Below, in pieces: positions 1 through 64,000 of a stretch of DNA of 64,000 nt. Source of the DNA: Naegleria gruberi (lineage: Eukaryota); assembly GCA_000004985.1 (NCBI GenBank), contig GG738916.1, one strand, 5' to 3'. A program made the translations under genes and the position numbers. How positions within the stretch are numbered: the first letter of the stretch is position 1; each line of letters begins with the position of its first letter. Under the pieces are notes generated by a model. The model had not been told where the DNA came from. It saw only the letters and a list, made by a program, of their open reading frames with translations, and made no database searches.

Positions 1-217
1 AAAAAAGTGGATGGGAACAGGGTTACTGTTGGTTGTTGTTGTTTTTTTTTTGTGTTGAGTTTTTGCAAGCGTTCATAATTTTCACCACATTTGATTTGCA
101 AAGCCTAATTTGGACATTTTTGTAAACTCAAGCTCAAACCGCCAATTCATTCATTACTGCAAACTTGGCTGTTGAATAAGGAATGAAGATTTTTGTGTAT
201 TGAGGTGCACCTGTTCT

Positions 218-1822
218 TTATTTCTTCGCCTCAGTTGTTGCTGTATGGTCAGCAGGGTGTGAAATAATTTTCACATCACACAATGAATTGCAACTCAGGA
301 CAGAGTGAAATAATCGACAATAGAATCGACCGATATTGTGTGCTCTCTTGAGGAGAATGAAGGAATTGTCGGCTGAGGAGGAGAGAAACAGCTTGACACT
401 TGTTGTTCCACGAGAAATGTCCAACACGACTGATGGATCCAAGCTTAATGGAGTGCAATCTGCAGTGATGGTATTCTTACCTAAGCCAGTTTGTCCTAAT
501 TCACTCCAGCCACACACATAGATATTTCCTGATGAGGTTGTGAGGGCAGTGTGGTAGGAACCAGCTGCCATATCACTAACTTGTTCATGGGTAGGTAATT
601 GTAAGAGTTGTGGTTCTATTGTGCCAGTAATGACCTTACTGAATGGTAATTGCTTGTCATCGTTCATTCCTAGTCCATAGAATTGATTGGAAATTGTCTT
701 TAAGAATAAATGCTTTCCTCCAGAGAATACTTGAACTAATGGTTCGAATAAGTTCAATTGGGTTGGTTCAAAAACATTGTACTTTTCAATCTTTCCCATA
801 ATGTACACTGTATGATTGGATGTCAGAAATGCAGAATATCGATATCCTGCATTCACAGAAGTCAACTTGAAATCCTTATCATCAAAAAATGTCAATCGAT
901 GTGGTGTGAAATATTCAGTATCATCGCCAAATGTAGTTCCCATACTGTACAATATATTATCCCTCTCAGAGTAACAAAGTGTATGAGAATAACTAGTTGA
1001 AATGTGAGATATTGGTGAATCTTGTTGAAATTCCACTTTAGTGAAACATTTCAAATGGTCAACCTCAATTCCCAATTGATGAAAACTATTATCACCAGTA
1101 ACCCAAATAGATCCATCACTATTCAATATAATAGAATGAAATGATCCACATGCTACTTTTGTAATCCTCCCCCTCTTTGATTGTTTAATCTTAATTTCAA
1201 ATAAAACTCCAAACTCTACATTGAATTCTCCCAATTGACCTTGAGTATTCGATCCAATTCCAAAGGCCTTTCCATCACTTGTCAAGAATATCGAATGATT
1301 ATCACCATTTGCAATATGAATCACATCATCCAAAGAGAATTTCAATTGTTGATCCAAATGACATGTAAAATCATAAATTACCTTCTCTCCAGCCACCAAT
1401 TGAAGATAATCATTCTTTCCAGTGACAAACATCATTGTCCGATCGTGTTTATATTGTGAATTCATATTCCATTGACAATCGGAAGGCAAAACATCAAAAA
1501 CTGATGATTGAGTTGTTGATGTTGTTGCTGTTGGCGAAGAAGGTGATGATGATGCAGAAAGTGGTGAATTTCTTTCCATCACAATTGGAGAAGATATGGA
1601 TAATGATGATGATAAATTATCATTAGCAGCAACAACTCCATTCGATTTAAATTCATTAATAATGATTTGATGAAGTAATAATTGCATTTTTCTTTTTTTA
1701 ATATTATTTTCGGAATGCTTATTTGATGCTGTGGGATAAATCATCATGCTGATGATGATGTAATATGGATGAATCACTCTGTGTGTATTTATTAATGTGA
1801 AGATGATGGACGTATCATCCAT
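218..1822 (-). CDS. RCC1 (regulator of chromosome condensation)-repeat protein; termini uncertain, 3' end probably spliced
   Basis: 534-aa ORF with repeated G-x-N-x-x-GQLG / hS.ilt.dG.i...G RCC1 blade motifs (e.g. GSNTQGQLG, TGDNSFHQLG, CGWSELGQTGLG). N- and C-terminal segments are low-complexity or non-conserved, so the exon structure is unresolved. Confidence 0.5.
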   Translation of the reverse strand: MDDTSIIFTLINTHRVIHPYYIIISMMIYPTASNKHSENNIKKRKMQLLLHQIIINEFKSNGVVAANDNLSSSLSISSPIVMERNSPLSASSSPSSPTATTSTTQSSVFDVLPSDCQWNMNSQYKHDRTMMFVTGKNDYLQLVAGEKVIYDFTCHLDQQLKFSLDDVIHIANGDNHSIFLTSDGKAFGIGSNTQGQLGEFNVEFGVLFEIKIKQSKRGRITKVACGSFHSIILNSDGSIWVTGDNSFHQLGIEVDHLKCFTKVEFQQDSPISHISTSYSHTLCYSERDNILYSMGTTFGDDTEYFTPHRLTFFDDKDFKLTSVNAGYRYSAFLTSNHTVYIMGKIEKYNVFEPTQLNLFEPLVQVFSGGKHLFLKTISNQFYGLGMNDDKQLPFSKVITGTIEPQLLQLPTHEQVSDMAAGSYHTALTTSSGNIYVCGWSELGQTGLGKNTITADCTPLSLDPSVVLDISRGTTSVKLFLSSSADNSFILLKRAHNIGRFYCRLFHSVLSCNSLCDVKIISHPADHTATTEAKK

Positions 1823-2259
1823 TGTAAATGTTCATAGAAAATCAAATTAACAGAACTAAAACAGTTGCCAAATCCCATGGATGCAAGCAACCTTGCAAAA
1901 CAGAGATCCTCTAAATCTTTGTTGATTTCTCGAGTAATTCCTTATTTAATTGAAGGTTTTCCTTCGTTATATCAAGGAATACCTCAGCTTGCTTCTTTGA
2001 TTGAATAACAAGTCGACCAATTCTCACTAGTATTGTTTTTGTCCACACTTGTGCTTTCGTTTATGTTCACCGCAATTGATTCTCTTGAGTTATGTCAACA
2101 ACATTATGTTTTATCTTTAAGGTTTGCAAAAACTTTGAAATAGTTTCAAATTGAACTAGTGCTGTAAGGGAAAATTAAAGAACATTAAACTTATAACTCC
2201 ACAAGTAACCTTGTATCTGAAACTCCTTTTTTTTATCCGATTCTTCGATCATCCAGTTC

Positions 2260-3655
2260 ATGAAATTGTTATCTGAAACCATTCGAAAAAAAATGGCTAA
2301 ACTTCAACATCCAACCACCTTGTTGGTGATGGCTGGCTATTTGATCGTATCCTTCTTGTGTAGTTTCTTGTTACTTTCGAATAGTGTCACTTGCATGTAC
2401 GATGATTTTCAACAAAATTCTTGGGATCAAGTTCCTGTTCAAACCAGAGAAATGATTTCGAATATTAATTCTCAACCATCAGCATCTTGGCAAGCCGTTG
2501 AATATCCTCAATTTAAAGGTAAAAGTTTGGCTGACATGACCAATGTAAGTTGTCAAAAAAATAATTTTTAATTCATTAAACAGTACTTTGACAGTTACTT
2601 GGTGCTTTGAACGTCAATGAAAACGATTTGAAAGGAGAGGTCATGGATAAAGATAATAGCACTAACACTCCTTTGAGCGATTCAAGATATTTAACAATTT
2701 TACGTTTGCGAGATTTTCCAACTCAATTCGATGCTAGAGAACAATGGCCACAATGTATTAGATCGATTAAAAATCAAAAGAATTGTGGATCTTGTTGGGC
2801 AGTAAGTTAATCTTGATGAATTTGTGTGGATAATTGGATCATGAATAGTTTTCTGTAAGTTGTTTTAATTGTGTGGTTGGTTGACTTGAATATCTCAATA
2901 GGCAAGTAGTGTTTTGGCTGATAGATTTTGTATTAAGAGTGGAGGAAAGGTTAATGTCGATCTTTCTCCTCAATTCATGGTTTCATGCAGTGGACAAAAC
3001 AATGGATGTAATGGTAAGTAGTTTACAATTTCACCAAAAAAATTGAATATTTGAAAATTAGGTGGTTTCTTTGATGCTACTTGGAGATTTTTAGTTTCTG
3101 TTGGAACAGTATCTGAAGCATGTGTTCCGTATGTTTCCTTTGGAGGCGCAGTCCCTGCATGTAATGTCAAATCTTGTGGTGTTCCAGGTCAAAAGTCACC
3201 ATTTTACAGAGCTGGTTCTGCAAGAAAACTTGAAGGAATGCTTGATATTATGGCAGATTTGAAGGCAAATGGACCTATACAAGTTGCCATGGGCGTATAC
3301 AGAGATTTCTACTCCTATAAGTCTGGTGTTTATCATCATGTGTCTGGAAGATATGTCGGTGGTCATGCTGTCAAAATTGTTGGGTAAGTTTTTGGATATT
3401 TTTCAAAGATTTTAACAGTAGCAGGTGGGGATATGATTCTGCCTCCAAGCTTCCTTATTGGATTTGTGCTAATTCTTGGGGAGAAGGTTTGTTTTTTCAT
3501 TCAGAATTAGAAAATTGTAATTTCAAAATAATTTCTAATAATTTCAATATAATTTTACAAAAGATTGGGGAATTAAAGGATATTTTTGGATCTTGAGAGG
3601 CCGTGGAGAATGTGGAATTGGAAAAATGGTTTGGTCTGGTAAGCCAGCTTTGTAA
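2260..3655 (+). CDS. Cathepsin B-like papain-family (C1) cysteine protease with N-terminal signal-anchor; 6 exons
   Basis: Exons about 2260..2547, 2595..2801, 2902..3013, 3062..3383, 3425..3486, 3564..3655, with GTAAGT/GTTTGT donors and AG acceptors at every junction. Spliced product contains [10 protein letters not shown], the active-site [27 protein letters not shown] and NSWGEDWG...GECGIG. It aligns along its whole length with cathepsin B. The ORF-track pieces 2260..2571 and 2607..2810 are exons 1 and 2. Confidence 0.8.
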
Positions 3656-4169
3656 ATCTTTGCAAAATTATTTACAACTCAATTTGTGAATAAATTTCTT
3701 TACAATTTTTCACAAATGATTCGAATTGAATTGGAATGACTTGTTCATAGACTCCAGAGTACAAGAGATTCCAACTCGTTAGATAACTTGCTTTATTGTA
3801 GATCTTCAATTTTTAAGAGTTTATTACAATTTTTCACTTCCTTCTCTTCCTTTTCTGACACCTTTTGCTGATTTTTCACCTCCGTGTTCTTCCTTTAGTT
3901 GATTAACTGTGTTTTTATTCATCTTTTCCACGTGGACTTCATCAGCCTCAACTGTGGATTCCATTGGAAGATCCATGTCTTGAGGTTTCGTTGGTTTTAC
4001 CTCGAGGGGGAGGATTAATCTGGTGTGGAAGGGTCTTTTCTGAATGGTTTGAATGAGGAAACGTTTCATTTTCTTTTTTTTTTGATTAATTTAATATCAA
4101 ATTTGTGTTTACAATATATTTCGAATCATTTTGGAATATTTCTAATAATGGAAATTATTTAAAATGTAT

Positions 4170-6284
4170 TTACTTTTTAACGAAGAGTTTTTGAAGGGAT
4201 TCTTCATTGTTTTGATACATGACTTTACCTCCAACAATGGTCATCAAAATTTTAGTTTCGCGTGTAATGGAATCTAATGCACTTTCGTCTGTTTCGTCCA
4301 ATTCCAAAATATTTCTCGAAAGTATGGTAATATCACCAAGATATCCCTTCTTTAAGGTTCCCACTTCATGTTCAGTAAAACCTGCATAGGCAGAATTTTG
4401 AGTATAGGCAATGAGTGTTTCCTCAATCGAAATCTTTTCTTCTGGAAGGAATGGTTTACAATTCTTTGGATTCTTTGCTTCATTTCTTCTTTCAACGTGT
4501 AATGGTGAAAGACATGGCTTTCTAGTGACAGCTGCATGGATATTATCGAGAATATCGAGAGGAGCAACAAACCAATCAGTTCCCAGAGCTACCTTAACTC
4601 CCTTATTCAGGAATTTTCTGACATTGTACAATTGTTTTTGTCTTTCTCTTATGATACTTTCAGCGTAGAGTGCATCATCCTTGAGATGGATTGGTTGCAT
4701 GGAGGCAATAATATTGTTCTTTTTGAATCTTTCAATATCTTCCTCTCTAATTTGTTGTGCATGTTCAACTCTGAATCTTCTATCTCTGGTCTTATCATTG
4801 GATTCATTAATGACTCTTTCATAGGTATCCAATAAAATCGAAATTGCTTTATCACCAATGGCATGAACAATCACTTGATGATGATTGGCATCAGCTTCTT
4901 TCACACGTTGATAGAAAACCTCTGGATCAACAACCAATAGACCAGTATTATTTTCAGTACCTTCGAATGGTTCAAACATGTAGGCTGTCTTTGAACCTAA
5001 TGAGCCATCCATAAATTCTTTGAGAGCTCCAATCTTGAACCATTCATCACCAGCTCTGCCTCCACTTTTCTCAGTCCAGCAGCAACTATAGTCGAATTCA
5101 TCATTGAGAATGACATGAGATGATTTTGGCTTACTATATTGATTCTTAATGTACTTTTTCAATTTTTGATGAGTTTCCAATTCAACAGAGGCATAAATTC
5201 TAACTTTGAGTTGTTTCTTTTCGTGAAGTTTTGTGAATGTTTTCACTTGATCCCAACTAGCCAAATTGAATACAGAACCCATGTCGTGCACGGAGGTAAT
5301 ACCATTTCTCAAGATTTCATCCATGGCAAGCTTGGCTGCCTGTTCGTTATCTGTTGGTGGAATAATCTTTTGAATAATGTCCAAAGCCCTATCTCTCAAA
5401 ATACCAGTTGGTTCACCTGTGATTGGATCCAAGTCTACAGAACCACCTGTAATTTGAGTATGTTTGGTAATATTTGCCAATTCCATTGCTTTACTATTCA
5501 CTAAACAGGAGTGACCATCCATTCTGGAAAGATAGACAGGATTACTCGATGTGAATGAATCAATCCAATTCTTGTTAGGTAACTTGGTGCCACCCTCAAT
5601 ATTCCACTCAGTTTCAGACCATTCAGCACCTGTAATCCATTCTCCTGCCTTGACACTTCTCTCCTCTATGAATTTCCTAACAGCACCAATAAATTCATCC
5701 TTACTCTTTGCATTTCTCAATTGAACTCCGAGCATTGATTTTCCACCCAAAATTACGTGTGCATGTGAATCGATAAATCCAGGAACTATCAATGGAGTAT
5801 TAACTTCATCACTCGATTTTTGTTTAAAATCCAAAACTGTTTCAGCCATTGATGTTGTAAATCGTGACAATATGTCACTATTACTTCCAATAGCAATAAT
5901 CCTTCCAGTATCCTTATGGACAGCAAGAGCTTCAGCCCACTTGATTGGAATATTCTTTTCTCCCTTTGTTCTTGATGCTTTTGGCACATTTTCCAATTTC
6001 ATTCGATCGCCTGTCCAAATTCTAGCATTTAATATCATGAGGGAAAGGGTTTTTTCATTGCCATTCTGCTGTGATTGACTACCAATCCAATTACTTTTAA
6101 ATACAACATAATACAAGGCAAAGGAAATGATGACGGAAACAATCGGACCGAAATTGTGTAGAAAGGTGGCAATCCTCTTTCTCTTATCACGAGTTTCTTC
6201 ATCAATTAATTCATCGTCCTGTTCTTGTTGCTTCTCCAAAGAAGATTTTTCCTCCTGCATTTTCTTATTTGTTGATTTGGACAT
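4170..6284 (-). CDS. Metal-dependent amidohydrolase (Amidohydro_3-type) with N-terminal TM segment
   Basis: 704-aa single ORF with GFIDSHAHVILGG (HxH metal site), VHAIGDKA, LGTDWFVAPLD and a C-terminal beta-sandwich segment. An N-terminal hydrophobic stretch sits about 40 aa in. Start ATG at 6284. Confidence 0.75.
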   Translation of the reverse strand: MSKSTNKKMQEEKSSLEKQQEQDDELIDEETRDKRKRIATFLHNFGPIVSVIISFALYYVVFKSNWIGSQSQQNGNEKTLSLMILNARIWTGDRMKLENVPKASRTKGEKNIPIKWAEALAVHKDTGRIIAIGSNSDILSRFTTSMAETVLDFKQKSSDEVNTPLIVPGFIDSHAHVILGGKSMLGVQLRNAKSKDEFIGAVRKFIEERSVKAGEWITGAEWSETEWNIEGGTKLPNKNWIDSFTSSNPVYLSRMDGHSCLVNSKAMELANITKHTQITGGSVDLDPITGEPTGILRDRALDIIQKIIPPTDNEQAAKLAMDEILRNGITSVHDMGSVFNLASWDQVKTFTKLHEKKQLKVRIYASVELETHQKLKKYIKNQYSKPKSSHVILNDEFDYSCCWTEKSGGRAGDEWFKIGALKEFMDGSLGSKTAYMFEPFEGTENNTGLLVVDPEVFYQRVKEADANHHQVIVHAIGDKAISILLDTYERVINESNDKTRDRRFRVEHAQQIREEDIERFKKNNIIASMQPIHLKDDALYAESIIRERQKQLYNVRKFLNKGVKVALGTDWFVAPLDILDNIHAAVTRKPCLSPLHVERRNEAKNPKNCKPFLPEEKISIEETLIAYTQNSAYAGFTEHEVGTLKKGYLGDITILSRNILELDETDESALDSITRETKILMTIVGGKVMYQNNEESLQKLFVKK

Positions 6285-6472
6285 TTTTTTGGATTTTGAA
6301 AATAATTTATTTTAATGTTGGATGAAATTTTCAAGTCAATTATTAAACTGCGACCTAATATCTCCAACAGTCCGCAAATTAAACGACATGTGTTAATGTA
6401 CAAAATAGCTTCAGTTTCTGTTGTTTACCATGTGGACTACAGATGAGGACAAGAGAATAAATTGAAGGATGA

Positions 6473-8032
6473 TTAACAAAGATTGTGAAGAATTTGATTT
6501 TGATTCTGAGCTACCATTAGAATATCAGAATCATTGAAATCTCTAACAAATGTCTCAAACTCTACAACATGGAAAAAGTAAAAGTTTGCATTCCAAAAAG
6601 ATCTTGCCCAACCAGGGAATGAGGAAATAAACTTGCTGTGAAGGTTTCTTGGGTCTACCTCAATCATAATTTTTGAAACTCCAAACGAGTATTCATCAAA
6701 TCTAGGTTTCTCAATGATTTCATAACTGCAGTATGGCATGAATTTGTCTTCAGTATTTGGACCAACTCCAATCATGTTATTGAGTTCGTAATCATCGTCA
6801 AATGTTGACAATTTCTTTGGCTTTCTTCTGGTTCCTTTGAAGAGTTCAGTTTCCTTTCCACATAAAATTGCATAGCAGAACTGGAGAATAGAACAAGGAT
6901 GACTATCAGCTGTATCATATCCTATTTGGAAACTCGTGAGTATCTCAATATATGGAGTTCGAGGAAGTGCACCAACATCAGACCTTGTACACTCACTAAA
7001 ATTATAGTTTAGTACTCGCTTTTGATGTTCCTTGTATTCTTTAGTAATCTTATTGAGACATTCTTGATGAGATAAATTCTGTCCAAAATAGTTCAAAATT
7101 AATCCATGTCTATCAAACAAGCTGAGAATTATGCCCAACTTGTAAGTACTCAAATCGTATTCAAGAGCTGGAATCAATCGAGAGGCCAATGCAACATTTT
7201 CCATACTGTCTGTCATTTCCTGCAATCCCAAAGTAAAATAATAATAGTTGGAGGAAATCTTCTTCTCAAAATCACTATCATCATCGTCTTCAGAAAGAAC
7301 TCTATGAATTACATCTTTTTTCAAGTAGTCTTCCTCATCTGAATCCTTTTTTGGAGGAGCTTTCTTTTTCGTATTCTTTTTTGACTTCTTTTTCTTGGTT
7401 ATCTTTTTCTTAGTTCCCTTATTGAGTGGAATGACAATCTCATTTTCTGTAATGAGTTTTGGACATTGGATAGGTATAAAAGCAATAACCAATCTATATA
7501 ATGAATACCAAAACTTTCCCTTTCCAAAACCACTCTCCAAAATTTCTCTAATTTCACTCAAAGTCAACTTGTCAGCAGAAGGATTTGGAACTGGTCGATT
7601 TGGAACTTCTCTATCATCACAGTTAGAGTAATCATCATCTTCATCTTCATCATTTTCTTTTTCTTTCTTTGCTTTAATAGCAAAAGGTGCCATCAAATCA
7701 ACACTCAAATTATAATTAATTTTATCGACAAACCATTGAGCATCACCAAAATCTCTTCCAAAAACAGCACTAAAAACACCATCATTCAATACAGCCTGAT
7801 TCCAATCTCTACAAACAAGAGCCATCGACCTGACCAAATCAATCGTCTCAGCAAATGATCCAATCACCATCAAGACATCGAGAGAAAATAATTCTGTGGA
7901 AGTCTCCGATCTCTTAATCATCATCATCTCATCATCACCAACATCATCATTTGATTTCTTGGTCTTTTTACTTTGTGGTTCGAGATGTTTCGAAGAATTT
8001 TTGGGTGGTGCTGAGTTTTTCTTTTGCGCCAT
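6473..8032 (-). CDS. Hypothetical protein with N-terminal F-box-like motif and Lys-rich/acidic low-complexity segments
   Basis: 519-aa ORF. LFSLDVLMVIGSFAETIDLVRSMALVCRDWNQAV fits the F-box consensus. Poly-K (KKKITKKKKSKKNTKKK) and D/E runs follow. No other domain recognised. Confidence 0.5.
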   Translation of the reverse strand: MAQKKNSAPPKNSSKHLEPQSKKTKKSNDDVGDDEMMMIKRSETSTELFSLDVLMVIGSFAETIDLVRSMALVCRDWNQAVLNDGVFSAVFGRDFGDAQWFVDKINYNLSVDLMAPFAIKAKKEKENDEDEDDDYSNCDDREVPNRPVPNPSADKLTLSEIREILESGFGKGKFWYSLYRLVIAFIPIQCPKLITENEIVIPLNKGTKKKITKKKKSKKNTKKKAPPKKDSDEEDYLKKDVIHRVLSEDDDDSDFEKKISSNYYYFTLGLQEMTDSMENVALASRLIPALEYDLSTYKLGIILSLFDRHGLILNYFGQNLSHQECLNKITKEYKEHQKRVLNYNFSECTRSDVGALPRTPYIEILTSFQIGYDTADSHPCSILQFCYAILCGKETELFKGTRRKPKKLSTFDDDYELNNMIGVGPNTEDKFMPYCSYEIIEKPRFDEYSFGVSKIMIEVDPRNLHSKFISSFPGWARSFWNANFYFFHVVEFETFVRDFNDSDILMVAQNQNQILHNLC

Positions 8033-8361
8033 TTTTTTTGGTTAGAGGGTTCTCTCTCGTTCGAAGTCAAAGATGTTGATGTGATATCTATTGGTTTGTC
8101 AAAATGACAATGACGGCTATTCAAGGAAATTGTAAAGTTGACTGGTTAAACTGTCACCCATTAGAATAACCATTAGTCTTAATCTTTTGTTTGAGATTAA
8201 GTTGTATATCGGTGCACCCGAGAGGATGTACAATCTAACCAAGATTATCCTTGTCATCTTATCTGCTGTGTTGGTTTTCAAGAAGAACATCGAAAAGTTT
8301 GTCTGAGTTTTCTTCAGCCGAAGTTGGTTTGAAGGAAATTTAATTTTAAATTTAAAAAAAA

Positions 8362-10464
8362 ATGAAAAATAATTCGCACGACCATCAACATCATCATCAC
8401 GAAGGATGCTCGCACGATCATCATCATCACCACGATGAGAATTGTACTCATGATCATGACCATCAACATCATCATCATGAAGGATGTTCGCATGATCATC
8501 ATCACCATGACGAAAATTGTTCTCATGAACATCATCATCATCACGATGAGAATTGTAGTCATGATCACGACCATGACCATCATCATCATGAAGGTTGCTC
8601 CCACGATCACGGACATCATCATCATCACCATCATGAAGGCTGTAATCATGATCACGATCATGGACATCACCATCATGAAATTCAAATTTTACCATACGCC
8701 AATGAAAAGAATAATAAGAAACATGTCAAAACCTTCTCCCCACTCATGTTGGCATGTTTACAGAATGATACAGCAACAGCATTGTCGCTTTCATCACCAG
8801 AAACAGTCAATGATAGATCAATTGATAATTTCACTGCTCTTCATTTTGCCATGATGAATGGTAATATCGCTCTAGTAGAAAGATTAGTAAAGGATGGTGC
8901 TAGACTTGATAAACGTACTATTACACATGATGGTATGACTCCTCTCATATTTGCTATCAAGGAAAGCCACTATGAATGTGTTAAAAAGTTTTTGGAATGT
9001 GCTAAATTAAAGTTGGAAGAAAATAGTGAATTACAAGAAGGTAAACTCACTATTCAAAAACTTGTCAACCAAGGAAACTTATTAGGAGAAACTCCACTTC
9101 ATCACGTCTGTAAATTGTTTATGCAAATCCCACATGCTCTCCATTTAGCTACCATTCTTATCGATTATGGAGCAAATGTAAATGCCACAGCTGTAGGTCT
9201 TTTAAAGGAGACTCCTCTTTTATATTTTGCTCGTTCCGTTCCTCCTGAAAGTGTCCTTCCAATGATGCAAAATGTTTCTCCCCACGTTTCTGCCCAATTT
9301 AAGAAATTTACTCAACTTTTCGAAACTCACAAGGCAACTTGTATCGAAGAACCAGCACCTGAAACTCCACTCTTACTTTTGGGAACTACTATACCGAAAG
9401 TTATTGTCCCTCCAGGTGTTCCTTCTCAATTATATGCCAACCATAGAGATAGTGCTAACAGAAAGTTGGAAACTGATTACGGAGGTGCCTATTGGAGTTA
9501 TGGCTGTATTGAACCATTCTACCATGGTAAGAAACCAAGAGTTAACATGGCTGTTGATGTCTACATTCCATTCACCAAACCACAAAAAGGTCTTACTGCT
9601 ACCACATTTAATGGATTCATTCATACTATTAATTATGCCAATCCAGAAAAGCCATCCAGAAGATATGAAGATATGGTTGATTTGGAAACTGGTAAGCGTT
9701 TGTCATTTGTTGCTACTTGTACTTTGAATATGAATCATGAGAAATTATCGGATATCTTCCCATCTCAAATGGAAGTCACTATTGAATGGAATCCAGAACA
9801 TAGCAGACATAATCCATGGGTTGTCACCAGAATTTTCGAACATTCTGATGAAAGTAACTCACTTCTTCAATTGGCTCAAGCTGCTTTTGTTTATGAACTT
9901 GAAAATGGTAGATCTGTACTTCCAAACTCAAAGCCACGTCGTTGTACCATGATCAAAGGATTGGAAGATCAACACGGCTCACATAACCACAAGATTCCTG
10001 CTCGTCTTCTTCTTGGAGTTGAAATGTTTAGTCCATATAAGTTTGTTGCTTTCAAATATGCTCCTGATGAATATGATAGTGAAGCTGATGTTCAGCTTAC
10101 TGATGAAACTGGTTTCAACAACATGTTAGGTCAATTAGTTCAAACAAGTGCCGAATTATTGAGACGAGGAAAACCACAATTGGATATCAAAATTGATGGA
10201 AAACTTTTGAATGTGAAAGAAATGATTGAAAATCAATTAAAGAAGAGAATGGAAAAAACTCTCAAAGCCACCCCACCAGCTGTCCAAGAAAAACCAAAAA
10301 CTCCAACTGTTGACAAGTGTGCCAACTGCAACAAGACAGGAACCAAGTCAGCACCTTTGAAGAGATGTTCAGGTTGCCAAAAAGTTTTCTATTGCTCTGG
10401 AAATTGTCAAAAGACACATTGGAGCTCCCACAAGACCGCATGTAAAAAATCAGTAACCAAATAA
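8362..10464 (+). CDS. His-rich N-terminus + ankyrin repeats + C-terminal MYND zinc-finger protein
   Basis: 700-aa ORF. N-terminal 110 aa are tandem (EGCSHDHHHH/HDENCxHDHDH) units. Ankyrin repeats (FTALHFAMMNGNIALVERLVKDGARLD, TPLIFAIKESHYECVKKFLE, TPLHHVCK...) follow. C-terminus has CANCNKTGTKSAPLKRCSGCQKVFYCSGNCQKTHWSSHKTAC, a MYND-type C6HC zinc finger. Confidence 0.7.
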   Translation: MKNNSHDHQHHHHEGCSHDHHHHHDENCTHDHDHQHHHHEGCSHDHHHHDENCSHEHHHHHDENCSHDHDHDHHHHEGCSHDHGHHHHHHHEGCNHDHDHGHHHHEIQILPYANEKNNKKHVKTFSPLMLACLQNDTATALSLSSPETVNDRSIDNFTALHFAMMNGNIALVERLVKDGARLDKRTITHDGMTPLIFAIKESHYECVKKFLECAKLKLEENSELQEGKLTIQKLVNQGNLLGETPLHHVCKLFMQIPHALHLATILIDYGANVNATAVGLLKETPLLYFARSVPPESVLPMMQNVSPHVSAQFKKFTQLFETHKATCIEEPAPETPLLLLGTTIPKVIVPPGVPSQLYANHRDSANRKLETDYGGAYWSYGCIEPFYHGKKPRVNMAVDVYIPFTKPQKGLTATTFNGFIHTINYANPEKPSRRYEDMVDLETGKRLSFVATCTLNMNHEKLSDIFPSQMEVTIEWNPEHSRHNPWVVTRIFEHSDESNSLLQLAQAAFVYELENGRSVLPNSKPRRCTMIKGLEDQHGSHNHKIPARLLLGVEMFSPYKFVAFKYAPDEYDSEADVQLTDETGFNNMLGQLVQTSAELLRRGKPQLDIKIDGKLLNVKEMIENQLKKRMEKTLKATPPAVQEKPKTPTVDKCANCNKTGTKSAPLKRCSGCQKVFYCSGNCQKTHWSSHKTACKKSVTK
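8386..8690 (+). repeat. In-frame tandem nucleotide repeat (about 78-nt unit, 4 copies) encoding His/Asp-rich metal-binding-like tract
   Basis: Repeated cacgatcatcatcatcac...gatgagaattgt...catgatcacgaccat units. The antisense and +1 frames give the spurious His/Met/Ile-rich ORFs 8117..8695, 8314..8685 and 8435..8854. Confidence 0.8.
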
Positions 10465-10557
10465 AGATCCAAAAAAACTTGGAGTCCATTTTAGTGATTG
10501 TTACTAATTAATATTTCAATTCAAATAAGAAATAATTAGAGATTAGAGAGAAAAAAA

Positions 10558-11451
10558 ATGGACGAAGATGTGGAATGGTTCTTGTCGTTGCAAAAATTGG
10601 GATTTTCCAACGAACAAATTGTGGACATGTGGAAGGAAAAGAATAAAGAAGCAATTAGCGAAAATCAAAACAAACAAAAGAAACGAAAAATTGAATTATG
10701 TTTGCACAGTTGTGAGGAAGAACAAATTGGACACAAATTTAATTTTCTGAGTGATGAAGCAATCGGAGTGGTGTTTGCGTTTGTGAATGAGAATTTCTGT
10801 GCATTCCGATTAATGTTGGTGAGTAAACAGTTCGAAAGAGTGGTTGTTTCGTCCATTAAAATATTAAATCTCAATAAGAAGGCAATTCCCAAGATTCCCC
10901 AATTGATAAATTCAAATTTGTGTGAGCCAATTGAGAGATTAATTGTCCACACAGAATTGGAACATTCATTACTGCAACAATTAGTTCACAAATGTGTAAA
11001 TATCAAACATTTAACTGCATCTATTCGAAAGCCACCATTTAACATTTCATTTACGAGTCCAACCATTCAGGAAATTAACATAATAGATGTGCGAGAAACC
11101 AAACCAAAGGTACATTTCGCAAGTGAGAATCTGGAATATTATCCACAACCACAGATACCAAATCCACAACCTAAACCATTGATTCGAACAGATTTATCAG
11201 AATCTAAGATTTTATTGATAAAAAAGTTTGTGGATAATACAATTTTGAAGGATTGCAATCTTGCAAATGAGGAAAACAAAGCTAGAATTCTCAGATGCAT
11301 GATGACCATACCAAATGAGCTAGACGAAACAGAAGAAACATTTCTAATTCATGAGGAAAGAGTTGGAAATGAACTGCATCAAATTTACTTTAATTTCAAA
11401 TATAGCAATTGCAAATGGACTAAAATTTTACAGAAAGAACACATGATTTAA
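10558..11451 (+). CDS. Hypothetical protein with F-box-like motif
   Basis: 297-aa ORF with AAAATG start context. FNFLSDEAIGVVFAFVNENFCAFRLMLVSKQFERVV fits the F-box pattern. Remainder unrecognised. Confidence 0.45.
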   Translation: MDEDVEWFLSLQKLGFSNEQIVDMWKEKNKEAISENQNKQKKRKIELCLHSCEEEQIGHKFNFLSDEAIGVVFAFVNENFCAFRLMLVSKQFERVVVSSIKILNLNKKAIPKIPQLINSNLCEPIERLIVHTELEHSLLQQLVHKCVNIKHLTASIRKPPFNISFTSPTIQEINIIDVRETKPKVHFASENLEYYPQPQIPNPQPKPLIRTDLSESKILLIKKFVDNTILKDCNLANEENKARILRCMMTIPNELDETEETFLIHEERVGNELHQIYFNFKYSNCKWTKILQKEHMI

Positions 11452-11540
11452 ATAAACAACTAAACTTTCCTTGTAAAATTTGATCTTTGCAACAAACCAA
11501 ATGTTTTTGAAAATGAATTTCTCAAAATGACACTTGAAGT

Positions 11541-14500
11541 TTATTGAGTCTGCTTAAACATGGCCAGTTGTTTGTAAACTTTGAGCTTTGTTTGCTCATT
11601 TTCAATTAAACCAACAATCCAAGAAGAAACAGGAATGCTAAAAGCTCTCAAAATTCTTCTAGTCAACAATGCGATATTCAACACTGTAAATCTCTTAATG
11701 AGTCTTCTTGTTGGAGAAACAATTAACAACATTTCAAAGCAATAACCAATAGCCAAATGTGACAATGAATAAATTACTATCCTCAACTTGTAATAGAGTG
11801 GAAAATTAATCAAGCTTATTGCCTGTTTCAATAAATCAGTAGGTATGAAAAGTAAATAAGCTGTTGCCAAATAAATAATGATAATGAAAAGTGTAAAGGT
11901 AACTAATTGGAAATATTAACATCAAACTATTCTTATAATAAACTTACAATTGTTTGTAATGATTGGCAACTTGAATGGTTTTGAAATACTCATACAAATA
12001 GAAATATTGATAATACAGAATGTACACACAAAGAACATTATTGTCGTCTCATAGGAACGCAATAAATCATTCTTATAGTACATAAAGTTTGTGTTAATGG
12101 TTGGAGAGAACCATGGCTCACGCATAATTTCAGTCCAAACATGGAAAATGAAAGCAGAAGCAAGGAGAACGTGACCACCAAGGGAAAGGAAAATAAATCT
12201 GGAAATGAGGGTTGTTGGTGGTTTTTCTCTTTTCAGAGCTAAACTTGCATCAGTTCTCGTCATTAACAAGGTTGTTGGCATGACTACAATTAAATCAATA
12301 AATAAAAATTGAAAATCCACAAAATTACAATTTCTAGAGAGTAAGACAACAATTGTCATGATTTGAACAATAGAATAGAGGGCAATGAATTTGAAAATTT
12401 GGAAAAAGGTAAGTAAGCTTGCTCTACCTTCACGAATAACTGTAACCATTGAACCGACAGTTGGTTTCAAACTAGTGAATGGTGCTGCGACTGATATTTC
12501 TTCTGAAAGGGAAATACCAACATGGGCCGATCTGAGAGCACCCAAATCGTTGGCACCATCTCCAATCATACCTACGTCATATCCCATTTTTTGAAGTTCT
12601 GTCACTAGGGTTTTCTTATGATTAGGCGAAAATCTGGCATAAATATTGCATGATGTAAGAATGATATGAAGTAGAGAAGGTCTCTTAGTGTTAATGTATG
12701 GCTCTCTTCTGGTTTTCTTTACGAATAATCGATGTTCATTGTGTACATATTCAAACACCTCCCCAACAACTACAATGTCAATATTACGCAACTTGAGCAG
12801 CTCTTCTGTAGTAATTACTTGTCCACTCTCTGTTTGTCTCCACATGATATTCTGAATATAATCCACATTGGAGACTATTTCTCTCTTCAATTCACTCAAG
12901 TAACAATCCTTCTTTTTTTCAATAACTTTTGACTTTCTGGCAACATTTATGGAAGTGTATGCATTGTCACCACTACAAATGATGCACTTGATATTACAGT
13001 CCAATAATGTTTTGATGGATTTTGAAGTTCCTTTCTTTACCTTGTTTTCTACCAAGAGTAGACCAATAAATTCCATTTCTGATTCTACATATTCTCTTGG
13101 AAGGGTTTCCAACTCGGATAAAGTGAGATTGCTTGGTAATGTTTTACTGGCCAGTGCCATAACTCGATAGCCCTTCTGAGCATAACATTTCAACATGTCA
13201 GAGTAATTTGGAGGAATTGAGGATGGTTTAGAAATGGACTTGACAGATTCAGCACTACCTTTAGCAAATGCGTGTAAATTTCCAGTTGCATTATTCTTAA
13301 TTACTACAGACATTCTCTGAACTGAGCTCTTGAAATCAAAAACATTCAATTTAGAATAGGATTTCTCAACCTTCTGATCTGTTGACTCAAAGAATATTGT
13401 ATGACCATAAGCTGACTCGGAAATATCTTGCATGGACCACTTGCTAGTCTGGAATAATTTAGAATCCAAAGGATCACCAATAAAAGTTGTACCAACTCTA
13501 CTAAGATTGTTACAACATGCCAAACATTGAACCAATGTGCTATTAGAAGCAAATAATTTCGAAATGTTAGTTCCCTTGACATATGGATGAAAGAGACCTT
13601 CAACGGATGGGAAAATTCCATGAACATCTATTTCATTCTCGGTTATTGTGTTGGTCTTGTCAAAAACTGCAATTTTGACATATCCAGGAAGGTTAACTCG
13701 TAATGGTGAAGTACACAAAATCTTCCTCTTTCCCAATCTTCTCATAGTAAATGTTATTGTTGTTGTCATGGCCAATGGCAGGGTAGGAGGCACACTAATA
13801 GTGATAATATCTAGAATGTGTAAAAAGACATTTCCAGCTGGTGCTCCCAATTTGAATAGATTTGCAGCTGTTCCAATAATTCCAATAAATCCAGTCACTA
13901 CTAATACAATTAAGAATTTGAGAGAATCTCTATAAACATTAAACTCTGCAGTCTTTGGGAATAGAATTGATAAGAGTAATTTTCCTTTCAGAGTATTGAA
14001 TCCTGTTTGACTCACAATACCAAAGCATTTGTTTGCGAATAGACTGTTAGGAGAAGGTTTGGCTGTCAAAACTTGCGTTCCAGAAAATATTGTGTGATTA
14101 TTCTCTCTAGAAGGGTAATATAACTTGGCGTCATCATAGGGCAGTGGCCTCTTCTTGACTGGAATACTGTCACCTGTTAATTTTGATTCATTAACAATAA
14201 CTTGACCACCCAACAAAATAACATCACAAGGCAATGTCATACCATCAGTAATTTCAATAATATCTCCAGGGAATAAATCGAGAGAGTCCATTTCTTCCTC
14301 CTCTTCATTTCTCTTACTAGCATTCTCTTCTGAATAGATTGTTCTATTATATTTAGATGGTGCTCTCAGTGCAAGTCTATTTACAAAGCAATGATTCGAA
14401 GTCAAGTCCTTCAATTTTTTCAAATTATCATATGTTCTCCAAAAACTGAATGATATAACTATCAGAGTAACTATTGCTATTGAAATGCAATAAGTGTAAT

Positions 14501-15875
14501 ATTGTTCCAAAAACCAAAGCACAAGGATGAATACTTGGAAAAGGTAGAATGGATGTAAAATTTCATCTAATAGAATTTGTACTCCTGATTTCATTGGAAT
14601 TTCCGTAGAATTTTTACCAAATAGTAACTCTCTCAATTCTCTTTCATTTTCTGCTTCCTTTTCAGCCATTTTGTGAATTTTAGAAAATGGAATACATGTG
14701 TTAAATCTAACCCTGTGAAAACTATCCGTCACAGGATCATATATAAATACTAGAAATCTATATACAAAATATCGCACCATGATAGGTTCAAACGAAACTC
14801 TCAAATCCGAATCAAAATTCCTCACAAATCCTTTCTTAATTTTTACAATCGTCCACTGGTTTGTCTCCTTCGCCTTGATTAATACCTTTGAAGCATCAGC
14901 AAAGGAGTGACCATTGTTACTACTATACGAATAGGTCATGTATGATTTGAGCCATTTTAGCCACCGACAGCAAACCAACAATGAACCAGCACTCGCAACT
15001 ACACACAACCAAAACAATACTTCCAAGTAGAATTGATGCCTCAGTCCTTTTATCGAGGCAATTTCATGAACATACTTGCTTTGATTATCCAAATATTCTT
15101 CCTCTGGAGCATGTGAAAAATCCGAATCATCGTCAGGATCTTCAAAATGGAGTGAGAGGGAAGTTCTATGGAAGTGTGTATTTGGTTGAGTGGAAAATGA
15201 GAGTGGTGAGGAAGGATTTTGTTCGTCGTCATCAGAATGTGCAACAATTGGCTCATCCACATGTAACTGTTGTTGATGAGAAGCAGCTGCTCCTGGTGGC
15301 ACTGTAGCTTGTTGATGATGTGGTTTTTGCCTACTAGTAAGTGTGGAACTTCCCGATGATGTATACTCATTCAAAATTGCTTGCAAACTTGTTGATTGTT
15401 GCTTCTTGATGTGATGATGATGACTAAACTTATTCAATGAATAACTACTATTACTCGGACTAATTGGTGTTGGAGGATTTAAAGTGGGTGGAGAGTAGGA
15501 AACATTATAGTCTTCAATGAGAACCTCCTCCATATTACTACTACTATTATCATTGTCCACATGTTGGCGATGATTTGAATTATTAGTGAAGGAAGATAGT
15601 GAGTGAGGAATGATAACACTCACACTCTCCAAATCATCCAGACTACCACTACTACTACCCATATTCATATTCATATTATTATTTTGTTCTTCATCATTAT
15701 GAAACCTTTCATCTTCATCTATTGTTGATAATGTCGATTCATTCATCATTGCACTCTCGGAATCTACTCTAAATAAATTATTGTTGTTATTATTATTATC
15801 TTTGTTGTCGTTGTTATTATCAATGGCCAATTGATGAAGAGAATCATCCGAGCCTACAACATTACTATTCTTCAT
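11541..15875 (-). CDS. P5-type (P5B/ATP13A-like) P-type ATPase with variant catalytic motifs; one 3' intron
   Basis: Exons 11948..15875 and 11541..11902, with intron about 11903..11947 (minus-strand GTAAGT...TTAG, 45 nt). The intron joins the track ORFs 11922..15875 and 11541..11870 into one protein whose hydrophobic C-terminal helices continue. Motifs are PPTLPLAMT (P5 PPxLP), GDGANDLGAL (hinge), DKTNT where DKTGT is expected, and TGDS where TGES is expected. There are about 10 TM segments. N-terminal about 300 aa are poly-N/Q/S low complexity. Confidence 0.8.
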
Positions 15876-16232
15876 ATCTCTAAAAAGTAAAAATTAATGT
15901 ATTTGAAAGCCAACACCACAAGCAAGAAAAAAAGAATCACCAGCAAGCAAATGACTTGTGCGTTTTTTTGTTGTTTTTTCTTGTTCTTTGTTGTTTTCGA
16001 TTTTTTTACTTTTTTAACGTTAAAATTTGTACAAATTAGATAAGTGATAAACTTTACTGTAATGATCAAAGTGTCGAAATGGATGTTCTTTGCATTTCAT
16101 TGTTTTGGAGAGGTGCTTTGGTGCTGAGAGGGAAAATGGGTGGATTGAACTTTGGAGAAAGAGGGAATGATTTTCACATCGAGTGTGAAATTTGATTTTG
16201 TTTGAATGAGGATTTAAGGATTTGCAAAATAT

Positions 16233-16859
16233 TTATTGATTTTGACAAGTGGATTCTGGAACTGGGAATGAAAAATCAGAGGCACTTGATTGTCCCATAA
16301 TATTAAAAGTAGTAATTAAAGTTGGTTGACCATCTCCAATAATCTTGTACATTTGGAGTGGAAGTTGGAAAGCTCCAGTATGATTAGTATTGATATAATA
16401 ATCGATCACCATATTGGTAACAACTTTGTTATCATATCTATCACAAGTTCCAATTTTTTGAGTCATGATATTCAAGCAATTATTAACAATTCCAGTATAT
16501 TGCATTCCAGAAATAATGGCAGATCTCAATGGATCCATAGCCAAATTATGCATTCCAGCATTTTTACGTCTAGTACAAGTCCACTTTCCATTTGAATATT
16601 CAGTAAAGGCATAGAAAGTATCAACAGATTGAACATAGAAATAGGATTCATGGAAACCTTGTGGAGTAACAACTTTATGAGAGAAGAGACCCTTGTTATG
16701 ATTGGCAGCAACTTGAGTTTGGAAAATCTTGTTCTTTACATAATCATTTTGGATCATGGTGTAATCGTCAGGTAAATACAAAGATGGATCGGAGGAAACT
16801 ACTCCGATGATGATCATCAGTGTGATGAAGAGAATGATGGAAGCTTTGCTTGTTTGCAT
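16233..16859 (-). CDS. Hypothetical secreted protein (signal peptide, Cys-containing)
   Basis: 208-aa ORF. N-terminal MQTSKASIILFITLMIIIGVVSS signal-like segment. No recognisable domain. Confidence 0.45.
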   Translation of the reverse strand: MQTSKASIILFITLMIIIGVVSSDPSLYLPDDYTMIQNDYVKNKIFQTQVAANHNKGLFSHKVVTPQGFHESYFYVQSVDTFYAFTEYSNGKWTCTRRKNAGMHNLAMDPLRSAIISGMQYTGIVNNCLNIMTQKIGTCDRYDNKVVTNMVIDYYINTNHTGAFQLPLQMYKIIGDGQPTLITTFNIMGQSSASDFSFPVPESTCQNQ

Positions 16860-17136
16860 TTTTTTTTAATTTCGTTTTTTATTAAAATTGTGAAATGTTT
16901 GCGGAGTTACTTCTCCGAAATAGTAATCCATTACAGTTTTCCATAAAGCAAACAAATAATTGATATATAATTGTTCAATATTCAATATACAATATATCTT
17001 TGAAATTCAAAATATTTTACAAAAATTGAAAGATAAGGAACTTGTGAACTTGCTTCCCTTTCTCTTTTCCTTATTTAAATGGAGAGGACAAAGCAAAACT
17101 TGATAAATTTAATAAAAAACAAAGATAAAAGAAAGA

Positions 17137-17496
17137 ATGGGCAACGTACAAGAGCCAGCTAAACCAGCAACCAAATTTGATAATCTTTTGGAAGATTGTC
17201 CACATCCAAAAGGATGTTTGGCTTCATTTATGAAAACTGTTCCTGTAGAGGTGAAATTACACACCTTTTCATACGTTCCAATGAAGGATTTACCTAATTT
17301 ATTGTTAATTTCTAAACGATTGAAAAATTCCATTCTTGGATTTGATAATTTATTTGAAATTTATTATTCTGAATTTAGAAAGACGGCATTCGATGAAAGA
17401 AAACAACTTTCAAGAGGAAGGTGGAATTATGACCTAGATGAAAGTTATTATCCACAGATTATTCCAGAAAATATGAAAGAAATTCAAACAAAATAG
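17137..17496 (+). CDS. Small hypothetical protein with F-box-like motif (N-terminal MGN myristoylation-like start)
   Basis: 119-aa ORF. VEVKLHTFSYVPMKDLPNLLLISKRLKNSILGFDNLFE resembles an F-box. A-rich sequence upstream of ATG. Confidence 0.4.
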   Translation: MGNVQEPAKPATKFDNLLEDCPHPKGCLASFMKTVPVEVKLHTFSYVPMKDLPNLLLISKRLKNSILGFDNLFEIYYSEFRKTAFDERKQLSRGRWNYDLDESYYPQIIPENMKEIQTK

Positions 17497-17683
17497 AACA
17501 GCAAGAAAATTTCACAAAATTACAAAAGATTGAAAAAGGTAGCTCTGGATCATATTAGAGAAAAAGCTAGTCGTCAACAATCTGCCATGCAAAGATGCGC
17601 TGAATGAAACTCATTTGTTTTGAAGAAATTGTTTAAAACAATTCCAATTTCACAATTGATATACCTAGTGAAGTATTGTAGTT

Positions 17684-19384
17684 CTAATTCTGATTTTCTC
17701 TCAAGAATCTTGAAATATCCGAATTGGCTTGAGTCAAACGATGCATTACATCAGATAAATCCTGAATACAATGCAATTCCAATCCATCAAATAGAGTGGA
17801 GGGTAAATTCTCATCTCCACACTTTTCAATTTCAATCATTAGGTCAGAACGTGCTTTCTCAATGGATGCCATATTCAATTCAAGAGGAGAATTCAAAGAA
17901 ATATAATTATCAATAATAAATTTGGCAATTTCCTTTCGATTTTTGACTTGTTGTGGAGATTTGTATCTTTGAATATCTTGCCAACAAAGTACAGGTTCAG
18001 GACAATAGGATCTTCTCGCAAAATCCAATAAAATATTGAATGTCTTTCTGTTTTTCAGAACTAGCTCTGCACCACTTATCACTTCCTTTTTTGATTCCTC
18101 TACTGAAACTGATTTCAAATTATTCCAAGCAATTTTCAATTCCTGATTGAGTTCATAACAAACAGGCAATAGTACACACACAACAGTCTCCAAAGAAAGT
18201 GCTGTGCACATAAAGAGCAAATAGGGCACATAATAATCGATCAATGATCCAACAATTGGTATAAAACCAGCTACAATAAAAGCTCCCATTCCAATCGATT
18301 GAATCACCACATAAATCAATGATTCCTTCTTAATATTCCATGTATCTCTATCTGATCTGATACATAAAATCAATGTAAATACCTCCATGGCAATATAAAT
18401 AATTGCCTCTGTCAAGATTATTCCAAGAATACTACTAGTCATGATACATCCATAACCAGACTCAAAGAAACCAGCTGGAATGAGAGCTCTTTTTGCTGAA
18501 GGATCTGTTTTCTTATTGATTGTGTAGACAATTTCATCAATTCCACCAACAATGGCCCATAAAATAGTTTGAAATACGAAAACTCCCAAATAAACCAAAA
18601 TGACGAAAGAGTGACTGCCCATAAATTGGAAGAATTTCATTTTCCTCAGTTCTTTCATTGGAATTTCAATCTCACGATTGGAAATGGATTCTTTTGCATC
18701 TATGAAAACAACTTCATTAGTACTGGTTGAGGATTGTAAACTTGTTGGTGTGTCCAGTGGTGTATCCACAGGTGTGGCTGATTTTGGAGATGAAGAAGTG
18801 GTTGAAATTGAAGAATGAAACAATTCTTGATGTGGCATTCTAATAGTTGATGGTAATTCCTTTTCGTCTACATTACTCTGCTCATCCAAATGTCCATAAA
18901 GTTTCGTCTTTTGTAAATTAAACTTGTACATGAAATACAACTTTAAACATCGACAAATTGTCGGCAAACAAATCACAGGTCCAGTTACAAAGAAACACCA
19001 AGAATAAAGCGAACAAGGAAATTGCTTTCGTCCAATAATTATTCGAAGGCAAAATATTGCCACAAAGAATAAACCTGAAAACATGGTCAAGAAGAGATGT
19101 GATAAATTTCTCGCAACAACATGTCCTGAATTTCTCTTCCACAAAATCAATATCGAAGTGACAACCAATAAGCTTACATATAATATTAGAAAGGTCAACA
19201 CGACACCAAACGAAACTGTTGTATCAGGACAAATATCGTAATCTTGATTGGGATTGGCTTCTCGGCTGTATGGTGTTGTGAAGAGTGTTGGATCGCAAAA
19301 AGTTGAATTATTGCTGCTCGACGAGTTATTCGATTGTGATTCGTATAGAATGTGAAGAATCGAATAAAAGAGTTGATCTGTCAT
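17684..19384 (-). CDS. Multi-pass membrane protein with C-terminal RGS (regulator of G-protein signalling) domain
   Basis: 566-aa ORF with about 7 hydrophobic helices followed by an RGS-like segment (FNILLDFARRSYCPEPVLCWQDIQRYK...EIAKFIIDNYISLNSPLELNM). Confidence 0.65.
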   Translation of the reverse strand: MTDQLFYSILHILYESQSNNSSSSNNSTFCDPTLFTTPYSREANPNQDYDICPDTTVSFGVVLTFLILYVSLLVVTSILILWKRNSGHVVARNLSHLFLTMFSGLFFVAIFCLRIIIGRKQFPCSLYSWCFFVTGPVICLPTICRCLKLYFMYKFNLQKTKLYGHLDEQSNVDEKELPSTIRMPHQELFHSSISTTSSSPKSATPVDTPLDTPTSLQSSTSTNEVVFIDAKESISNREIEIPMKELRKMKFFQFMGSHSFVILVYLGVFVFQTILWAIVGGIDEIVYTINKKTDPSAKRALIPAGFFESGYGCIMTSSILGIILTEAIIYIAMEVFTLILCIRSDRDTWNIKKESLIYVVIQSIGMGAFIVAGFIPIVGSLIDYYVPYLLFMCTALSLETVVCVLLPVCYELNQELKIAWNNLKSVSVEESKKEVISGAELVLKNRKTFNILLDFARRSYCPEPVLCWQDIQRYKSPQQVKNRKEIAKFIIDNYISLNSPLELNMASIEKARSDLMIEIEKCGDENLPSTLFDGLELHCIQDLSDVMHRLTQANSDISRFLRENQN

Positions 19385-19934
19385 GTTGTGAGTAAAGAGA
19401 CAATTTTTTGTATACAGCTTGTTAAGAAACTTTTCTGCAATTGATGTGCCTTTTCACATTTTGATGTTTCTAAATCATTCAATGATGTCTGACTTGATGT
19501 CCGTAAACAGAATTTTTGTAATGATTCACATGCATTATTTAGACCAACTCGTTCTTTTAGCTTTTTTAGGATTCTCACCATACTAACCTGTAAAAAATTA
19601 TTTTCACAACCTTTCTTTGTAAACTCTATTGTAAAATGGCTCAATAATTATGGAGGAGAAATAAACTGGATCAATTTCGCCGCATTCTCAAATCCTTAAT
19701 AAGCTTCCCGCCAAACTAGGATATACAAAAAAACAATTAAAAAAAAATGTTCAAACAAAAAACTGCCGTCGCTGAAAAGCCGACTGTTGTGATTGAGTTC
19801 GGAGTAAGTTATTTGATGAGAATCATCAATTTTTTATATTAAGGAACAAATAATCATCATCTTCTCGCGATGTAAAATTGATAATGATGCGTTCGTATTT
19901 AATATAGTTAACAGCTTGCTGAGGTTCGCCACCT

Positions 19935-20204
19935 ATGCACAAAACTTCCAAATTAACTGGATTTGTGGATAGGTTAAAGGAACTTGGATTGGCTGTTGTA
20001 TTGAAACCTGTTGATGATTTTGGAACTGTTGAAGTTTATTTTGTTGTGGAGGGAGAATTGATTTTGCCATCCTCTGAGAATAAGGTATTCGAAGGAAGAT
20101 TGTATCAGTTCTATGCCTCTGGAGAGAGTGATTCTGAGAAGAGAGCTAGAATGGCAATTCAGAAAAAGATGGCTCAATTGAAAGAACCAACTCTTTTGAA
20201 ATGA
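19935..20204 (+). CDS. Small hypothetical protein; possible extra 5' exon at about 19747..19803
   Basis: 89-aa ORF. An upstream AAAAAATG (19747) opens MFKQKTAVAEKPTVVIEFG, ending at a GTAAGT donor (19804). An AG at about 19922 would join it in frame, but the acceptor is weak. Protein family not recognised. Confidence 0.35.
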   Translation: MHKTSKLTGFVDRLKELGLAVVLKPVDDFGTVEVYFVVEGELILPSSENKVFEGRLYQFYASGESDSEKRARMAIQKKMAQLKEPTLLK

Positions 20205-20562
20205 GCTGTTAATGGTTATTGAGAGAGAAGTTTGTTGGTGGATTGAGTGACGAATTGATTGGTGTAAACTTTACTCCATATCCATCCTTTAGATGATTGG
20301 AGTTATCACTGCAAATCTGAGAGAATTCATCAATAAAGTACTCGAACAAGACCCTAATTATTCCTTTATATTTTCATCATTATAATACATTATCCTATTA
20401 TCCAAAGAGCATATTCTAGATGCAACACAAGAAGGGGAAGTTTTATTATTTACAGAGAGGCATATTGTCTTGTGACTTGATAATAATAACTACATTATTT
20501 AGAATATATAGAGTGAATTGAAGTGAGATGTAAAGTTGAAAACAACCAATAATAATAATCAT

Positions 20563-20850
20563 TTAAAATGGCCAGCCAGTCAAATAAAACTTGACACCAG
20601 CAACAGCACCTGCAACAGTAACACCAACAGCAACACCAACTGGTCCACCAATGGCACCAGTGGCAGCTGCAGCTTGCATTGTAGAAACGGCACTTCCTGC
20701 AGCTACACCACCACCTGAAGCAATTGCAGTTGAGCTCATCCAAGCTGCTGCACAAGAACCAGCAGCAATGCCAGCTTTAGTAAATCCAAACCAAGAAACG
20801 GCTTGAGTAAATCCTAGGTATGTTAATGTTCCTGCAACAATGGAGGTCAT
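20563..20850 (-). CDS. IFI6/IFI27 (ISG12, Ifi-6-16 family) -like small hydrophobic Gly/Ala-rich protein
   Basis: 95-aa ORF AGIAAGSCAAAWMSSTAIASGGGVAAGSAVSTMQAAAATGAIGG. This matches the family core AGIAAxSxAAxxMSxxAIxxGGGVxAGxLVATLQSxGAxG. GC-rich Ala/Gly codons create the overlapping spurious ORFs in other frames (20495..20755, 20536..20718, 20591..20806). Confidence 0.65.
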   Translation of the reverse strand: MTSIVAGTLTYLGFTQAVSWFGFTKAGIAAGSCAAAWMSSTAIASGGGVAAGSAVSTMQAAAATGAIGGPVGVAVGVTVAGAVAGVKFYLTGWPF

Positions 20851-21258
20851 TCTTTTTTTTTTATTTGAAAATTGATGGTTATTTGAGAATATGTGTGGGA
20901 ATTTAAAGGATTTTCAATGCTAAGATATTTTTGGAAAGAGTTGGGAATTCCCAACCTTTAGTTGGGTTTAAAGTGTAATATTGATTGGCACTATGCAGAA
21001 TCAACGATACTACAGTAATGACCAATCAGTTTACAAGAGAGTACTGTATCATTTTCAGTCTAATTTGCTTGTTCGGAGCAGTAAAAAAGCCATTCAATCT
21101 ACTACTAACATCTACTATTGAAAAATATAGAGGGTTACTGTTTAAGTCTCAAGCCAACAACAAACACCCTACCTAAACTTTATAACCAAGTAACAACCAT
21201 ATAAAAACTCCGTTGCTACTTTTTAACATGTTGACAATCAAAAAAAACAAGAGAAAAC

Positions 21259-22389
21259 ATGCAAACTGTATTCAAAACTGTGGCATTTGCTGTCATCCTT
21301 CTTACATTTCTCATCACCTCTTGTGCTGCCTCTGTAAAGATTTTAACATCAACAACAAGAATCAAGCCAGATCAAATCATGGAGATTGATATTAATCGTT
21401 CTGGCTATGTTGATCAAGTCATTCCATTCAGTATGAAACAACAGGAAGGTTACTTTATTGTTGCAAGTGGTCCGAATCAAATTCACAGTGTAGATTCGTC
21501 CAATCATGTGGATTCCTTCATGTTGAATATTGCAATGAGCTCTAAATGGATGACAATGGGAGTTGTTGAGACATGTGTTGGTGGTTTATTCACACCACAA
21601 TACAATTTGTTGAATCTTGTTTATTCTGGTGAGGAATTGGGCAAATCATATATTGTTCAAGTCAACTTGAAGAATTTAACACAAATTGTTGAGGTGATTT
21701 CACTTGGAGCTAACAGTCAAGTAATTGATGTTCACGAAAATCGTGAATTAAGTGTTTTGCACATTCTTGTAAAGAAGGCTCAATCTCTTTCACTTTTCAC
21801 ATTCGATCCAAAGAATAATTTACTGAGAGAGCAAGGTTATCCATTGATGACCACTGGAAAAGTAGCATTCATGAAAGATACAGGTATTTTTGTTGGTATT
21901 GGAAACTCAACCTATTCACATTTGTTGTTGGTTGACCCGTATTCATTGAAAATCATTGATGGACAAGATTTGGATTCTTTTGGAATTTTCAATATCCAAT
22001 CATTGAGCTGCTTCAATTCAATGATTAGTATTGTCTACTCCAAGTTTGCAACTCGTAATATCGTTTATCGTTATGAAGCTGCCTCAAAAGCTCTCTACTC
22101 CATGGGTGGATTATTCTATGCAACAATTAAGAGATTTTCCAATTGTGAAATGTTCAGCGATCAAGCAAAGGTTGTTTGTGTGAATAATAATAGAGAAATT
22201 GTGAAAGTTCCAATATCGTCGAATGAGGAAACAAATTATTATCCAATAGAATCTGCTGAGAATGATTTGTCTAAGGCTTTTACTCAGATGGATGATGAAG
22301 GTCAATTGTTGCTCTATATTCCACAAAATTATGCAACTGATGATGGCTCATTTAGAATTGCTGTTTATAATTATGCTAAATTTGAATAA
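21259..22389 (+). CDS. Hypothetical secreted protein
   Basis: 376-aa ORF with AAAACATG start. N-terminal signal peptide (VAFAVILLTFLITSCAAS). No recognised domain. Confidence 0.5.
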   Translation: MQTVFKTVAFAVILLTFLITSCAASVKILTSTTRIKPDQIMEIDINRSGYVDQVIPFSMKQQEGYFIVASGPNQIHSVDSSNHVDSFMLNIAMSSKWMTMGVVETCVGGLFTPQYNLLNLVYSGEELGKSYIVQVNLKNLTQIVEVISLGANSQVIDVHENRELSVLHILVKKAQSLSLFTFDPKNNLLREQGYPLMTTGKVAFMKDTGIFVGIGNSTYSHLLLVDPYSLKIIDGQDLDSFGIFNIQSLSCFNSMISIVYSKFATRNIVYRYEAASKALYSMGGLFYATIKRFSNCEMFSDQAKVVCVNNNREIVKVPISSNEETNYYPIESAENDLSKAFTQMDDEGQLLLYIPQNYATDDGSFRIAVYNYAKFE

Positions 22390-22437
22390 ACTTATTTTCC
22401 CCAAGCAATTTAAATAAATAATTTAATCAAAATTCCT

Positions 22438-25400
22438 TTAAAAGAGAGGATAATTTAGAAGGTTCGATCTCTCGCAAACAATCTCGGGAGGTGTCTTATT
22501 CATTCTAGATCTGTAGACCTCCCTTAGATCGTCAATACTTGAAACACCTGTAAAAGTTGTTGTAACTCTAGGTACAAAATACAATCTCAATCGTTTTAGT
22601 TTTTGAAGTTGAATGACAAAATTGAGTAGACTTTGATAGGACAAGTCTTTTGTTCCTCTTCCAAAAATTTCAACATCTCTCAATTCTGTACATTTTTCTT
22701 CCAATCTTTCGAAAAAGTCTCTGGTTGGATTGTTACCATCCAATTCAATGTAGAGTGAATTCAATTTGTGATAACATCGCAAGGTATCCAATAATTCTGG
22801 AATTTCTTCATTGGAAAATTTGTAGTTGTGAATGTGGAAAGATTTGAGGTTGTGACATAACCTCTCGCTTGCGGTAAATTCATTCTTCCAATCCAAAGCT
22901 TTGATATTTACAGGTTTGTCAATTATTAAACATGTTAAACTGTGGGAATGATACTCGTAAATGGTCTTTAAAATAGAAAGACTGAAGAATTGAGAATTGT
23001 TCTTCAGAATAATATGGGAAAGTGAGGGAGGGAAAAATAGGGTAGTTCTAGGTTTTCTGGAGGATAGAGAAGTGTCGGAACGAGATTTTGGTATGATATT
23101 AATTTCACTCGTGCTAATGCTGGAATCGGATGATTTCTTGGAAAGTGTTGGGTTGTTAAATTTTCCACTGGCTGCTTTAAATAATTTGATAAAACTTGCC
23201 TCGATTTCATCTATTGGAACAGCATCATTCTTTTGGTTGGAAACAGTAATGGATCTCAAACTAGGGAAGGAAAAGAGTGTAAACAGGATATTGAATATAG
23301 TGGCCGAAGTTTTGTTAAATGTCAAACTCTGAACTTTGAAACATCTCAAAAGCTTTTCATTATTAATTAATGTAAAGTCATTAGATTGAACTTGATTAAT
23401 TTCGGAAGACTCGACAAGTGTCATGAAGGTATGTACTGATGGAGTTCCACTGGAAATGTGATCAGACAATGAAAAACTCTTCAACGATTTCCTAAATAAA
23501 TATAAAATTTGTGCAATTAAAGTATCAGATATGGAGCAGTTAGAAATCTCCAAATATTCCAAAATATGGGAACTGGTGAGTAAGTTGAAACATTTTGGAT
23601 TGAGAGTGTTATCTATTTTTTTGGTTGTAATATTTGTCATTTTCAGATTTCTTAGAGAAGGACAAATGGCCAATGTTTCAATCAGAGTGGTTTCATCGCT
23701 GATCATGTAGTGGTCAATTGTCAATTTGGATAATTTTTCGAATTTTCCTTGAGGGAACCCTAAGAATGCATAGTCTAGTATGGCCTTTTCACAAGTTGAC
23801 AATAGATAAACCTCTCTCAATGATTTGGTATGATGTCGTAAGATCTTTAGCACACCAGATGTGACATCAACTGAGCCGTTCTGAGTGTGACGGAAGTATT
23901 GGAGAGTATTTTTACATCCCAGCACGAAAGATTGATCAGCCAATCCTCCAGAAAGTATAAATGACCAATCAGTTGCTGCTCCATGATCTACAGTGGAAAG
24001 TCGTGTTAACATTGGAAATAGTACAATAGGATTAGAGCACGTCTGCTTCTTGAGATACTGCAACAATTGTTGGAATAGTGTATCAGATTCAGTACTGGCC
24101 TTATGTTGATAAAAATCTATTGATTGAAGATGAGAACTCTTGAGCCTGTTCAAGAATTTTTCAATGACTTGACTTTCGTTGGAGAGGGAGTGAAAAAGCT
24201 TGGAAGCAAGTTTGGATGTATTTCCAACCACAACGCCACTACTCAGGTTCATAGGTAGTGTGGATATTGCTCCGTTAAATGAAATTGATTTGAGTTTTGG
24301 AAAGTCTTGAATAATATCTACTTGATCCAAAAATCCATGTGGCACCAATCCTCCAATTGTGAGATGAGTCAATCCCTTTTTCAAATGCTCCAAAGGTTGC
24401 AGAGAGTCAATTGTATTACTTCCAGTAGTTACTCCATCAAATACTACCTTTAAGGAAACCAGTGAGGTTGTTAATTTCAATAGAGAATTTAGCTCTCCTT
24501 TCTTTTTTGGTAAGTAATTGAGAAGATTCAGCTCTCTAATTCTAGGAAGTAAGCTTTCAAAGTTTAAAAGATTCAGATTTTGATCTTCAACATTTGGGCT
24601 GGTATTGATGGTTATCTCTGGGTCCTGACCTGTTGCCATTAGTTTGGAAAAAAAGCTACTCGATGCTGTTTTCAAATTTGGGAAAATCGAGTCAAAAGCA
24701 AAGGTTTTCGTAAAAGTCAAACTTAAACGAGTAATATTCTTAAAAATTCCAATTTGAATCAAACTCTTTCTAAAGCTACTAATAACACTATCCACTAGAA
24801 TTTCATCTCCAAAATATCTCAAATCAAAAGTATTAAAATCAATCAAATATTGTTGAATTCCGAGTTCATTAGCCATATCCATATCCAAAGAAATTTTCTT
24901 ATCCATGAAATCAAACTTTGAAAGGTACTGTGTGAATTCATTGTGTGCAGAGTTTGTTCTGACCATTCTTGGAGTATTCGCTTCTGACCTTGGCGTGGTT
25001 ACACTAGTTGGAGTATCTCTACCTCTTGGTGTGATGGTTTGAGAACGAGATTGTTTAGTCGGTGTGGAGGGAACTGACTTTTTCTTATCTTCCCCATTCC
25101 TAGCCATTTCCACAAGTGTTTGAATCAGGAATTGAAATGTTGATTTTTTCAATCGGTTCTTTAATGATTTTCCATCACTCATACCATTGATTATACTCGT
25201 ATTGTTACTATTGTGTTGATGATTACTAGGTGTATTGGATGATGATGACAATGACGAAGATGACACATTAATAGAATTATCAATAGCATATTCCAATCCA
25301 CCTCCCACAATGTACAAAGTTACCAGAACTGATAACCACTTACTCGACAAGATCTCCTTCATCAATGTCTTATCATCCATGAATGACATGATTTGATAGT

Positions 25401-25686
25401 GAATTTCCAGAGGAAGTTTGGAAAATAAATTTCTAAACCTAACAACGGCCTGGCTCGCATTGATATTAACCAATCCAGGTGTATGTTCTCTACTCGATGG
25501 TAGAATCTTCCGAATTGGAGAATCAGCATTAAAATCCCTGAAAAAGTCATCATATAAATTTTGTAGTGAATTGTTGAAAATTATGGTTTTTGATGAGGAG
25601 TCATCTTGATGATTCGGATGTTGATGACCATTCTTTTGATCTATTGTAGAAGATAAATCTTTCCTATTATTATTATTATTTTGCAT
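22438..25686 (-). CDS. Large F-box / leucine-rich-repeat protein
   Basis: 1082-aa ORF. N-terminal region has LPLEIHYQIMSFMDDKTLMKEILSSKWLSVL (F-box) after a poly-N/S tract. Long LRR-like L-x-x-L-x-L repeats run through the rest. Confidence 0.55.
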   Translation of the reverse strand: MQNNNNNRKDLSSTIDQKNGHQHPNHQDDSSSKTIIFNNSLQNLYDDFFRDFNADSPIRKILPSSREHTPGLVNINASQAVVRFRNLFSKLPLEIHYQIMSFMDDKTLMKEILSSKWLSVLVTLYIVGGGLEYAIDNSINVSSSSLSSSSNTPSNHQHNSNNTSIINGMSDGKSLKNRLKKSTFQFLIQTLVEMARNGEDKKKSVPSTPTKQSRSQTITPRGRDTPTSVTTPRSEANTPRMVRTNSAHNEFTQYLSKFDFMDKKISLDMDMANELGIQQYLIDFNTFDLRYFGDEILVDSVISSFRKSLIQIGIFKNITRLSLTFTKTFAFDSIFPNLKTASSSFFSKLMATGQDPEITINTSPNVEDQNLNLLNFESLLPRIRELNLLNYLPKKKGELNSLLKLTTSLVSLKVVFDGVTTGSNTIDSLQPLEHLKKGLTHLTIGGLVPHGFLDQVDIIQDFPKLKSISFNGAISTLPMNLSSGVVVGNTSKLASKLFHSLSNESQVIEKFLNRLKSSHLQSIDFYQHKASTESDTLFQQLLQYLKKQTCSNPIVLFPMLTRLSTVDHGAATDWSFILSGGLADQSFVLGCKNTLQYFRHTQNGSVDVTSGVLKILRHHTKSLREVYLLSTCEKAILDYAFLGFPQGKFEKLSKLTIDHYMISDETTLIETLAICPSLRNLKMTNITTKKIDNTLNPKCFNLLTSSHILEYLEISNCSISDTLIAQILYLFRKSLKSFSLSDHISSGTPSVHTFMTLVESSEINQVQSNDFTLINNEKLLRCFKVQSLTFNKTSATIFNILFTLFSFPSLRSITVSNQKNDAVPIDEIEASFIKLFKAASGKFNNPTLSKKSSDSSISTSEINIIPKSRSDTSLSSRKPRTTLFFPPSLSHIILKNNSQFFSLSILKTIYEYHSHSLTCLIIDKPVNIKALDWKNEFTASERLCHNLKSFHIHNYKFSNEEIPELLDTLRCYHKLNSLYIELDGNNPTRDFFERLEEKCTELRDVEIFGRGTKDLSYQSLLNFVIQLQKLKRLRLYFVPRVTTTFTGVSSIDDLREVYRSRMNKTPPEIVCERSNLLNYPLF

Positions 25687-26201
25687 CTGTTTAAAACCAA
25701 ATTTTGATGATGATGAAAATTATTACAGCAGCATAAGCAGCAGTTAATTGTAATTACTATAATACTATTATTCTTTAGGAGTGTTTATATTAACAAGGCC
25801 ATCAATAGCGCATAAAGAACACAACTGGTTGCCTATTTCCTTTTTTCGTGAAGTGTTCTTTTATGTTGTCAATGCTGACGATCAATAAATTGCTTTTCCA
25901 AATAATCAAATTTTTTTGTCAATTATCGAATATCGTTCTACGTGATGATAACAAGGCTGGTATTATTGTTTTGAAGCTTTCAGTGAAATTGGATAACGAT
26001 GACGAATTCATAAGGAGTTGGTTGGCTTTTGGGTGGTGTTATAATCGTGTGTTACAACATTGGGAGTTACAACCAATAATTTATTAATAAATCAACCTTG
26101 AAATTGAAAGAACTTGTTGCCTCTACTTGAACAAGATCAAAAAAAACAACTCCTGTATCTGTTAGTGTTTGCACAAGAGAGCCAAGTTATTGTTATTCAT
26201 C

Positions 26202-27080
26202 ATGAGTCAAGTTGAATTTAAAGAAATTAAACCTGGTATTTTCCACTTTAGAAATTTGTTGAGCAAGGAAGAGTGTGAGGAGATTATCCAACACGGAGAG
26301 AAGACTTCCTACAAGCAAGTACCTACAACTGGTGGCAGACAATTGGTTTGGTGTGGAGTGGAGGCTTCCGAGGTTAGAAATAATCAGAGAATTATTGAAG
26401 AGTGCACTGAATTTACTAGAAGATATAGTGCCACCATCTTTGAAAGAGTGGCCAAGCATCTTCCAAAAGATTTGGAATTTAGATTCAAGAGTTTGCCAAC
26501 TGAAGTTAATCGTGCTGATGTTTGTCCTACTTTGGAGAAGGCAAAGGAATGGAAATTATTCAGTGTGAGCGATAAGTTTAGAATGTACAAGTATGAGAAG
26601 AAGCAACATTTCCTCAAGCATTTTGATGGCACCAATAAGAGAATTCTCTCCTTGACTGAAGGTAAAAAACCTGTCAAGCAATTTACTGAACAAAGCTTTA
26701 TGACATTCCTTGTCTATTTGAATGATGTTGAAAAGGGAGGTGAAACTCAATTCTTTGATACCTATTCCAAGGAAGAAACCTTTGATATCAAGCCAGAAAT
26801 GGGTAGTGGTGTTGTTTTCTTGCACGAATTGCTTCATCAAGGTAATGATGTCTTGGGTGGCGTCAAGTACTTGTTGAGAACTGATATTTGCTACATGAAA
26901 CAAAAGGAAATTGTTGAGGATGGTCAAAAGAATATCAATTATACCATGAAGGTTTCTGCAGATCAAAAGAAGAATAAGAATTCACAAAACAACATCTTGG
27001 AGCTTTTACCACAAGGAGACTATGCCATTTCAGAATGGCAAAAGATTTTCCATCCAAGTTGTCAACACTATACTGACTAG
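26202..27080 (+). CDS. Cytoplasmic prolyl 4-hydroxylase-like 2OG-Fe(II) oxygenase
   Basis: Track ORF 26169..27080 starts on TTG; the first ATG is at 26202 (MSQVEFKEIKPG). HFDG (HxD iron site), VVFLHELLHQG (distal His) and the P4Hc jelly-roll pattern are present. No signal peptide. Confidence 0.65.
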   Translation: MSQVEFKEIKPGIFHFRNLLSKEECEEIIQHGEKTSYKQVPTTGGRQLVWCGVEASEVRNNQRIIEECTEFTRRYSATIFERVAKHLPKDLEFRFKSLPTEVNRADVCPTLEKAKEWKLFSVSDKFRMYKYEKKQHFLKHFDGTNKRILSLTEGKKPVKQFTEQSFMTFLVYLNDVEKGGETQFFDTYSKEETFDIKPEMGSGVVFLHELLHQGNDVLGGVKYLLRTDICYMKQKEIVEDGQKNINYTMKVSADQKKNKNSQNNILELLPQGDYAISEWQKIFHPSCQHYTD

Positions 27081-27514
27081 ATGCATTCACAAGCATTACA
27101 CACAATGATGACAGAAACTGAGTGTGGACCAATTTTTCAATCCATGATTAATAACGAATCAGTGTTGATTAGTCGAAAGGATTGAATAATTTCATACACT
27201 TTGAAAATCTCTTTCACACTCTTGGAAAGAGACCTACTGAGAGCTCTGCACAATTCAAAACAATGTACATTAGGAATAGAGCTTATTCTGCCAATTATTG
27301 GTGAAGATACATTTCAAATAAATGAACTGTTTGAAAATCACACAACGCCTAAAATCAGACCATAAAATCAATTTTCAAATTGAACATACACCTATATTTC
27401 CACCTTTACAATGAAAATTCCCCTTAATGGCTTTTAAGCCTAAAAACAGGTTCATAAAAGGCGAATTTTAAAAATATCCGTAAAGGTGCCGAGAACCCAA
27501 ACAAACAAAAAAAA

Positions 27515-27646
27515 ATGTCTTTGAACGTTGATACTAAATCATTCGCTTGTGGTGTTGCTACTGGTATTCTCATCTCTGTCGTCGGTCTCTTGGTCTGCAA
27601 GAAGTGTTGTTGCAAGAAGGACGGATGTTGCAAGAAGCAAGAATAA
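27515..27646 (+). CDS. Small (43 aa) single-TM protein with Cys/Lys-rich tail (not in ORF track)
   Basis: AAAAAAAAATG start context. MSLNVDTKSFACGVATGILISVVGLLVCKKCCCKKDGCCKKQE, TAA stop. Codon usage matches neighbours. The antisense ORF 27424..27633 is likely spurious. Confidence 0.4.
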   Translation: MSLNVDTKSFACGVATGILISVVGLLVCKKCCCKKDGCCKKQE

Positions 27647-27881
27647 GTCTGTTGTGGTCTACCTTGATATCACTTAATAAAGTTCTTTTTGGATTTCATC
27701 TAATATTTATCGTAAGATGACACCCTTTTTGGAGTATTTTGAAGAAGTCTTAGATTAACATTAAAATCTATCATAGCCATCATGAAAGGCAAGCAGGAAG
27801 GTTGGTTTCAAAATCAGAAAGGTTGCAATAAGGCATGGTAATTTGAGCAAGAATTATTTAATCATTGGTTGGTGACCGCGA

Positions 27882-27954
27882 TCCCCCTTAGCTCAGTCGG
27901 TAGAGCGTCAGACTGTTAATCTGCAGGTCGGTGGTTCGAGCCCACCAGGGGGAG
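27882..27954 (+). tRNA. tRNA-Asn (GTT)
   Basis: 73-nt cloverleaf: acceptor TCCCCCT/AGGGGGA, D-arm AGCTCAGTCGGTAGAGC, anticodon stem CAGAC/GTCTG?-like with loop CTGTTAA (anticodon GTT), T-arm GGTGGTTCGAGCCCACC. No encoded CCA. Confidence 0.9.
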
Positions 27955-28117
27955 ATAATTATTTTGTTGAGTCTGTTCAATTTTTTCTATTTCATGTTGC
28001 ACAATTTACTTGCACTTATTTTATATGTTAATTGAAATAAATAATAAACAATTGTAATTTCATTTAACAAAGGAATTTCCAATTTTTACTAAGACTCGAA
28101 CAGGATGCAGAGAATGA

Positions 28118-29473
28118 ATGATGAAGATTTACAAAAAAATGTCAGACTTGTTGATGTTTCACAGCCACGATTTAACTGATCAATTACCAACAGAAATGTT
28201 GTTAGAAATATTTTCCTTCCTCCATTCAAAATTCCGCCTCCTAACGCTTTCTCTCGTTTGTAAAAAGTGGAAGTTTCTATCGCTCACCAAAACGAAATTT
28301 AATGTTGAATTTAAAGGTGCAAAATCATCAACATTTATTAATAATGCACTATTTGAAATTGATCGGCAGCAGCTACTTGTAGATAAATTGGAATTTGGTG
28401 AAAACCCAGTTTCTCAAGCAACATTGGAAATTGTTGAAAATTTAAGAACAAGTTTACAATATTTAAAATGTCTTGTTCCTATTGATGAATTGCGGTTTAT
28501 TATTAATCAATTTTCAAATTTAAAATCTCTTGATATCAGAAGATCTAAATTATCTGATAATTCAATTTGTCATGAATTAATGAATAGCAAATTGTCATTA
28601 CCTAATTTAGTAGAATTGAAAATTGAAAATGAATTTAATAATGCAAAAACAGGTGATCATTCAATTAAAGCACAGCTTGTTTCCTTGACGATTGATGGTC
28701 CTAAAACGTATGGACGTATGTTCAAAATTAGGAAACCAGTTGTTGCTAATTTAGAATATCCAAATTTGAAAAAATTGGAACTAATTGACGTTGTTATTGA
28801 AAGTAGAACCTTGCCAATCGGTTTGAAATCACTTGCATTGATTGGATGCGATGTGAATTTCATAGAATTTGAAAGAGTTTCTGAAAGTTTAGAAAAATTA
28901 GAAATTAACCTTGTTACTACTGATGATGTTAATTTTTTACAAAAATCTAATTTAAAGAATTTAAAGAAATTAAAGATTACTAATCAGGATTTAACATTTT
29001 GGGAGAAATTAGAGAAGGTTTATCAAGATGAGTGGAAAGCTTTTACTTTAACAAGTTTTACCTTTGATAGAAATTATTCCAAAACGGTAAAAAAATTATG
29101 TAACTTGGATCTGTTAACAAGTTTAGACATTAGCAATGGCAAAATTTCATCCAATGATGTTATTGATCTTCTTAATGAATGTGAAATGAAAAATTTAACA
29201 AAATTGAAAGCTCAAAATTGTTCACTTTCTCAAGAAGTAATTCCAATTATAGAGAAAATGAAATCATTGAAATATTTGGACTTGAGTTTAAATTCATCAA
29301 TGAAAGATTCTGAAAGAGAGATTATTTGTGGAATGGAAATTGATTATATTGATTGTGGTGGAAAAAACTTCGATGAAATGAAAGAAACTAATGTTGAATT
29401 TTTAGATTCACTTTCGAATATTTCAATTTTTGAACCTAGAAAGAGCATTGAAATTTTGGAAACCAAAAATTAA
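28118..29473 (+). CDS. F-box / LRR protein
   Basis: 451-aa ORF. LPTEMLLEIFSFLHSKFRLLTLSLVCKKWKFLSL is a canonical F-box. It is followed by LRR-like repeats (LKSLDIRRSKL, LVELKIENE, LKKLELIDV, LKYLDLSLN). Confidence 0.6.
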   Translation: MMKIYKKMSDLLMFHSHDLTDQLPTEMLLEIFSFLHSKFRLLTLSLVCKKWKFLSLTKTKFNVEFKGAKSSTFINNALFEIDRQQLLVDKLEFGENPVSQATLEIVENLRTSLQYLKCLVPIDELRFIINQFSNLKSLDIRRSKLSDNSICHELMNSKLSLPNLVELKIENEFNNAKTGDHSIKAQLVSLTIDGPKTYGRMFKIRKPVVANLEYPNLKKLELIDVVIESRTLPIGLKSLALIGCDVNFIEFERVSESLEKLEINLVTTDDVNFLQKSNLKNLKKLKITNQDLTFWEKLEKVYQDEWKAFTLTSFTFDRNYSKTVKKLCNLDLLTSLDISNGKISSNDVIDLLNECEMKNLTKLKAQNCSLSQEVIPIIEKMKSLKYLDLSLNSSMKDSEREIICGMEIDYIDCGGKNFDEMKETNVEFLDSLSNISIFEPRKSIEILETKN

Positions 29474-29626
29474 TTTGATATTGATAAGAAATTCAGTTTA
29501 TTGATTAAGGAAATTCATGGAATTACAAACAGACACAATCAATTCAAATCAAGGAAATATTTTTCCTATTCAGTAGAATGTTCAATAGTTTCCAATAGGA
29601 AAAGTTCAGAAATTCACTCGACAAGA

Positions 29627-31216
29627 ATGATTCCATTCACAGAAAACTTACACTGGAACGAAGAAATTACATTTAATTCATTGATTTCTGAAATTTCATG
29701 TGACTATTGCATTCAAATTTCACTCATACGTTTCGATTTGGATTCAATGACAGGTACACTTTCCAGAAGGGAATTTCTTAAATGTAAATGTCCAGTATTC
29801 GATTCAAGCTTTCAATTATACCAAGGAGATTTAAATTTGCATTTGGACTCGGATATTTACCTAAATGTTGAGTTTCAAAATCATGGTTTTAATATCAAAT
29901 ATGAATTGGACAGGCCTATTGAACGACCATTTTTAGAGACTTTTGATATGGAAACAGGAATTGACTTGAGCGATTCCTCATTACTTGTTCCATTCCTTCG
30001 AAGAATTTCGTTTGAAAATCAATGGGTTATTTATGAATCTAGAAAATTAATTTCACAATGGGAAAAACCAGAAATTCATGAAATTGTAATATTACTCAGT
30101 GGAAATATTGGATTATTTGTAAAATCATTAATTATTCAATTATTGGAGCAAGTAGATCATGGTTTATTAACAAGTTTGTTACCATTTCTCATTCATTGTG
30201 TCAAATTTGATTCAGTGAATGGTGTACTAGTTGAATATTTATTGAAGTTATCGGTGAAATCAAAATCTATTGGAAATCAATTGTTTTGGCTTTTAAAAAC
30301 AGAATCAATTTATCATCAAGTGTGTAAATTAACGATTTCAAAATATTTGAAAATGATAGATAATGATGATATTGAAATTATTAGAAACCAATGTTTATTT
30401 TTCGATTCTATTGAGGAACGTAAAACATTCGAATTGAACTATCAAGTATTAATGCCTTTTACCATGTCCAAAATTAAAACTATTCACAAATTTATCTATC
30501 CTGAAACCAAGATTCAAAATCCACAACTTCACTTGGAGCTTGACAATGGAACATTCCTTGAATTGATTTACTATTCAAATTCTCCTGATATTTATTCAAC
30601 TTTTGCAATCAATAATTTTATAAATATTATTGGAAGAGATGTAAATAACACTACTATTGGACATTTTGTAATTGGATATAGGAGAGGATTTGTGATCATT
30701 CCAGATTCATTGAAACTTGTCCAAATTAATGAAACTGGTTTTCAAATATTTAGTGAACTTTGCAAAAACCAAAAAGCTCAAACATTTGCAGAGAATTTCA
30801 CAACAAGTTTAATATTAGAAATGTTTATAGCAGTATACTTTAATTCCAATTCTATTGATGAATTTTACATTAATGAAGAAGGTGGCATAATGTTGAAACT
30901 GTATTCTCTTTCATACACGAAAGAATTCGCATCTAAAAGAAACCAGAATAAGTTTGATGGATGGCTTACAAAATATCATGATGATTTCATTGAAAAGTTA
31001 AAGAATTTGATTCAAAAATTGGTGGACTATTTGAAGAAAACTGGATTGGCTTTTGGATTTTTTACTGCATTCACTCTTCCATCTCAATCTTGTGGATTTA
31101 GTAATCAGATTCATTTACAATACTTTACAAAATTTTTGAATGAAGATGTGAATATTGTGAGCGAGAAAATTCTACCAACATTTTTCTCCTCAGATCACTA
31201 TTCTAAAACCAACTAA
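29627..31216 (+). CDS. PI3K/PI4K-family-like protein (C2-like + helical accessory + degenerate catalytic domain; probable pseudokinase)
   Basis: Track ORF 29501..31216 starts on TTG; the first ATG is 29627. The central region resembles the PIK helical domain (LLEQVDHGLLTSLLPFLIHCVKFD...IGNQLFWLLKTESIY). The C-terminal region aligns with the PI3K catalytic fold (GFVIIPDSLKLVQI; SLILEMFIAVYFNSNSIDEFYINEEGGIMLKLYSLSY). The GDDLRQD, DRHxxN and DFG motifs are absent. Confidence 0.4.
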   Translation: MIPFTENLHWNEEITFNSLISEISCDYCIQISLIRFDLDSMTGTLSRREFLKCKCPVFDSSFQLYQGDLNLHLDSDIYLNVEFQNHGFNIKYELDRPIERPFLETFDMETGIDLSDSSLLVPFLRRISFENQWVIYESRKLISQWEKPEIHEIVILLSGNIGLFVKSLIIQLLEQVDHGLLTSLLPFLIHCVKFDSVNGVLVEYLLKLSVKSKSIGNQLFWLLKTESIYHQVCKLTISKYLKMIDNDDIEIIRNQCLFFDSIEERKTFELNYQVLMPFTMSKIKTIHKFIYPETKIQNPQLHLELDNGTFLELIYYSNSPDIYSTFAINNFINIIGRDVNNTTIGHFVIGYRRGFVIIPDSLKLVQINETGFQIFSELCKNQKAQTFAENFTTSLILEMFIAVYFNSNSIDEFYINEEGGIMLKLYSLSYTKEFASKRNQNKFDGWLTKYHDDFIEKLKNLIQKLVDYLKKTGLAFGFFTAFTLPSQSCGFSNQIHLQYFTKFLNEDVNIVSEKILPTFFSSDHYSKTN

Positions 31217-31368
31217 ACCCACGTATTAGTAGTAACACAACAAATGAATATTCTTTACAAAAAGAACTTTGAACATTGGAATCAAAACGTCAAATCACTC
31301 ATCACAAAACATTTCATGAAATTTGATTTTTCTTCCATTTTGCAATCTGATTTCCTGTATGTAAAAAA

Positions 31369-32967
31369 ATGTTATCTACATCTAGTTCTTCATTGCCCCT
31401 CAACCAATTAACCTCTCGTATTGGTCACAGTGGTATCTTTCATAAGGATCAGGTCTACCTTTTCGGAGGCTTTGTCAATTCCAACACTCTAGACAAACCT
31501 CTTGTTTATGTAAATGATCTGATTCAGGTGGATGTTTCTACTAGAAAGTGGGTAAACAAGACAACACACAATATCGGACCAAGTGCTCGTAACTTCCACT
31601 CATCATGTCTTTTGAAAGGAAAAGAAAATGATGATCGTAGTGGTGATGGTGCTGAGAGATGATTATTTTTGGCGGGAAATCAAATGGTTTTCATAATGAC
31701 GTTTGGTCGTATCGATTTGATACTTCTGAGTGGAGATTATTGGAACCTAGTAGTGGTGTTAGTGGTGTTAGTGGTGGTAATCAGATGATTAGTCCACGTT
31801 ATGGTCAATCGGCAACTATTTATGGTGATTATTTGGTTGTGTTTGGTGGTTATGATAACAATAGTTTCACATCGAATGAATTGTTTATTTTCAATTTGGA
31901 GAGTAGAGAATGGAAATTGATAGAATTGAGTGTTGAAATTAAGGGAAGATATTATCATGCTAGTGTTTTGGATGAAGAAACTGGTGATTGGTATATTTTG
32001 GGTGGTAAATCAGCTACTAATCTTGTTAAGGATTTTGTAAAGATTAAATTGTCTACTCTGGATGTGGATAAGGCTACTTGCCAATCGGAGGTATTAATTT
32101 CTGAACTTGATGGCTTTGCTCCAAGATTTGGTCATTCATTGGTGTTGGAAAAATCAGAAAATGGTAAAAGACTTTACTCCATTGGTGGTTGTAATAATAA
32201 GGTTGACCATTTGGATTGTATCTATATTGATTTAAATAACATCAAGAATGGTTGGGATGTAACTTATACTCATTCTCTTTCCCACACTTTCAAAAGCAAA
32301 GATGTTGGACCCGTATTTCATGCAAATGTTCCATTCCAAGTGATCAATGAAGATGATAGTATTGCTATGAATTACTTTGTATTTGGTGGTACTTATCAAA
32401 AGACTGAGGATTCTAAAATTCAAGAGACCAGCCAACAAACAGATAAGATTGAAAAGAAGCAGAAAAAGAAACAAGCTGGTGAGCCATCATTTAATATTGA
32501 AGTATTTGATAATGTGATGAATGATGACATTTTCAGATTGGTTCTCTCATTCATGACAATTTCAGATTTGTGTAAATTAGAGTTGGTCTCTAAGAAATTG
32601 AGAATTTGCAAGCTCACCTCAGAGGATCAATACTGGAAGGATTATTACTATCAAAGGATTAATTTATATTTGGAAGCAAGCAAAACTTATAACTATAATT
32701 ACAACAAGATAACTAGAGCTTATGAAACTAATTATCAATATTCTGAGATCTATACTTCATACCTCAAATTTACTAGCAACTATAAGAGACGTTTGATTGA
32801 AGTTATTGGAGAATGCATGTCAAAAGCTGACAGAGATCACCACAAGAGAACCAGTTATATTGAAGGTTTGTCACAATGTGGAAGTGACATCTACGTTCCT
32901 AAAGAAGAAATTCTCAAGTACAAGTTGAAAAATGCTTCAACAAGTGCTTTTAAAATTGTTCAAGTTG
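31369..32967 (+). CDS. Kelch-repeat protein with C-terminal-side F-box-like motif; frame broken at about 31655; possibly continuous with downstream Rho GTPase exons
   Basis: ORFs 31369..31662 and 31659..32987 overlap by 4 nt in different frames, inside one Kelch blade (..GPSARNFHSSCLLKGKENDDRSGDGAER / MIIFGGKSNGFHNDVWSYRFDTSEWR). Multiple Kelch blades (LFGGF, IFGG, VFGGY, ILGG, IGGC, VFGGT) are followed by NDDIFRLVLSFMTISDLCKLELVSKKLRI, an F-box-like motif. The ORF has no stop before a GTGAGT donor at 32968. The in-frame TGA at 32985 lies inside that intron. Confidence 0.55.
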
Positions 32968-33034
32968 GTGAGTTGTCATTTATTTGAGAAAATACTTGAA
33001 TACTAATTAATCAATTGAAATTTCAAATAATAAG

Positions 33035-33729
33035 GTGATGGAGCTGTGGGTAAAACATGTCTTTGGATATCTCTAACCACCAACGCCTTTCCACATGAAT
33101 ATGTGCCAACCGTTTTTGATAATTACAGTCAAAATTATGTCTGTGATGGAACAACTTTCAGTCTTGGATTGTGGGATACTGCAGGACCAGAAGGTAAGTA
33201 ATTTTAAAATTGTATTTTGGATTGACCATTCAAAAGATTATGATAGGTAAGTTTAAGAAGAGTTATTAATTTTATAAATTATGCAACTAATGAAATATTA
33301 ACGGATTTAAACATATACAGATTACGTCCACTTTCCTATCCCCAAACTGATTTATTCTTTTTGAGTTTCAGTTGTAGTTCAGAATCATCTATGGATAATG
33401 TCGTTTCAAAATGGATTCCTGAAATAAGACATCATTGCCCAACTACTGCAGTTGCACTTGTTTGTACCAAGATTGATTTTAGAGATGATCCAGTCCTTAG
33501 TAGAGAATTACTTGTCAAAAAACATAAGAAGATTCATAGTTTTGAACAGGGAGAATTACTTGCCAAAAAGATGGGATGTCTCACTTACTTGGAAACAAGT
33601 GCTCTTACAGGTGCTGGAATTAAGGATCTGAACGAAGTGATGGTCAGATCCATCTCTATGTGGAATGATCCTTCATTCAAGCAAATTGTGAAAAAGAATC
33701 GTGAAAAGAAGAATTGTAACATGCAATAA
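33035..33729 (+). CDS. Atypical Rho/Rac-family small GTPase (exons 2-4, including a 10-nt micro-exon); exon 1 = ..AFKIVQVG ending at 32967
   Basis: Exons are 33035..33193 ([31 protein letters not shown]...LWDTAGPE), 33237..33246 (attatgatag, encoding DYD+), and 33321..33729 ([11 protein letters not shown]...[20 protein letters not shown]...[12 protein letters not shown]...KKNCNMQ). All introns are GTAAGT..AG (43, 74 and 67 nt). The protein ends in a CaaX box, CNMQ. Pro replaces the catalytic Gln61 (DTAGPE where DTAGQE is expected). Exon 1 (32942..32967 region) supplies KIVQVG in the same frame as the Kelch ORF. Confidence 0.8.
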
Positions 33730-34358
33730 ATACATGATTTCTATTAGGATGTGACCACTTGGATTGGAATAAATCCATGACGATTGTCACAAACGAGCAT
33801 AGATATCTAAACAAGTTTAAAAGTCTTTTCTAACAGCAACAACTCTCTGGTTCTTGATTTTGAATAGTCCTCTTGATTGACAGCTTAATTACAATATTGG
33901 ATGAATCAATGAATTCAACTTTAATTCCTTTTAGAACCATACTCTTGATCATCATATATTTAAATTGTCCTTGCTGATGAATCAATTTCTGGTTCTTCCG
34001 AAAACAAAATCTTCTAACCAACAACCTCGTTTATTCCTTACTCAATTTCCTCATTTTTTATTCAATAAAAAAGCAATTAGAAAGGGCGCGGAATCTTTCC
34101 ATCCGTTAAGAAATTCCAAAGAAAATGTGAATACCAACGACCATTCTTTCTTCTTGCCTCGCAATGTACCATTTGGATACCATTAACTGGCCACTTATTA
34201 TTACAAATGTACAATTGCCTTCTCCGAATAATCAACAAGTAGATAGCAAACATTCAGGTGTGCTCTTCAATTATGACCATCTAAATTTACATCTTAATTG
34301 AAAAAAAACAGAACAACAAATTCTCCATCATTTTGAAGAAGAACAGATTATTGATTGT

Positions 34359-36512
34359 ATGGCAAATAGTAATAACGATAGTGATAAAAACAAGACGACA
34401 ACTAAAACAACAGAAAGTCCGAATGGTAATGCTACAAGTCCAAGGATAAAGCAATCTTCTTTGAGTAACATCAATTCGGATGCTACTGGAAAGGAAGAAC
34501 TTCATGTAAGCTTTAACTTGAGTAATATTTCGAGTACGAGTACGAATGGTTTTGGTAATGGTAGTAGGGAGAATTCATTTAGAATTGTTAAACCAAATCA
34601 AAGACTAGGTGATGGCAATGAGGAAATCATTGAATTGGCAGATGCAGTAATATTGCAAAATGATGAGGAAGAATTAATGATTGACGAATCGAGTCCTGAG
34701 AATAGAAATTCAATGGAATGGTCTGGTAGTTTGGCAGAAGATGGCGAACAAGCAGAATTGTTTCGAGAATTGAAACAAGACAGAAAAGAAAGAAAGAATC
34801 AAGAACAGTGGAAATGGTTGTGGAACATGATTAAGGAAACTGTCACTGTATTTCTTCCTTTGGGATTGACAACTTTTGTTGGTGGTATTCAAATAGTATG
34901 TAGTAGAAAGAAAACAATTCATTGTAACAAGTTAAAATAGGTTCAAAAGAAATTTGTAGATAAGAAGAAATGGTTGACTGAGGCAGAATTTATGGAGATT
35001 TATGCTCTTTCTCAAAGCTTACCTGGTGCCATTATTAGTCAAGTAGTATTTTCGATAGCCATGTTAAGACATGGTTTTTGGTCTGGCTTTTTAGCCAATC
35101 TACTCTTTTGTGGACCTGGTTTTATTGCCAATTTGCTTTTTGGTTGGCTGATGGCTGACATTAGTATTGATGATAACTCGCCGAGATGGGTTCTCAACTT
35201 GCAAAACGGTTTGGCTTGTTCAGGTATTGCATTTGCTGTGAGCTCAGCGTTCAGAATGGCCTCAATGTTAAATAAGAGCAAAAGTAGAGCATTTTCATTT
35301 ATATTGGCAGGATTTGTTGCCATGTTGACAATGGTTGCCAAACCAATGTGGATCTTACCAATTCTCATATTTGGAGGTGCTTTTGTTAGTTACTTCTTCT
35401 CCCTCATTTATGATCGTATTATGAGCAGAATAGACAAGTATGAAATTAGAAAGCAAGCTGCTCAAAAGAAGGATAACGAAGAAGACGAGGAAGAAACCTC
35501 GCTGACCATCAAACAAAAGATTATCTTTGTTTACTTATTCTTCAAGAGCTTTTTCAAAAAGCTTCCTGTTGAACCAGCTCAACAAGATAACCAAGAACCT
35601 CAAGCAGAAACCCAAACAGTAGTGGAAGAAACTCAAGAGAAACGAAAACCAAAGGACAAGTTTTCTAAAAATGTTAGAACTCACTCACCTCTTTGGTTGG
35701 GCATTTCCATGCTTTTGATTTTTGCTCTATTATTTGTTGTTTTGATTGTTACCTCAGTAATTTTCGAAACTTACAAAAAGCCAACCATAACAAATGGAGT
35801 AGATGTGTTTAAGGAGACTATAATTATGTCTAATTTTTTCTACAAGTACGGAACATTGATTTTTGGAGGTGGAGTTGGAGGTATTCCTCTTTTGAGAAAT
35901 GAAATGGTTGAACGAAAGTGGGTAACCGAGCAACAGTTCATGAATGGCTTTTCAATTTCTAATGCCCTCGTTGGTCCAAAGCATAGTGTTGCAGCATTCT
36001 ATGGTGCCTGTATTGGTGCCAAGTTTGCTGAAGCATTAGTAAATAGTGGCTCCAATAGAACTATCAATGGAACATATCTGAATGAAACTCTCATTTTTGG
36101 AAATGAAACAAACTCAAACAACTTTACTAATCCGAATCAAATACGTGTGAAACAACGTTCCAGTGCTCTCTATTACATTTTACCGCCACTGTTAGGAGTA
36201 ATTGCAGGTTTACTTTTCCATTTACCTGGATATCTGACAATGGCAGGTTGCCTTCCATTGTGGAGAAAGATTAGAGAAAATAATGTAATCAAATTATCAT
36301 TAATAGGTGTTAATGCAGTTTGTGTAGGATTTGTAGTTTCCAATTCAATCTCTATGTGGATAGACAATGTTGGAACCAGTTCATATCTGGCTGCTGCCAC
36401 AATATTTTGCTTCTTAATGAACTTTTTTGATTTTTCTCCTCCAATAATTGTGATAGCTGGTGCTATTTTATCCATTGTAGCAGGTGAAATTGGCTTTGCA
36501 GTAGGTTGGTAA
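34359..36512 (+). CDS. Chromate-transporter (CHR family, bipartite ChrA-like) membrane protein with N-terminal hydrophilic extension; one intron
   Basis: Exons 34359..34895 and 34941..36512, with a 45-nt intron 34896..34940 (GTATGT...AAATAG, whose AG is the track's stop). This joins the two track ORFs into FLPLGLTTFVGGIQI|VQKKFVDKKKWLTEAEFMEIYALSQSLPGAI, matching CHR motif-1 (FGGG...W.te.eF...A..Q.lPGP). A second CHR half has FGGGVGGIPLLRNEMVERKWVTEQQFMNGFSISNALVGP. About 12 TM helices. Confidence 0.75.
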
Positions 36513-36773
36513 AATTAAGAAAAAGCTCTGAAAACTGTTACCAACTATTTTCTCAAACTCGCATTAAAAAGATTCAATTTACAAAAAGAAAACAATTATT
36601 GGTAAATCCGAGAATTGTAACCCAAGCTTATTTTGTTCTATTAATACATTCATCTTTGGATTTGAAAGTCTTGGCAGCAAACTTTTAATTCAAATTCGAA
36701 AATGTTCATCAAATTTAAAAATTAAATTATTGAAAAAAATCACAACAACAAATCACTTCTTGTAGGAATCACC

Positions 36774-39700
36774 ATGTTCTCTAACAAAGATAATGATCCC
36801 TTGGCTGTGATCGATAGACTTTTACCTCGTTCATCAGGTTCTAGAAGTTTGTCCTATCTAAATAGTCAAGAGGAATTTAATTCTAATTTTGATGTTTTAA
36901 TTTCACCACCTCGTTTATCCAACACTATTCGTGAGAAAACCATCGGAAGCAATACTCTCCAATTATTTGATGAGACTACCTCGTATTATGAACTCTTCCC
37001 AATTATTGAAAATAAGAGAAAGAAGAATACATCTGATGATTTATTAAAATTTGGTATTACTTGGGAAAGTTTTGTTAAACCAAAGATTAGCTTTAAGAAT
37101 GCTAATCAACACAACAAGGATTTTGATCGTAGAATTGAAGAACAAAACGGAAAGAATTTGTTAGAAAAGTTTTTAACCATGTTGCAAGAACAATTGAGAT
37201 TGGATCAAATTTCATCCAACAAGTATGGTGTTGCTAGTGGACTTTCTAAACAACAAGTTGCTTGTTTGATTGCTAAACAACTTTATATTGCTAAGAGAAA
37301 GTTTAAAAACACTTTATCTGTTAAGAGTGTTTTCAAAGATTTACAAAATATGGGTATTGGCTTGTCACTTGATCCAAAGACACAAAAGTTGGAACAAATT
37401 GTCAAGGAAGTTCACATTTTGAAAGTTTTGGAACATTTGGAAAAGTTAATGGATTGGATTGACAGATATGCCAAACCAAACTTGGCAGAAGAAGAAGCCA
37501 AAAGATATGGTAAAGTTGAAAGACTTATTATCGGAACTGGTGAATCAAAGAATACTAATACATACTTTTCCACTGGTACAGAAAAAGATAATGATGAATA
37601 TGATGATGAAGCTCTAGTAATTGATGAAAATATTGAATTTGGTTCTGCTGATGATATTACTAATGCAGACCATTTGCATAATCAATTTAGAAATATTAGT
37701 ATCTTCTCTAGATCCCAATTGGAAAATGTTTTAGACCAAACTAATCTATTCTCCTTCACTGCACCAACAGAAAATGTTGAAGAAGAGGAGGAAGAAGAAG
37801 AAGAATCTGTTCTTTCTTCCATGTATACTGTTGATTGGTTGGAAAAGGAAGCCAGAAAGATTTGCAAGACACCAGGTATTGAAAATATTGTTTTGGATAT
37901 TTTACAAAAGAAGGGACAAGATGCTGTTCAATTACAATCTCGCTTATTCGATGCTCTTGGAGAAAATGCTTTCGAATTAATGTCAATTATCATGGAACAT
38001 AAGTCAGAAATTTTGGCTGATTTGTATAGAATGCAAATGGCAGATAATGCTGTTGAAGGTATTAACTCATTCTCTCATGTAAAGATGACAACATCCAAGT
38101 TCAAGGATGCTCAAAAGAAGCTCAAGAAGGAAGGTAGAAAAATTGGTAGAAAGAATCAAACCAAGTTTAACCTTTCAGGAGGAAACTCTGAAAATGAGTT
38201 GAATGAACTCAAATCACTCTATCAAACCTTCAAGAAGGAAAAGGATAGAAATGTTCTCAAGGCTGGTGAAGGAGAATCTAGAGTACTTGTTCTCGGAAGA
38301 GATGTTATTCCAGAGTCCAATAATGAGGCTGATAAAGAAACTCAAGAAAGAGTTATCAGACAACCAACTTATGAAGAACACGTCTTCCCTGCTCCAAAGA
38401 AACGTGAAGATAACACACCACTTGTTCCAATTTCTATATTTGAAGATTGGGCTCAACTTGCATTCAAAGGTTATACTCACCTCAATCGTGTACAATCTGA
38501 TGTTTTCTATTCTGCTTATAAAACTAGTGAAAACATGTTGGTTTGTGCTCCAACAGGTTGCGGTAAGACAAATATTGCAATGATGACAGTTTTGAGAGAA
38601 ATTGGCCAACACTTTAAGGGAGGAAAGATTAGACGTGAAGAATTCAAGATTATCTATATTGCTCCAATGAAAGCTTTGGCAGCTGAAATGGTTGAAAACT
38701 TCTCCAAGAGACTTGCACCACTTGGCATTACAGTAAAAGAAATGACTGGTGATATGCAATTGACAAAGAGAGAAGTACAACAAACTCAAATGATTGTTAC
38801 TACTCCTGAAAAGTGGGACGTAACAACCAGAAAAGCCTCTGATCAAGCTTTAATTCAATTGACTAGATTGATCATTATTGACGAAGTTCACTTGTTGAAT
38901 GAAGACAGAGGTCCAGTTATTGAATCTATTGTTGCTAGAACTTTAAGACAAGTTGAAACAACACAAAGTATGATTCGTTTGGTTGGTTTATCTGCTACTT
39001 TACCAAATTATATGGATGTTGCTAACTTCCTCAGAGTTGATCCTCATTCCGGATTGCACTTCTTTGATGGATCCTATAGACCTGTTCCACTTGAACAAAG
39101 TTTTATTGGTGTCAGTATTAGAAATCCAATTGCTAGAAATAAGGAATACAATCAAATTGCCTTCAATAGAACCTTGAAGAATTTGAAGAGAGAAAAACAA
39201 GTCATGGTTTTCGTTCACTCCAGAAAGGAAACTTCCACTACTGCCAAAGCTTTAATTGATTTGGCAGTTGAAGAAAATGCTCTTGATATGCTCACTGCTG
39301 GAGTTAAAATGAGTGAACATACCAGAAAGTGGGTAACTAAATCATTAGAAAAGTGTCACAATAGAGAATTGAAAGAATTGGTACCAAAAGGTCTCGGTAT
39401 TCACCATGCTGGTTTAGTTAGATCAGACAGAAATCTTGTTGAAAAGCTCTTTTCTGAAGGTATTATTAGAGTTTTATGTTGTACCTCTACACTCGCTTGG
39501 GGTGTCAACTTGCCATCATATTGTTGTATTATTAAGGGTACCGAAGTTTATAATGCTGAAAAGAGTACCATGACTGAACTTGGAATGTTGGATATTATGC
39601 AAATTTTCGGTCGTGCTGGTAGACCTCAATTTGACGTTGAAGGTGAAGGTGTTATTATTACTAGTTATGAAGTTTTACCTCGTTACCTCAACTTGTTAAA

Positions 39701-42700
39701 GAGAAATTTACCAATCGAATCACAAATGACACAAGATTTGGCTAACCACTTGTGTGCTGAAATTGTTTTGGGTACAGTGTCCAATGTCAGAGAAGGTTGT
39801 TTATGGTTGAATTATACTTACCTCTTCTTGAGAATGAGACAAAACCCAATGAATTATGGTATTTTACCTGAGGAAGTCAAGCTCGATCCTTCATTGATTG
39901 GTATGAGAAAGAGTCTTATTGAAAAGGCCTGTAAGATGTTACAAGAAAGCAAGATGATTATCTACGACGAAAGAACTGGTGTTGTTTCTGCAACTGATTT
40001 GGGTCGTATCGCCTCTCACTTCTATATTCACTACGAAACAATTCAATTGTACAATGAAAAGCTCCATCCAAAGATGTCCGAATCTGATGTTCTCCACATA
40101 GTTGCTAGTGCCAGAGAGTTCAAGAATATCAAGGTTAGAGAAGATGAATCTGAAGAACTTGCTGAATTATCAGCCAATGCACCAGTTAAAGTTACAAAGG
40201 GACAAGATGAATTCACTGGAAAGGTAAATTTGTTGATTCAAAGTTACATTTCCCATGTTAAGATTAAGAATTCATCTCTCATTTCCGATTGTGCCTTTAT
40301 TATTCAGAGTGTTGGTAGAATTATTAGAGCAATCTTTGAAATTGCTATCAAGGAACGTTGGTCATCTTTAGTTGACAAACTTTTAACCTTGACAAAATGT
40401 ATGGAAAGAAGACAATGGGTATTTGAACATCCACTCAGACAAATGTCAAAGATTCCAACCTTTGCCTTGCAAAAACTTGAAAACAAGAATTTGACCCTCT
40501 CCAAATTAGTTGAATATGAAGAATCCGAGTTGGATCAAGTATTGAATGTTAGAGGAATGGGTAGAATTATTATGGAACATATTGATAGATTCCCTCACTT
40601 GGATTTGGAAGCTAACGTTCAACCAATTACAAGAAATGTTCTTCGTTTCCAAGTTAAAATCAGACCAAACTTTACTTGGGACAAGAAATTGCACGGAGAA
40701 ACAGAGCCTTGGTGGATTTGGGTTGAAGATGAAAACTCTGAATTCATCTATCACTCTGAGTACTTCTTGTTAAAGCATGATGAATATGAAAAGATGATGA
40801 AAGAATCAAGAGATGACGAAGAAGGACCATGCTATTCTCTCAACTTTGTTGTTCCTTTCAGAGAAGATCCAAGACCTCTCTATTTTATTATTAGAGCAGT
40901 TTCTGACAAGTGGATTAGTGCAGAAGCACAAATTACCGTCAATATTAAGGATATTATTTTACCAGAAGGTTTTGCTCCAAGCACTCCAATTCTCCCATTG
41001 GATCCTCTTCCAATCACCTGCTTGAACAATCCTGAATATGAAAAGTTATATGCTGATAAGGGTATCAAATATTTCAACCCTGTACAAACACAAATTTTCC
41101 ACATGACATACCATACTGATGAAAATATTCTTATTGGTGCACCAACAGGTTCTGGTAAGACACTTGCTGCTGAATTGTGTATCTTTAGATTGTTCAATAC
41201 TAAACCAAATCAAAAGGTTATTTATATTGCTCCTCTTAAGGCCCTTGTTAGAGAAAGACTTGTTGAATGGGAAAAGAAGTTTGTTCAAAAGTTAGGCAAG
41301 AAAATGGTCGAATTAACTGGTGATTTCACTCCTGATGTTAAATTATTGAAGGAAGCTGATATTGTTATTACAACTCCTGAAAAGTGGGACGGTATTTCTC
41401 GTAACTGGCAAAATCGTTCCTATGTCAGAGATGTTGGTTTGATTGTCATGGACGAAATTCACTTGCTTGGCAGTGGAAGAGGTGCTATTTTAGAAGTCAT
41501 TACATCTCGTATGAGATATATTTCTTGGAACACTCAAACTCACATTCGTTTGATGGGTCTCAGTACGAACATGGCTAATGCTACTGACTTGGCCGATTGG
41601 TTGGGTGTTGGACAAAGAGGTTTGTTCAACTTTAAGAGTTCTGTAAGACCTGTTCCTTTACAAATTAGTATTTCTGGATTCAGTGGTAAGAACTATTGTC
41701 CAAGAATGAATTCTATGAATAAGCCAGCTTATCAAGCAATTTTGAGACACTCCAACAACAAACCTTGTTTGATTTTCGTTTCTTCCAGAAGACAAACCAG
41801 ATTGACAGCAATGGATTTGATTGGTTATTGTTCTGCTGATGAAAATCCTCACAGATTCTTGAGAATGGACCAAAATGAAGTTATTAGTGCTTTGGAACTT
41901 GCTCGTGACACTCACCTCAAACAATTCTTACAATATGGTATTGGTATTCACCATGCTGGTCTTACTCCATCAGACAAAAAACTCGTTGAAGAACTTTTCC
42001 ACTCTGGTAAGATTCAAGTCCTTGTTGCTACTAGTACTTTGGCTTGGGGTGTCAACTTGCCAGCATACTTTGTCATTATCAAAGGTACTGAATTTTTTGA
42101 ACCATCCACAAAGAGATATGAAGATTATCCACTTGTTGATGTATTACAGATGGCTGGTCGTTCTGGTCGTCCAGGTTTCGATACTGAAGGTAGAGTTTTC
42201 ATCATGGTTCACGATATTAAGAAGAATTTCTACAAGAGATTCCTCTATGAACCATTCCCAATTGAATCAAGTTTGCATACTCAATTGCATGACCACATCA
42301 ATGCGGAAATTGTTTCAGGAACTATCAAGACCAAACAAGATTGTTTGGACTATTTAACTTGGACTTTCATGTTCCGTCGTCTTGTCCAAAATCCATGCTA
42401 TTATGGTATTGAAGATTTGTCCTATGAAGGATTGAACAAGTGGTTATCTACTAAGATTACCAGTATTATTGATGACTTGGAATATGCTGGACTTGTTAAA
42501 GCTATTGATTTGAATCTTGATAAGAAGAAACGTTGGGAAGTTATGGCTTCTCAAACACAATCATCAACCTTTGGTACTATGACAGCTGAGAAGGAAAAGG
42601 CTGAAAAGGAAATCCAAAAGGCCAAGGGAATTTATTTGGAACCAACAGCAACTGGTATTATTGCCAGTTTCTATTATTTGTCATATAGAACTGCTTCTCA

Positions 42701-43661
42701 TTTCAACAGACTCATCAAGGCTGATTCTAACGTTAACTACTTGTTAGAACTTCTCTGTGAAGCTAAGGAATTTGCTGAAATCCCTGTCAGACATAATGAA
42801 GACAAGTTGAATAAGGAATTGAGTGAAGTTGTTCCTCTTGGAGTTTACATGCACGACTATGAATCTCCACACATTAAGTGTTATTTACTTTTACAAGCTC
42901 ACTTTGAAAGAGTCAAGCTTCCAATTGTCGACTACATTACTGATACTAGAACAATTTTAGATTCTACCATCCGTATTTCTCAATCCTATATTGATATCTG
43001 TGCCGAAAAGGGATACTTGCAACCAACAATTAACATGATGCACATTTTGCAAATGATCATGCAAGCCAGATGGGCAACAGATTCAACCCTCTATCAATTG
43101 TTCAGTAATTTGCAATGTCCACGTGAAAATACTGAAAGTTCTTCAGAAGATATTCACAACTTTATTCAAAACTTAGCTCAAAAGGAAAATGTCACTGGTC
43201 TCAAGCAATTGTTGGATGTTAAATATCAACAAGGCGAGTCTGCTTTGCAAAAATTGATTTCCAAATATTTGAGAAAGAACAACTTAGTATCCAATCTCAT
43301 GAAGATTGTTGAAGAATTCCCATATTTAACTGTAAAGATTGACAAGGTTACTCACGATGAAGAAGATCACCAACTTGAAGTTTCTGTCAACATTGAAAGA
43401 TTAAGCAAACCAAAAGAACAAGCTTACACACCAATGTATACCAAACAAAAGGATGAAGGATTCTGGTTGATTGTTTCTAACCCTCAAAACAATGAATTAT
43501 TAGCTCTCAAGAGAGTAAGAGCAAACAGAAAATTCAATCGTACTGAAGTTTATCTTCCAGTCTCTGAAAATGATAAGGAATTGGAAGCTATTGTTGTTCC
43601 TGATTGCTATCTTGGTTTAGATGTTTCTTCTAAATTCTTGTGTAAGATTCAAACTAAATAA
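36774..43661 (+). CDS. ASCC3: ASCC3/Slh1-type tandem Ski2-like RNA/DNA helicase (two DExH helicase-Sec63 cassettes)
   Basis: 2295-aa single ORF. Cassette 1 has CAPTGCGKT, DEVHLLNEDRGPVIESIVART, LSATLPNYMDVANFL, VFVHSRKET and HHAGL. Cassette 2 has FNPVQTQIFH..GAPTGSGKT, IAPLKALVRER, TTPEKWDGISRNWQNR, DEIHLLGSGRG, IFVSSRRQTRLTA, ATSTLAWGVNLPA and KRFLYEPFPIESSL. The C-terminal KDEGFWLIVSNPQNNELLALKRV is closer to ASCC3 than to Brr2. Confidence 0.9.
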   Translation: MFSNKDNDPLAVIDRLLPRSSGSRSLSYLNSQEEFNSNFDVLISPPRLSNTIREKTIGSNTLQLFDETTSYYELFPIIENKRKKNTSDDLLKFGITWESFVKPKISFKNANQHNKDFDRRIEEQNGKNLLEKFLTMLQEQLRLDQISSNKYGVASGLSKQQVACLIAKQLYIAKRKFKNTLSVKSVFKDLQNMGIGLSLDPKTQKLEQIVKEVHILKVLEHLEKLMDWIDRYAKPNLAEEEAKRYGKVERLIIGTGESKNTNTYFSTGTEKDNDEYDDEALVIDENIEFGSADDITNADHLHNQFRNISIFSRSQLENVLDQTNLFSFTAPTENVEEEEEEEEESVLSSMYTVDWLEKEARKICKTPGIENIVLDILQKKGQDAVQLQSRLFDALGENAFELMSIIMEHKSEILADLYRMQMADNAVEGINSFSHVKMTTSKFKDAQKKLKKEGRKIGRKNQTKFNLSGGNSENELNELKSLYQTFKKEKDRNVLKAGEGESRVLVLGRDVIPESNNEADKETQERVIRQPTYEEHVFPAPKKREDNTPLVPISIFEDWAQLAFKGYTHLNRVQSDVFYSAYKTSENMLVCAPTGCGKTNIAMMTVLREIGQHFKGGKIRREEFKIIYIAPMKALAAEMVENFSKRLAPLGITVKEMTGDMQLTKREVQQTQMIVTTPEKWDVTTRKASDQALIQLTRLIIIDEVHLLNEDRGPVIESIVARTLRQVETTQSMIRLVGLSATLPNYMDVANFLRVDPHSGLHFFDGSYRPVPLEQSFIGVSIRNPIARNKEYNQIAFNRTLKNLKREKQVMVFVHSRKETSTTAKALIDLAVEENALDMLTAGVKMSEHTRKWVTKSLEKCHNRELKELVPKGLGIHHAGLVRSDRNLVEKLFSEGIIRVLCCTSTLAWGVNLPSYCCIIKGTEVYNAEKSTMTELGMLDIMQIFGRAGRPQFDVEGEGVIITSYEVLPRYLNLLKRNLPIESQMTQDLANHLCAEIVLGTVSNVREGCLWLNYTYLFLRMRQNPMNYGILPEEVKLDPSLIGMRKSLIEKACKMLQESKMIIYDERTGVVSATDLGRIASHFYIHYETIQLYNEKLHPKMSESDVLHIVASAREFKNIKVREDESEELAELSANAPVKVTKGQDEFTGKVNLLIQSYISHVKIKNSSLISDCAFIIQSVGRIIRAIFEIAIKERWSSLVDKLLTLTKCMERRQWVFEHPLRQMSKIPTFALQKLENKNLTLSKLVEYEESELDQVLNVRGMGRIIMEHIDRFPHLDLEANVQPITRNVLRFQVKIRPNFTWDKKLHGETEPWWIWVEDENSEFIYHSEYFLLKHDEYEKMMKESRDDEEGPCYSLNFVVPFREDPRPLYFIIRAVSDKWISAEAQITVNIKDIILPEGFAPSTPILPLDPLPITCLNNPEYEKLYADKGIKYFNPVQTQIFHMTYHTDENILIGAPTGSGKTLAAELCIFRLFNTKPNQKVIYIAPLKALVRERLVEWEKKFVQKLGKKMVELTGDFTPDVKLLKEADIVITTPEKWDGISRNWQNRSYVRDVGLIVMDEIHLLGSGRGAILEVITSRMRYISWNTQTHIRLMGLSTNMANATDLADWLGVGQRGLFNFKSSVRPVPLQISISGFSGKNYCPRMNSMNKPAYQAILRHSNNKPCLIFVSSRRQTRLTAMDLIGYCSADENPHRFLRMDQNEVISALELARDTHLKQFLQYGIGIHHAGLTPSDKKLVEELFHSGKIQVLVATSTLAWGVNLPAYFVIIKGTEFFEPSTKRYEDYPLVDVLQMAGRSGRPGFDTEGRVFIMVHDIKKNFYKRFLYEPFPIESSLHTQLHDHINAEIVSGTIKTKQDCLDYLTWTFMFRRLVQNPCYYGIEDLSYEGLNKWLSTKITSIIDDLEYAGLVKAIDLNLDKKKRWEVMASQTQSSTFGTMTAEKEKAEKEIQKAKGIYLEPTATGIIASFYYLSYRTASHFNRLIKADSNVNYLLELLCEAKEFAEIPVRHNEDKLNKELSEVVPLGVYMHDYESPHIKCYLLLQAHFERVKLPIVDYITDTRTILDSTIRISQSYIDICAEKGYLQPTINMMHILQMIMQARWATDSTLYQLFSNLQCPRENTESSSEDIHNFIQNLAQKENVTGLKQLLDVKYQQGESALQKLISKYLRKNNLVSNLMKIVEEFPYLTVKIDKVTHDEEDHQLEVSVNIERLSKPKEQAYTPMYTKQKDEGFWLIVSNPQNNELLALKRVRANRKFNRTEVYLPVSENDKELEAIVVPDCYLGLDVSSKFLCKIQTK

Positions 43662-43773
43662 ACAAAGTTCCGATTCTTGGCTGCGAATTGAATGTTGTAG
43701 TATTTCATTCCATTTTAACTATAAATCTTTCTCTTCTACTTGCATGCATTGTTTCAGTCACCTCTCTGAAATT

Positions 43774-43971
43774 CCAGAATATTGTGATCTTTCTCGAAAT
43801 ATGTGTTGAATTTGTAATAACATCATTGCTCTATGAGAGGAGCAGTGAAAGTTACAGAGCAGAGATGAGCACCAACTATGATTGAATAATCACGAAGGAA
43901 TGCAAAAAGAGGATGTGTAGAAGTTTTTGATTGAAGGTTTGGTTGTTTATCGATTTCAGACATTTTTTTTG
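43774..43971 (-). pseudogene. Truncated, frame-disrupted duplicate of mitochondrial-carrier exon 1 (inverted copy)
   Basis: The minus strand reads MSEIDKQPNLQSKTSTHPLFAFLRDYSIIVGAHLCSVTFTAPLIEQ*. It is identical to the 50270.. gene start until two 1-bp deletions introduce a stop. Homology ends at the repeat boundary with no downstream exons. Confidence 0.55.
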
Positions 43972-44167
43972 AGTTTTACAAAGTTCACCAAATTTATCTT
44001 TTAATAAAATGAAAGAAAAAATGGGGTAAAAACCGAGGTTTCTTTCTCGATGAATATTGAGTTTAAAGATGTGATTTTTGGAGTAGAGATAGTAATACAT
44101 GTCTAGTTTAAGTGGTATAAAGTTGAAAAAGAGAAAATGAAAGAATGTTGAAATGGAAAATAATTTA

Positions 44168-44238
44168 TGCGTCGACCGGGAATTGAACCCGGGTCACGGC
44201 GATGGCAACGCCGTATTCTACCACTAAACCATCGACGC
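44168..44238 (-). tRNA. tRNA-Gly (GCC), canonical copy
   Basis: Minus strand GCGTCGATGGTTTAGTGGTAGAATACGGCGTTGCCATCGCCGTGACCCGGGTTCAATTCCCGGTCGACGCA. Anticodon loop TTGCCAT. Intact T-stem CCGGG/CCCGG. Confidence 0.9.
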
Positions 44239-44451
44239 TTCTTGATATCTATCATAAAATGTTGTTAATCAATAAGCTAATGGAGGTAGCATATTACTGT
44301 TCCAAGTTTTTTTAATAAATGTCACTTAATCCACAATAAATTGCAATTTTAATTCTATTATTTTCACTTCACATTCAATTAATTCAAGAATTTCAAACTT
44401 AATTTACAAAAAAATGTTTTAAAGTGAAAAAGCAAAACCGAGCACAACATT

Positions 44452-46812
44452 ATGGGAGTAAATACGAAAAGCAATACACTGCTTACACTTGTTTCCAAGT
44501 GGGCAGTCTCCAATTCCATTATTATTCCTACCAACAACAATTCTGCATTGGAAAATCATCACAATGTGCAACAATCAACAAGCCTTTTAGATTTGCTTCC
44601 GATGAGAGTAATTGAAGAATTACTATCCTATCAATCGGCCTCTTCATTGGAACATTACTATTCTCTTTATTCTTCATCAAACTCTTCATCATCAAATGTA
44701 TTGATGAATAATAATTATAATATTAATTTGAATAATAGGAAATTAATGCAAAGGATTGTGGATCAATGTTTTGCAAGATTAATCGGAATTCAATTTGGAG
44801 AACCTCTAATTTACTCTAAATTGCAGACAAAACAAGGACAGTTACTGAAGGAAGGTGAGGAATTGGGATTATCATCACTCGAAGACTTGGATGATGAAGG
44901 TTATCATATAACAAGCTATTTTGAAAGTTATTTGCAAAAGTGTTTGGTGAATGTGTTATCGGAGAGACAAATTATTGAATTTGTCAAGATGAGTGATGAA
45001 GAGAATGAAAAAGTGAATGAAGATTGTGTTGTTTATAAGGAATTTCTCGATTTACCAATTGCAGATTCTGTTCTTAATCTTGCATTTTCGGAATTTGATG
45101 AGAACAATGAAATATTTCACTACTCAAAACGTATTTTCAATACGATTGGACAAGCTGTTTCTAAATTTGCTAAATATTCGAAAAAAATATCAGTTCCAAA
45201 GACTCTCTTGAAATATTTGGATGAAAGTTGTTCGATTGAGGAGTTTTTTAGCAATTTTACTCATGTTCATGAAATATCCTTCAGAGATATGAGAGATTCA
45301 GATGTTCAAAATATTATTCATATTCTCAAGCAGTGTAATAATGTAGAATCACTTTCATTTTATCATACATTTTTCACAGAGTCCAATCTTGCAATGGTTT
45401 TAGATATTTACTCAGACGCCATCTATGTGCCTCCAACAGATTATTCAGTCTATTTTAGTGATGATATCATGGAAAAGAAACCAATAGAACCAGCAAATGC
45501 CATGGTATATGATGAATTTGATTTTTATAGTGACATTCTGTCTCCTTCAGTCCCAATCGAAACAACATTGGAATCCAATAAGAAAAGAGAAAATAATAAC
45601 TTGTTTATAGAAGACGAGCTTGATTCCAAAAAGAGAAAAACAGATCCACCCAAACTCAAGAAACTCTCATTCAGATCGATATCTCTGTATCACTCATCCT
45701 GTAAATCAATTAGAGAAATATTGGAATATAACTCAACAGATATGCATGGAGTGGAGCTGAATTTTTCCTTCAATGAAATGAGTTCAGTAATGGCCAATGA
45801 GATGCTCTCAGGAGAATCCATAAGAAATATAACAAGATTAATACTCACAGAAAACAATGTAGAAAATGACTTTCTCATTCACCTCTCATCTCAAAAAGAC
45901 TTTTTCAAAAGTATCAAACATCTAGATTTGAGTAATAATAACTTTGTTGGAACTATTGGAGTGAATGCATTATTCACAGCATTGAATAACTATTCTTCAG
46001 GTATTTCTTTGGAACATTTGAATATTAGTCACAACAAACTCGGGGGAACAGACCTCCTCAATGACAATTATCGAATTGTACACCAAAATGAATTTAGCAA
46101 ATTGATAGAATACTTGAATGGGCCTAATTGCAACTTGAAAGAACTTTTGATCTCAAATTGTGATTTAACCCAAACAATGGTCGAATCACTCCTACTTGCT
46201 GTGGCCAATAATTCATCCCTAACCACATTGGACATTTCCAATACTCATTCCCTCCGTTTGTGTGGTTCTTCTCTGTCTCTAATGATCACCTCCAACAGCC
46301 CCCTGAAGAAAATGTCCATATCCACATGCTCCCTCAATGAAATTTCAGATTCTCTCTTTAATTCTCTCCTCTCCAATACCTCTCTTAGATATTTAGATTT
46401 GAGTGGAAATCGTTTCAAAGAATATGGTGGGAAGAACATTCTGACCTATCTCAGAACCAAAATTGATCAGCAACTCACAGAAAAACGAAACAAACATCAA
46501 CCATTCCATTTGAATACTCTCGATTTATCCTCCAATACTCTAACAGAACAATTTTGTCTCCAATTGACCCAACTCTTTGCCTCTCACTCCACGGATACAA
46601 CTGAACTATTGGACAAACACTATCTTCAAGCTAATGGATTACCTCTCATTGACATTCTCCAATTGGAAAACAACTTTTTCTCTCCTCATCTCACTCTGAG
46701 ATTAAAACAAGCAGCTCTCGACAGTTTCATTGTGAATCGAATTGTTCTCACCAATGAAGATGGATCCTCTGAGGTATTTTCTAATGTTTGTGATGGAACC
46801 ACTCTCACTTGA
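44452..46812 (+). CDS. Leucine-rich-repeat (RNI-like) protein with N-terminal F-box-like segment
   Basis: 786-aa ORF. LLDLLPMRVIEELLSYQSASSL is near the N-terminus. RNI-type LRRs are present (LKHLDLSNNNF, LEHLNISHNKLG, LKELLISNCDL, LTTLDISNT, LRYLDLSGNRF, LNTLDLSSNTL). Confidence 0.55.
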   Translation: MGVNTKSNTLLTLVSKWAVSNSIIIPTNNNSALENHHNVQQSTSLLDLLPMRVIEELLSYQSASSLEHYYSLYSSSNSSSSNVLMNNNYNINLNNRKLMQRIVDQCFARLIGIQFGEPLIYSKLQTKQGQLLKEGEELGLSSLEDLDDEGYHITSYFESYLQKCLVNVLSERQIIEFVKMSDEENEKVNEDCVVYKEFLDLPIADSVLNLAFSEFDENNEIFHYSKRIFNTIGQAVSKFAKYSKKISVPKTLLKYLDESCSIEEFFSNFTHVHEISFRDMRDSDVQNIIHILKQCNNVESLSFYHTFFTESNLAMVLDIYSDAIYVPPTDYSVYFSDDIMEKKPIEPANAMVYDEFDFYSDILSPSVPIETTLESNKKRENNNLFIEDELDSKKRKTDPPKLKKLSFRSISLYHSSCKSIREILEYNSTDMHGVELNFSFNEMSSVMANEMLSGESIRNITRLILTENNVENDFLIHLSSQKDFFKSIKHLDLSNNNFVGTIGVNALFTALNNYSSGISLEHLNISHNKLGGTDLLNDNYRIVHQNEFSKLIEYLNGPNCNLKELLISNCDLTQTMVESLLLAVANNSSLTTLDISNTHSLRLCGSSLSLMITSNSPLKKMSISTCSLNEISDSLFNSLLSNTSLRYLDLSGNRFKEYGGKNILTYLRTKIDQQLTEKRNKHQPFHLNTLDLSSNTLTEQFCLQLTQLFASHSTDTTELLDKHYLQANGLPLIDILQLENNFFSPHLTLRLKQAALDSFIVNRIVLTNEDGSSEVFSNVCDGTTLT

Positions 46813-46996
46813 TTGCTGAAAGGGTTGTTGTTTCATTTAAAAAATTCGTTCCTTATTCTTCGGATCGGAATATTGTTTTTGATAACTAGAGAAAACAATC
46901 TGTAGTTTGCTGTAACGGTTTGGTTTGGTTTGGCGCCAAAAACAACTGTAAGAAAATTCCCTCCAAATTGCAACAGAAATCAAAAAAAAAGAAAAT

Positions 46997-48499
46997 ATGA
47001 GTACAATCAGCAAGGGCTCAAAGGCCTCAACAACATCACAAAAGAAGGACAAACTGAAGGCTCTTCTCTGTGATAAAGTAATTGAATTGGTTAAAAAAGG
47101 AGGCAGTGCTCAAATACCTGCCGAAGCATTGAGTTTGATCAGTAGGGATGTAGATGGTCTTATGAAGGAAGGAAAAGGTAGCGAAGCTGACTTGAAGGTT
47201 ATTGCCAACAAGGTAAAAGGAATGCTATCAAAAGCATCTTCAACAGCATCCTCTAGACATTCTATTCCTCCTCTCGATACACACAGTGTAGCTTCTAAAA
47301 AGAGTTCAAGCTCTCACCAAAGCGAAAGATCCGAAATTGCAAGAAGTACCACTTCTAACCAACAACAAGAAACAGAAGAAGAACCTGCTTATGCTATTGG
47401 AACTTTGGGTGGATTATTCGGAGGTGGTATCAAAAAGACTGCCAAACCAAACAAGCCACCAAGTGGTGATGACATTTGGGCTGCCATTGCAGTTAAGGAC
47501 ACTGAGGAATATCACAATGAACAACATCAAGAGTACGTACGTCAAAAACAAAAGCAAGCAGAGTTGAGAGAAACATTGCAAAAGCAAAAGGAAGAAAACC
47601 ACCGTCAAGAAGAAATCAAGATTAAGAAGGAACAAAAATACATTGAAGAGCAAAAAGCAAGAGCTCAACGAGAAGCAGAAGAAGAAAAGAAGAGAGAAGA
47701 GGAGAGAAGATTGAGAATATTGGAAGAAAAGAGAGTAAGAGATCAACAATTAGAGCAATCCAAGATTAGAAAACAAATGATCGATCAAAAGAAGAAGGAA
47801 GAAGAAGAAGAACTTGTCAACAAACTTAAGAAACAAATCAATAAGGAAAAGGAGAAGGAAGTCCAAACTAGGGAAAGCAACAAGAAGGAACTTTCTTCAT
47901 TTTTGGCTTACAACGAAACCATTAAACAAAGAAAAGAAGAAGAAGCTAAGAAGGAAATTGAAGAAGACTTGAAATCGTTCAAGCTCTTTGAAGAAAAGCA
48001 ACGTCAACAAGAATTAAGAAGAGAGATGGAAATGAAGAAAATGTACGAAAGACAAAGTTTATCAATTGCTCTCTCTAACAAGTTAGAAGCCAATTTGGAT
48101 GAAAAAGCTAAGGAAGACGAAATTAAGGCAGATAGAATTCATTCTGAAATGGAAATGAAAAAGGAGAATGAAGACAAGAAGAAGAGGGATCGTTTACAAA
48201 AACAAAAGGAAGAAATGATGGATACATTGGCCAGACAAATTCAAGGCAAGTTTGATAATAGAAAGGAAGTTTTAATGGAAGAACAGAGACGTAAGGAACA
48301 AATTGAAGAAGATTTAAGAAAGGCAGAACAAGAAGAACTGGATAGAAAGAGAAGATTTAAAGAAGGTTTGAAGAATCAACGTGAATCTTTATCTGAACAA
48401 GTTAAAGAAAAGCAACACGTAACCATGAAACAAAGTGGTATGTCAGATATTGAAATGAAGCTCAATGCTGATAGACTGAAAAAGATTAACATGTTGTAA
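46997..48499 (+). CDS. Coiled-coil protein, E/K/R/Q-rich (trichohyalin/plectin-like repeats)
   Basis: 500-aa ORF. About 350 aa of heptad-like charged repeats (EEQKARAQREAEEEKKREEERRLRILEEKR...) follow a Ser-rich N-terminus. Confidence 0.55.
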   Translation: MSTISKGSKASTTSQKKDKLKALLCDKVIELVKKGGSAQIPAEALSLISRDVDGLMKEGKGSEADLKVIANKVKGMLSKASSTASSRHSIPPLDTHSVASKKSSSSHQSERSEIARSTTSNQQQETEEEPAYAIGTLGGLFGGGIKKTAKPNKPPSGDDIWAAIAVKDTEEYHNEQHQEYVRQKQKQAELRETLQKQKEENHRQEEIKIKKEQKYIEEQKARAQREAEEEKKREEERRLRILEEKRVRDQQLEQSKIRKQMIDQKKKEEEEELVNKLKKQINKEKEKEVQTRESNKKELSSFLAYNETIKQRKEEEAKKEIEEDLKSFKLFEEKQRQQELRREMEMKKMYERQSLSIALSNKLEANLDEKAKEDEIKADRIHSEMEMKKENEDKKKRDRLQKQKEEMMDTLARQIQGKFDNRKEVLMEEQRRKEQIEEDLRKAEQEELDRKRRFKEGLKNQRESLSEQVKEKQHVTMKQSGMSDIEMKLNADRLKKINML

Positions 48500-48554
48500 A
48501 TTTCTTGGATATTCGAATAGAATAATCAAACAAATTGTACATAAAACCTAGAGT

Positions 48555-49259
48555 TTAATTTAAACTACCTAAGTAGTCTTCCTTGATGGTACCTACTGCG
48601 AACAATCCTGTTGGTTCGACTTTCATACCCATAATCTTTAATCTTACATCCTTTTCTTCCATGATGGAAACCTGATGATTGAATTGATGAAAATTAAATT
48701 GAATAATTATTCAAAGTTCAAATTGATGATGAAGATTCGTGATGAAAATTTAGGTATTGTTGTTGCATGTTAAAAGATTGAATTGTTGTGAAAATACATA
48801 CTTGAGCTTCTTCCGAAATAAATCTTGGAGGAGTATGATGGCCATCATACTTCATATCATCTGGAACAGCATGACTACTAACAAAAACATTCAATGGACC
48901 TAGATAATCAATGAATTATATGTCACACAACCACTGCAATACTTACCAACACTTGCAAAAAATCCAACTGGTGTTACTTTATATACAACAGCATCACAAA
49001 CTTCTCCTTTGAAAGGCTTGAATACTATAGCTTTATAATTAATAGGGAATGTAGCATATCCTGATGATTCTCCAATTTTACCTTGTCCAATTTTTGTGAT
49101 TTCTGTAACAGAAACAATATATCCATCTCTTCCTGTACATTGTCCTTCAACGTCGTTTTGAAGACGAGCACGAAGTGTACGAGTAAGATCAGGACCAAAG
49201 AATTTAGGATGCAAACGAATATTCTTGTCCAAATCCACCTTTTTTAATAAAATCCGCAT
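48555..49259 (-). CDS. RPB7: DNA-directed RNA polymerase II subunit Rpb7 (3 exons)
   Basis: Exons (minus strand) are 48947..49259, 48802..48899 and 48555..48671. Introns are about 48900..48946 (GTAAGT..TAG) and 48672..48801 (GTATGT..CAG). The product MRILLKKVDLDKNIRLHPKFFGPDL...VEGQCTGRDGYIV...YKAIVFKPFKGEVCDAVV...GPLNVFVSSHAVPDDMKYD...VRLKIMGMKVEPTGLFAVGTIKEDYLGSLN aligns end-to-end with Rpb7. Confidence 0.85.
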
Positions 49260-49617
49260 TGATCATTATATTCATCAACAATAATTATATTGATCACATT
49301 GTCATCATGATGAAAATACACAATAATTGATTTCAATACAAATCGACTCTCCCAACAATACCTACCAAGAAGAACATTTTTTTGTTTGTGTTTTCCGTTA
49401 AAAATAAATTTGCTTGCTTTTTTACTTCACAAATTTCATCCTCTTTGTGTGATGGTAAATGTATGAAGTTGAAAAATTAAAATCTTCATTCTCTGATCAT
49501 GATGATGTGATGATGCGAAGGGTTGATGTATTTTCATCGAACAGCAGGCGGTGATGACCTTATTTTCTATATAGTACTCCAATCAATTTTGAAAATAAAA
49601 ATAATTTTATTTAAAAA

Positions 49618-49794
49618 ATGGCAAAGAAGAAGGCAAAGACTATCCTCATCAAACTCGTTTCCAGTGCTAAAACTGGCTTTTTCTACACTACCAACAAGAA
49701 TACACAAAACATTCAAAGAAAATTGGCTTTCAGGAAATACGACCCAATTGTTGATAGACACGTTTTGTTCACTGAAGCTAAGGTTAAGAAGTAA
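49618..49794 (+). CDS. Mitochondrial ribosomal protein bL33 (58 aa; below ORF-track cutoff)
   Basis: MAKKKAKTILIKLVSSAKTGFFYTTNKNTQNIQRKLAFRKYDPIVDRHVLFTEAKVKK matches bacterial L33 (MAKG.R.KI.LVSSAGTGHFYTT.KNKR....KLELRKFDPVVR.HVIYKEAKIK). AAAAAATG start context. Confidence 0.8.
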   Translation: MAKKKAKTILIKLVSSAKTGFFYTTNKNTQNIQRKLAFRKYDPIVDRHVLFTEAKVKK

Positions 49795-49950
49795 ATTTTT
49801 GGATTCCGCATTATCACCCGATAGTAATATCACTTTCTAGTTCCTTCCGAATAATTATTTAAAATTAACGATAAAAACTCTATAAAAACTCTTTAAAGGA
49901 TATTTAATGTTTCTAATTGAATAGAATCATTTGGAAAATATACAAGAAAA

Positions 49951-50452
49951 TCATTAGTTATTCATTAACAACATTTTATGATAGATATCAAGAAGCGTCG
50001 ATGGTTTAGTGGTAGAATACGGCGTTGCCATCGCCGTGAATAGGGTTCAATTCCCGGTCGACGCATAAATTATTTTCCATTTCAACATTCTTTCATTTTC
50101 TCTTTTTCAACTTTATACCACTAAAACTAGACATTTATTACTATCTCTACTCCAAAAATCACATCTTTAAAATCAATATTCATCGAGAAAGAAACCTCGG
50201 TTTTTACCCCATTTTTTCTTTCATTTTATTAAAAGATAAATTTGGTGAACTTTGTAAAACTCAAAAAAAATGTCTGAAATCGATAAACAACCAAACCTTC
50301 AATCAAAAACTTCTACCCATCCTCTTTTTGCATTCCTTCGTGATTATTCCATCATAGGTGGTGCTCATCTCTGCTCTGTAACTTTCACTGCTCCTCTACA
50401 TAGAGCAATAGATGTTATTACAAATTTCGAGAAAGATCACAATATTCTGGAA
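49951..50452. repeat. Right arm of about 500-bp inverted repeat (carries variant tRNA-Gly and promoter/exon 1 of carrier gene)
   Basis: Reverse complement of 43772..44283. Confidence 0.85.
49995..50065 (+). tRNA. tRNA-Gly (GCC), variant/possibly impaired copy
   Basis: Identical to the 44168..44238 copy except the T-stem 5' strand. ATAGG replaces CCGGG (GTGAATAGGGTTCAATTCCCGG), weakening 2 of 5 T-stem pairs. Confidence 0.75.
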
Positions 50453-51063
50453 TAATCAATTGTATTACTGAGGTTGTAAAGAACGAAGGTATTTCGTTTC
50501 TGTGGAGAGGAAACGTTACATATTGTTTCAGAGAGGTGACAGTTGTTGCCTTAAATTTTTCTTTGCATGAGTCATTTAAGAAAATGCTTCCTCAATATTC
50601 TCCAGTCACTAATCAACTAGAATACTTATCTGGTAGTTTGGCAGGTCTTTCCACATTATCATTCCAATATCCATATGATTACATTTTTACTAAGGAATTT
50701 CATTATTTAAAACCAGGATTCAGAGCTTGTTTTAATGGCCTCTCAGATGTTGCACCCATTTCCATATTATATCGCGGTTTATATTTTGGTCTTTTTGATA
50801 TTTGGAAGGAAATGAGAAGAGACCACTACTCATTAACAAAGAAAGTGGTAGTAGCCCAAGGAGTTTCCATTATTTCTGGAGTTTCTGTTCGTCCTTTTCG
50901 ATTGGCTACAGATCGAGCATTAGGATATGATAGAATTCAAAAGAAATTCTACAAAGGAACTTTTAGAGAATTATGGAAGATTCGAAATGAACAAGGAGTG
51001 AAAGGTTTATTTAAGGGTGTAATGAGTGGATATCACACCTGCCTGTACTTTGATTCTGTTTGA
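50270..51063 (+). pseudogene. Divergent ADP/ATP-carrier-like mitochondrial carrier family gene, frame-disrupted by a 10-bp deletion near 50426 (or assembly error)
   Basis: Frame A 50270..50455 encodes FLRDYSIIGGAHLCSVTFTAPLHRAIDVITNFEKDHNILE*. Frame +2 from about 50437 encodes YSGIINCITEVVKNEGISFLWRGNVTYCFREVTVVALNF...YPYDYIF...GLFKGVMSGYHTCLYFDSV (compare AAC [39 protein letters not shown]). There is no GT..AG intron between the frames. Inserting the 10 nt found in the inverted left copy restores one continuous frame. The PX[DE]XX[KR] signatures are degenerate. Confidence 0.6.
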
Positions 51064-51208
51064 TGAAATACATGGATTACTTTTGGATTAGTTCAATAAA
51101 CTTTTCACAGTGTCATCATCACATCCATGGTCAGATATTTGAATGTCTGAAATATACTGATCAGTTAACAATGTATTAAAACACACGTTTTTAAATGAAC
51201 CAATGAAG

Positions 51209-53164
51209 CTATTTATTAGAATTCAATGAATGGTATTCAACTCTCTTACTAGCGAGAGGTTTATCAGTGCTATCAACATCATCATTTGTGAGAAACACTG
51301 GAACAATCTTGTCCATTAATGTATGTCTTTGAATGGAACAATAGACAGATAAGAGTTTCTCCTTATTCATATATTCAGAAATTGTTTCCACAGGTTCAAC
51401 ATCAGATGAAGTTTGACTATTCCTATAGATGGAGACCAATGTATCACAATACTTTTCAATTCTTTCCTTATCTACAATACAAGATTTGTGTAATAACCAT
51501 GAGCTAGCGCCAAATCTTGCTCCTAACATGTAACCACTAATGGCTGCAACAGTATCTGTATCATAACCATTCGAAATGATTGAATAGAGAAGTAATTCAG
51601 GGAATGGAATATTTGGCAATGCCAATTTCAAATGGTAAGCTTTGGAAGGATGAGCTGCCAAAATAATTCTAGGATTTTCTGGCATTACCGAAGCAACCAA
51701 ACAATGAATACCTCCCAAGAGACAGAATCCTTGATTGACATTTGCTTTCATGGCCTTCTTCTTGACACTCTTTGCTAGTTCAGAAATCTTTTCTCTGCAA
51801 TTCTTGAGCAATAATTCACTTTCTCTATTTTCCTTAATAAATTCAAATACTTGTTCCAAAATATTTGAAACATTGTGAATCGATTGATTCATTGGTTCAT
51901 AAATTTGGAATTGATTCTCAACCCGATCTCCCTTCTTCAATTCAGGGCAATAACTTCTCTGGAGCCACAATTTTTCATGTTTCTGAACAATGAGTGGAAG
52001 ATTATCCAAGATCCAATCAATGGTTTCTTGGCTATTACCATCTTGAATGAATTTGTAAGCAATTACATTGGATGCAAATGTCACTGATGAGCTTTCAATA
52101 GTTGAGTGAGTTGTCAAACATTGCGCATATGAGAAATTTGACAGAATGTCAATATACTTGTCATTAGTAGTAGAAGACTCGATAGAGGCATTCAATTTCT
52201 CCAATAATTCCAATTTTCTCTTTTCCTTTCTTGATAATATTTCTGAACTTTGCTTAACTTCGAATAAATTATTAGATTCCCTTCTTTCAATTCCAAGAAC
52301 TTTTTGTAAAGCAAAACATGTTGGAGCAACACAACATCTCATCATTCCACCAATTCCAGTAGTTTTAGACCCACTTTCATAGCAAGATTTGTTCTGGTTG
52401 ACTATTTTCTTCAATGCCCTCGAAGTATTGGATCCAAATTGTCTGAAAGCTTGAGAATTCTTTGCAACTAATTCGTCACCAAGTTTACAATCACCTTTCG
52501 TAAATCCTTCATAGAGCCATTTTCTCCAATAACTTAGAAATTCGGTAATATTCTCATGATCTTTCGAATATTTTACAAATTCAAGGATGGAATTGATCAG
52601 TGCGAAACCTTGTTGAGTATCGTCTGAGTGAATACCAACTGGACGAATGTGTCTCAGAAATAGCTCAGTACCACTTTCCTTTCTTTTCACACCGACAACC
52701 TTTTTGGCATTTTGCAGATGGGAGAAATCTTTAGAATCCATCAATTCCTTGCTTGGGAATCCTTTCTTTACGATTAGTCCAAAATCGAATAGTAAAAATT
52801 CCTTATCACCATAAAACTTTCGTATTTCACCTGATTTCCATCCTTCAATAGGACACCCAGCTACATCACCATAAACTTGACCCCAAATCGAACCAACCAA
52901 TCGATCAAGAATTTCATCCTTTTCGTCTCCATTCGAATATCTTTCGGAAGATGAATTTCCCTGCGTAGGACCATTCGTTTTCAACACTTGATCAACATAA
53001 TTCTGTATCACATCAGCATTGTAGAGAATTCTATTTTCAAATGATGAACTTTCGTCCTCCTCTTCACATTCTTGATTTTCTTCTAGATTATTTTCTTCTT
53101 GATTTTCCTGATCATCGTTGAATTTAATTTCTTCTCTGTCTTTCAGTTCTTGTTGTGAAATCAT
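51209..53164 (-). CDS. ADP-ribosylglycohydrolase (ARH) family protein with acidic N-terminal extension
   Basis: 651-aa ORF. VGSIWGQVYGDVAGCPIEGW, GIHSDDTQQGFAL and GIGGMMRCCVAPTCFAL correspond to the conserved ARH GDALG/TDDT/GNGAAMR blocks. N-terminal about 45 aa are E/D/N-rich. Confidence 0.6.
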   Translation of the reverse strand: MISQQELKDREEIKFNDDQENQEENNLEENQECEEEDESSSFENRILYNADVIQNYVDQVLKTNGPTQGNSSSERYSNGDEKDEILDRLVGSIWGQVYGDVAGCPIEGWKSGEIRKFYGDKEFLLFDFGLIVKKGFPSKELMDSKDFSHLQNAKKVVGVKRKESGTELFLRHIRPVGIHSDDTQQGFALINSILEFVKYSKDHENITEFLSYWRKWLYEGFTKGDCKLGDELVAKNSQAFRQFGSNTSRALKKIVNQNKSCYESGSKTTGIGGMMRCCVAPTCFALQKVLGIERRESNNLFEVKQSSEILSRKEKRKLELLEKLNASIESSTTNDKYIDILSNFSYAQCLTTHSTIESSSVTFASNVIAYKFIQDGNSQETIDWILDNLPLIVQKHEKLWLQRSYCPELKKGDRVENQFQIYEPMNQSIHNVSNILEQVFEFIKENRESELLLKNCREKISELAKSVKKKAMKANVNQGFCLLGGIHCLVASVMPENPRIILAAHPSKAYHLKLALPNIPFPELLLYSIISNGYDTDTVAAISGYMLGARFGASSWLLHKSCIVDKERIEKYCDTLVSIYRNSQTSSDVEPVETISEYMNKEKLLSVYCSIQRHTLMDKIVPVFLTNDDVDSTDKPLASKRVEYHSLNSNK

Positions 53165-54205
53165 TTTTTTTAATTGGTTAAAATTTGAAATTGAATCACA
53201 ACTTTCAATTTTGTTTGCTTCAATTTCAATTTCAGAATTGTAACGGTTTCAAAGTGGTGTCTCAACCTTCAAATTGAAGGTTTTATTGCTTTGTTAATTT
53301 CTTCCACATATTCCATAATGATTTTCCGTATCCTCAACATACACATTTGAACAGAAATTTTGATGACTAAGGAGCATATTAACTTTATAATTTTTACACA
53401 CAATGAATTTAAAAGTACACAACCACAGAGTTTAGCAAAGGGTTGCTTTGATTTCAATACCCAAAAACAGGGCAACACTAATAGACTTAAATGCTCGATT
53501 ACTCGACCACAGTTTCTTGCATTGTTAAGAAAAAATGTATCAAAACAATAAGGTATCAATCTTACTTGTAGTTGTTCTATTGGCAGTTCTTGGTTTATCG
53601 TTTGAAGTTCTGCTTTCAAAGAAAAGGTAACATGTGCTCCAGGTCAAAGCCCTTTCGATTACATGTGGAAGGAATTCCATTTCCATTGCAACCATCTCCA
53701 GATGGAGTCACCTATTTCTGTACTACTACGTAATAATCATGCTTTCGAGAATACATTTGAATTGACCCCTGTTTCATCAAATATTCCTTTGGCTCCGTTC
53801 ACAATTTACATGTCTTTAAGCCGTCTATTACGTTCACGTTTAATGTCGACCACTATCAACCAGTTTATTTTTCAATTCCACTTTCATATCCATTCAAATT
53901 GTTTTATAAAAAGTCGAGTTTTTTCTAAAGATTGTTGTAACAAAACAATAATTGGTTGTTAACATGGGGCAAAACGTGAGCTTTTCTCCACAACTAAATT
54001 TATGATAGACCATTGACAATTATAATACTGTCTTATTACACTACGTAAATGTAGTGTTACACATCTTCAGTCTTCCTTTTGATATTTCTCAAGTGACCAC
54101 ATATGACCTTTAAAAAGTTTTTTACTCTGCACTTTCAAACAGATCAATCAAAAAAAAATTAACAACCTCTACTAGTTGAATATTTCACACAAAGTAAATA
54201 GAAAA

Positions 54206-55363
54206 ATGGGTCTCTCTGCATCTAACTCTCTTGCTGCCTCTCATAACAAGTTTTCCTCTCAATTGTATCAAACAATTACTCAAAAGAAGCAAAAGGAAAA
54301 TGTTGTCTTTTCACCAGTTTCCATTTATTTGGCCATGTTGATGGCAACTTCCGGTGCAAATGGTGAAAGTTTGACAGAACTCGTCAATGGACTTGGTATT
54401 GATAAAGCTCCATCTACCATTGAAGAATGGAGACAAATAGTTGAGCCATTTGCTACCACTTTCTATTCTAATCTCAACACTTCCATTTTGAATGTAGCCA
54501 ACAATGCCTTTGTTGAACAGAATGCTACTTTGGATGGTAAATACAAGGATCATGTCAAGAAGGCATTCCAAGCACAAGTTACTCAATGTGATTTTGCTGG
54601 AAATGCTGAAGGAGAAACCAAAAAAATCAATGAATGGGTTTCTTCCAAGACAAATCAAATGATCAAGGATTTAATTGAACCAGGTCTTTTGACCTCTCTC
54701 ACTAGATTGGTTTTGGTCAATGCAATTCACTTTTTAGGAGCTTGGAAGAAAGCTTTTGATAAGGAAAATTCATATAATGGAACTTTTTATGGAGCTGAAG
54801 GAGAAAATACTTGTAGAATGATGAGTAAGAGTGATTCAAAGGAACAATATGGTAGTGAAGGTGGATATCATTGGGTCACTTTACCATTCTCTGATGTTAA
54901 ATACAAGATGACAATTGTTGCAGTTAAGGATCAAAGTTTCCAACAAACACTTGATGGATGGGTTGCTCAAAAATTGAATCAAGGAATTGACACTGCATTC
55001 CCAACAAATGAAGCCAAGCTTAGCTCTTTTAGATTCCCAGCTTTTGAACTTGAACAAGGATTAGAGTTGAGCGAAATCTTGCAATCTGCTCCATTCAACA
55101 TCAAGAAACCATTCACAAACGAAGCTGACTTTTCTAATCTCCTCACTAAGGAAGATATCTTTATTGATAAGGTTATTCACAAAGCTGCTATTAAGGTTGA
55201 TGAAGCAGGTGCTGAAGCTAGTGCTGCCACTGCAATTGTAATGAGAACTTTGAGCTATGATCCTAATCAAATTTCATTCATTGCCGAATCACCATTTACC
55301 TTCGTATTGAGTGACGATTCAAGCAAGACAGTTCTCTTTGTTGGTAAGGTGAACAAGTTGTAA
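54206..55363 (+). CDS. Serpin (serine protease inhibitor), intracellular-type
   Basis: Track ORF 54176 starts on TTG; the first ATG is 54206 (MGLSASNSLAASHNKFS). Full serpin fold is present, with hinge and reactive-centre loop KVDEAGAEASAATAIVMRTLS and C-terminal PFTFVLSDDSSKTVLFVGKV. No signal peptide. Confidence 0.85.
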   Translation: MGLSASNSLAASHNKFSSQLYQTITQKKQKENVVFSPVSIYLAMLMATSGANGESLTELVNGLGIDKAPSTIEEWRQIVEPFATTFYSNLNTSILNVANNAFVEQNATLDGKYKDHVKKAFQAQVTQCDFAGNAEGETKKINEWVSSKTNQMIKDLIEPGLLTSLTRLVLVNAIHFLGAWKKAFDKENSYNGTFYGAEGENTCRMMSKSDSKEQYGSEGGYHWVTLPFSDVKYKMTIVAVKDQSFQQTLDGWVAQKLNQGIDTAFPTNEAKLSSFRFPAFELEQGLELSEILQSAPFNIKKPFTNEADFSNLLTKEDIFIDKVIHKAAIKVDEAGAEASAATAIVMRTLSYDPNQISFIAESPFTFVLSDDSSKTVLFVGKVNKL

Positions 55364-55735
55364 TTTAAATAAATCACTTTTTGTACAATATATTATCCAA
55401 CCTTTTCTACCTAGAACAATTAGATGCTTAAATATTTTAATAATTGTAATAATTAGGAATTCAATCTTCTATGAAATTCAATCTTCTTTTCCTCGGTCTT
55501 ACTTCTAATGAGGATGAACGCGCTCCTTATCTTGGTTCCATGTGCCTCTATTTGGCTCTCTGCAGAGTTGCTAACTGTATTAATCTAACTGCTGCTTTGT
55601 GTTTTTCTTTTTTTTTAATTAAGGAAAAAAGTTCATATTAGAGAAAAATTTGGCAACAAGCACATCTCGCACAATAATTCAAAAAGAGTGAGGGCTTGTT
55701 TTAAATAATACCTTAATATTAAAGTATAAGGAAGA

Positions 55736-58051
55736 ATGAAATTAAGCAAGTATGGCTTTGTGAAAGTCATCATGATGAAGATATTATTATTAATTATAGT
55801 AATGATGAATAATTTCGTAGAGAGTCATGATGACCATAACCATTATCATCATCAGGAGGATCAAGTTGCAGGACACAAATGTATTCATAATGAATTAATG
55901 GCTGCCGAGAAGACTAACACTCACCCGAGGGGTATCTTCTCAACAATGGAATCAAGTTTTAAACTCCAAGCACAACATAATTTGAAAAGATCAATCCTAC
56001 AATCAACAGCCACAACAGCAACAGAAACTTGGTCCAATATTAGAGTACTATTCAGAACTGATTATTTAGGACCTGACAGTGATACAGAGAGTAGAAGTTG
56101 CAAAGCTGTTGGTGATTACTATTGGACAGGTGCCAATACTCCAACTAGTACCAAAACACAGTGTTTGACAGATAGTAGTTCAAATTGTTGGAGAGTTTGC
56201 AAAGATACTGATGTGATAGATAGCTCATTCCTTTCAGAAATTGTCTCAAGCATGTTGCCAACCATTAAAGAAGATTATTCTCGAATGCTTCAAGTACCTA
56301 CTGTTAAGGATGGTGATTATCCAAAGATCTTTAATGCCAATAGCAGATGTGGATCTCAAGGAGGTGTAGCAGTTCCAAGCGATATTATTGCAAATGGTTT
56401 GGATGGAAAGAATGCTGATGCCATCTTTTTTGTAACTTCACGGCCAACAGAAACTGGCGTTCTTGGATGGGCAATTCCTTGCATTCTTGATTCAATCACA
56501 AAGAGACCACTTGTGGCCCAGCTCAATATTTCACCTAAACTTGGTAATTACACCAAAGAAAAGTTGTCAGTTGTTAGACATGAAGCTTTGCATGCACTTG
56601 GTTTCTCTAACTCTTTCTTGTCAAGTTTTTACGATAGAGCTAACAAAAAGACACTCGACGCGTCTGCTGTCTATTCTGTTGTTAATAAGTCCTTTGTTGA
56701 TAGCACAGGAACAACTCAATCAGTCTCAGTTACCAAACTCAAAACTCCAAAGATTTTAGAAGTAGCAAGAAAGTATTACAATTGCCCAACATTAGATGGT
56801 GTTCCTATGGAAGAATATGGTGGATCTGGAAGTGCAGTATCTCACTGGGAAAAGAGTATCATGAAGAATGAACTAATGGTTGCAAGTGTTAGTGGTGAGC
56901 TAGTTTTGAGTAGTTTTACAATTGCTTACTTTGAAGACTCTGGATGGTATAGAGGAAACTTTAGTCATGCTCAACGATTAACTTGGGGTAAGGATATGGG
57001 ATGTGCAATGGCCAATTATAGATGTGAAAATTGGCCAACCAAGAATGTTGGATACTTTTGTAGTTCAGAAAGTCCTTCTAAGTCCTATTTCCAAACAACT
57101 TCAACGAGTTCTTGCACCCATGATTTGAAGAGCAAGTCTTACTGTAATAGTGCAAAGTATTACAATGATTTGGGATACTATGAACATTTCCCAAGTTCTC
57201 CAAAACAGGGAGGCACTGACTCTTTCATGGATTATTGCCCATTCCAAATAGCATTCACAGATGGTAATTGTGTGAGTGGTTATCCAATCAAAACAAGTGG
57301 TGAAGAGTTTGGAAGCTCAAGTGCTTGCTTTGAAGCTTCTATTTCTCTCACTTCAAACTCAGATATCAAAACTGCTGATTCCAGATGCTTAAAGTATTCA
57401 TGTGGAAATGAAACTTTGAACATCTATGTAGGATCTAAAAAGTTTTCTTGTCCAAAAGATCAAACAGCTCAAACAAAATACGATTCCACATTCTTTGGAT
57501 ATGTAAAATGTCCTCTAAATGGTTATGATATTTTGTGTACAAATTCCAAAGCGACAGCATCAAACAATGCCATTAATGGAACCTATGTTAAGGATGGAGA
57601 AGTAGCAGCTGAACCAACTTGTGATGGAATTACTGCCTCATCACCACTAGTCTGCAATAGAAGAGGTAAATGCATTTCAAATAATAACTGTCAATGCTTT
57701 ACAGGAGCTTTTGGAGACCAGTGTCTTTCCTATACATGTGACTCAATATCATCATCCAATTCGAGTGTTTGCAGTGGACAAGGTACATGTGATGGATTGG
57801 ATAATTGTAATTGTTATGCTGGTCATTATGGAGATTATTGTGAGAATTTCCTTTGTTTTGGATATCCAGCTTCACATTCTTCTGTTTGTTCCTCAAATGG
57901 TCAATGTGTTGGATACAATAATTGTAAATGTAATACTGACACTATTAATGCTGATTGTTCCATTTCAAAAGTCAACGCTTCCACATTATCTCAGAGTTTT
58001 GGAATTATTTCTCTCATTGTGACACTAATTTCATTGATAACCTTAATTTAA
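55736..58051 (+). CDS. Leishmanolysin (GP63, peptidase M8)-like metalloprotease with C-terminal EGF-like Cys repeats and hydrophobic tail
   Basis: 771-aa ORF with signal peptide (ILLLIIVMMNNFVES). Zinc site VVRHEALHALGFS (the HExxHxxGF of M8) plus the downstream His/Met region. Many conserved Cys. Three C-x-C..G..C EGF/laminin-like units (CQCFTGAFGDQC, CNCYAGHYGDYC, CKCNTDTINADC). C-terminal hydrophobic GIISLIVTLISLITLI suggests a GPI anchor or TM. Confidence 0.85.
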   Translation: MKLSKYGFVKVIMMKILLLIIVMMNNFVESHDDHNHYHHQEDQVAGHKCIHNELMAAEKTNTHPRGIFSTMESSFKLQAQHNLKRSILQSTATTATETWSNIRVLFRTDYLGPDSDTESRSCKAVGDYYWTGANTPTSTKTQCLTDSSSNCWRVCKDTDVIDSSFLSEIVSSMLPTIKEDYSRMLQVPTVKDGDYPKIFNANSRCGSQGGVAVPSDIIANGLDGKNADAIFFVTSRPTETGVLGWAIPCILDSITKRPLVAQLNISPKLGNYTKEKLSVVRHEALHALGFSNSFLSSFYDRANKKTLDASAVYSVVNKSFVDSTGTTQSVSVTKLKTPKILEVARKYYNCPTLDGVPMEEYGGSGSAVSHWEKSIMKNELMVASVSGELVLSSFTIAYFEDSGWYRGNFSHAQRLTWGKDMGCAMANYRCENWPTKNVGYFCSSESPSKSYFQTTSTSSCTHDLKSKSYCNSAKYYNDLGYYEHFPSSPKQGGTDSFMDYCPFQIAFTDGNCVSGYPIKTSGEEFGSSSACFEASISLTSNSDIKTADSRCLKYSCGNETLNIYVGSKKFSCPKDQTAQTKYDSTFFGYVKCPLNGYDILCTNSKATASNNAINGTYVKDGEVAAEPTCDGITASSPLVCNRRGKCISNNNCQCFTGAFGDQCLSYTCDSISSSNSSVCSGQGTCDGLDNCNCYAGHYGDYCENFLCFGYPASHSSVCSSNGQCVGYNNCKCNTDTINADCSISKVNASTLSQSFGIISLIVTLISLITLI

Positions 58052-58114
58052 ATTGACTATTATGAACTTACATTTCAAATTTATAATTTATTAAATACAT
58101 TAGTGATGGTTCAT

Positions 58115-60313
58115 TTACTTGTGTGAAATCAGAGAACGAATTCCATTCTTCCAATATTTTAATTCTTGTTCAGAACCTGCTTGTAATTCGTAGACTCTTC
58201 CATTAGATGTAGAGACATTGAATGCAAGTGGAGTTGAACCTGGAAGAATATCCAAAACGTCATCAACACATATAGATCCTTTGGATTTTCCCTATTGAAA
58301 TTGTGTTAAACTACTTTAAATAATTATGAAATACTTACTCCTTCCTTTTCATAATAGCACAAATAATTTCCTTCCAAATTGAACCAACGTTTTCGCCAGA
58401 GTTTGACCAAACCCTTTTCACCCTTCTTTTGTAAATAACCGTGTAATTCTTTAACTGCTGATGACTTGTTTGTTTGCTTGACAGGTTGTGAGACAGGTTT
58501 TGGTTTTTCCTCGTCATCACTCAAGTCAACATTGACAACTGCAGTTGGAGTGGTCTTTTGTGGTTCATTATAGACATCAGATGATGATGAACTAGCTGGC
58601 TTCTTTTCAGGTTCAGAACTAGTTGAGGCTGGAGTAATAATTGTGGCTGTTGGCTTAATGGAAGCATATTCATCCTCATCTTCAGAATCACTGTCTTCAT
58701 CTCCCTTACTATCCTCTGATTCAGAGTCGTACTCTTCTTCAATAATTTGTTTGGTACTTTCCTTCTTGACAGTGGTTGCACTAACATTTGGATTGGTTTC
58801 TCCTCTTTCGAATTTTTCCAAAGTGAGGTCTGCATTTGGATTCTTATCGGATGAGTGTGGTTTCAATATGACAGCGGTATGAGTTTCACCACAACAAATC
58901 ATATAGCAATCACGTGGAGTAGAGAATGGGAATTTCTTTGGATGTAAAAGAGATGCTTCATCAATACTCAAAGATTCATCATTCAAATTTGGAATACCCA
59001 ATTTGTTATCCTCATTATTACCCCAAATGTAGAAATCTTCACGATTCTTACTGTCATCATCTGAATTCAATACAATAGCACCTGTATGAGTAGCGAAAGA
59101 ACTCTTGGCAACTGATTTAACTCTCTTTCCTTCCAATGATTGAACAATACATAAGAGAGTTCTTGGAGCTTCACCTTGACCACCTCCTTCATAACCACCC
59201 TTACCACAACTGAATAAACGACCATCAGAAGTCAATGCAATTGTGTTATATTTGAGACATTCAACTTGAATAAAGTCAACTTCATCACTTTGTTTAAGAT
59301 TATCTTCAGTAACCAAATCACCAACTTGAACCAAATCAACTAAATGTGGATAAAAATCAGATTCCTGTTTTGTGTCCAAAATACGACCCAAAGGTCCTAA
59401 AAAGTTATTTCCCCATGTGAAAATTTCATTTTTTGCTGTTACGCAAGCCATGTGAGATTGACCACATGAAACATGAATAACTTCTTCTTTTTCTAAATTA
59501 TCAACACCAATATCATCGTCATCTTCATCCAAATCTTCATCATCATCGTCATCTTGAATCATTGGCATACTCTTCTTGAAATTACCTGTCACACCAATCA
59601 CACGTTTTGGTTCAAACACATCTTTTTCATCACCATGTCCCAACATTCCACAAAAATTCTTTCCCCACGTGTATAAATGTCGTTCTCTAGTAATACAGGC
59701 CATACATTCCTCACCTGCACATAAATAAATACCATTCGAAAAATTGTCAATTTTAATTGGACGTGGAACTTTAAATTCCTCATAGGCACTCACAACTTGT
59801 TCTCTATGTCCTAATTGTCCATACATTCCATTTCCCCAAGTATAGATATCTCCATTTCTACTTAAACAAGCACAAAAGTTTAGTCCACAAACAATTTGAA
59901 TAATTTCCTTTGAGGAAAGTTCTTTCCAGTGCATGAGTGTATTTCTATTATCATCAATATCTTCATGTTCATAATCTGTCATGTACCAACTCCTACTACC
60001 AAGTGTGTAAACTTCTCTTTTTTCTATTTGTCAAAAATCAAAATTGAAAAACAATAAACAGTAATCAATGATACGGATAATCAATTATCATTACATTGAA
60101 AAAATTAAAACACTTACCTGTCAAAATTGCTGTAAATCCCAATCCACAAGCAACTTGAATGACAGGTTCATCAAAAAAGTAAGGAACTGGAGTTGCTTCC
60201 TTGATGGTACCTTCTGTATCGTTTCTCGATACTTTACCCCAGATAAATAAACGACCAGCTTTGTCGTTTAGTGATGTTATTGCTTGAGTCATTTTTTTTA
60301 ATGATAAATCCAT
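58115..60313 (-). CDS. RCC1-repeat protein with C-terminal PH domain (3 exons)
   Basis: Exons (minus strand) are 60118..60313, 58339..60023 and 58115..58291. Introns are about 60024..60117 (GTAAGTG..AAATAG) and 58292..58338 (GTAAGT..CAATAG). Seven RCC1-like blades (WGNGMYGQLGH, WGKNFCGMLGHG, WGNNFLGPLG, ...) sit around an acidic insert. The PH domain HGYLQKKGEKGLVKLWRKRWFNLEGNYLCYYEKEG is completed by exon 3, GKSKGSICVDDVL...RVYELQAGSEQELKYWKNGIRSL. An alternative start ATG is at 60292. Confidence 0.7.
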
Positions 60314-60919
60314 CAATCACTAATCAAAAAAACAGGTCATCCATTGATTTTCACATTTTTAAATAAAGTATGACCATCAAATTGTAGTGGTTAATTACCT
60401 TCTAGTTGGTTCATGTTGTGATCAATTTAGTGCAAGATATTTACGAGATCAACCTATTCGAAACTTGCTTTTCATTAGTAAAATTTATTAGAAAATGTTG
60501 GAATGAATTTTTAAAAGAAGAAGCAGAAGAAAACCTTTCAACAATGAATGGACAATTAGAACTTTGAAAAGAGGAAGAATTAATTATTGCAATCAATTTT
60601 TTACTGTAAATTTTCACTCATCGCATTATTCACTTTTGATTTGAACAACAAAATGAAAAGATAACCATCATAGTAGGGTTCTACAATGCTATTATGAATT
60701 ATCATCATTAGAATATTATTTGTAATAAATTTTAAAGTTTGATGACTGAAAGCCTATCTAAAGATCGTTATCAACGATACTCTATTTGAAATGCTATTCT
60801 CGGATCATGATGGTAATAAAAGCTTAAGGAAAATCAAAGTAGATAAGCAATAAAACTTTTTGAATCAAATCAAAATCGATTCAAAGCGAAATATAGATAA
60901 TAGAAAAAAAGAAGTGTGA

Positions 60920-62407
60920 ATGAAAAGTAAATTATTATTCCGATGGTGCAATTATCATCTTGCACAGTCAAAGGCTTCTTTTTCTAATTTGATGATGATC
61001 AATATTAAGAACAGCAACAGTTTATCATTGATGAATAATGAGAGCCACCAACAAGAACACTACTCGTTTACAACAAAAGCCTTGTTGATGAACAACCAAC
61101 AAACGGAAACAAATACTAAAAAAATGTCATCAAATCAACAACAAGAAGGAGGATCATCTTCTTTGTCATCATCAATGACAACTAGACAAGAGAATTTGAG
61201 AAGAAAGTTTTGCAAGGATTATAGTTTGCCAATATCGATTTTGGCGAGTCCACACTTTGAATACCTGATCGAATTGTATGATGATTATTTGGGATGTAAT
61301 GGACAATGGAAGGAGATGAATGAGATTATTCAGAGAGATTTTAGATCATCGGAAGGATTGTTTTCCATGTTGGCCAATGATGTGGTCAATAACTTGTTGG
61401 GAACAATTGAAAAGTCTGAAGCCTATATAAAATATAATACCAGTGCTGTTCCTGAAGAGTTGTGGATTAATAGATATTTGGAATTCCATCCAAATGTTGA
61501 AGGATTAGATCAAAAGTCATTGGGTCAATATTTCCCTGTTTTGAATAATTGTCAAGAGGTTTATTCTGGTGAACATGATGGTTTCTATTTCGTTAGTGTT
61601 GATATGGCTAGTGCCAATTTTAACATTTTACGTTTCATTGATCCTAAAATTGTTCTTGGATGCAAAACTTATAAGGAACTTATTAGATTAGCCTTGAAGG
61701 AGAAATTGGAAACTGGTAATTATGAATCAAATCACAAATTGGATTCTAAAAAGTTATTAGAAGAATTGGAAACTAATCAAAGCCTTGTTTACAAGTATCT
61801 GATTGATGCCAAGTACTTGAGACAAGTTTTATTCGGTAAATTAAATCCAAAACGTCAACAAACAATCCAAAAGTTGGTAATGAGAAGTTTGATCAAAATC
61901 CTCGTAGAAAAGGCACAAGAAAGTGATGATCCAATTCTCAAACGATATCTCACTCCAGAACGATTCAGTTCTTGCACCTCAGATGAAATTGTGATCAAAA
62001 TAACAGACAAATTCGACAAGAAAAAGACTGATGAACAATTAAGCCAACAAACCCAACTCGAGCATACCAACTATGTTCTCCAAAAGATTAGAGAAATTAT
62101 TAATAGTGACATTTACTTGTCACAATTAACTTTCCGTGTTGAAGGTTTTGGTCTGAAGCAAATCAAGAGTACAAAATTGGGAGGTAAATCAGTTGGATTT
62201 GTTAAAGAATTTATTACTAATGAACAAGTAAATGGCAAGAGCCATAGTGAACACAGAGCTGTTTTGAATATTGAATTCAAGGCTGTTACTAATTACTTGT
62301 TCCCACAAATTTTCAAACACTATTTCAATAAGGAAATAATTACCCAAGATTTGAAATTTTTGCATGATGGGCAATTTATAGCAACAATGGACGAATCTAT
62401 ATTTTAG
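60920..62407 (+). CDS. Hypothetical protein (Q/N/S-rich N-terminus, alpha-helical C-terminal region)
   Basis: 495-aa ORF. No recognised domain. The start may be an internal Met (e.g. MSSNQQQEGG at about 61127). Confidence 0.4.
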   Translation: MKSKLLFRWCNYHLAQSKASFSNLMMINIKNSNSLSLMNNESHQQEHYSFTTKALLMNNQQTETNTKKMSSNQQQEGGSSSLSSSMTTRQENLRRKFCKDYSLPISILASPHFEYLIELYDDYLGCNGQWKEMNEIIQRDFRSSEGLFSMLANDVVNNLLGTIEKSEAYIKYNTSAVPEELWINRYLEFHPNVEGLDQKSLGQYFPVLNNCQEVYSGEHDGFYFVSVDMASANFNILRFIDPKIVLGCKTYKELIRLALKEKLETGNYESNHKLDSKKLLEELETNQSLVYKYLIDAKYLRQVLFGKLNPKRQQTIQKLVMRSLIKILVEKAQESDDPILKRYLTPERFSSCTSDEIVIKITDKFDKKKTDEQLSQQTQLEHTNYVLQKIREIINSDIYLSQLTFRVEGFGLKQIKSTKLGGKSVGFVKEFITNEQVNGKSHSEHRAVLNIEFKAVTNYLFPQIFKHYFNKEIITQDLKFLHDGQFIATMDESIF

Positions 62408-63974
62408 ATTCTTCAGTAAAGTCAATATCTTTCAATCTTTCGGCATATTCCTTATATTCAGCATATTTAGATAGTGAAAGCTTGGCTATTTCTGCAACAT
62501 TTCCTTCTGTATCGTTAAGACATTCCAATAATGCATCTACCACCTTGTTTGCAACAAAATCTTCCTTGAGCTCATTAGAGTTTCTTACCATGTTTCCTAA
62601 TGCTGCAGCTGCATTAATTCTAATTTTTAAAACTGGATCCTTGAGCAAACCAACAAATATTGGAATTGCTGCAGCAGCACTTTGATACAAACCACTGCTG
62701 TGGAAGCAAGCATTACCTATTGCAAAGCAAGCAAGTTTTCTAGTGTTTGCATCTGGATCCTTACAACAATCAACAACACAAGGGATGATATCATACAACT
62801 CAATAGCTTGATTGAAATAATCATCCTTTCTGCACATGTTCCCAACAAGGTTACATGTTTTTGATCTAACGTAGGGTTCTTTGTGTCTGAGAAGTTCCTT
62901 GATATTAGGAAAGATCATAGCATGCTCCAAATACTTCTGACTATCCTTGCAGGATCTAGCTACTTGATTGAGAATGGCCAACATGTCAGAGATTACAGAA
63001 GAAGGAACTGTCAACGCCAACATTTTCCTGACGAAATCCATGTTCATTCCTCCAAACTTTAAGTATTGCTTCATGAATTGAGAGGATTGGGCTACTAATT
63101 TTGAAAGGAAGCGAATCACCTCCCCATAAAATTCTACTGGCACAAATTCTGAGAGGCCAATGCAATGATTAATAATTTCTTCCTTGGAAAGAATTTTCAC
63201 AATGTCCTCATGAATTCTTTCTTGTTCCTTATCTTTTTGCGTTGATTTCGAAAAGCAGGTGGCGAGGAATCTTGAGGATGTGAGAATGTAATGAGTAAGA
63301 GACATATTTCCACCATGCCTACTCTCTGGCCAGTGTGAAAAACAAGAGAGGGTATTCTTTTTCAATCCTTGAATAACGGTCCTGATGACAGACAAATCAC
63401 CCAACACATAAAACAAATTATGATTTCCATTTTCCACTAAATCATTCAACAGCTTGATGAATGAAGTTAATCCTTCTGGAGAAATTTCAGAATCCAACAT
63501 GTTCAATCTTTCAATCAAAGCTGACCACAATCCAGATGAGAATACCACATTCATAAAACTGCTATCATCTTTCAACTGATATAACAAAAATATAATTCCG
63601 TCCAATAATCCAAAATCTGGGAATCCAAAACCTGAACCCTCCACTCGTTTGATTTCATGTACCTCATATACAGTGTACTCTTTTGTGACCATACTCAACA
63701 ATGCATTTTGCTCCAGTGTTATTTCCTTAATAGTTTTTGCTTTGGATTCAGGGTTTACACAAGCTCTAGCCAACAACATAACAGCAAGACATTTAAATCT
63801 TTCATCGAATGCTGTGGAAACTATTGTCAAGCAATGGCTAACAATTGTTGCTAGATCCGCTTTGTACAGAGCTGTGAACTTTGGATTTTCTTTGAATATT
63901 GTGGCAATAATAATACAAGCCAATTCCACTTGATACATGGTACTTCCATCCGAAGTGTTAACAATTAAACTCAT
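62397..63974 (-). CDS. Armadillo/HEAT-repeat protein
   Basis: 525-aa ORF. Repeated about 40-aa helical units with ARM-like signatures (LKDPVLKIRINAAAALGNMVRNSNELKEDFV; DANTRKLACFAIGNACFHS; EPYVRSKTCNLVGNMCRKDDYF). The start ATG 63974 is near the window edge. Confidence 0.55.
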   Translation of the reverse strand: MSLIVNTSDGSTMYQVELACIIIATIFKENPKFTALYKADLATIVSHCLTIVSTAFDERFKCLAVMLLARACVNPESKAKTIKEITLEQNALLSMVTKEYTVYEVHEIKRVEGSGFGFPDFGLLDGIIFLLYQLKDDSSFMNVVFSSGLWSALIERLNMLDSEISPEGLTSFIKLLNDLVENGNHNLFYVLGDLSVIRTVIQGLKKNTLSCFSHWPESRHGGNMSLTHYILTSSRFLATCFSKSTQKDKEQERIHEDIVKILSKEEIINHCIGLSEFVPVEFYGEVIRFLSKLVAQSSQFMKQYLKFGGMNMDFVRKMLALTVPSSVISDMLAILNQVARSCKDSQKYLEHAMIFPNIKELLRHKEPYVRSKTCNLVGNMCRKDDYFNQAIELYDIIPCVVDCCKDPDANTRKLACFAIGNACFHSSGLYQSAAAAIPIFVGLLKDPVLKIRINAAAALGNMVRNSNELKEDFVANKVVDALLECLNDTEGNVAEIAKLSLSKYAEYKEYAERLKDIDFTEESKI

Positions 63975-64000
63975 AATTGTTGTTACTATTGGATTTTCCA

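Follow-up and report, generated by a model that had tools for sequence, protein, structure and literature searches.

A DKTNT subfamily of P5B ATPases in vahlkampfiid amoebae, with a Naegleria gruberi member that also carries TGDS

The window analysed here is a stretch of 64,000 nucleotides from Naegleria gruberi (assembly GCA_000004985.1, contig GG738916.1), which encodes on its minus strand, from 15875 to 11541, a P5B ATPase of 1429 aa in a gene with one intron (Table 1). Two open reading frames, 11922..15875 (-) with 1317 aa and 11541..11870 (-), were both confirmed in the ORF list, and removal of the intron fuses them in frame into a product that matches at every residue the N. gruberi protein P0001 of NCBI, annotated as 'cation translocating P-type ATPase'. 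The position of the intron is common to three species, being conserved in N. fowleri, where the intron has 69 nt, and in a metagenomic Naegleria-like orthologue, where it has 40 nt, and the protein sequence encoded by exon 2 is conserved in both orthologues. The in-frame splice, the identity with P0001 and the conserved intron bear out the long uninterrupted frame and the 45-nt 3' intron joining the last transmembrane helices that a preliminary description of this locus had proposed; the N-terminal extension, put there at about 300 aa, is a low-complexity tail of 269 aa.

Table 1. Coordinates of the P5B ATPase gene and its features, in positions of the window.
Feature	Position	Strand	Remarks
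Exon 1	11948..15875	-	aa 1-1309 and first base of codon 1310; start ATG 15875-15873; ORF list, spliced translation equals P0001
Intron, 45 nt	11903..11947	-	GTAAGT...TTAG, in-frame stops
Exon 2	11541..11902	-	aa 1310-1429, last TM helices and C-terminal tail; stop codon 11543-11541
Low-complexity N-terminal tail	15069..15875	-	aa 1-269; poorly conserved (pN ~0.47) except two islands
Conserved island PPTPISPS in N-tail	15476-15453	-
Conserved island IKKQQSTSLQAILNEY in N-tail	15410-15363	-
P5-type N-terminal domain	14601..15068	-	aa 270-425; membrane-dipping hydrophobic hairpin; TIGR01657 match, hhalign
M2 segment LWFLEQYYTY	14490..14519	-	equivalents of ATP13A2 W251, D254 (here Glu), Y256, Y259
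A-domain dephosphorylation motif TGDS (canonical TGES)	14166..14177	-	aa 567-570; Asp569 = GAC, 14171-14169
ILDIIT, 5' of PPTLP	13800..13817	-	holds Asp689, equivalent of ATP13A2 D463
M4 motif PPTLP	13776..13790	-	aa 696-700; P5B type, no acidic residues
P-domain phosphorylation motif DKTNT (canonical DKTGT)	13647..13661	-	aa 739-743; Asn742 = AAC, 13652-13650
N-domain motif KGSAE (canonical KG[AS]PE)	13248..13262	-	Pro to Ala/Ser common to all nine DKTNT-subfamily members
P-domain motif SGDN (canonical TGDN)	12963..12974	-	alignment with canonical P5B
P-domain Mg2+-site motif GDGAND, intact	12546..12563	-	followed by LGALR where canonical P5B has CGALK
M6 segment VDFQFLFID	12294..12320	-	equivalents of ATP13A2 polyamine ligands D960, F963, D967

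The product of the window gene is a P5B ATPase, that is, a member of the family of ATP13A2 and Ypk9, which are lysosomal polyamine exporters. It matches TIGR01657 (P-ATPase-V / ATP13A2 family) with 797.9 bits against a cut-off of 618.25, the alignment running over aa 277-1353 and over profile positions 8-1054 of 1055, and TIGR01494 with 205 bits against a cut-off of 62. The Pfam domains E1-E2_ATPase (PF00122, 5e-30), Cation_ATPase (PF13246) and HAD (PF00702) were detected as well; the match to the Pfam P5-ATPase N-terminal domain was weak and under the cut-off (17 vs 22.7 bits), and the hhalign alignment with canonical P5B sequences begins at the first core residue, which belongs to this domain. 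Human ATP13A2 is the best solved relative (E 2e-152), with the P5B-ATPase chains 7op1, 7op3 and 7op5 at 3.6e-138 and the P5A proteins Spf1 and ATP13A1 at about 3e-71. The best structural matches of the AF2 model (pLDDT 83.6) are ATP13A2 in its E1-ATP and E1P-ADP states (TM 0.84), and Foldseek gave E 6.7e-70 with 30% identity for P5B versus 1e-53 with 22% identity for P5A. The M4 segment of P5B is of the PPALP type, without acidic residues, and that of P5A reads PP[D/E]LPxE (PMC10654040). In the window gene M4 reads PPTLPLA, and among 383 aligned P5B sequences PPALP occurs 341 times, PPSLP 21 times and PPTLP four times. A P5A identity is thus ruled out by the M4 motif together with the sequence and structure scores, and the P5B-like character first proposed for this gene stands. 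The P-type architecture is complete, and the other catalytic residues, namely the Gly and Asp of TGDN, a K684-like Lys, GDGxND and the Lys of KGxxE, are present.

DKTGT and the glutamate of TGES define the P-type ATPases and serve as invariant reference points of the superfamily, the phosphorylation signature being D-K-T-G-T-[LIVM]-[TI] (PROSITE PS00154). In the window gene this signature reads DKTNTIT, so that Asp, Lys, both Thr and the following I-T are kept and Gly alone is changed, and in the phosphatase loop of the A-domain Glu is replaced by Asp569. Both replacements had been placed at the catalytic positions in the preliminary description, and two alignments agree on this, one to human ATP13A2 made with HMMER, in which TGDS falls on TGES and DKTNT on DKTGT, and one of 383 P5B sequences. 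Among the canonical sequences of the latter that have a residue at these positions, Gly is found in 367/367 and Glu in 372/372, and neither Asn nor Asp was seen in any of them. DKTGT has been called the P-type ATPase signature motif, and TGES is described as providing every pump with a glutamate of negative charge (PMC10654040). The codons, noted earlier as aat and gat, are AAC and GAC. PPTLP and GDGANDLGAL, the latter at aa 1105-1114, were found as described, and Asp739 is the predicted phospho-acceptor. The gene departs from canonical P5B further in having SGDN for TGDN, KGSAE for KGxPE, GALR for GALK and AMTTT for AMTVG, and out of 144 near-invariant P5B columns 17-25 are altered in its lineage, the median for other P5B being 0 and the maximum 14.

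A search for orthologues with the same substitutions was rewarded in N. fowleri, where FDP41_006673, which is syntenic with the window, carries TGDS and DKTNT both in the NCBI genome and in an independent SRA assembly, and in the metagenomic species, which keeps DKTNT and whose catalytic motifs have drifted further, to NGDS (for TGDS) and SGDS. Between species, the codons for Asn and Asp show synonymous differences, and the change from Gly (GGN) to Asn (AAC) requires two base changes. Comparison of the orthologues gave a pS of about 0.75, a pN of 0.22-0.26 over the core and a dN/dS of about 0.07 or lower, which is meaningful as an upper bound only, since synonymous sites are saturated. The ATP-binding N-domain is the least constrained, with 47% identity between N. 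gruberi and N. fowleri where the other domains have 63-74%; the same domain-wise comparison of the canonical paralogue described below gave 73-86%. Judged by these comparisons, the window gene is intact and under purifying selection, and neither substitution is a product of error or decay; the combination of saturated synonymous sites with a pN of 0.22-0.26 agrees with the earlier view that it is not a dead pseudogene.

A full HMMER scan recovered nine DKTNT proteins, which fall into three paralogous lineages (A, B and C), each with Naegleria and Willaertia members, in a clade with 100% NJ bootstrap. Our comparisons indicate that these proteins are a subfamily whose members, in the sequences compared here, all come from vahlkampfiid Heterolobosea (Naegleria and Willaertia); the animal P5B sampled included no sequence of the DKTNT type. 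All nine share three states that set them apart from canonical P5B, namely Asn at the third position after the phosphorylated Asp (D+3), Ala or Ser for the Pro of KGxPE, giving KGS(A/S)E, and the absence of Gly at the end of M4; in the window gene the residues are N742, A875 and T706, and the canonical frequencies are 100% for G, 99.2% for P and 96.8% for G. Equally invariant in the nine are, in DKTxT, Asp, Lys and the two Thr; in KGxxE, Lys and Glu; in the N-domain, the F487-like and R560-like residues; in TGDN, Gly and Asp; the K684-like Lys; and, in GDGxND, Asp, Asn and Asp. The change from Glu to Asp in TGES is confined to the Naegleria branch of lineage A; unlike the window gene, the paralogues of lineages B and C (XP_002676123 of N. 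gruberi, C9374_013664 and C9374_007801 of N. lovaniensis, ABK040_004402 and ABK040_013478 of Willaertia) retain the Glu; DKTNT, KGS(A/S)E and a missing Gly at the M4 end are common to them and the window gene.

The window gene is not the sole P5B of its lineage, as a canonical-seeded search and the full HMMER scan found a canonical Naegleria P5B; such a DKTGT/TGES gene coexists with the subfamily in N. gruberi (XP_002679695, partial), N. lovaniensis (C9374_008682) and Willaertia (ABK040_000112). This paralogue, which unlike the window gene has TGES, DKTGT, KGSPE and TGDN, evolves more slowly, with 68% identity between Willaertia and Naegleria compared with 47.5% in the lineage of the window gene. 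No relative from outside the subfamily is closer (about 40-49% identity), and it shares with the subfamily the lineage-restricted states AMTT in M4 and ARF(S/T)P. The NJ tree was midpoint-rooted, without a P5A outgroup, and the long DKTNT stem falls at the root, a placement that is unreliable and was not trusted. Because the pairwise identities and the shared derived states point to the vahlkampfiid canonical P5B, a duplication of that gene is the most likely origin of the subfamily, and lineages A, B and C would have split before Naegleria and Willaertia diverged. Within lineage A the window gene represents N. gruberi, and the Naegleria branch of this lineage evolved faster and also changed Glu to Asp.

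In ATP13A2, polyamine is coordinated by W251, D254, D463, D960, F963 and D967 (PMC8564547). The equivalents in the window gene are W454, E457, D689, D1187, F1190 and D1194, so that five of the six are identical and the sixth, Glu for D254, is conservative. Glu at the D254 position is found in lineages A and B, Asn at the D960 position in three of the four lineage-A members, and Tyr at the F963 position in all of the subfamily's nine proteins but the window gene, which retains Phe; lineage C is without equivalents of D463 and D254. The same states occur among canonical P5B with a residue there, with 58 cases of Glu at D254, 27 of Asn at D960 and 52 of Tyr at F963.

Altered kinetics and a non-pumping paralogue, the two possibilities raised in the preliminary description, remain the live hypotheses. 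On balance we lean towards the first, by which the window gene would encode a functional but strongly derived P5B pump, autophosphorylating and with a slowed or retuned cycle; its catalysis, its substrate and the kinetic consequences are predicted. Mg-ATP binding and the aspartyl-phosphate on Asp739 would be retained, a polyamine-like polycation would be bound in a pocket formed by M2, M4 and M6, and the remodelled phosphorylation site may alter the kinetics of N-domain closure, of the step from E1P to E2P and of E2P hydrolysis, the likely net effect being a slower cycle with a longer-lived phosphoenzyme. The protein, known here from its sequence at about 30-36% identity to ATP13A2 and Ypk9, resembles them in the P5 N-terminal domain, in the PPxLP of M4, and in the catalytic residues listed above as invariant in DKTxT, KGxxE, TGDN, the K684-like position and GDGxND; it differs from them in DKTNT for DKTGT, TGDS for TGES, SGDN for TGDN, KGSAE for KGSPE, PPTLP for PPALP and the low-complexity N-tail. 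An assay of Asp-dependent autophosphorylation has been described (PMC5837089).

Two precedents bear on the substituted positions. An identical Glu to Asp exchange in the A-domain's phosphatase loop was engineered in SERCA1a by Clausen, Andersen and co-workers, who report that E183D still reaches E2P, with E2P hydrolysis running at about one third of wild type, that its E1P to E2P step proceeds at <10% of wild type, and that it shows no significant Ca2+ uptake (PMC2268108). SERCA1a, however, is a P2A Ca2+ pump, whereas in Naegleria the exchange occurs naturally, is conserved and comes with further changes of the site. For Asn, the Plasmodium HAD phosphatase PfNIF4, described as functional, has DLDNT as motif I, with Asn at D+3 (PMC9426563). 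HAD phosphatases of this kind resemble P-type ATPases in their chemistry, which proceeds through an aspartyl-phosphate, and in how the catalytic core is folded, and have Asn at the position of the DKTGT Gly; unlike the window protein they are soluble, have Asp at D+2, are without N or A domains and do not go through a transport cycle. The P5B identity, the conservation, the structure of the subfamily, the retained catalytic and ligand residues and these two precedents support an active pump. Against it we counted the absence of significant uptake reported for SERCA E183D, the column deviations, the loose N-domain, the drift in the metagenomic orthologue and the unreliable root of the subfamily.

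Several of these observations would fit a non-pumping paralogue, which we regard as possible but the less probable of the two hypotheses. Such a protein would still fold as a P5B, and might still bind ligand or nucleotide, without a productive Post-Albers cycle, and would serve beside the canonical P5B in sensing, regulation or scaffolding, or as a phosphorylation-locked switch. Two positions invariant in 367-372 canonical P5B have been replaced, with many extra changes near the phosphorylation site (SGDN, KGSAE, LGALR); relaxation is greatest in the N-domain, one orthologue shows continuing drift of its catalytic motifs, SERCA E183D is without significant transport, and the canonical P5B of the same genomes could hold the ancestral function. 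However, in pseudoenzymes it is usually the nucleophile or the ligands of the metal that have been lost, and here the residues of phosphoryl transfer and of Mg2+ and ATP binding are strictly kept in nine proteins of three old paralogous lineages, the substrate-pocket residues are kept in lineages A and B, and strong purifying selection extends over the whole core.

A retuned site with a long-lived phosphoenzyme might also work as an ATP-set switch or a very slow gated transporter rather than as a conventional pump, a reading that we consider doubtful. N-domain closure and phosphoenzyme stability would then be retuned by Asn at D+3 in concert with the changes in KGxPE and M4, and the later Glu to Asp change in Naegleria would be a coupled step, either compensatory or further slowing. 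It is improbable that the protein is an ATPase still active but in a different role, its remodelled site and pocket reflecting, instead of just slower pumping of polyamines, either a new substrate such as another organic cation or a metal, or a new regulation, for example a different coupling through the conserved motif of the N-tail. The substitutions at the D254, D960 and F963 positions, the complete lack of D463 and D254 equivalents in lineage C, and the conserved islands of the N-tail, reminiscent of the auto-inhibitory N-tail of Ypk9 that contacts TGES and the nucleotide pocket, speak for it, but the window gene itself keeps the spermine ligands nearly unaltered and the replacements seen in its relatives also occur in canonical P5B. 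Sequencing or assembly errors in the two codons, or a recent pseudogene, would have nothing but the rarity of the substitutions in their favour and are ruled out by the comparative evidence, as the same residues occur in N. fowleri in two sources and in the metagenomic relative, Asn is also present in Willaertia and in five further paralogues, two base changes separate GGN from AAC, the 1429-codon frame is intact, the intron is conserved and dN/dS is low.

From the comparisons made here, the DKTNT subfamily is conserved, multi-gene and amoeba-specific, and it appears to be previously undescribed. In the literature searched no description of a DKTNT variant was found, 'DKTNT' returning an unrelated abbreviation only; no paper linked Naegleria with P5B, nothing relevant appeared on degenerate or pseudo P-type ATPases, and no usable mutagenesis data were retrieved on the glycine of DKTGT (G354 in SERCA). 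A P5B paralogue of a phagotrophic amoeba is Kil2, which carries canonical motifs and, in work of Lelong et al. from 2011, is said to be a phagosomal P5B ATPase of the bacterivorous Dictyostelium; the phagosome or lysosome is a possible context for the Naegleria protein also.

Our findings suggest that the Asn kept in place of Gly across three old lineages, and the Asp in place of Glu in one, constitute a natural mutagenesis of the phosphorylation and dephosphorylation steps, and the subfamily could reveal how much of the catalytic site is obligatory and how the docking of the N-domain and A-domain is tuned. As its members fail the DKTGT signature, annotation by motif filters such as PROSITE PS00154 will miss genuine members of the P-type family. 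The pathogen N. fowleri has FDP41_006673, and this protein is a possible selective target if P5B polyamine handling is essential in amoebae. If the protein does act as a switch, two of the most 'invariant' residues of all P-type ATPases would be dispensable in the right context, and the subfamily would offer a natural model for their roles.

The product of the minus-strand gene was compared with profiles, solved structures and reference motifs, and the P5B-like identity proposed in the preliminary description was borne out. The protein matched NCBIfam TIGR01657 ('ATP13A2 family polyamine export P-type ATPase') end to end with 797.9 bits (cut-off 618 bits), and Pfam detected the E1-E2_ATPase, Cation_ATPase and HAD hydrolase domains, with the P5-ATPase N-terminal domain below threshold. 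Its best relative among solved structures is human ATP13A2 (E 2e-152); the P5B-ATPase chains of 7op1, 7op3 and 7op5 scored 3.6e-138, and the P5A proteins Spf1 and ATP13A1 about 3e-71. An AF2 model of residues 271-1309 (pLDDT 83.6, pTM 0.80) gave its best superposition with the E1-ATP and E1P-ADP structures of ATP13A2 (TM 0.84, rmsd 3.7-3.8 Å). The motif in M4 reads PPTLPLA, free of acidic residues and of the P5B type; that of P5A reads PP[D/E]LPxE (PMC10654040). In a HMMER alignment to ATP13A2, TGDS and DKTNT fall on TGES and DKTGT, respectively.

All four motifs and the 45-nt 3' intron announced in that description were recovered, but the two altered codons, given there as gat and aat, are in fact GAC (Asp569) and AAC (Asn742), the latter requiring two substitutions from GGN. 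Removal of the intron joins both ORFs in frame and yields a product of 1429 aa, identical to the NCBI/UniRef entry 'cation translocating P-type ATPase [Naegleria gruberi]'. This identifies the window as nuclear DNA of N. gruberi. The public annotation is the same gene model, and the gene is already annotated, though only generically.

Features of the ATPase gene and its neighbourhood
Feature	Position (nt)	Position (aa)	Strand	Source
First ORF of ATPase gene, 1317 codons	15875..11922		-	ORF list
Second ORF of ATPase gene	11870..11541		-	ORF list
Intron, 45 nt, GTAAGT...TTAG, in-frame stops	11947..11903		-	sequence between the two ORFs
Island PPTP(I/L)SP(S/T)	15476-15453	134-141	-	three orthologues compared
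Island (I/V)KKQ(Q/H)xT(S/T)(L/I)QAI(L/I)NEY	15410-15363	156-171	-	three orthologues compared
TGDS	14177-14166	567-570	-	spliced translation
PPTLP		696-700	-	spliced translation
DKTNT	13661-13647	739-743	-	spliced translation
N-domain	13010-13577 (approx.)	766-955		
GDGANDLGAL		1105-1114	-	spliced translation
Amidohydrolase	4170-6284		-	synteny with N. fowleri
MYND/ankyrin protein	8362-10464		+	synteny with N. fowleri
297-aa ORF between MYND gene and ATPase 3' end	10558-11451		+	
Extra ORF between ATPase and F-box gene	16233-16859			
RGS-domain ORF between ATPase and F-box gene	17684-19384			
Extra ORF between ATPase and F-box gene	21259-22389			
F-box protein	22438-25686		-	synteny with N. fowleri
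tRNA-Asn(GTT)	27882-27954		+	
F-box/LRR protein ORF	28118-29473			
PI3K accessory + C2 domain fragment ORF	29501-31216			
Brr2/SNRNP200-type spliceosomal helicase, uninterrupted 2295-aa ORF, two DEAD + Sec63 cassettes	36774-43661		+	
tRNA-Gly(GCC), two copies about 5.8 kb apart	44168-44238, 49995-50065		opposite strands	
ADP-ribosylglycohydrolase ORF	51209-53164			

The closest relative is N. fowleri FDP41_006673 (XP_044558776, 1316 aa), and since the ATPase has syntenic F-box, MYND/ankyrin and amidohydrolase neighbours in both species (matched in the window at 22477-25575, 8680-10443 and 4173-6206, respectively), the two genes are orthologues. In N. fowleri the ATPase adjoins the F-box gene; in N. 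gruberi about 6.5 kb with extra ORFs separates them. The 297-aa ORF on the other side matched nothing in Pfam, and the equivalent gap of the N. fowleri contig showed no counterpart. A third orthologue, from metagenome ERZ27315067, reads NGDS, DKTNT and SGDS; as a separate observation, this metagenome of a Naegleria-like organism holds both a lineage-A DKTNT gene and a canonical P5B gene. The intron position is common to the three orthologues (lengths 45, 69 and 40 nt in N. gruberi, N. fowleri and the metagenome), and the Asn codons (AAC/AAC/AAT) and Asp codons (GAC/GAC/GAT) differ only synonymously. With synonymous sites saturated (pS about 0.75) and core pN at 0.22-0.26, dN/dS is at most about 0.07, which, as measured on the coding sequences, indicates strongly purifying selection. 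Together with the motifs and intron position kept in orthologues, this agrees with the earlier view that the gene is not a dead pseudogene.

Relatives were gathered by canonical-seeded searching, a HMMER scan of 1.84 billion representatives and cluster names. Canonical P5B proteins (TGES, DKTGT, KGSPE, TGDN) were found alongside the DKTNT proteins in N. lovaniensis (C9374_008682), Willaertia magna (ABK040_000112) and N. gruberi (XP_002679695, partial). Further DKTNT proteins occur in Willaertia (ABK040_004402 and ABK040_013478), N. lovaniensis (C9374_013664 and C9374_007801) and N. gruberi (XP_002676123). In neighbour-joining trees confined to P5B sequences, the nine DKTNT proteins formed a single clade (100% bootstrap) of three lineages, each containing Willaertia and Naegleria; lineage A comprises the window gene, its N. 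fowleri and metagenomic orthologues, and Willaertia ABK040_007605. Among the matches examined, Acrasis and Percolomonas had canonical copies only, the known range of the subfamily being bounded by database sampling. The M4 motif of ABK040_004402 reads PPSLI rather than PPxLP, the third Pro being lost.

An alignment of 383 P5B sequences has Gly in DKTGT in 367/367 canonical sequences and Asn in all nine subfamily members. TGES keeps its Glu in 372/372 canonical sequences and in six of the nine; the other three, which make up the Naegleria branch of lineage A, alone have Asp. Since Asn is common to all nine, this distribution places the Gly to Asn change first, before three duplications and the Naegleria-Willaertia split, and the Glu to Asp change after it, in the stem of the Naegleria branch within lineage A. 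Later drift is seen in the metagenomic copy (T567N; TGDN to SGDS) and in N. gruberi (SGDN versus TGDN). The subfamily's rooted position is unreliable in the neighbour-joining trees because its stem is long. Two observations point to its origin as a duplicate of the lineage's own P5B: Willaertia A, the slowest-evolving member, is 48.5-49.9% similar to vahlkampfiid canonical P5B, equal to its similarity with the Naegleria orthologues, and both paralogue types have AMTT (M4) and ARF(S/T)P, which in our sample are confined to the vahlkampfiid lineage.

Three near-invariant columns, G742N among them, are altered in all nine proteins; in 9/9, Ala or Ser replaces the Pro of KGxPE, and Thr, Leu, Cys or Ser replaces the M4-end Gly (aa 706). 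In every one of the nine, DKTxT keeps its Asp, its Lys and its two Thr residues, and KGxxE its Lys and Glu; the SERCA F487 and R560 equivalents and the K684-like Lys are likewise invariant, as are Gly and Asp in TGDN and the two Asp and the Asn in GDGxND. By this comparison, the residues for phosphoryl transfer and Mg-ATP binding are unchanged. Of 144 columns with conservation of at least 97% in other P5B proteins, lineage A departs at 17-25; for those other proteins the median is 0 and the maximum 14. Its rate of evolution is about 1.5 to 2 times that of the canonical paralogue, and Willaertia-Naegleria identity is 47.5% in lineage A and 68% in the canonical copy. Its N-domain is the least constrained domain (47% identity between N. 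gruberi and N. fowleri, other domains 63-74%); in the canonical paralogue it is conserved like the rest (73-86%). The low-complexity, fast-evolving N-terminal tail has two islands conserved in the three Naegleria orthologues, with a Willaertia counterpart, SLQNILSKY; they may act in regulation or auto-inhibition, as the Ypk9 N-tail does, or be sites of proline-directed phosphorylation.

E2P is hydrolysed by a water molecule that the Glu of TGES places and activates, and the loop carrying this Glu shields the aspartyl-phosphate (PMC11468904; PMC8233418). In SERCA, E183D lowered the E1P to E2P step to <10% of wild type; E2P still formed from Pi, with hydrolysis running at roughly a third of the wild-type rate, and Ca2+ uptake was not significant (PMC2268108). 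Plasmodium NIF4, a HAD phosphatase described as functional, has the motif I DLDNT, with Asn at D+3 (PMC9426563). Since NIF4 tolerates this Asn, the aspartyl-phosphate chemistry itself is independent of the Gly. In the HAD fold, as reported by Burroughs et al. (2006), residues right after motif I run into the element giving rise to the cap, which here is the N-domain. The D+3 side chain and the co-occurring KGxPE change may plausibly alter N-domain closure.

The explanation best supported, held with moderate confidence, is an active P5B-type pump whose phosphoenzyme cycle is retuned and probably slower. The main rival, a non-pumping paralogue that retains the P5B fold, is a tentative possibility. 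A new substrate or mode of regulation is unlikely: at the ATP13A2 spermine ligands W251, D254, D463, D960, F963 and D967 (PMC8564547), the window gene has W, E, D, D, F and D. Apart from the window gene, the two lineage-C proteins, C9374_007801 and ABK040_013478, both read KGSSE and have Val or Ile instead of the acidic M4 residue equivalent to D463, and D254 is replaced by Ile in C9374_007801, which suggests a different substrate pocket in lineage C. An artefact is highly improbable, as DKTNT and TGDS recur in N. fowleri in both the NCBI genome and an independent SRA assembly.

Neither the DKTNT motif nor a link between Naegleria and P5B ATPases was mentioned in the literature searched, and reviews describe DKTGT as a signature motif and the A-domain Glu as present in all pumps (PMC10654040). 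Judged by sequence, the DKTNT proteins are a new P5B subfamily whose phosphorylation motif is non-canonical, and the window gene is its most derived member.

What the first reader, a model, noticed from the sequence alone, without database searches (positions are those of the whole stretch)
29627..31216. PI3K/PI4K-fold protein lacking all catalytic motifs (candidate lipid-kinase pseudokinase)
The protein shows a C2-like N-terminus, a PIK helical-domain-like middle and a C-terminal region alignable to the PI3K catalytic lobe. Its key residues are replaced. NIIGRDVNN occupies the position of GDDLRQD. NSNSIDEF occupies the position of DRHxxN. SLS occupies the position of DFG. Such a protein would bind but not phosphorylate, acting as a scaffold or regulator.
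Basis: inference. Interest (0 to 1): 0.5.

Follow-up and report, generated by a model that had tools for sequence, protein, structure and literature searches.

The report
Broken F-box gene with dead PI3K remnant
This Naegleria gruberi reading frame descends from a PI3-kinase but has lost every catalytic motif. It is the tail of a larger F-box/leucine-rich-repeat gene that a single stop codon cuts in two here, so it is a curiosity limited to this species, possibly a dying gene copy, and not a working lipid kinase.

Summary
The window is Naegleria gruberi. Bases 29627-31216 are the annotated gene NAEGRDRAFT_74644 (529 aa).

**Confirmed**
- No catalytic motif is present.

**Not confirmed**
- The C-terminal 265 aa have no significant similarity of their own to PI3K/PI4K kinase domains.
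- Only a weak collinear signal exists: 3/100 shuffles reach the observed score.
- One paralogue keeps a remnant, IRKNDEIYMDVQGH, at the DRHNDN position.
- AlphaFold2 could not fold this region (pLDDT 24-49).

**New**
- The ORF shares its frame with the upstream F-box+LRR ORF (28118-29470).
- One TAA (29471-29473) separates them, at a position where both paralogues have Ser.
- The read-through aligns as one HSP with paralogue NAEGRDRAFT_52708 (E=5e-123).
- The annotated Met lies inside the C2 domain.
- The family has three members, all in N. gruberi.

**Verdict**
This is the distal part of an F-box–LRR–dead-PI3K gene specific to this species. In this assembly a nonsense codon splits it. Interest is modest.

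The parts
28118..29470 (+). Upstream ORF of 451 codons with an F-box (aa 21-55, nt 28178-28282) followed by leucine-rich repeats. It is annotated separately as NAEGRDRAFT_53605.
   Evidence: Pfam F-box-like E=1.3e-9, F-box E=1.7e-7, LRR_Zer-1 E=5e-8. 100% match to P0039, 450 aa. Same reading frame as the PI3K-like ORF.
29471..29473 (+). Single in-frame TAA that separates the F-box/LRR ORF from the PI3K-like ORF. It sits where both paralogues have Ser.
   Evidence: Translation and sequence. In the one-HSP alignment to P0002 the stop pairs with Ser. P0003 also has Ser-Phe-Asp at this point. Frame 0 of 28118-31216 has 2 stops in 1033 codons; the other five frames have 56-119. TCA is one substitution from TAA.
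29474..29626 (+). 51 in-frame codons between the stop and the annotated ATG. Treated as intergenic in the annotation, but homologous to the paralogues' coding sequence and containing the first strands of the C2 domain.
   Evidence: 27-41% identity to the paralogues over residues 1-22 of the ORF, and C2-level identity after that. The Pfam C2 match starts at residue 23. AF2 strands E2-6 and E19-30 have pLDDT 87-94.
29555..29905 (+). PI3K-type C2 domain (residues about 19-135 of the 571-codon ORF).
29975..30418 (+). PIK helical (accessory) domain, residues about 159-306. Its first 45-60 residues are missing compared with genuine PI3Ks.
   Evidence: Pfam PF00613 E=3.3e-12, profile positions 49-164 of 185. 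phmmer match to p110gamma. Alignment A2. AF2 pLDDT 79-91.
30419..30889 (+). Degenerate region in the position of the kinase N-lobe, hinge and catalytic loop (residues 307-463). LIYYSNSPDIY (30563-30595) lies opposite IFKxGDDLRQD. NSNSIDEF (30842-30865) lies opposite GDRHNDNI.
   Evidence: The anchored hhalign alignment extends to residue 463. Shuffle control: 3/100 reach the score and 0/100 reach the length. The region alone is not significant. It is conserved among the paralogues, BLASTP E=5e-12, 1e-6 and 3e-9. AF2 pLDDT 24-49.
30890..31216 (+). Poorly conserved C-terminal tail (residues 464-571) plus the stop codon.
   Evidence: Identity among paralogues is 8-32%, with large indels and different ends. 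Not included in the significant alignment.

Best explanation
The flagged ORF is the distal part of a gene family limited to N. gruberi. The ancestral architecture is F-box – leucine-rich repeats – PI3K-type C2 – PIK helical domain – a fast-evolving C-terminal module. That module is most likely the decayed remnant of the PI3K kinase domain.

**Shown**
- C2 and the helical domain descend from class I/II-type PI3Ks.
- The catalytic Lys, DRH and DFG are absent, so the protein cannot act as a conventional lipid kinase.
- The ORF is in frame with the upstream F-box/LRR ORF across one TAA, and that junction is collinear with an uninterrupted paralogue.
- The annotated start Met truncates the C2 domain.

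**Inferred**
- An intact family member, such as the paralogue NAEGRDRAFT_52708, would work as an SCF-type F-box adaptor. The dead PI3K scaffold, meaning the C2 domain, the helical solenoid and the kinase remnant, would serve as a binding platform for membrane or protein and not as an enzyme.
- In this window the copy has been cut by a Ser-to-stop change. The F-box/LRR half (451 aa) can still be made. The PI3K-like half would be made only from an internal Met, with a damaged C2 domain.
- This copy is therefore most likely a recently disabled or split gene, unless the stop is an assembly or allelic artefact.
For: - **Identity and family.** Searches identify the ORF. An exhaustive HMMER scan of 1.84 billion representatives finds only three members, all from N. 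gruberi NEG-M.
- **No catalytic domain or motifs.**
- **Kinase remnant.** The collinear extension reaches the catalytic loop and beats the shuffles. P0002 keeps IRKNDEIYMDVQGHV opposite DRHNDNIMLxKDGxL. Foldseek of the first, low-confidence model returns only class I PI3Ks in its top 50. The predicted order of strands and helices fits a PI3K kinase domain.
- **Single gene across the stop.** The two ORFs share a frame. One BLASTP HSP of 920 columns to P0002 gives E=5e-123. The stop pairs with Ser in both paralogues. All three paralogues carry LRR sequence directly N-terminal to C2. There are 2 stops in 1033 codons, against 56-119 in the other frames.
- **Constraint on the C-terminal module.** Paralogue-to-paralogue BLASTP over this region gives E=5e-12 to 1e-6. 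Identity is 22-33%, against 39-53% in C2 and the helical domain.
Against: - The C-terminal region on its own is not significantly similar to any kinase domain. AlphaFold2 does not fold it. It could be a different domain.
- No reads, ESTs or RNA-seq could be consulted, so the TAA may be a base-call error or present in one allele only.
- The 153-nt gap between the TAA and the ATG is within the normal intergenic spacing of this window. Two separate genes, as annotated, are therefore possible.
- The P0002 and P0003 gene models lack an F-box at their N-termini. F-box and PI3K-like parts in one polypeptide are thus inferred from this locus only.
- The AF2 C2 and helical model used PI3K sequences in its alignment, so it is not independent of the sequence evidence.
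- It was not verified that the libraries searched contain the proteomes of other Naegleria species.
Confidence: 0.62

Rival explanations
1. The annotation is right. NAEGRDRAFT_74644 is an independent gene encoding a 529-aa stand-alone pseudo-PI3K that acts as a scaffold or regulator. It arose by fission of the ancestral F-box–LRR–PI3K-like gene.
For: The ORF stays open for 571 codons in sequence of 29-30% GC. The 153-nt distance from the upstream stop to the ATG equals typical spacers in the window, for example 31216 to 31369. The C-terminal module is conserved among the paralogues.
Against: The 51 codons upstream of the ATG are in frame, free of stops and homologous to the paralogues. Starting at Met43 removes the first C2 strands. 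No promoter or transcript evidence is available.
Confidence: 0.18
2. The TAA is a sequencing or assembly error, or is present in one haplotype only. The real gene is an intact ORF of about 1032 aa encoding F-box–LRR–C2–PIK–remnant, like its paralogue.
For: There is only one interruption in 1033 codons. The stop is one substitution from the Ser codon TCA and pairs with Ser in both paralogues. The neighbouring Kelch/F-box gene also carries a minimal frame defect, in a GAGAGA run at 31654-31659. That would fit lower local sequence quality in this AT-rich stretch.
Against: No read data could be examined. A transversion inside non-repetitive sequence is not a typical assembly error. Two adjacent defective genes would fit pseudogenisation equally well.
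Confidence: 0.25
3. The C-terminal 265 residues are not a kinase remnant. The kinase domain was replaced by an unrelated domain specific to this family, so the protein is a C2–PIK-helical protein and not a pseudokinase.
For: No independent sequence similarity to kinase domains. AF2 pLDDT is 24-49. The tails of the three paralogues differ in length and sequence.
Against: - The region begins exactly where the kinase domain begins.
- Its length to the 'catalytic loop' fits: about 109 residues from the GDDLRQD-equivalent to the DFG-equivalent, against 122-141 in real PI3Ks.
- The anchored alignment extends 170 columns further than any shuffle.
- P0002 retains R-x-N-D-x-I...D..GH in register with the catalytic loop.
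- Foldseek's top 50 hits are all PI3Ks, with alignments of 480-640 columns.
Confidence: 0.2

Closest known systems
Class I / class II PI3K catalytic subunits (p110gamma, p110alpha, PI3KC2alpha)
   Same: Same order of C2, then the PIK helical domain, then a C-terminal module of similar length. These are the best sequence and structure matches. Conserved helical-domain motifs such as GxQxFWxLK are kept.
   Different: - No detectable PI3_PI4_kinase domain, and no catalytic Lys, DRH or DFG.
- No ABD or RBD; F-box and LRR lie upstream instead.
- The first 45-60 residues of the helical domain are missing.
- The C-terminus is about 25-30 residues shorter than in real PI3Ks.
Tra1/TRRAP, the catalytically inactive member of the PI3K-related kinases (PMC5982823)
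   Same: A PI3K-superfamily protein that has lost kinase activity and serves as a scaffold.
   Different: Tra1/TRRAP keeps a clearly recognisable, conserved PI3K-like domain and is universal in eukaryotes. Here the domain is barely detectable, the family is confined to one species, and it derives from lipid PI3Ks and not from PIKKs.
Pseudo-PIPKs of ciliates and other protists (PMC3823935)
   Same: Phosphoinositide-kinase paralogues in protists with substituted catalytic residues, proposed to be regulatory.
   Different: They belong to a different kinase family (PIPK). Their kinase domains still score E=1e-45 to 1e-53 in Pfam, with only a few residues changed. Here the whole domain has decayed.
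F-box/LRR (FBXL-type) substrate receptors of SCF ubiquitin ligases
   Same: The upstream ORF has an N-terminal F-box followed by LRRs, the canonical FBXL layout.
   Different: FBXL proteins end with the LRR domain. I know of no FBXL protein that carries a PI3K-derived C2-helical module, and the literature searches found none. In this assembly the two halves are separated by a stop.

Membership tests
PI3K catalytic-subunit family (PI3K/PI4K lipid kinases) | PIK helical (accessory) domain, PF00613 | tested here: met
   E=3.3e-12, 46.7 bits against a 31-bit cut-off. Both paralogues match as well.
PI3K catalytic-subunit family (PI3K/PI4K lipid kinases) | PI3K-type C2 domain, PF00792 | tested here: met
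PI3K catalytic-subunit family (PI3K/PI4K lipid kinases) | Recognisable PI3_PI4_kinase catalytic domain | tested here: not met
   No Pfam hit at E<=1. hmmsearch --max scores about 0 bits. hhalign P=0.16. No PDB hit.
PI3K catalytic-subunit family (PI3K/PI4K lipid kinases) | Catalytic residues: the ATP-binding Lys (IFK), GDDLRQD, the DRHxxN catalytic loop and DFG | tested here: not met
   In the anchored alignment Lys becomes Tyr, GDDLRQD becomes SNSP---D, and D-R-H-N-D-N becomes S-N-S-I-D-E. No such motif occurs anywhere in the C-terminal region of any paralogue.
Pseudokinase (kinase fold kept, catalysis lost) | Retention of the bilobal kinase fold | tested here: inconclusive
   AF2 pLDDT is 24-49 for residues 303-571 in both models. 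The order of secondary-structure elements and the Foldseek hits fit a kinase. The anchored alignment beats shuffles only modestly.
Pseudokinase (kinase fold kept, catalysis lost) | The domain is kept under selection and not left to decay | tested here: inconclusive
   Residues about 307-465 remain 22-33% identical among the paralogues, with significant BLASTP E-values. The tail is at random level (8%) for one pair. dN/dS could not be computed because the paralogues' DNA could not be retrieved.
F-box protein / SCF substrate receptor | An F-box motif in the same polypeptide | tested here: not met
   The F-box is present in the upstream ORF, but in this assembly TAA 29471-29473 separates it from the PI3K-like part. 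Continuity is inferred from the paralogue alignment.
F-box protein / SCF substrate receptor | Binding to Skp1 | not testable with these tools
   This needs a pull-down or a two-hybrid assay.
Unitary pseudogene | A disabling mutation relative to intact relatives | tested here: met
   There is an in-frame TAA where both paralogues have Ser.
Unitary pseudogene | Accumulated multiple disablements or loss of coding character | tested here: not met
   There is only one internal stop in 1033 codons and no frameshift. The interruption is therefore recent, tolerated or artefactual.

The most novel reading that the evidence does not exclude
N. gruberi has evolved a small family of SCF-type F-box receptors whose substrate- or membrane-binding end is a catalytically dead class I/II PI3K scaffold, made of C2, the helical domain and a kinase remnant. 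These would be the first pseudo-PI3K lipid-kinase derivatives described. They would link phosphoinositide-signalling architecture directly to ubiquitin ligation, for example by mimicking a PI3K to capture its partners for degradation.
Probability: 0.2. Interest if true: 0.55.

Novelty: new variant of a known kind. Interest (0 to 1): 0.3.

Why it matters
- **If the family is functional.** It would be an example of a lipid kinase turned into a non-catalytic module. The one survey I read (PMC3823935) says pseudo-phosphoinositide kinases had not been described before its own pseudo-PIPKs. The module would sit in an unprecedented fusion with an F-box/LRR adaptor, which hints at crosstalk between PI3K-type scaffolds and ubiquitin ligases in a free-living amoeboflagellate.
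- **Annotation.** One paralogue (XP_002673689.1) is named 'phosphatidylinositol 3-kinase' although it has no kinase domain. NAEGRDRAFT_53605 and NAEGRDRAFT_74644 are probably two halves of one gene or pseudogene. Counts of the PI3K repertoire in Naegleria should exclude these three proteins.
- **Limit.** The family is confined to one species and this copy is interrupted, so the wider significance is limited.

Tried and rejected
- **Intact catalytic exon elsewhere in the window.** tblastn with six genuine kinase domains gave nothing better than E=0.29. Rejected.
- **An intron that removes the stop.** Homology to the paralogues continues residue by residue on both sides of the TAA, with no gap. 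The two ORFs share a frame and no canonical GT...AG pair brackets the stop. Rejected.
Contradicted by the anchored alignment.
- **The C-terminal region as another known domain.** Pfam and PDB profile searches gave only chance-level hits; the best was TENT5C at E=0.22.
- **More family members, for a deeper alignment or for orthologues.** Three searches found only the three N. gruberi proteins.
- **DNA of the paralogues, for dN/dS and for upstream F-box exons.** Not on record.
- **Foldseek against AFDB.** The library was not available.
- **Literature.** No paper mentions these loci, or a PI3K-derived pseudokinase fused to an F-box.
- **First AF2 run with two sequences.** pLDDT was 36, too low to use except for the order of secondary-structure elements.

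Full report
**What the locus is.** The window is nuclear DNA of Naegleria gruberi strain NEG-M. The flagged interval 29627-31216 (+) encodes, at 100% identity, the 529-aa 'predicted protein' XP_002670346.1 / NAEGRDRAFT_74644. The open frame actually begins earlier, at 29501, directly after a stop at 29471-29473. I number residues from 29501, which gives a 571-codon ORF with the annotated Met at residue 43. The surrounding genes are ordinary eukaryotic genes, including a Brr2-type helicase, a chromate transporter, leishmanolysin, RCC1-repeat proteins and a P-type ATPase.

**N-terminal and middle domains.**
- Pfam finds the PIK helical domain (PF00613) at E=3.3e-12, above the gathering score, at residues 164-277.
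- Pfam finds the PI3K C2 domain (PF00792) at E=5.4e-5 and 23.6 bits, just below the 26.4-bit cut-off, at residues 23-115.
- A profile of the three family members aligns to a profile of eleven genuine PI3Ks with Prob 99.7% and E=1.6e-25.
- I built an alignment of the family plus the C2 and helical parts of genuine PI3Ks, leaving their kinase domains out on purpose. With it AlphaFold2 gives pLDDT 80-94 for residues 1-135 (C2) and 159-306 (helical).

The protein therefore descends from a class I/II-type PI3K and not from Vps34. The first 45-60 residues of the helical domain are missing.

**The C-terminal region, tested alone.** Several tests found nothing.
- No PI3_PI4_kinase match at E<=1.
- phmmer against the PDB matches only the helical segment.
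- In the exhaustive HMMER scan, all outside hits cover only the helical region.
- I cut out the post-helical part of the three paralogues and compared it with 13 genuine kinase domains. hhalign gave P=0.16, and 13 of 150 column shuffles scored as high.
- hmmsearch with all filters off gave about 0 bits.
- The same profile found no PI3K in the PDB.
- AlphaFold2 left residues 303-571 at pLDDT 24-49 in both runs.

**The C-terminal region, tested in context.** There is a weak positive signal.
- The full-length profile-profile alignment does not stop at the helical domain. It continues collinearly for 441 columns, to residue 463, which is the end of the catalytic loop.
- When only the C-terminal columns are shuffled, the alignment never exceeds 334 columns. 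Only 3 of 100 shuffles reach the observed score.
- Paralogue P0002 carries IRKNDEIYMDVQGHV in register with DRHNDNIMLxKDGxL.
- The spacing from the GDDLRQD-equivalent to the DFG-equivalent is about 109 residues, against 122-141 in real enzymes.
- The predicted order of strands and helices fits a PI3K kinase domain. That comparison rests on my knowledge of PI3K structures and on low-confidence models.
- Foldseek of the low-confidence first model returned only class I PI3Ks among its top 50, with alignments of 480-640 columns.
- The region is clearly conserved within the family, with pairwise BLASTP E=5e-12, 1e-6 and 3e-9. It evolves faster than the rest: 22-33% identity, against 39-53% in C2 and the helical domain. 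The last ~100 residues are at 8-32%.

I conclude that it is probably a decayed kinase-domain remnant, with probability about 0.7. That is not proven.

**Catalytic motifs.** Under the anchored alignment:
- IFK-x-GDDLRQD corresponds to IYYSNSP---D (30563-30595), so the ATP-binding Lys is Tyr.
- G-D-R-H-N-D-N-I corresponds to N-S-N-S-I-D-E-F (30842-30865).

The first one, NIIGRDVNN at 30623-30649, is wrong. That stretch lies in the loop after the helix that follows the GDDLRQD position. 'SLS = DFG' lies beyond the aligned part and could not be tested. No paralogue has a Lys/DRH/DFG set. No kinase-like coding sequence exists elsewhere in the window. Loss of conventional catalytic capacity is robust.

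**The main new result: the ORF is not a self-contained gene.**
- The upstream ORF 28118-29470 (F-box at aa 21-55, then LRRs; annotated as NAEGRDRAFT_53605) is in the same reading frame. One TAA separates it from the PI3K-like ORF.
- The read-through translation aligns with paralogue P0002 (NAEGRDRAFT_52708, 963 aa, an uninterrupted LRR-plus-PI3K-like protein) in a single HSP of 920 columns, E=5e-123.
- The stop pairs with Ser in P0002 (..VSSFQINER..) and in P0003 (..ICSFDFDKN..), against ..TKN*FDIDKK.. in the window. The flanking residues are conserved on both sides. No intron is involved, and TCA to TAA is one substitution.
- P0003 (XP_002673689.1, misleadingly named 'phosphatidylinositol 3-kinase') also has LRR sequence directly before its C2 domain.
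- The 51 codons between the stop and the annotated ATG are conserved with the paralogues. They form the first C2 strands in the model. A product starting at Met43 would have a truncated C2 domain.
- Across 28118-31216 the coding frame has 2 stops in 1033 codons. The other five frames have 56-119. The interruption is single and therefore recent, tolerated or artefactual.

**Distribution.** Only three proteins in 1.84 billion cluster representatives belong to the family. All three are from N. gruberi NEG-M, on different scaffolds. I could not verify that the proteomes of other Naegleria species are in those libraries, so 'species-specific' is provisional.

**Most likely mechanism.** Taking the family as a whole, an F-box would bind Skp1 and the LRRs would follow. 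A PI3K-derived, catalytically dead C2-helical-remnant module would then act as a binding platform. In other words, the protein would be an SCF adaptor built on a PI3K scaffold. Only the domain content is shown; the function is inferred. For this copy I rate the outcomes as follows:
- A genuine nonsense mutation that leaves a stand-alone F-box/LRR protein and an untranslated or crippled downstream ORF: about 0.4-0.45.
- A base-call or allelic artefact, with an intact 1032-aa gene: about 0.25.
- A true fission into two functional genes: about 0.2.

The neighbouring Kelch/F-box gene also has a frame defect, and the whole 28-32 kb stretch is unusually AT-rich. Both observations fit either local pseudogenisation or lower sequence quality.

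**Comparison with known systems.**
- It resembles class I/II PI3K catalytic subunits in the order of its domains, but it fails the defining catalytic-domain and catalytic-residue tests. It is not a PI3K.
- Tra1/TRRAP is a functional analogy (PMC5982823), but Tra1 keeps a well-conserved PI3K-like domain.
- The pseudo-PIPKs of protists (PMC3823935) keep strongly recognisable kinase domains with point substitutions.
- The upstream half is a standard FBXL-type layout. I found no report of an F-box/LRR protein carrying PI3K accessory domains.

**Verdict.** The feature is real and unstudied in the literature searched, and it is a new variant of known kinds (pseudoenzyme and F-box protein). It is confined to one species, may be a pseudogene in this copy, and has no functional evidence. 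Interest is 0.3.

Noticed in passing
window 31369-32987 (+), junction at 31654-31662: The downstream Kelch-repeat + F-box gene is split into two overlapping ORFs in different frames (31369..31662 and 31659..32987). Kelch repeats continue across the junction. The shift occurs in ...GCT GAG AGA TGA TT..., where removing 'GA' from the GAGAGA run would restore ...AEMIIFGG.... There is no room for an intron, so this is a frameshift or a sequence error.
   Followed up: partly
window 28000-32000: GC content drops to 28.5-30.5% over the F-box/LRR–PI3K-like and Kelch genes, against 31.5-37.7% elsewhere in the window. GC at the third codon position of these ORFs (0.22-0.26) is below that of the neighbouring genes (0.29-0.41).
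   Followed up: partly
window 27882-27954 (+); 44168-44238 (-); 49995-50065 (+): There are three tRNA genes: tRNA-Asn(GTT), 164 nt upstream of the F-box ORF, and two tRNA-Gly(GCC).
   Followed up: no
P0003 = XP_002673689.1 (N. gruberi), not in the window: This paralogue is named 'phosphatidylinositol 3-kinase' in NCBI and UniProt. It lacks any detectable kinase domain or catalytic motif, and its model starts inside the LRR region, so it is probably mis-named and truncated at the N-terminus.
   Followed up: partly
P0012 (901 aa, Logan assembly, organism unknown), not in the window: This is another degenerate PI3K from an unidentified eukaryote. It keeps the VFK lysine, but has NSIEMKRD in place of GDDLRQD, MEVKLSA in place of DRHNDN, and LLDYG in place of HIDFG. 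Catalytically compromised PI3K paralogues may therefore exist outside Naegleria.
   Followed up: no
window 44452-46812 (+): A further LRR protein (786 aa; Pfam LRR_6 and LRR_4) lies 13 kb downstream. I did not check whether it is related to the F-box/LRR ORF at 28118.
   Followed up: no
window 34359-34940 and 34974-36512 (+): Two adjacent same-strand ORFs lie 33 nt apart. The second is a chromate transporter (PF02417, E=3e-44), and the first has no Pfam hit. They may be exons of one gene.
   Followed up: no

Follow-up and report, generated by a model that had tools for sequence, protein, structure and literature searches.

A Kelch–F-box–Rho fusion gene of Naegleria gruberi, already on record, with a Gln61-less Rac-like domain and a 2-nt frame break

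Positions 31369..33729 (+) of the window, the 64,000-nucleotide stretch of contig GG738916.1 analysed here, very probably hold a single gene of Naegleria gruberi NEG-M which by descent encodes a protein of ~724 residues: a Kelch propeller, a divergent F-box, a linker of ~105 residues and a Rac-like GTPase with a CaaX box. The fusion is real but not new: the RefSeq locus is XP_002670347.1, and both gene and architecture have been on record since the 2021 Naegleria genomics paper (Herman et al., 2021). The additions made here are a 2-nt frame break and the recognition of LZTR1 as the nearest solved relative of the Kelch domain. An initial annotation, made from the letters alone, had guessed at an amoebozoan host and implied that an F-box/Kelch/Rho protein was novel; exact matches to four N. 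gruberi proteins, which lie on a 245-kb scaffold, identify the source as N. gruberi NEG-M, a heterolobosean, and in the supplement of Herman et al. (2021; PMC8296547) the gene appears as a corrected "Rac" with an F-box. The gene is laid out as follows.

31369..31656 (+): 96 N-terminal codons that cover Kelch blade 1 and the beginning of blade 2, out of frame with the remainder of the gene
31656..31660 (+): 2-nt frame break inside GAGAGATGA, read from the sequence
31659..32405 (+): Kelch beta-propeller, blades 2-6 (Pfam)
32517..32636 (+): F-box-like motif MNDDIFRLVLSFMTISDLCKLELVSKKLRICKLTSEDQYW (Pfam below cutoff; family profile)
32637..32951 (+): family-specific linker of ~105 aa from F-box to GTPase (alignment A2)
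32952..32967 (+): end of exon 1, Rho beta-strand 1 (KIVQV plus the first base of Gly), aligned with Rac1 residues 5-10
32968..33034 (+): intron 1, 67 nt, GTGAGT...AAG, phase 1, containing no ATG; acceptor AG at 33033-34
33035..33193 (+): exon 2, P-loop GDGAVGKT, switch and DTAGPE; Pro61 is CCA at 33187..33189
33194..33236 (+): intron 2, 43 nt, GTAAGT...AAG (script)
33237..33246 (+): micro-exon ATTATGATAG, 10 nt, encoding (D)YD(R) of switch II and needed for the switch II reading
33247..33320 (+): intron 3, 74 nt, GTAAGT...CAG (script)
33321..33729 (+): last exon, from the remainder of switch II through TKID (G4), the Rho insert and TSAL (G5) to a polybasic stretch, the CaaX box and TAA

From the Kelch/F-box frame into the Rho domain

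Do the Kelch/F-box frame and the Rho domain belong to one gene, or do two genes meet near 32987? The ORF 31659..32987 had been described as free of stops up to a splice donor, and frame 0 is indeed open to the GTGAGT at 32968..32973. Its last codons, read initially as the beta-strand missing from the Rho domain, fit that role: AFKIVQVG pairs with AIKCVVVG of Rac1, and joining 32967 to 33035 yields AFKIVQVG followed by DGAVGKTC, in the phase that had been proposed. The spliced CDS 31659..33729, assembled by script, is 1887 nt long, stays in frame and terminates with CNMQ and a stop codon. Switch II cannot be read without the 10-nt micro-exon reported between 43- and 74-nt introns, and an identical micro-exon occupies the same place in a related contig (L002). 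At the other end, the ORF from 31659 stands, but the ATG at 31659 is not the N-terminus: blade 1 lies at 31369..31656 in another frame, and the upstream ORF 31369..31662 lines up with the N-terminus of every family member (M..LP..R.GHS...YLFGG...ARNFHS).

Two genes would require a Kelch/F-box gene terminating near 32987 and, separately, a Rho gene whose ATG-containing first exon had been missed, an arrangement which we regard as very improbable and already close to refuted. Read-through of the 67-nt intron does reach a stop at 32985..32987, so that a Kelch/F-box-only product is conceivable via intron retention, and an in-frame Met does lie 5' of the junction, 45 codons (not 48, as first counted) upstream of the Lys in KIVQVG. 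Yet the frame is free of stops up to the donor and its in-phase join rebuilds beta-1 exactly. The check for an alternative upstream ATG exon, suggested at the outset, finds no ATG in the 67-nt intron and none in frame in exon 2; thus, the P-loop exon needs a coding exon upstream. The linker immediately 5' of the Rho domain is, moreover, conserved as protein.

Comparison with relatives carries the argument further. The frame-corrected 724-aa protein is collinear from end to end with Kelch–F-box–Rho proteins of 620-770 aa from N. fowleri, N. lovaniensis, Willaertia magna, Acrasis kona and Balamuthia mandrillaris, as well as with transcriptome ORFs of Stenamoeba stenopodia, and identical domain order is seen in all full-length relatives. 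The junction is splice-free in four related loci: L001 and L002 each have a single ORF that runs from Kelch/F-box via GDGAVGKT to ...GLW, and in N. lovaniensis (L003) and N. fowleri (L004) everything from the start codon to GDGATGKT-S lies within exon 1, placing F-box, linker and P-loop in one uninterrupted ORF. In the Stenamoeba stenopodia transcriptome, assembled transcripts carry the fusion as complete single-transcript ORFs with the same domain order (P0041, P0132). These collinear proteins and splice-free junctions bear out the earlier proposal of one fused product in place of two genes, and the search for the same arrangement elsewhere, also proposed then, recovers the order Kelch–F-box–Rho in members from both Heterolobosea and Amoebozoa.

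Kelch–F-box–Rho proteins are a conserved family of Heterolobosea and Amoebozoa, never with Gln61. An unbootstrapped NJ tree of the Rho domains points to a single origin, as weak evidence. No synteny was found with the N. fowleri and N. lovaniensis loci, where the neighbours are IQGAP-like and Macro/WWE genes; in the window they are F-box/LRR, PI3K-like, chromate transporter and Brr2 genes. Because synteny is absent, P0001 and P0002 may be paralogues rather than orthologues of the window gene. When Arcella Rho–BTB–Kelch proteins were compared with LZTR1 for orthology, the matches were dominated by Rac.

Existing curation and the frame break

The locus mostly confirms existing curation. In Table S8 of Herman et al. 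(2021; BMC Biol 19:142, PMC8296547), the N. gruberi sheet lists a Rac with the sequence MLSTSSSSLPLNQLTSRIGHSG...KGKENDDRKMIIFGGKSNG... under XP_002670347.1, marked with an asterisk; the model was corrected manually, and BTB and F-box are given as additional domains. The translation of 31369..31656 is identical to the start of this model as it appears there, and over the 400 residues compared the listed sequence equals the window translation except at a bridged break (RK for RSGDGAE). The domain labels differ from ours: the entry carries BTB and F-box without Kelch, whereas in the Pfam scan made here Kelch is strong and BTB is absent at E <= 0.1. Further Rac entries of N. gruberi in the table carry "Kelch, F-box", and the supplement (Additional files 4 and 10) treats F-box/Kelch plus GTPase architectures in Naegleria. 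The accessible portion makes no mention of the Gln61 loss, the micro-exon, the frame break, amoebozoan relatives or the similarity to LZTR1. For annotation, the locus illustrates how automatic gene models fail on micro-exons and on a 2-nt frame break; its reference model had to be corrected by hand.

The break splits off the first Kelch blade. Frame 0 does not open before 31656, and frame 1 is shut by TGA at 31660..31662. The assembly has GAGAGATG at 31654..31661; removal of AG gives GAGATG and restores A-E-M-I-I-F-G-G, which is the EMIxFGG conserved in the family. Because of the break at 31656..31660, the full 724-aa protein is untranslatable from the assembled sequence. An intron across the break was considered and rejected: the only GT..AG spans that fit are of 8, 14, 17 or 20 nt, none with a GTAAGT or GTGAGT donor. 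In the Table S8 model (Herman et al., 2021), the break is bridged as ...DDRKMIIFGG, a reading that drops the 17 nt 31640..31656.

Is this copy, then, still a working gene? It may be a recent pseudogene, or the break may be an assembly error. According to the former reading, the gene is fused by descent but the insertion of two nucleotides (GA) into a low-complexity loop has made it a very recent pseudogene or crippled allele in this strain or haplotype: blade 1 would not be translated with the rest, and a product begun at ATG 31659 would lack part of its propeller. We consider this unlikely, though the least unlikely of the alternatives weighed here. The frame break at 31656..31660 is present, a bridging intron is implausible (GT..AG spans of only 8-20 nt vs 43-74 nt for the real introns), and a paralogue, P0003/P0144, is contiguous at the break site (KSNDCSDEMVIFGG); the closest paralogue, XP_002681858.1, is flagged as a putative pseudogene, and divergent Rab-like GTPase clades in Naegleria are said to undergo birth-and-death evolution, both by Herman et al. 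(2021). Against decay, however, the 96 codons upstream and the 628 downstream are stop-free, and three canonical splice-site pairs, all G-motifs and the family-invariant residues are intact. The pseudogene column in the table of Herman et al. (2021) is blank for this gene, and the 2-nt error, which falls in a GAGAGA / GGTGATGGTG repeat, could stem from the assembly or represent one haplotype of a heterozygous site.

The gene model of the closest paralogue is itself mis-spliced and in the wrong frame.

Kelch propeller, F-box-like segment and Rac-like GTPase

The HMM scan of the conceptual fusion protein, which the initial annotation had called for, supports its parts unequally: Kelch is strong, and the F-box taken alone falls under the Pfam cutoff. 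Six xFGG/xLGG/xIGG blade motifs are spread across the whole protein, within the five to seven repeats, of GG / R.GH / W pattern, that make a Kelch propeller, and several Kelch families score above their cutoffs (PF24681, 1.2e-42; PF24981, 5.8e-32). By sequence, the closest solved natural relative is the Kelch domain of LZTR1 (4.1e-19; next natural match 1.5e-10). The structure considered here is an AF2 model of the N. lovaniensis homologue P0002, which stands in for the window protein. Its Kelch region is predicted to fold as a propeller (pLDDT ~90) and its best fold match is again LZTR1 Kelch (E 1.2e-19, TMt 0.77); with a pTM of 0.51, the model does not define the arrangement of the domains.

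The GTPase is equally recognizable. It aligns with residues 3-176 of human Rac1 almost without gaps (E 1.8e-63). The P-loop GDGAVGKT is identical to Rac1 residues 10-17, switch I has Thr35 in a Rho-type effector loop (YVPTVFDNY), TKID (G4) and TSAL (G5) are present, and the Rho insert aligns with that of Rac1 with a single one-residue gap. G3 is the exception: DTAGPE places Pro (CCA 33187..33189) opposite Gln61 of Rac1. The CaaX box, CNMQ at 33715..33726, follows KKNREKKN. Both Q61P and CaaX had been called correctly from the start, and both prove to be conserved family features: Gln61 is kept in none of 20 Kelch-linked Rho domains, vs 85 of 88 other Rho matches, position 61 of the Kelch-linked domains being P, G, E, D or R with Pro as the family norm, and family members likewise share CxxQ at the C-terminus.

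Gln61 places the catalytic water in Ras and Rho GTPases. Because Pro, an unusual residue at position 61, stands in its place, the domain is classed as an atypical Rho rather than a canonical cycling GTPase. Does it follow that the protein is locked with GTP and active? Not automatically, since Ras Q61P, in work of 1986 by Der and colleagues, reportedly reduces GTPase activity yet is not transforming. A CaaX box in which X is Q is a farnesyltransferase substrate.

The F-box call, by contrast with the domains on either side, is backed only at the family level, where profile matches suggest it. In the window protein PF00646 reaches E 0.0052 and 17.1 bits, under the cutoff of 20.5; across the family, PF00646 is matched by 9 of 15 members and PF12937 by 8 of 15, with a best E of 2.9e-15. 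Against PDB, all eight matches of the family profile (A2) are F-box proteins, among them FBXO3 (5e-4) and beta-TrCP (2.7e-3), over profile positions 11-50. Skp1 is the binding partner of F-box proteins. Here such binding is uncertain because the F-box is below the Pfam threshold and because the Leu-Pro of helix 1 is absent, the canonical L-P-x-E being replaced by M-N-D-D in the window protein and by L-N-D-D in the Naegleria/Willaertia clade; amoebozoan members retain L-P-D-E at this position.

The fusion protein could therefore be made with an F-box-like segment that no longer binds Skp1; it would then be a Kelch-scaffolded, membrane-anchored atypical Rho whose helical region is a mere structural linker, and not a ubiquitin-ligase receptor. 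The sub-threshold score of this protein and the loss of Leu-Pro in the Naegleria clade, set against the LPxE of amoebozoan members, speak for such a loss, which nonetheless seems quite improbable: the PDB matches of the family profile are all F-box proteins over the core helices, eight to nine of the 15 members pass Pfam F-box models, and P0144 and the window protein differ at just one of 40 motif residues (32517..32636), vs 77-79% identity overall. The linker is conserved in its own right across Heterolobosea (motifs NYK..LIE.....AEK and EEIL in alignment A2) and is predicted to be structured in the P0002 model, with helices, a beta-hairpin and a long helix at residues 495-523 (pLDDT ~75-90). 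Homologue searches against a patchy word index returned five Willaertia fragments only for the F-box/linker profile and no matches for the 97-aa N-terminus.

A possible cullin-1 receptor and its analogues

What might a fusion protein with a functional F-box do? We infer both GTPase deficiency and SCF function, and the proposed course is as follows: (i) the F-box would dock the protein onto Skp1/cullin-1, making it an SCF substrate receptor; (ii) the Kelch propeller, whose nearest solved relative, LZTR1, binds RAS-family GTPases, would take the substrate; (iii) the Rho domain, with Pro replacing Gln61, would hydrolyse GTP slowly or not at all and, instead of cycling as a signalling GTPase does, would act as a module for targeting or as a switch set by its nucleotide state; and (iv) farnesylation of CNMQ, together with the basic stretch, would deliver the protein to a membrane. 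Such a protein would be a cullin-1-side analogue of the cullin-3 RhoBTB proteins. If so, small-GTPase state or membrane location would be coupled directly to SCF-type ubiquitylation, in parallel to cullin-3 RhoBTB and LZTR1, which would help explain the very large, fast-changing Rho families of amoeboid protists.

A bolder and rather doubtful proposal is that the family represents an ancient group of cullin-1 receptors, gated by a GTPase and shared by Heterolobosea and Amoebozoa. In it, an LZTR1-type propeller that binds small GTPases would dock its own Gln61-less Rho in cis, and this Rho, through its nucleotide state or its attachment to a membrane, would gate the substrate site. The loss of Gln61 in every Kelch-linked Rho would then mark a GTPase that has ceased to be a timer and become a static or ligand-like module. 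This idea is not stated in the accessible part of the Herman et al. (2021) supplement.

Among known systems, RhoBTB offers a parallel in that an atypical Rho and an adaptor module of a cullin-RING ligase share one chain; according to a review (PMC4931677), its GTPase probably has a regulatory or targeting role and does not cycle. The differences are several: Rho is N-terminal in RhoBTB and C-terminal here; the adaptor is BTB (cullin-3) there and F-box (cullin-1) here; RhoBTB has tandem BTB domains and no Kelch propeller, whereas the window protein has no BTB matches (E <= 0.1); and CaaX is found only in RhoBTB3 among RhoBTB proteins. Naegleria also has true RhoBTB genes, listed by Herman et al. 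(2021; PMC8296547). The window gene is, by this comparison of architecture, a RhoBTB analogue and not a member.

LZTR1, which combines Kelch with two BTB-BACK modules and is a cullin-3 adaptor for RAS, MRAS and RIT1, shares only the Kelch similarity. In the matched PDB entries its propeller is bound to GDP-loaded small GTPases; here BTB/BACK is absent, and the GTPase is in cis and of the Rho type. The Arcella Rho–BTB–Kelch–BTB proteins (P0028, P0034) appear architecturally nearer to LZTR1 than the window gene does. Human FBXO42 and the plant FBK proteins, finally, resemble the window protein in carrying an F-box and a Kelch propeller on one chain, and FBXO42 is among both the sequence and the fold matches; but in those proteins the F-box precedes the propeller and no GTPase is present, whereas here the order is Kelch, F-box, Rho.

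Gene structure and the Kelch/F-box-to-Rho junction

The initial annotation held that a Kelch/F-box ORF runs without a stop into a GTGAGT donor and continues, in phase and via a micro-exon, into an atypical Rho GTPase. Reading of window 31200..34400, with ORFs listed and the proposed exons joined by script, bears this out: ATG 31659 opens a frame-0 ORF whose first stop is TGA 32985..32987, and the locus comprises:

31369..31656 (+), first Kelch blade, MLSTSSSSLPLNQLTSRIGHSG...ARNFHSSCLLKGKENDDRSGDGAE, in frame 1
31656..31660 (+), 2-nt frame break, GAGAGATGA, dividing Kelch blade 1 from the remainder of the gene
32968 (+), start of the intron 1 donor GTGAGT, one base into a GGT codon
33033-34 (+), intron 1 acceptor AG, which makes the split GGT codon whole; the product reads ...NASTSAFKIVQVG, then the next exon
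33237..33246 (+), 10-nt micro-exon ATTATGATAG, required for the switch II reading frame and peptide
31659..33729 (+), joined CDS, 1887 nt, in frame

Introns 2 and 3 (43 and 74 nt, each GTAAGT...AG) flank the 10-nt exon. The nearest in-frame Met upstream of KIVQVG lies 45 codons from the Lys rather than the 48 first counted; the true N-terminus is upstream of ATG 31659, where the first Kelch blade is encoded.

Could the Rho domain belong instead to a separate gene with an overlooked 5' exon? Because direct reading finds no ATG in the 67-nt intron 1 and no in-frame ATG in exon 2, the P-loop exon is unable to start a protein alone. Homologues retrieved with the spliced product as query include full-length proteins in the order Kelch, F-box, Rho:

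Naegleria fowleri: P0001 (731 aa, 98% coverage)
N. lovaniensis: P0002, P0004, P0008
N. gruberi: P0045
Willaertia magna: P0019, P0025, P0053
Acrasis kona: P0049
Balamuthia mandrillaris (amoebozoan): P0059
Stenamoeba stenopodia: P0041, P0132 (transcriptome, complete ORFs)

The frame-corrected 724-aa protein aligns collinearly with these relatives over its entire length. Two metagenome contigs from Naegleria-like organisms (L001, 22..1239; L002, 298..2022) hold a single unbroken ORF in which Kelch, F-box and linker lead on to GDGAVGKT...GLW; in the N. lovaniensis and N. fowleri loci (L003 and L004), exon 1 spans the start codon to GDGATGKT-S, followed by the first intron. Since the Kelch/F-box-to-P-loop junction lies within one ORF or exon in all four, it is free of splice prediction there; a separate Rho gene with a missed 5' exon, the alternative kept in the initial annotation, is therefore very unlikely. 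Comparative sequence evidence thus supports a locus encoding a Kelch–F-box–Rho fusion.

At about 2020..2270, L002, an ENA contig that barely differs from the N. gruberi paralogue XP_002672362.1, has three consecutive micro-exons of 20, 10 and 13 nt, which encode the switch II region (DTAGPE / DYD / RLRPL); the 10-nt exon is identical to that of the window. Intron sites in N. fowleri and N. lovaniensis differ from those of L002, falling after GKT-S and after DYDRL-R.

The F-box and a GTPase domain lacking Gln61

A Pfam scan of the conceptual protein, advised at the outset, recovers several Kelch families (PF24681, 1.2e-42) and Ras (1.8e-38), with the F-box sub-threshold (E 0.0052, 17.1 bits vs cutoff 20.5). 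Aligned relatives match PF00646 (9/15) and PF12937 (8/15; best F-box E 2.9e-15), and every solved structure matched by the F-box/linker profile is an F-box protein (FBXO3, 5e-4; beta-TrCP1, 2.7e-3; also FBXW11, FBXW7, FBXL5 and FBXL2), with all alignments covering the core helices. Judged from these profiles, the F-box call is solid at the level of the family. The canonical L-P-x-E position reads L-N-D-D in the Naegleria/Willaertia clade; amoebozoan members keep L-P-x-E.

Alignment of the conceptual Rho domain to human Rac1 covers residues 3-176 (E 1.8e-63), with one gap of one residue: AFKIVQVG from the upstream exon lies opposite Rac1 AIKCVVVG, and the P-loop, Thr35, TKxD, SAL and Rho insert are all retained. 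Pro stands opposite Gln61, in agreement with the Q61P substitution claimed earlier. Among the proteins retrieved, Gln occupies this position in 0/20 Kelch-linked Rho domains (Pro in 14, Glu in 3, Gly, Arg and Asp in 1 each) and in 85/88 other Rho matches; on these alignments, an atypical GTPase without Gln61 is a trait of the whole Kelch-linked Rho family. The annotated CaaX box, CNMQ, is likewise confirmed, and CxxQ endings are conserved in the family (CYLQ, CLFQ, CFLQ, CKVQ, CLLQ). GTP hydrolysis is lowered when Gln61 is lost, and a CaaX box with X = Q directs farnesylation; the protein encoded here would be expected to hydrolyze GTP slowly or not at all and to be farnesylated.

Frame break, paralogues and neighborhood

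Frame 1 is closed by TGA 31660 and frame 0 is open from 31656 only; removing two bases from GAGAGATG yields A-E-M-I-I-F-G-G, the conserved EMIxFGG of the family. An intron across the break was rejected, as only 8-20-nt GT..AG spans are available, far below the gene's real introns. The paralogue P0003/P0144 has no break at the corresponding point. The break stems from an error in sequencing or assembly, from an allelic difference, or from a mutation that inactivated the gene very recently; the remainder of the gene is intact, and it seems rather unlikely that this copy is a recent pseudogene. The corrected model of Herman et al. (2021; PMC8296547) crosses the break as ...DDRKMIIFGG, dropping 17 nt (31640..31656).

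Four window ORFs exactly match N. gruberi NEG-M XP_002670341, -343, -349 and -350 on a 245,038-bp scaffold; therefore P0003 (XP_002681858.1; 77-79% identity to the window protein), the closest paralogue, lies on a different scaffold. The RefSeq model for P0003 is mis-spliced at the C-terminus, ending in the wrong linker frame (…EPVILRVCHNVEVISTFLKKKFSSTI) that corresponds to window ORF 32797..32928, and it is marked as a putative pseudogene (Herman et al., 2021; PMC8296547). P0144 (XP_002668324.1) is a partial, near-identical copy on a 7.5-kb contig.

The sequence just upstream (28118..29473 and 29501..31216) holds an F-box/LRR protein, with F-box-like at 1.3e-09, and a PI3K C2/PIK helical ORF with no Pfam kinase-domain match; possible readings are a single gene or a PI3K relative that lacks the kinase domain. 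Downstream are a chromate-transporter-family ORF (34974..36512, +) and an intron-less Brr2/SNRNP200-type helicase (36774..43661, +; 2295 aa; exact match to XP_002670349.1). The window locus shows no synteny with the P0001 and P0002 loci of N. fowleri and N. lovaniensis. Three tRNA genes are interspersed among the protein-coding genes:

27882..27954 (+), tRNA-Asn(GTT)
44168..44238 (-), tRNA-Gly(GCC)
49995..50065 (+), tRNA-Gly(GCC)

Published record and likeness to LZTR1

The initial annotation knew of no described F-box/Kelch/Rho architecture; gene and architecture are in fact already on record in a published curated table. Herman et al. (2021; BMC Biol 19:142, PMC8296547) re-annotated Naegleria Ras-superfamily genes, and their Table S8 enters a Rac, MLSTSSSSLPLNQLTSRIGHSG...KGKENDDRKMIIFGGKSNG..., as XP_002670347.1* (manually corrected), with BTB and F-box as additional domains. 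Over the 400 residues compared, that sequence equals the window locus except for RK vs RSGDGAE at the bridged break. Further N. gruberi Rac entries are labeled 'Kelch, F-box', and the authors also refer to combinations with Kelch and put forward GTPase-dependent ubiquitination (PMC8296547). Full-text literature searches found no functional study of such proteins. The present additions are modest: family-wide Gln61 loss, amoebozoan relatives, a junction inside one ORF at related loci, conservation of the micro-exon, the frame break and the LZTR1 lead.

What might such a protein do? An AlphaFold2 model of the N. lovaniensis homologue P0002, built on a 23-sequence family alignment (mean pLDDT 80.3, pTM 0.51), shows the propeller with confidence, together with an ordered F-box/linker region and a Rac-like domain. 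In Foldseek searches of the PDB, the propeller best matches LZTR1 Kelch (E 1.2e-19, TMt 0.77), in complexes with MRAS, KRAS or RIT1-GDP, then KLHDC2 and FBXO42; for the GTPase domain the match is Rac1, with TMt about 0.9 and 52% identity. LZTR1 is also the nearest natural solved relative of the window Kelch in sequence (4.1e-19; next KLHDC3, 1.5e-10). Given this kinship, a small GTPase, possibly the protein's own Rho domain, might be a ligand of the propeller. The most likely function would be that of a membrane-anchored SCF substrate receptor, in which the Gln61-less Rac domain may act in targeting or regulation.

Related architectures occur as well: Mastigella and Pelomyxa have Rho–Kelch–F-box, and Arcella has Rho–BTB–Kelch–BTB. 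In an NJ tree without bootstrap, heterolobosean C-terminal-Rho forms cluster with Balamuthia, a weak hint of common origin. The amoebozoan Rho–BTB–Kelch–BTB proteins (P0028, P0034, P0039 and P0047; Arcella and environmental) also have Gln61 replaced (DTAGPE, DTGGPE, DTAGRE) and end in CxxQ, or in FLCHL in P0047; they look like LZTR1 plus an N-terminal Rac domain.

What the first reader, a model, noticed from the sequence alone, without database searches (positions are those of the whole stretch)
43772..50452. About 500-bp inverted duplication carrying tRNA-Gly(GCC) and a gene 5' end brackets a 5.7-kb four-gene segment
43772..44283 is the reverse complement of 49951..50452 at roughly 93-95% identity. 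Each arm carries a tRNA-Gly(GCC) gene and the promoter and first exon of the mitochondrial-carrier gene. Between the arms lie four genes: an F-box-like/LRR gene, a coiled-coil gene, RPB7 on the opposite strand, and bL33. Homology stops abruptly at 43772 and 50452, inside the carrier coding region.

This looks like a footprint of an inverted segmental duplication or inversion breakpoint. Such a structure can mediate flip-flop inversion of the enclosed 5.7 kb. No retroelement ORFs or LTRs are associated, so a tRNA-targeted TRE-type insertion is not the explanation.
Basis: seen in the sequence. Interest (0 to 1): 0.65.

Follow-up and report, generated by a model that had tools for sequence, protein, structure and literature searches.

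The report
Inverted duplication around four Naegleria genes
A real half-kilobase inverted duplication in the amoeba Naegleria gruberi, carrying a glycine tRNA gene and the start of a decayed carrier gene, brackets a 5.7-kb four-gene block at two points where gene order differs from a sister species. It looks like an ordinary scar of chromosome rearrangement, not a new kind of element.

Summary
Window 43771-44282 is the reverse complement of 49952-50453 (BLAST 95.3% with gaps). It is the only long repeat in the window, which contains no Ns. A further collinear 15-nt block extends the arms to 43757 and 50540 across a 73-bp deletion in the left arm. Aligned bases are 98% identical.

The window is Naegleria gruberi. 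The carrier reading frame is broken in both copies. The right, full-length copy has a +1 and a -11 indel. The left fragment has a -1 indel and the 73-bp deletion.

The left tRNA-Gly(GCC) is identical to the orthologues in N. lovaniensis and a metagenomic relative. The right copy has three derived substitutions that damage the T-stem.

Both relatives have a single tRNA-Gly next to bL33-RPB7-coiled-coil, with no carrier, so the duplication is specific to the N. gruberi lineage. Both arms sit exactly at the ends of synteny blocks. The enclosed block is inverted relative to the ADP-ribosylglycohydrolase gene compared with N. lovaniensis.

My best reading is a by-product of a small break-and-repair inversion at a tRNA-associated breakpoint, now decaying. 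Flip-flop through the arms is possible but untested. I found no sign of a mobile element. This is a new member of a known kind, of modest interest.

The parts
36774..43661 (+). Left flank: ASCC3/SLH1-type DEAD-box helicase gene (2295 aa). This is the last gene of the synteny block shared with N. lovaniensis.
   Evidence: ORF. It is 100% identical to N. gruberi P0121 and 81% to N. lovaniensis P0122. Collinearity with L001 ends at the stop codon.
43757..44282 (-). Left arm of the inverted duplication, the derived and truncated copy. It contains the carrier 5' fragment, the spacer and an intact tRNA-Gly(GCC).
43757..43963 (-). Carrier-like 5' fragment (ATG at 43963-43961). It has a -1 frameshift, lacks 73 bp relative to the right copy, and retains the ancestral 11 bp (43798-43808).
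   Evidence: Three-frame translation, alignment, reconstruction checked against Pfam Mito_carr and the paralogue P0002.
44168..44238 (-). tRNA-Gly(GCC), intact. Its sequence is identical to the copies in N. lovaniensis and in metagenomic contig L004.
   Evidence: ARAGORN; Rfam tRNA 66.9 bits; sequences.
44283..49951 (.). Unique 5.67-kb segment S between the arms.
44452..46812 (+). LRR protein gene (786 aa). No orthologue was found in the two N. lovaniensis loci examined.
   Evidence: Pfam LRR_6/LRR_4/LRR_1. It is not orthologous to the LRR gene of L001.
46997..48499 (+). Coiled-coil, E/K-rich protein gene (500 aa).
   Evidence: ORF, no Pfam hit. An orthologue lies next to RPB7 in N. lovaniensis (L003 11071-12527) and in L004.
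48597..49412 (-). RPB7 gene, with introns. The outer limits are approximate.
   Evidence: Pfam SHS2_Rpb7-N and S1; P0126 mapped to the window; tblastx against L003.
49618..49794 (+). Mitochondrial ribosomal protein bL33 gene (58 aa).
   Evidence: Pfam Ribosomal_L33. Orthologues lie next to tRNA-Gly in L003 and L004.
49952..50540 (+). Right arm of the inverted duplication. It sits at the ancestral tRNA-Gly position next to bL33 and runs on into the rest of the carrier-like gene.
   Evidence: outgroup loci.
49995..50065 (+). tRNA-Gly(GCC), damaged copy. CCC>AUA at 50040-50042 changes the last variable-loop base and the first two T-stem pairs to U-G and A-G.
   Evidence: ARAGORN; Rfam 54.0 bits with a non-standard pair flagged.
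50270..51063 (+). Full-length carrier-like (ADP/ATP-translocase-like) pseudogene. The N-terminal 61 codons are in one frame and the remaining 219 codons in another, because of a +1 insertion (A at 50410) and an 11-bp deletion (at 50426/50427).
   Evidence: (P0001 is a 159-aa model starting at an internal Met). The distal ORF is still open (0 of 20000 shuffles).
51209..53164 (-). Right flank: ADP-ribosylglycohydrolase gene, the first gene of the next synteny block.
   Evidence: Pfam ADP_ribosyl_GH. The orthologue at L003 20079+ has the same orientation as in the window, while S is reversed.

Best explanation
This is a real inverted segmental duplication, specific to the N. gruberi lineage, of a [tRNA-Gly(GCC) - spacer - carrier gene 5' part] module. 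I think it was most likely made as a by-product of a small chromosomal inversion of the four-gene block. The mechanism would be breakage with staggered ends, fill-in and end joining, at a breakpoint associated with the tRNA gene.

Shown:
- The two arms are homologous.
- Their outer sides coincide with the ends of synteny blocks.
- Relatives have one tRNA-Gly, next to bL33.
- The enclosed block is reversed relative to the right-hand neighbour when compared with N. lovaniensis.
- The two copies have since decayed independently. The carrier frame is broken in both, and the tRNA is intact only in the left arm.

Inferred: the most economical history starts from helicase(+) | carrier(-) tRNA(-) | bL33(-) RPB7(+) coiled-coil(-) LRR(-) | ADPRGH(-). 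Staggered breaks around carrier+tRNA, plus a break between LRR and ADPRGH, invert the block and leave a copy of carrier+tRNA at each end. The left carrier copy is later shortened by deletion.

The arms have no demonstrated function. They remain long and similar enough to let the block flip again by homologous recombination.
For: - The inverted repeat is real and unique in the window.
- The organism is N. gruberi.
- N. lovaniensis is collinear through the chromate transporter and helicase genes and then diverges immediately after the helicase stop codon, 96 bp before the left arm.
- N. lovaniensis L003 and metagenomic contig L004 each carry one tRNA-Gly(GCC) beside bL33-RPB7-coiled-coil, with a cNMP-binding gene beyond it and no carrier. 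The module was therefore single-copy ancestrally, and the right inner junction (bL33 to tRNA, same strand, as in L004) is ancestral.
- ADPRGH has the same orientation in L003 and the window, but bL33-RPB7-coiled-coil is reversed.
- Each copy has its own disabling changes. A single in-frame reconstruction is possible only by combining states of both arms. It gives a continuous Mito_carr match (83.3 vs 69.7 bits) and aligns across the frameshifted stretch without gaps to the paralogue P0002.
- No mobile-element ORFs were found.
- The pattern matches the inversion-coupled inverted duplications of non-repetitive sequence described in Drosophila. There they occur at 17 of 29 inversions, with a median of 321 bp and a maximum of about 1.9 kb, and one copy has often degenerated (PMC1885836).
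- tRNA genes at yeast rearrangement breakpoints are a further parallel (PMC7990762).
Against: - The simplest one-step version, in which only the present 589 bp was duplicated, predicts that tRNA-LRR is the ancestral junction. The outgroups show tRNA-bL33 instead.
- The version that fits needs the left copy to have contained the whole carrier (at least 1.1 kb) and to have lost about 520 bp. The 96 bp between the helicase and the left arm show no residual homology (231 of 500 shuffles reach the observed score).
- N. gruberi and N. lovaniensis differ by several rearrangements here, and the blocks are only 2-4 genes long. The reversed orientation of the block is therefore weak evidence.
- L004 is too short to show the outer neighbours.
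- No closer relative and no reads were available.
Confidence: 0.5

Rival explanations
1. The duplication came first and was not coupled to an inversion. In this reading, a double-strand break between the helicase and LRR genes was repaired by copying about 0.6 kb from the tRNA-carrier region 5.7 kb away, in inverted orientation. The copying could have been templated insertion, replication template switching or synthesis-dependent repair. The block's orientation difference from N. lovaniensis then comes from a separate event, possibly a later flip through the new arms.
For: - The right arm has both ancestral junctions: bL33-tRNA as in L004, and a carrier that is contiguous across the arm's end. 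Both left-arm junctions are new, as a plain insertion predicts.
- There is no remnant of the carrier's 3' part to the left of the left arm.
- This model needs no large deletion.
Against: - It does not explain why the copy landed exactly at the other end of a block that is inverted relative to its neighbour in N. lovaniensis, or exactly at a synteny block end.
- No informative microhomology or target-site duplication is visible at the junctions.
- It still needs an extra inversion to account for the difference from N. lovaniensis.
Confidence: 0.3
2. The segment is actively invertible. The two arms currently recombine, so the 5.7-kb block exists in both orientations within the strain or the population, as flip-flop or inversion heterozygosity. 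This concerns the present state and is compatible with either origin.
For: The arms are 98% identical over 514 bp, with a 144-bp perfectly identical run. From general knowledge of homologous recombination in eukaryotes, that length is in the range that supports it. N. gruberi is reported to be heterozygous and recombining (PMC9928731).
Against: - No data show a second orientation.
- The arms are short.
- They have accumulated independent indels and a three-base change without homogenisation, so gene conversion between them is not frequent.
- Because the arms are symmetrical, a flip would not change the immediate neighbourhood of any gene, so there is no obvious selectable switch.
Confidence: 0.15
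3. One arm is an assembly artefact, produced by a chimeric or mis-joined read or by confusion between haplotypes.
For: Only one N. gruberi assembly exists (PMC9928731) and the strain is heterozygous, so the structure has not been independently confirmed.
Against: - The window has no Ns.
- Both arms are embedded in unique sequence on both sides.
- The arms differ by 10 substitutions and 5 indels.
- The left arm keeps ancestral states that the right arm has lost: the 11 bp needed for the reading frame and the conserved tRNA sequence. It therefore cannot be a copy of the right arm's present sequence.
Confidence: 0.04
4. The arms are the ends or relics of a tRNA-targeted mobile element, or of a composite transposon with 0.5-kb terminal inverted repeats.
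For: The arms are next to a tRNA gene, and inverted repeats bracket a discrete segment.
Against: - The arm content is a tRNA gene plus a host carrier-like gene 5' end with a paralogue elsewhere in the genome.
- The cargo is housekeeping genes whose order is conserved in relatives that lack arms.
- There is no reverse transcriptase, integrase or transposase ORF.
- There is no other copy in the 64 kb.
- No target-site duplication is seen.
Confidence: 0.01

Closest known systems
Inversion-coupled inverted duplications from staggered breaks (Ranz et al. 2007, Drosophila melanogaster group; PMC1885836)
   Same: In both cases, ancestrally single-copy, non-repetitive sequence including part of a gene is present in inverted orientation at the two ends of a segment whose orientation differs from a related species. 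The size is in the reported range (median 321 bp, up to about 1.9 kb). One copy is truncated and the copies carry disabling point and indel mutations.
   Different: Here the segment is only 5.7 kb and the organism is a heterolobosean amoeba. The arms are much more similar (98% vs about 88%). The junction pattern fits the model only if the duplicated piece was larger than what survives, or if the block flipped twice. The polarity of the inversion cannot be fixed with the two outgroups available.
Yeast inversions flanked by tRNA genes in opposite orientation, and tRNA genes at synteny breakpoints (Kellis et al. 2003 and Gordon et al. 2009, as summarised in PMC7990762; PMC2675101)
   Same: Two tRNA genes of the same isoacceptor, in opposite orientation, bracket a small block. 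Both sit at the ends of synteny blocks.
   Different: In yeast the flanking tRNA genes are independent, pre-existing members of a dispersed family. Here the second tRNA is part of a local 0.5-kb duplication that also includes unique spacer and coding sequence, and relatives have only one copy at this locus.
Inverted-repeat-mediated flip-flop of a unique segment. Examples from my own knowledge, not checked here: the plastid large inverted repeat, and the human Xq28 FLNA-EMD inversion between 11-kb inverted repeats.
   Same: The architecture is the same, with two inverted arms around a unique multi-gene segment. Homologous exchange between the arms would invert the segment without gain or loss of sequence.
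   Different: The arms here are 20 to 50 times shorter. No second orientation has been observed, and the arms show independent decay rather than concerted evolution.

Membership tests
Inverted segmental duplication (inverted repeat) around a unique segment | Two arms that are reverse complements, far beyond chance and beyond the tRNA itself | tested here: met
   804 bits, E = 0, 513 columns. Aligned bases are 98.05% identical, and 455 of the 526 left-arm bases lie outside the tRNA.
Inverted segmental duplication (inverted repeat) around a unique segment | Each arm is embedded in unique sequence with no assembly gap | tested here: met
   No Ns and no other long repeat in the window. The flanks do not align beyond the arms.
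Staggered-break inversion footprint (Ranz et al. 2007) | The duplicated sequence is single-copy at the orthologous locus of relatives | tested here: met
   There is one tRNA-Gly(GCC) in the 21 kb of N. lovaniensis L003 and one in L004, and no carrier in either.
Staggered-break inversion footprint (Ranz et al. 2007) | The segment between the copies is inverted relative to its flanks when compared with an outgroup | tested here: inconclusive
   bL33-RPB7-coiled-coil is reversed relative to ADPRGH between the window and L003. However, other genes intervene in N. lovaniensis, the helicase block is also displaced, and the lineage in which the change occurred cannot be determined.
Staggered-break inversion footprint (Ranz et al. 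2007) | The junction pattern is one ancestral and one new junction at each arm | tested here: inconclusive
   With the surviving 589 bp as the duplicated unit, both ancestral junctions (bL33-tRNA, and the carrier contiguous across the arm end) lie on the right arm. That does not fit the model. It fits only if the whole carrier was duplicated and the left copy then lost about 520 bp. No trace of that sequence remains.
Recombination-driven flip-flop (invertible segment) | Arms are long and similar enough for homologous exchange | tested here: met
   514 bp at 98% identity, with a longest identical run of 144 bp. Whether that is sufficient is judged from general knowledge, not tested in Naegleria.
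Recombination-driven flip-flop (invertible segment) | Both orientations are observed in reads, clones or isolates | not testable with these tools
   Exact-protein look-ups for window genes found no other assembly. Only one N. gruberi genome is public.
tRNA-targeted retroelement or transposon | Element-encoded reverse transcriptase, integrase or transposase, LTRs or short TIRs, target-site duplication, multiple copies | tested here: not met
   There are no such ORFs or domains and no other repeats. The arm content is host tRNA plus a host gene fragment.
Functional mitochondrial carrier (SLC25) gene | An uninterrupted reading frame through the carrier repeats | tested here: not met
   The right copy has its frame broken by +1 and -11 indels. 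The left copy has a -1 indel, the 73-bp deletion and a truncation. Only a composite reconstruction gives a continuous Mito_carr match. The database model P0001 is a 159-aa remnant starting at an internal Met.
Functional cytoplasmic tRNA-Gly(GCC) gene | Canonical cloverleaf with an intact T-stem and a sequence conserved among relatives | tested here: met
   This holds for the left copy only: 66.9 bits, and identical to the N. lovaniensis and L004 copies. The right copy scores 54.0 bits, with an A-G mismatch, a U-G pair in the T-stem and a changed base 48. Expression was not tested.

The most novel reading that the evidence does not exclude
The 5.7-kb block may be a currently flipping (polymorphic or heterozygous) segment in N. 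gruberi. More generally, local inverted duplication of a tRNA module followed by decay of one copy may be how tRNA genes change strand and seed micro-inversions in Naegleria. The orthologous tRNA-Gly lies on opposite strands in N. lovaniensis and in the metagenomic relative, which could be a resolved end-state of the same process.
Probability: 0.12. Interest if true: 0.5.

Novelty: new member of a known kind. Interest (0 to 1): 0.3.

Why it matters
This gives a clean and fairly recent example, outside animals and fungi, of an inverted duplication sitting exactly on synteny breakpoints next to a tRNA gene. It suggests that break-and-repair inversions and tRNA-associated fragility also shape gene order in Heterolobosea, whose N. 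gruberi synteny has not been analysed.

In practical terms, it corrects the local annotation. The carrier-like gene is a pseudogene in two pieces, the tRNA-Gly at the ancestral position is the damaged copy, and the intact copy is the relocated one. None of this opens a long-standing question.

Tried and rejected
- Exact-protein look-ups for the coiled-coil protein, bL33, P0001 and P0002 found no other contig. Neither other N. gruberi isolates nor the paralogue's locus could be examined.
- A metagenome scan with RPB7 returned only distant eukaryotes, at 48% identity or less.
- The LRR and 545-aa genes downstream of the N. lovaniensis helicase are not orthologues of the window's LRR and coiled-coil genes.
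- The Willaertia magna helicase locus shares nothing with the window beyond the helicase.
- I searched the 96 bp between the helicase and the left arm for remnants of the carrier's 3' part and found nothing above chance.
- Non-coding homology to N. lovaniensis around the tRNA extends only about 15 bp beyond it, so the flanks cannot be polarised by sequence.
- I considered an intron as the explanation for the frame change in the carrier and rejected it. The left copy supplies the missing 11 bp, and the paralogue aligns across that stretch without a gap.
- I also considered and rejected a retroelement or transposon and an assembly artefact.
Full report
**Observation.** The inverted repeat is real. 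The repeat finder reports arms 43836-44275 / 49958-50397 (440 nt, 98% complementary) and 43771-43804 / 50420-50453. A BLAST of the window against itself gives one alignment, 43771-44282 vs 50453-49952, at 95.3% over 513 columns, 804 bits, E = 0. It is the only long repeat in the 64 kb, and the window has no Ns.

A sensitive comparison of the outer flanks finds one more collinear exact 15-mer, 43757-43771 = 50540-50526 rc. The left arm therefore continues across a 73-bp deletion, and the duplicated unit was at least 589 bp (49952-50540). Global alignment of 43757-44282 with 50540-49952 rc gives 514 aligned bases, 10 mismatches (98.05%) and five indels of 73, 11, 1, 1 and 1 bp. The longest identical run is 144 bp. 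Homology ends at 44282/49952 on the inner side.

**Content of the arms and the enclosed segment.**
- Each arm has a tRNA-Gly(GCC): 44168-44238 on the - strand and 49995-50065 on the + strand.
- Each arm also has about 205 bp of spacer and the 5' end of a carrier-like coding sequence.
- Between the arms lie an LRR protein (no F-box hit), a coiled-coil protein with no Pfam hit, RPB7 on the opposite strand and bL33.
- The flanks are an ASCC3/SLH1-type helicase on the left and an ADP-ribosylglycohydrolase on the right.
- No ORF in or next to the arms has a mobile-element domain.
- Rfam finds only the two tRNAs in 43000-51500.

**Organism.** The carrier remnant, the helicase and RPB7 are 98-100% identical to Naegleria gruberi proteins on a 245-kb scaffold.

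**The two copies are not equivalent, and neither carrier copy is intact.**
- In the right, full-length copy, the first 61 codons (50270-50455) are in one frame and the remaining 219 codons (50404-51063) in another.
- The left fragment has a stop after 46 codons.
- Only one combination of states gives a continuous frame: the right arm's A at 50398, the left arm's lack of the A at 50410, and the left arm's extra 11 bp (43798-43808).
- That reconstruction matches Pfam Mito_carr continuously over positions 13-95 at 83.3 bits, against 69.7 bits for the distal ORF alone.
- It also aligns with no gap across the stretch where the frameshifts lie (...TAPLHRAMMLLQIQHIFRERSQYSGIIN... vs ...TNPIRGAVFHLGTQDIFSDKPKYTGIIN...) to the only close homologue, an N. 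gruberi paralogue at 52% identity.
- The right copy therefore carries a +1 and a -11 change. The left copy carries a -1 change, the 73-bp deletion and a G>V change.
- An intron cannot explain the frame change.
- The distal 219-codon frame is still open (0 of 20000 shuffles; P about 4e-8), so the decay is recent.
- The database gene model P0001 is a 159-aa remnant that starts at an internal Met.
- No N. lovaniensis orthologue of this carrier appeared among the hits. The next-best hit is only 32% identical.

**The tRNAs.** The left copy scores 66.9 bits against Rfam tRNA and the right copy 54.0 bits. The right copy has CCC>AUA at 50040-50042. This alters the last variable-loop base and turns the first two T-stem pairs into U-G and A-G. 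The left copy is identical over all 71 nt to the orthologous genes of N. lovaniensis and of a metagenomic relative.

**Comparison with relatives.** The N. lovaniensis helicase (81% identity) lies on contig PYSW02000044.1. That locus (L001) is collinear with the window through the chromate transporter and helicase genes (window 34.7-43.66 kb) and stops matching right after the helicase stop codon. The genes that follow are an aminoacyl-tRNA synthetase, BTB-SPRY, an unrelated LRR gene and OTCase. None has a counterpart in the window.

About 25 kb upstream on the same contig, locus L003 has this order: cNMP-binding(-) | tRNA-Gly(GCC)(+) | bL33(-) | RPB7(+) | coiled-coil(-) | five unrelated genes | ADP-ribosylglycohydrolase(-).

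A 4-kb ENA metagenome contig from a Naegleria-like organism (L004; its RPB7 is 79% identical to N. gruberi and 87% to N. lovaniensis) has cNMP-binding(-) | tRNA-Gly(-) | bL33(-) | RPB7(+) | coiled-coil(-).

Four conclusions follow:
1. The tRNA-Gly beside bL33 is ancestral and single-copy. The arrangement of the right arm (bL33 then tRNA on the same strand) is the one seen in L004.
2. The carrier is not at this locus in either relative, and the second arm is specific to the N. gruberi lineage.
3. Both arms sit exactly at the ends of synteny blocks.
4. ADPRGH has the same orientation in the window and in L003, whereas bL33-RPB7-coiled-coil is reversed.

**Mechanism.** The pattern is inverted copies of ancestrally unique sequence, including part of a gene, at the two ends of a block that is reversed relative to a neighbour, with one copy truncated and both decaying. 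This is the pattern Ranz et al. attribute to inversions made by staggered breaks, fill-in and end joining (17 of 29 Drosophila inversions; median 321 bp, maximum about 1.9 kb; PMC1885836).

Applied here, the one-step version with the surviving 589 bp as the duplicated unit fails. It predicts that tRNA-LRR is the old junction, whereas the outgroups show tRNA-bL33.

A version that fits every observation starts from helicase(+) | carrier(-) tRNA(-) | bL33(-) RPB7(+) coiled-coil(-) LRR(-) | ADPRGH(-). Staggered breaks around the whole carrier+tRNA (at least 1.1 kb), plus a break between LRR and ADPRGH, give exactly the present order. This version keeps the tRNA-bL33 junction and explains the reversed orientation relative to ADPRGH. 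It then requires loss of about 520 bp from the left carrier copy. A 73-bp deletion is already visible there, but I found no remnant of the lost part, so this step is inferred.

The main rival is a templated inverted insertion of about 0.6 kb at a break between the helicase and LRR. It fits the junctions directly. It leaves unexplained why the insertion coincides with a synteny block end and with a reversed block. With the two outgroups available I cannot separate the two models. I give the inversion-coupled origin 0.5 and the insertion 0.3.

**Flip-flop.** The arms are in principle adequate substrates for homologous exchange, but nothing shows a second orientation. Their independent indels argue against frequent conversion. 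Because the arms are symmetrical, a flip would not change the immediate context of any gene. No reads or other N. gruberi assemblies are reachable, and only strain NEG-M is public (PMC9928731).

**Artefact.** This is unlikely. The window has no gaps and both arms have unique flanks on both sides. The left arm retains ancestral states that the right arm has lost, so it is not a copy of the right arm's present sequence.

**Comparison with known cases and verdict.**
- The closest parallels are the Drosophila inversion-coupled duplications (PMC1885836).
- A second parallel is the yeast observation that inversions are flanked by tRNA genes in opposite orientation and that tRNA genes mark breakpoints (Kellis 2003 and Gordon 2009 via PMC7990762).
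- It differs from the yeast case because the second tRNA is part of a local duplication, not an independent family member.
- It differs from classic flip-flop systems in its arm length and in the lack of evidence for two states.
- Synteny of N. gruberi with other Naegleria has not been analysed in the pangenome study (PMC9928731), so the locus itself appears undescribed.
- Overall it is a new member of a known kind, of modest interest (0.3).

Noticed in passing
L003 9248-9318 (+) vs L004 2065-2135 (-) vs window 49995-50065: The orthologous tRNA-Gly(GCC) between the cNMP-binding gene and bL33 lies on opposite strands in N. lovaniensis and in the metagenomic relative. N. gruberi's right arm agrees with the metagenomic relative. 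This is an apparent in-place strand flip of a tRNA gene, with homology limited to about 86 bp.
   Followed up: partly
window 48597-48900 (- strand): The N. gruberi RPB7 model (P0126, 161 aa) ends in 'CIFTTIQSFNMQQQYLNFHHESSSSI', which looks like read-through into an intron. N. lovaniensis continues with '...KTEANGLFAIG...', and the window encodes 'KVEPTGLFA' at 48597-48623. A 3' exon was probably missed.
   Followed up: partly
N. gruberi paralogue P0002 (not in the window): The only close homologue of the carrier-like gene is a second N. gruberi protein (52% identity). It is also annotated as a truncated 164-aa product. Neither protein has an N. lovaniensis orthologue among the hits, so this divergent ADP/ATP-translocase-like pair may be decaying as a family.
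   Followed up: no
window 8374-8679: A coding tandem repeat rich in His and Cys codons, with periods of 36, 75 and 111 bp and 2-4 copies at 66-84% matches.
   Followed up: no
window 34700-43661 vs L001; window 47039-49812 and 51425-51910 vs L003: Microsynteny blocks between N. gruberi and N. lovaniensis in this region are only 2-4 genes long. The three blocks found all lie on one N. lovaniensis contig within about 45 kb, but in a different order and orientation. This suggests frequent local rearrangement.
   Followed up: partly
window 39372-39549 vs 41919-42096: A weak direct repeat (74% identity) lies inside the helicase gene. It reflects the two homologous helicase cassettes of ASCC3/Brr2-type proteins.
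   Followed up: no
window 27882-27954: A tRNA-Asn(GUU) gene is the only other tRNA in the window.
   Followed up: no

Follow-up and report, generated by a model that had tools for sequence, protein, structure and literature searches.

Between positions 50270 and 51091 of a 64,000-nt stretch of the Naegleria gruberi genome (contig GG738916.1, assembly GCA_000004985.1; hereafter the window), a gene resembling ADP/ATP carriers (AACs) starts in one reading frame and continues in another, and an inverted copy of its beginning retains nucleotides that the gene itself lacks. Such a locus raises the question of whether the gene is dead, functional in some unusual way or simply misassembled, and of what the two copies can tell about its history. 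A preliminary description of this DNA had offered three alternatives: a recent pseudogene pair, gene conversion between the repeat arms and a repeat-induced assembly error. Our analysis favors the first of them. Very probably, we are dealing with a young pseudogene and a gene fragment residing in an inverted segmental duplication of about 0.5–0.6 kb that also includes tRNA-Gly(GCC). A pseudogene and a fragment within a small inverted duplication are an ordinary kind of object; the particular lesions, however, differ from those described at first, and there are more of them.

A short inverted duplication with tRNA-Gly(GCC) and the start of a carrier gene

The core of the duplication is an inverted repeat pair, 43836-44275 and 49958-50397, in which 440 nt are 98% identical and the two copies are separated by 5682 nt. 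A second inverted matching pair (43771-43804 and 50420-50453) and further matching blocks stretch the copy to 50540 on the right and to 43757 on the left. The outermost block is an island of 15 nt, identical at 15 of 15 positions between left 43757-43771 and right 50526-50540 (E 2e-4). The right arm thus occupies 49958..50540 on the plus strand and includes the tRNA-Gly gene, the intergenic and promoter DNA and 271 nt from the start of the carrier gene, while the left arm, 43757..44275 on the minus strand, is its inverted copy. Each arm accordingly consists of tRNA-Gly(GCC), an intergenic spacer of about 200 nt and the beginning of the carrier gene. Two copies of high identity in opposite orientation with unique DNA between them are what defines an inverted segmental duplication.

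The two tRNA-Gly(GCC) genes, both detected by ARAGORN, are not equivalent. The left one (44168..44238, minus strand) is canonical, scoring 66.9 bits against Rfam RF00005 with no non-standard pair, whereas the right one (49995..50065, plus strand) scores 54.0 bits and has one non-standard pair flagged. The weakening is due to three adjacent substitutions (CCC to ATA, alignment columns 144-146), which introduce a U.G pair and an A/G mismatch into the T stem. Both copies are above the Rfam threshold of 29, but, as their scores indicate, the poorer tRNA sits in the arm with the fuller carrier.

The surroundings of the repeat are well populated with genes. In the window, G+C content is about 34%, and ORFs are long and intron-poor. 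To the left lies a Brr2/Sec63-type helicase-like gene (36774-43661, plus strand), assigned by eye rather than by a profile, with an uninterrupted ORF of 2295 aa; to the right, an intact ADP-ribosylglycohydrolase-domain protein of 651 aa, identified with Pfam, is encoded at 51209-53164 on the minus strand. Between the inverted arms are an LRR protein (44452-46812), a coiled-coil protein (46997-48499), Rpb7 (48560-49259, minus strand, start at about 49259) and the mitochondrial ribosomal protein L33 (MRPL33, 49618-49794), a bacterial-type L33 and therefore one that points to the mitochondrial ribosome. Rpb7 has two apparent introns, GTAAGT...TAG (48946-48900, 47 nt) and GTATGT...CAG, which provide local examples of N. 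gruberi splice sites. We also considered whether the arms might belong to a mobile element but dropped this reading, as the genes inside encode the LRR, coiled-coil, Rpb7 and L33 proteins and a transposase is absent.

In all, one short region occurs twice, in inverted orientation, on either side of 5.7 kb of unique DNA with four genes. Inversions by staggered breaks, described for Drosophila, leave flanking inverted duplications. The inverted arms seen here may be the mark of such a staggered-break micro-inversion: as in Drosophila, short inverted copies lie at the would-be breakpoints, in this case around a 5.7-kb four-gene segment. Unlike in the Drosophila cases, the intervening segment is here only putatively inverted, gene order having been read in this window alone.

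Insertion and deletion at the first break

The first disruption of the carrier gene falls within 50404-50460. Read from ATG 50270, the right gene runs for 61 codons (..APLHRAIDVITNFEKDHNILE*) and ends at TAA 50453-50455, and its AAC-like continuation, YSGIINCITEVVKNEGISFLWRGN, is found in frame +2, which is open from TAG 50401 to TGA 51061 (51061-51063). The preliminary description had recognized both the stop in this first frame (frame A) and the AAC-homologous continuation in frame +2, and both are confirmed. It had also explained the shift by a single 10-bp deletion, with the 10 nt retained in the left arm and giving one continuous ORF when put back. Additional bases are indeed present in the left arm at the equivalent site, but there are 11 of them rather than 10. 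The stretch bounded by the anchors GTTATTACAA and CGAGAAAG is ATTCAACACATATTT (15 nt) in the left arm but ATTT (4 nt) in the right, the surplus of 11 nt being located at left 43801-43811. To lead from frame A into frame +2, an insertion must have a length of n = 1 mod 3, and 11 nt alone are therefore no repair. Indeed, adding the actual 11 nt to the right gene gives ..THISRKITIFWNNQLYY* and no continuous ORF.

The site becomes understandable in the light of a third sequence. L001 is a contig of 718 nt from the ENA metagenome assembly ERZ929261, derived from environmental Naegleria; it encodes P0004 (127 aa), a protein found by an exhaustive HMMER search. L001 is about 97% identical to the window and spans the 3′ end of the tRNA, the intergenic region and the entry into the carrier gene. 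At the first break it has the 11 nt and is without an equivalent of A50410, in both respects like the left arm. L001 can be read through the site in a single frame (APLNRAMMLLQIQHIFRERSQYSGIINC / APLNRAMMLLQIQHIFRERSQYSGIINCFTEVV), and the reading is akin to helix 1 of AAC and the loop that follows, RVKLLLQVQH...YKGIIDC. Compared with the left arm and L001, the right gene therefore has two lesions here on the plus strand. The first is a 1-nt insertion at 50410, the A in CAAT-A-GATG (CAATAGATG), absent from both the left arm and L001. The second is an 11-nt deletion, CAACACATATT, at 50423..50427, both the left arm (43801-43811) and L001 having kept its 11 nt; the deletion is flanked by ATT microhomology, leaving its exact placement ambiguous. 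Together, +1 and −11 amount to a net change of −10 nt and thus a frameshift, and it is because the two lesions shift the frame that TAA 50453..50455 on the plus strand becomes a premature stop in the ATG frame.

It follows that frame A departs from the original one beyond A50410. Over 50410-50427 the in-frame reading is RAMMLLQIQHIF, and the ancestral reading at the site, to judge from L001, is APL[N/H]RAMMLLQIQHIFRERSQYSGIINC, resembling the bovine AAC segment. Judged against L001, the right arm represents the derived state at both changes; as a short metagenome contig, L001 could itself be a paralogous or allelic copy instead of a strict orthologue, in which case it would be a weaker guide to the direction of change. 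The repaired peptide proposed earlier (DVITNSTHIRERSQ / DVITNSTHIRERSQYSG) would require the left arm to contain one T less than it does, and its segment IDVITN is out of frame against L001. The Pfam Mito_carr score for repeat 1 ranks the possible repairs in the same order: 59.1 bits for the L001-guided one and 50.3 bits for the one suggested before. Another candidate, the addition of one T to the TTT run (yielding TNFRERSQYSG), had the lowest score, 48.9 bits, and was dropped given the frame of L001. A plausible by-eye repair of 10 nt can thus miss by one base, and a third sequence is needed to call an insertion apart from a deletion.

The left copy, a truncated 5′ carrier fragment at 43757..43963 on the minus strand (ATG 43963-43961), has suffered in its own way. 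One nucleotide, the equivalent of right A50398, has been lost between 43835 and 43836, and 73 nt, the equivalent of right 50453-50525, have gone between 43771 and 43772. Of the two 1-bp deletions previously ascribed to this copy, the loss of the A50398 equivalent stands, while the other is the A50410 insertion in the right copy when L001 is taken as the reference. The claimed truncation of the left copy at the repeat edge holds as well: its similarity to the right arm ceases some 95 nt short of the stop codon at the end of the Brr2-like gene (43659-43661), and a search of these last 95 nt for carrier remnants gave only chance-level matches beyond the 15-nt island. What remains in the left arm is a dead 5′ gene fragment.

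The substitutions add a further asymmetry. In a three-way comparison of window 50049-50452, window 43772-44184 and L001, unique substitutions over the 404 shared sites number six in the right arm, none in the left arm and six in L001 (binomial p = 0.03). The left arm looks either "frozen" or copied from a different allele.

Lesions downstream of the repeat

Two more indels, missed by the preliminary description, lie farther along the right gene. Compared with both L001 and the intact paralogue discussed below, the gene has a 15-nt in-frame deletion, ATGGTTGTTCAATTG, at 50625/50626 on the plus strand. The five residues concerned are MVVQL in L001 and MLMQF in the paralogue (EYMLMQFISGG), and the right gene is without an equivalent. 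The fourth lesion is a frameshifting gap of 3k+2 nt at 51030..51033, also on the plus strand. In the nucleotide alignment with the paralogue L002, which reads GGYPILSSIKPACT at this place, the gap measures 17 nt; this size is inferred only from a paralogue of 55% amino acid identity and is thus uncertain, 3k+2 being all that is required. A word-indexed protein search with the C-terminal half of the carrier matched only P0001 (the annotated product of this same locus, see below), so for the ancestral state near 51030 the paralogue is the sole guide. The shift itself is visible in two other ways. Three-frame translation places the C-terminal ITPACTLILFDEIHGLLLD* again in the ATG frame, and the tblastn high-scoring pair covering 51032-51088 falls in another frame, consistent with the fourth lesion. 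All four changes (+1 −11 −15 −17) add up to −42 nt, which accounts for the return of the C-terminus to the frame of the ATG.

With the four indels mended, the ORF is continuous. The near full-length, ADP/ATP-carrier-like pseudogene extends over 50270..51091 on the plus strand, from ATG 50270 to its original stop TAG 51089-51091, its frame being disrupted relative to intact relatives (L001 over the first site and the paralogue), as is characteristic of duplicated non-processed pseudogenes. Thus, neither copy is intact, as had been suspected: the right gene has four indels and the left arm its 1-nt and 73-nt deletions. The idea of reciprocal decay survives in part, since the left arm does keep nucleotides that the right arm has lost, though the details (11 nt, and an extra +1) differ from those first given.

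In public databases the locus is represented by its second half. From an internal Met onward, the frame +2 ORF is identical to P0001, that is, NAEGRDRAFT_74651 (XP_002670352.1, D2VZX4), a 159-aa model from a 245-kb scaffold, listed as "predicted protein [Naegleria gruberi]" and named "ADP/ATP translocase" in UniProt. With a model of 159 aa, public annotation already treats the locus as a fragment. Our results would correct this annotation one step further: NAEGRDRAFT_74651 is probably a fragment model of a pseudogene and as such should not be counted among the carriers of Naegleria.

L001 has a lesion of its own, an 8-nt frameshifting deletion, AATCAACT, at L001 ~570-600, corresponding to window 50610-50617. 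As this deletion is at another place, the gene is broken differently in that strain, which suggests that the carrier locus is also decaying, independently, in a related strain.

Alternative explanations

Could the gene be intact in the organism, the lesions being due to an inverted repeat that was collapsed or wrongly joined, or to errors in base calling? The first pair of lesions does fall inside an inverted repeat of 98% identity, where assemblers can err, and all the lesions rest on one public assembly. Exact-protein look-ups of P0001, MRPL33, the 61-aa N-terminal ORF and P0005 recorded no independent assemblies, JGI metagenome contigs, scanned once with a single protein as query and once with an alignment, yielded no relatives, and literature searches on the ENA project accession and on Naegleria carrier pseudogenes returned nothing relevant. 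However, neither the inserted A nor the 11-nt deletion is present in the left arm, so reads mixed between the arms could not have created them, and the 15-nt and ~17-nt indels are outside the repeat altogether. Moreover, indels of 11–17 nt are not typical of base-calling errors. The flanking ORFs of 2295, 786, 651 and 500 aa are all unbroken, about 12 kb of coding sequence around the pseudogene is without frameshifts, and the window contains no Ns; local sequence quality is therefore good. Finally, the contig of the related strain is frameshifted in the carrier gene as well. An artefact is thus unlikely; we infer that the lesions exist in the genome and that no functional protein is made from the gene.

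Continuing gene conversion from arm to arm, with their differences being conversion patches rather than traces of independent decay, fits the data even less well, and we consider it quite improbable. It would account for the 98% identity over 440 nt, and one-way copying from another allele could explain why only the right arm has unique substitutions. Conversion would homogenize the arms, though, yet within ~590 nt they differ by 6 substitutions (counted over the 404 sites that L001 also covers), by the cluster of three tRNA bases and by four indels. The lesions outside the repeat would also be left unexplained.

Less credible still is a gene that is functional as assembled, its frames being joined by small introns or by programmed ribosomal frameshifting. 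The long frame +2 ORF without stops would agree with such a gene, and the earlier statement that no GT..AG intron can join the frames proved too strict: frame-compatible pairs do exist, for example, 50414-50472 (59 nt). However, when we enumerated all frame-compatible GT..AG pairs for both frameshifts, every one of them removed conserved carrier-coding sequence, such as YSGIINCITE, and the candidate donors were never GTAAGT or GTATGT, the two apparent donors in Rpb7. Recoding, in turn, would require two separate events in opposite directions, whereas L001 reads through the first site with no need of it.

Equally hard to credit is the original proposal that the right copy has lost 10 bp once and is otherwise undamaged, and that the left-arm bases restore an intact carrier (..DVITNSTHIRERSQYSG..): the net difference from the in-frame reference is indeed 10 nt and the left arm does hold the missing bases, but the real 11 nt do not restore the frame, the frame-A peptide over 50410-50427 is out of frame where the in-frame one is RAMMLLQIQHIF, and both the 15-nt deletion and the frame-breaking gap at ~51030 would remain.

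Age and origin of the probable pseudogene

The probable pseudogene is young. The 219-codon stretch in frame +2 has no stops, although 7.5% per codon would be expected (P ~4e-8; 0 of 20000 shuffles), which indicates that the decay is recent. Comparison of the right gene with the paralogue gives an omega of 0.39 at a dS of 0.85, which indicates that the lineage was under constraint during the greater part of its history. Compared with L001, the right gene has 8 non-synonymous and 4 synonymous differences (omega 0.56), a value compatible with relaxed constraint, although 12 substitutions cannot separate neutrality from weak constraint.

In the most probable scenario, a segment of ~0.5–0.6 kb, comprising tRNA-Gly(GCC), intergenic DNA and the first 271 nt of the carrier, was copied in inverted orientation, so that its two arms now lie on either side of a 5.7-kb block with four housekeeping-type genes. 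The right arm is continuous with the rest of the carrier gene, now a dead gene with changes of +1, −11, −15 and about −17 nt. The left arm, with its 1-nt and 73-nt deletions, either began as a 5′ fragment or was whittled down to one. In all respects of substance this would be a typical case of duplicated non-processed pseudogenes. These similarly carry over the promoter and flanking DNA, without poly-A or marks of retroposition, and have the same kind of small disabling indels, many of them at short microhomologies, with one copy truncated at the edge of the duplication. The sole twist is that here the full-length "parent" copy is itself dead.

A divergent AAC-like subfamily

That the broken gene belongs to the mitochondrial carriers is clear from profile searches. 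The right gene scores 73–87 bits against Pfam Mito_carr (PF00153), and the mended translation reaches 87.2 bits at a cut-off of 22.3, two of its stretches passing on their own. Within the family, it is closest to AACs rather than to other carriers. Its best match among solved structures is bovine AAC1 (PDB 1okc, E 1.7e-22), the alignment covering repeats 1, 2 and 3; the top PDB matches are AAC1, another ADP/ATP carrier, AAC3 and AAC2 (E 1.7e-22 to 2.5e-15), followed by UCPs only at about 1e-7. The mended carrier shares with bovine AAC1 the blocks YxGIIxC, EGxxSFWRGN, ALNF, YRGLYFGLxD and LxLxDEI. On the other hand, the identity is only about 30%, repeat 2 of the right gene is some 25 residues shorter and its ORF is interrupted. 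The mended protein also departs from the hallmarks of the family. In place of the PX[DE]XX[KR] signature, expected on the odd-numbered helices of each repeat, it has PLHRAM, PYDYIF and PFRLAT, and instead of the RRRMMM signature of nucleotide carriers, which should follow the third of these motifs, it has ATDRALGY (..PFRLATDRALGYD.., compared with bovine PFDTVRRRMMMQS).

The degenerate PX[DE]XX[KR] motifs had previously been taken as a sign of relaxed constraint. This does not hold, because the intact paralogue is equally degenerate. The paralogue, P0153, is a protein of 292 aa encoded at 536-1414 of L002, a contig from the same ENA sample as L001; its counterpart in N. gruberi is P0005 (NAEGRDRAFT_66225). 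The corresponding motifs in P0153 are PIRGVV, PLDFLS and PVGMAK. The paralogue and the pseudogene have 55% of amino acids in common and share the short repeat 2 (..LKPGFRACFNGL..), the degenerate motifs and the C-terminal PACTLxLFDEI. They differ in that the paralogue has an uninterrupted ORF on L002, resides on another scaffold and has no tRNA-Gly in the available 535 nt upstream. Since both the degenerate motifs and the short repeat 2 occur in an intact protein, they are traits of the family, not of decay.

How widespread is this subfamily? Library matches other than P0001, P0004 and P0005 all have E values of 1.7e-27 or weaker. The non-Naegleria matches that we read include two canonical AACs, P0012 and the top-ranking P0006; the other five, P0009-P0011, P0019 and P0044, are AAC-like. 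Given these weaker scores, the subfamily appears to be confined to N. gruberi-like strains in current databases. It is conceivable, though on the whole doubtful, that the gene and its paralogue represent a Naegleria-specific AAC offshoot, kept under selection (omega about 0.4) despite the loss of all three matrix salt-bridge signatures and of part of repeat 2; the same reserve applies, as a separate matter, to the staggered-break micro-inversion. Were such an offshoot to exist, its function would not be that of classical nucleotide exchange, and the dead gene described here would have fallen victim to redundancy not long ago. In any case, an AAC-like subfamily with degenerate motifs offers a minor lead for carrier evolution in Heterolobosea. 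As for the N. gruberi counterpart of the paralogue, the NEG-M model of NAEGRDRAFT_66225 stops at 164 aa and may be either mis-modelled or also broken.
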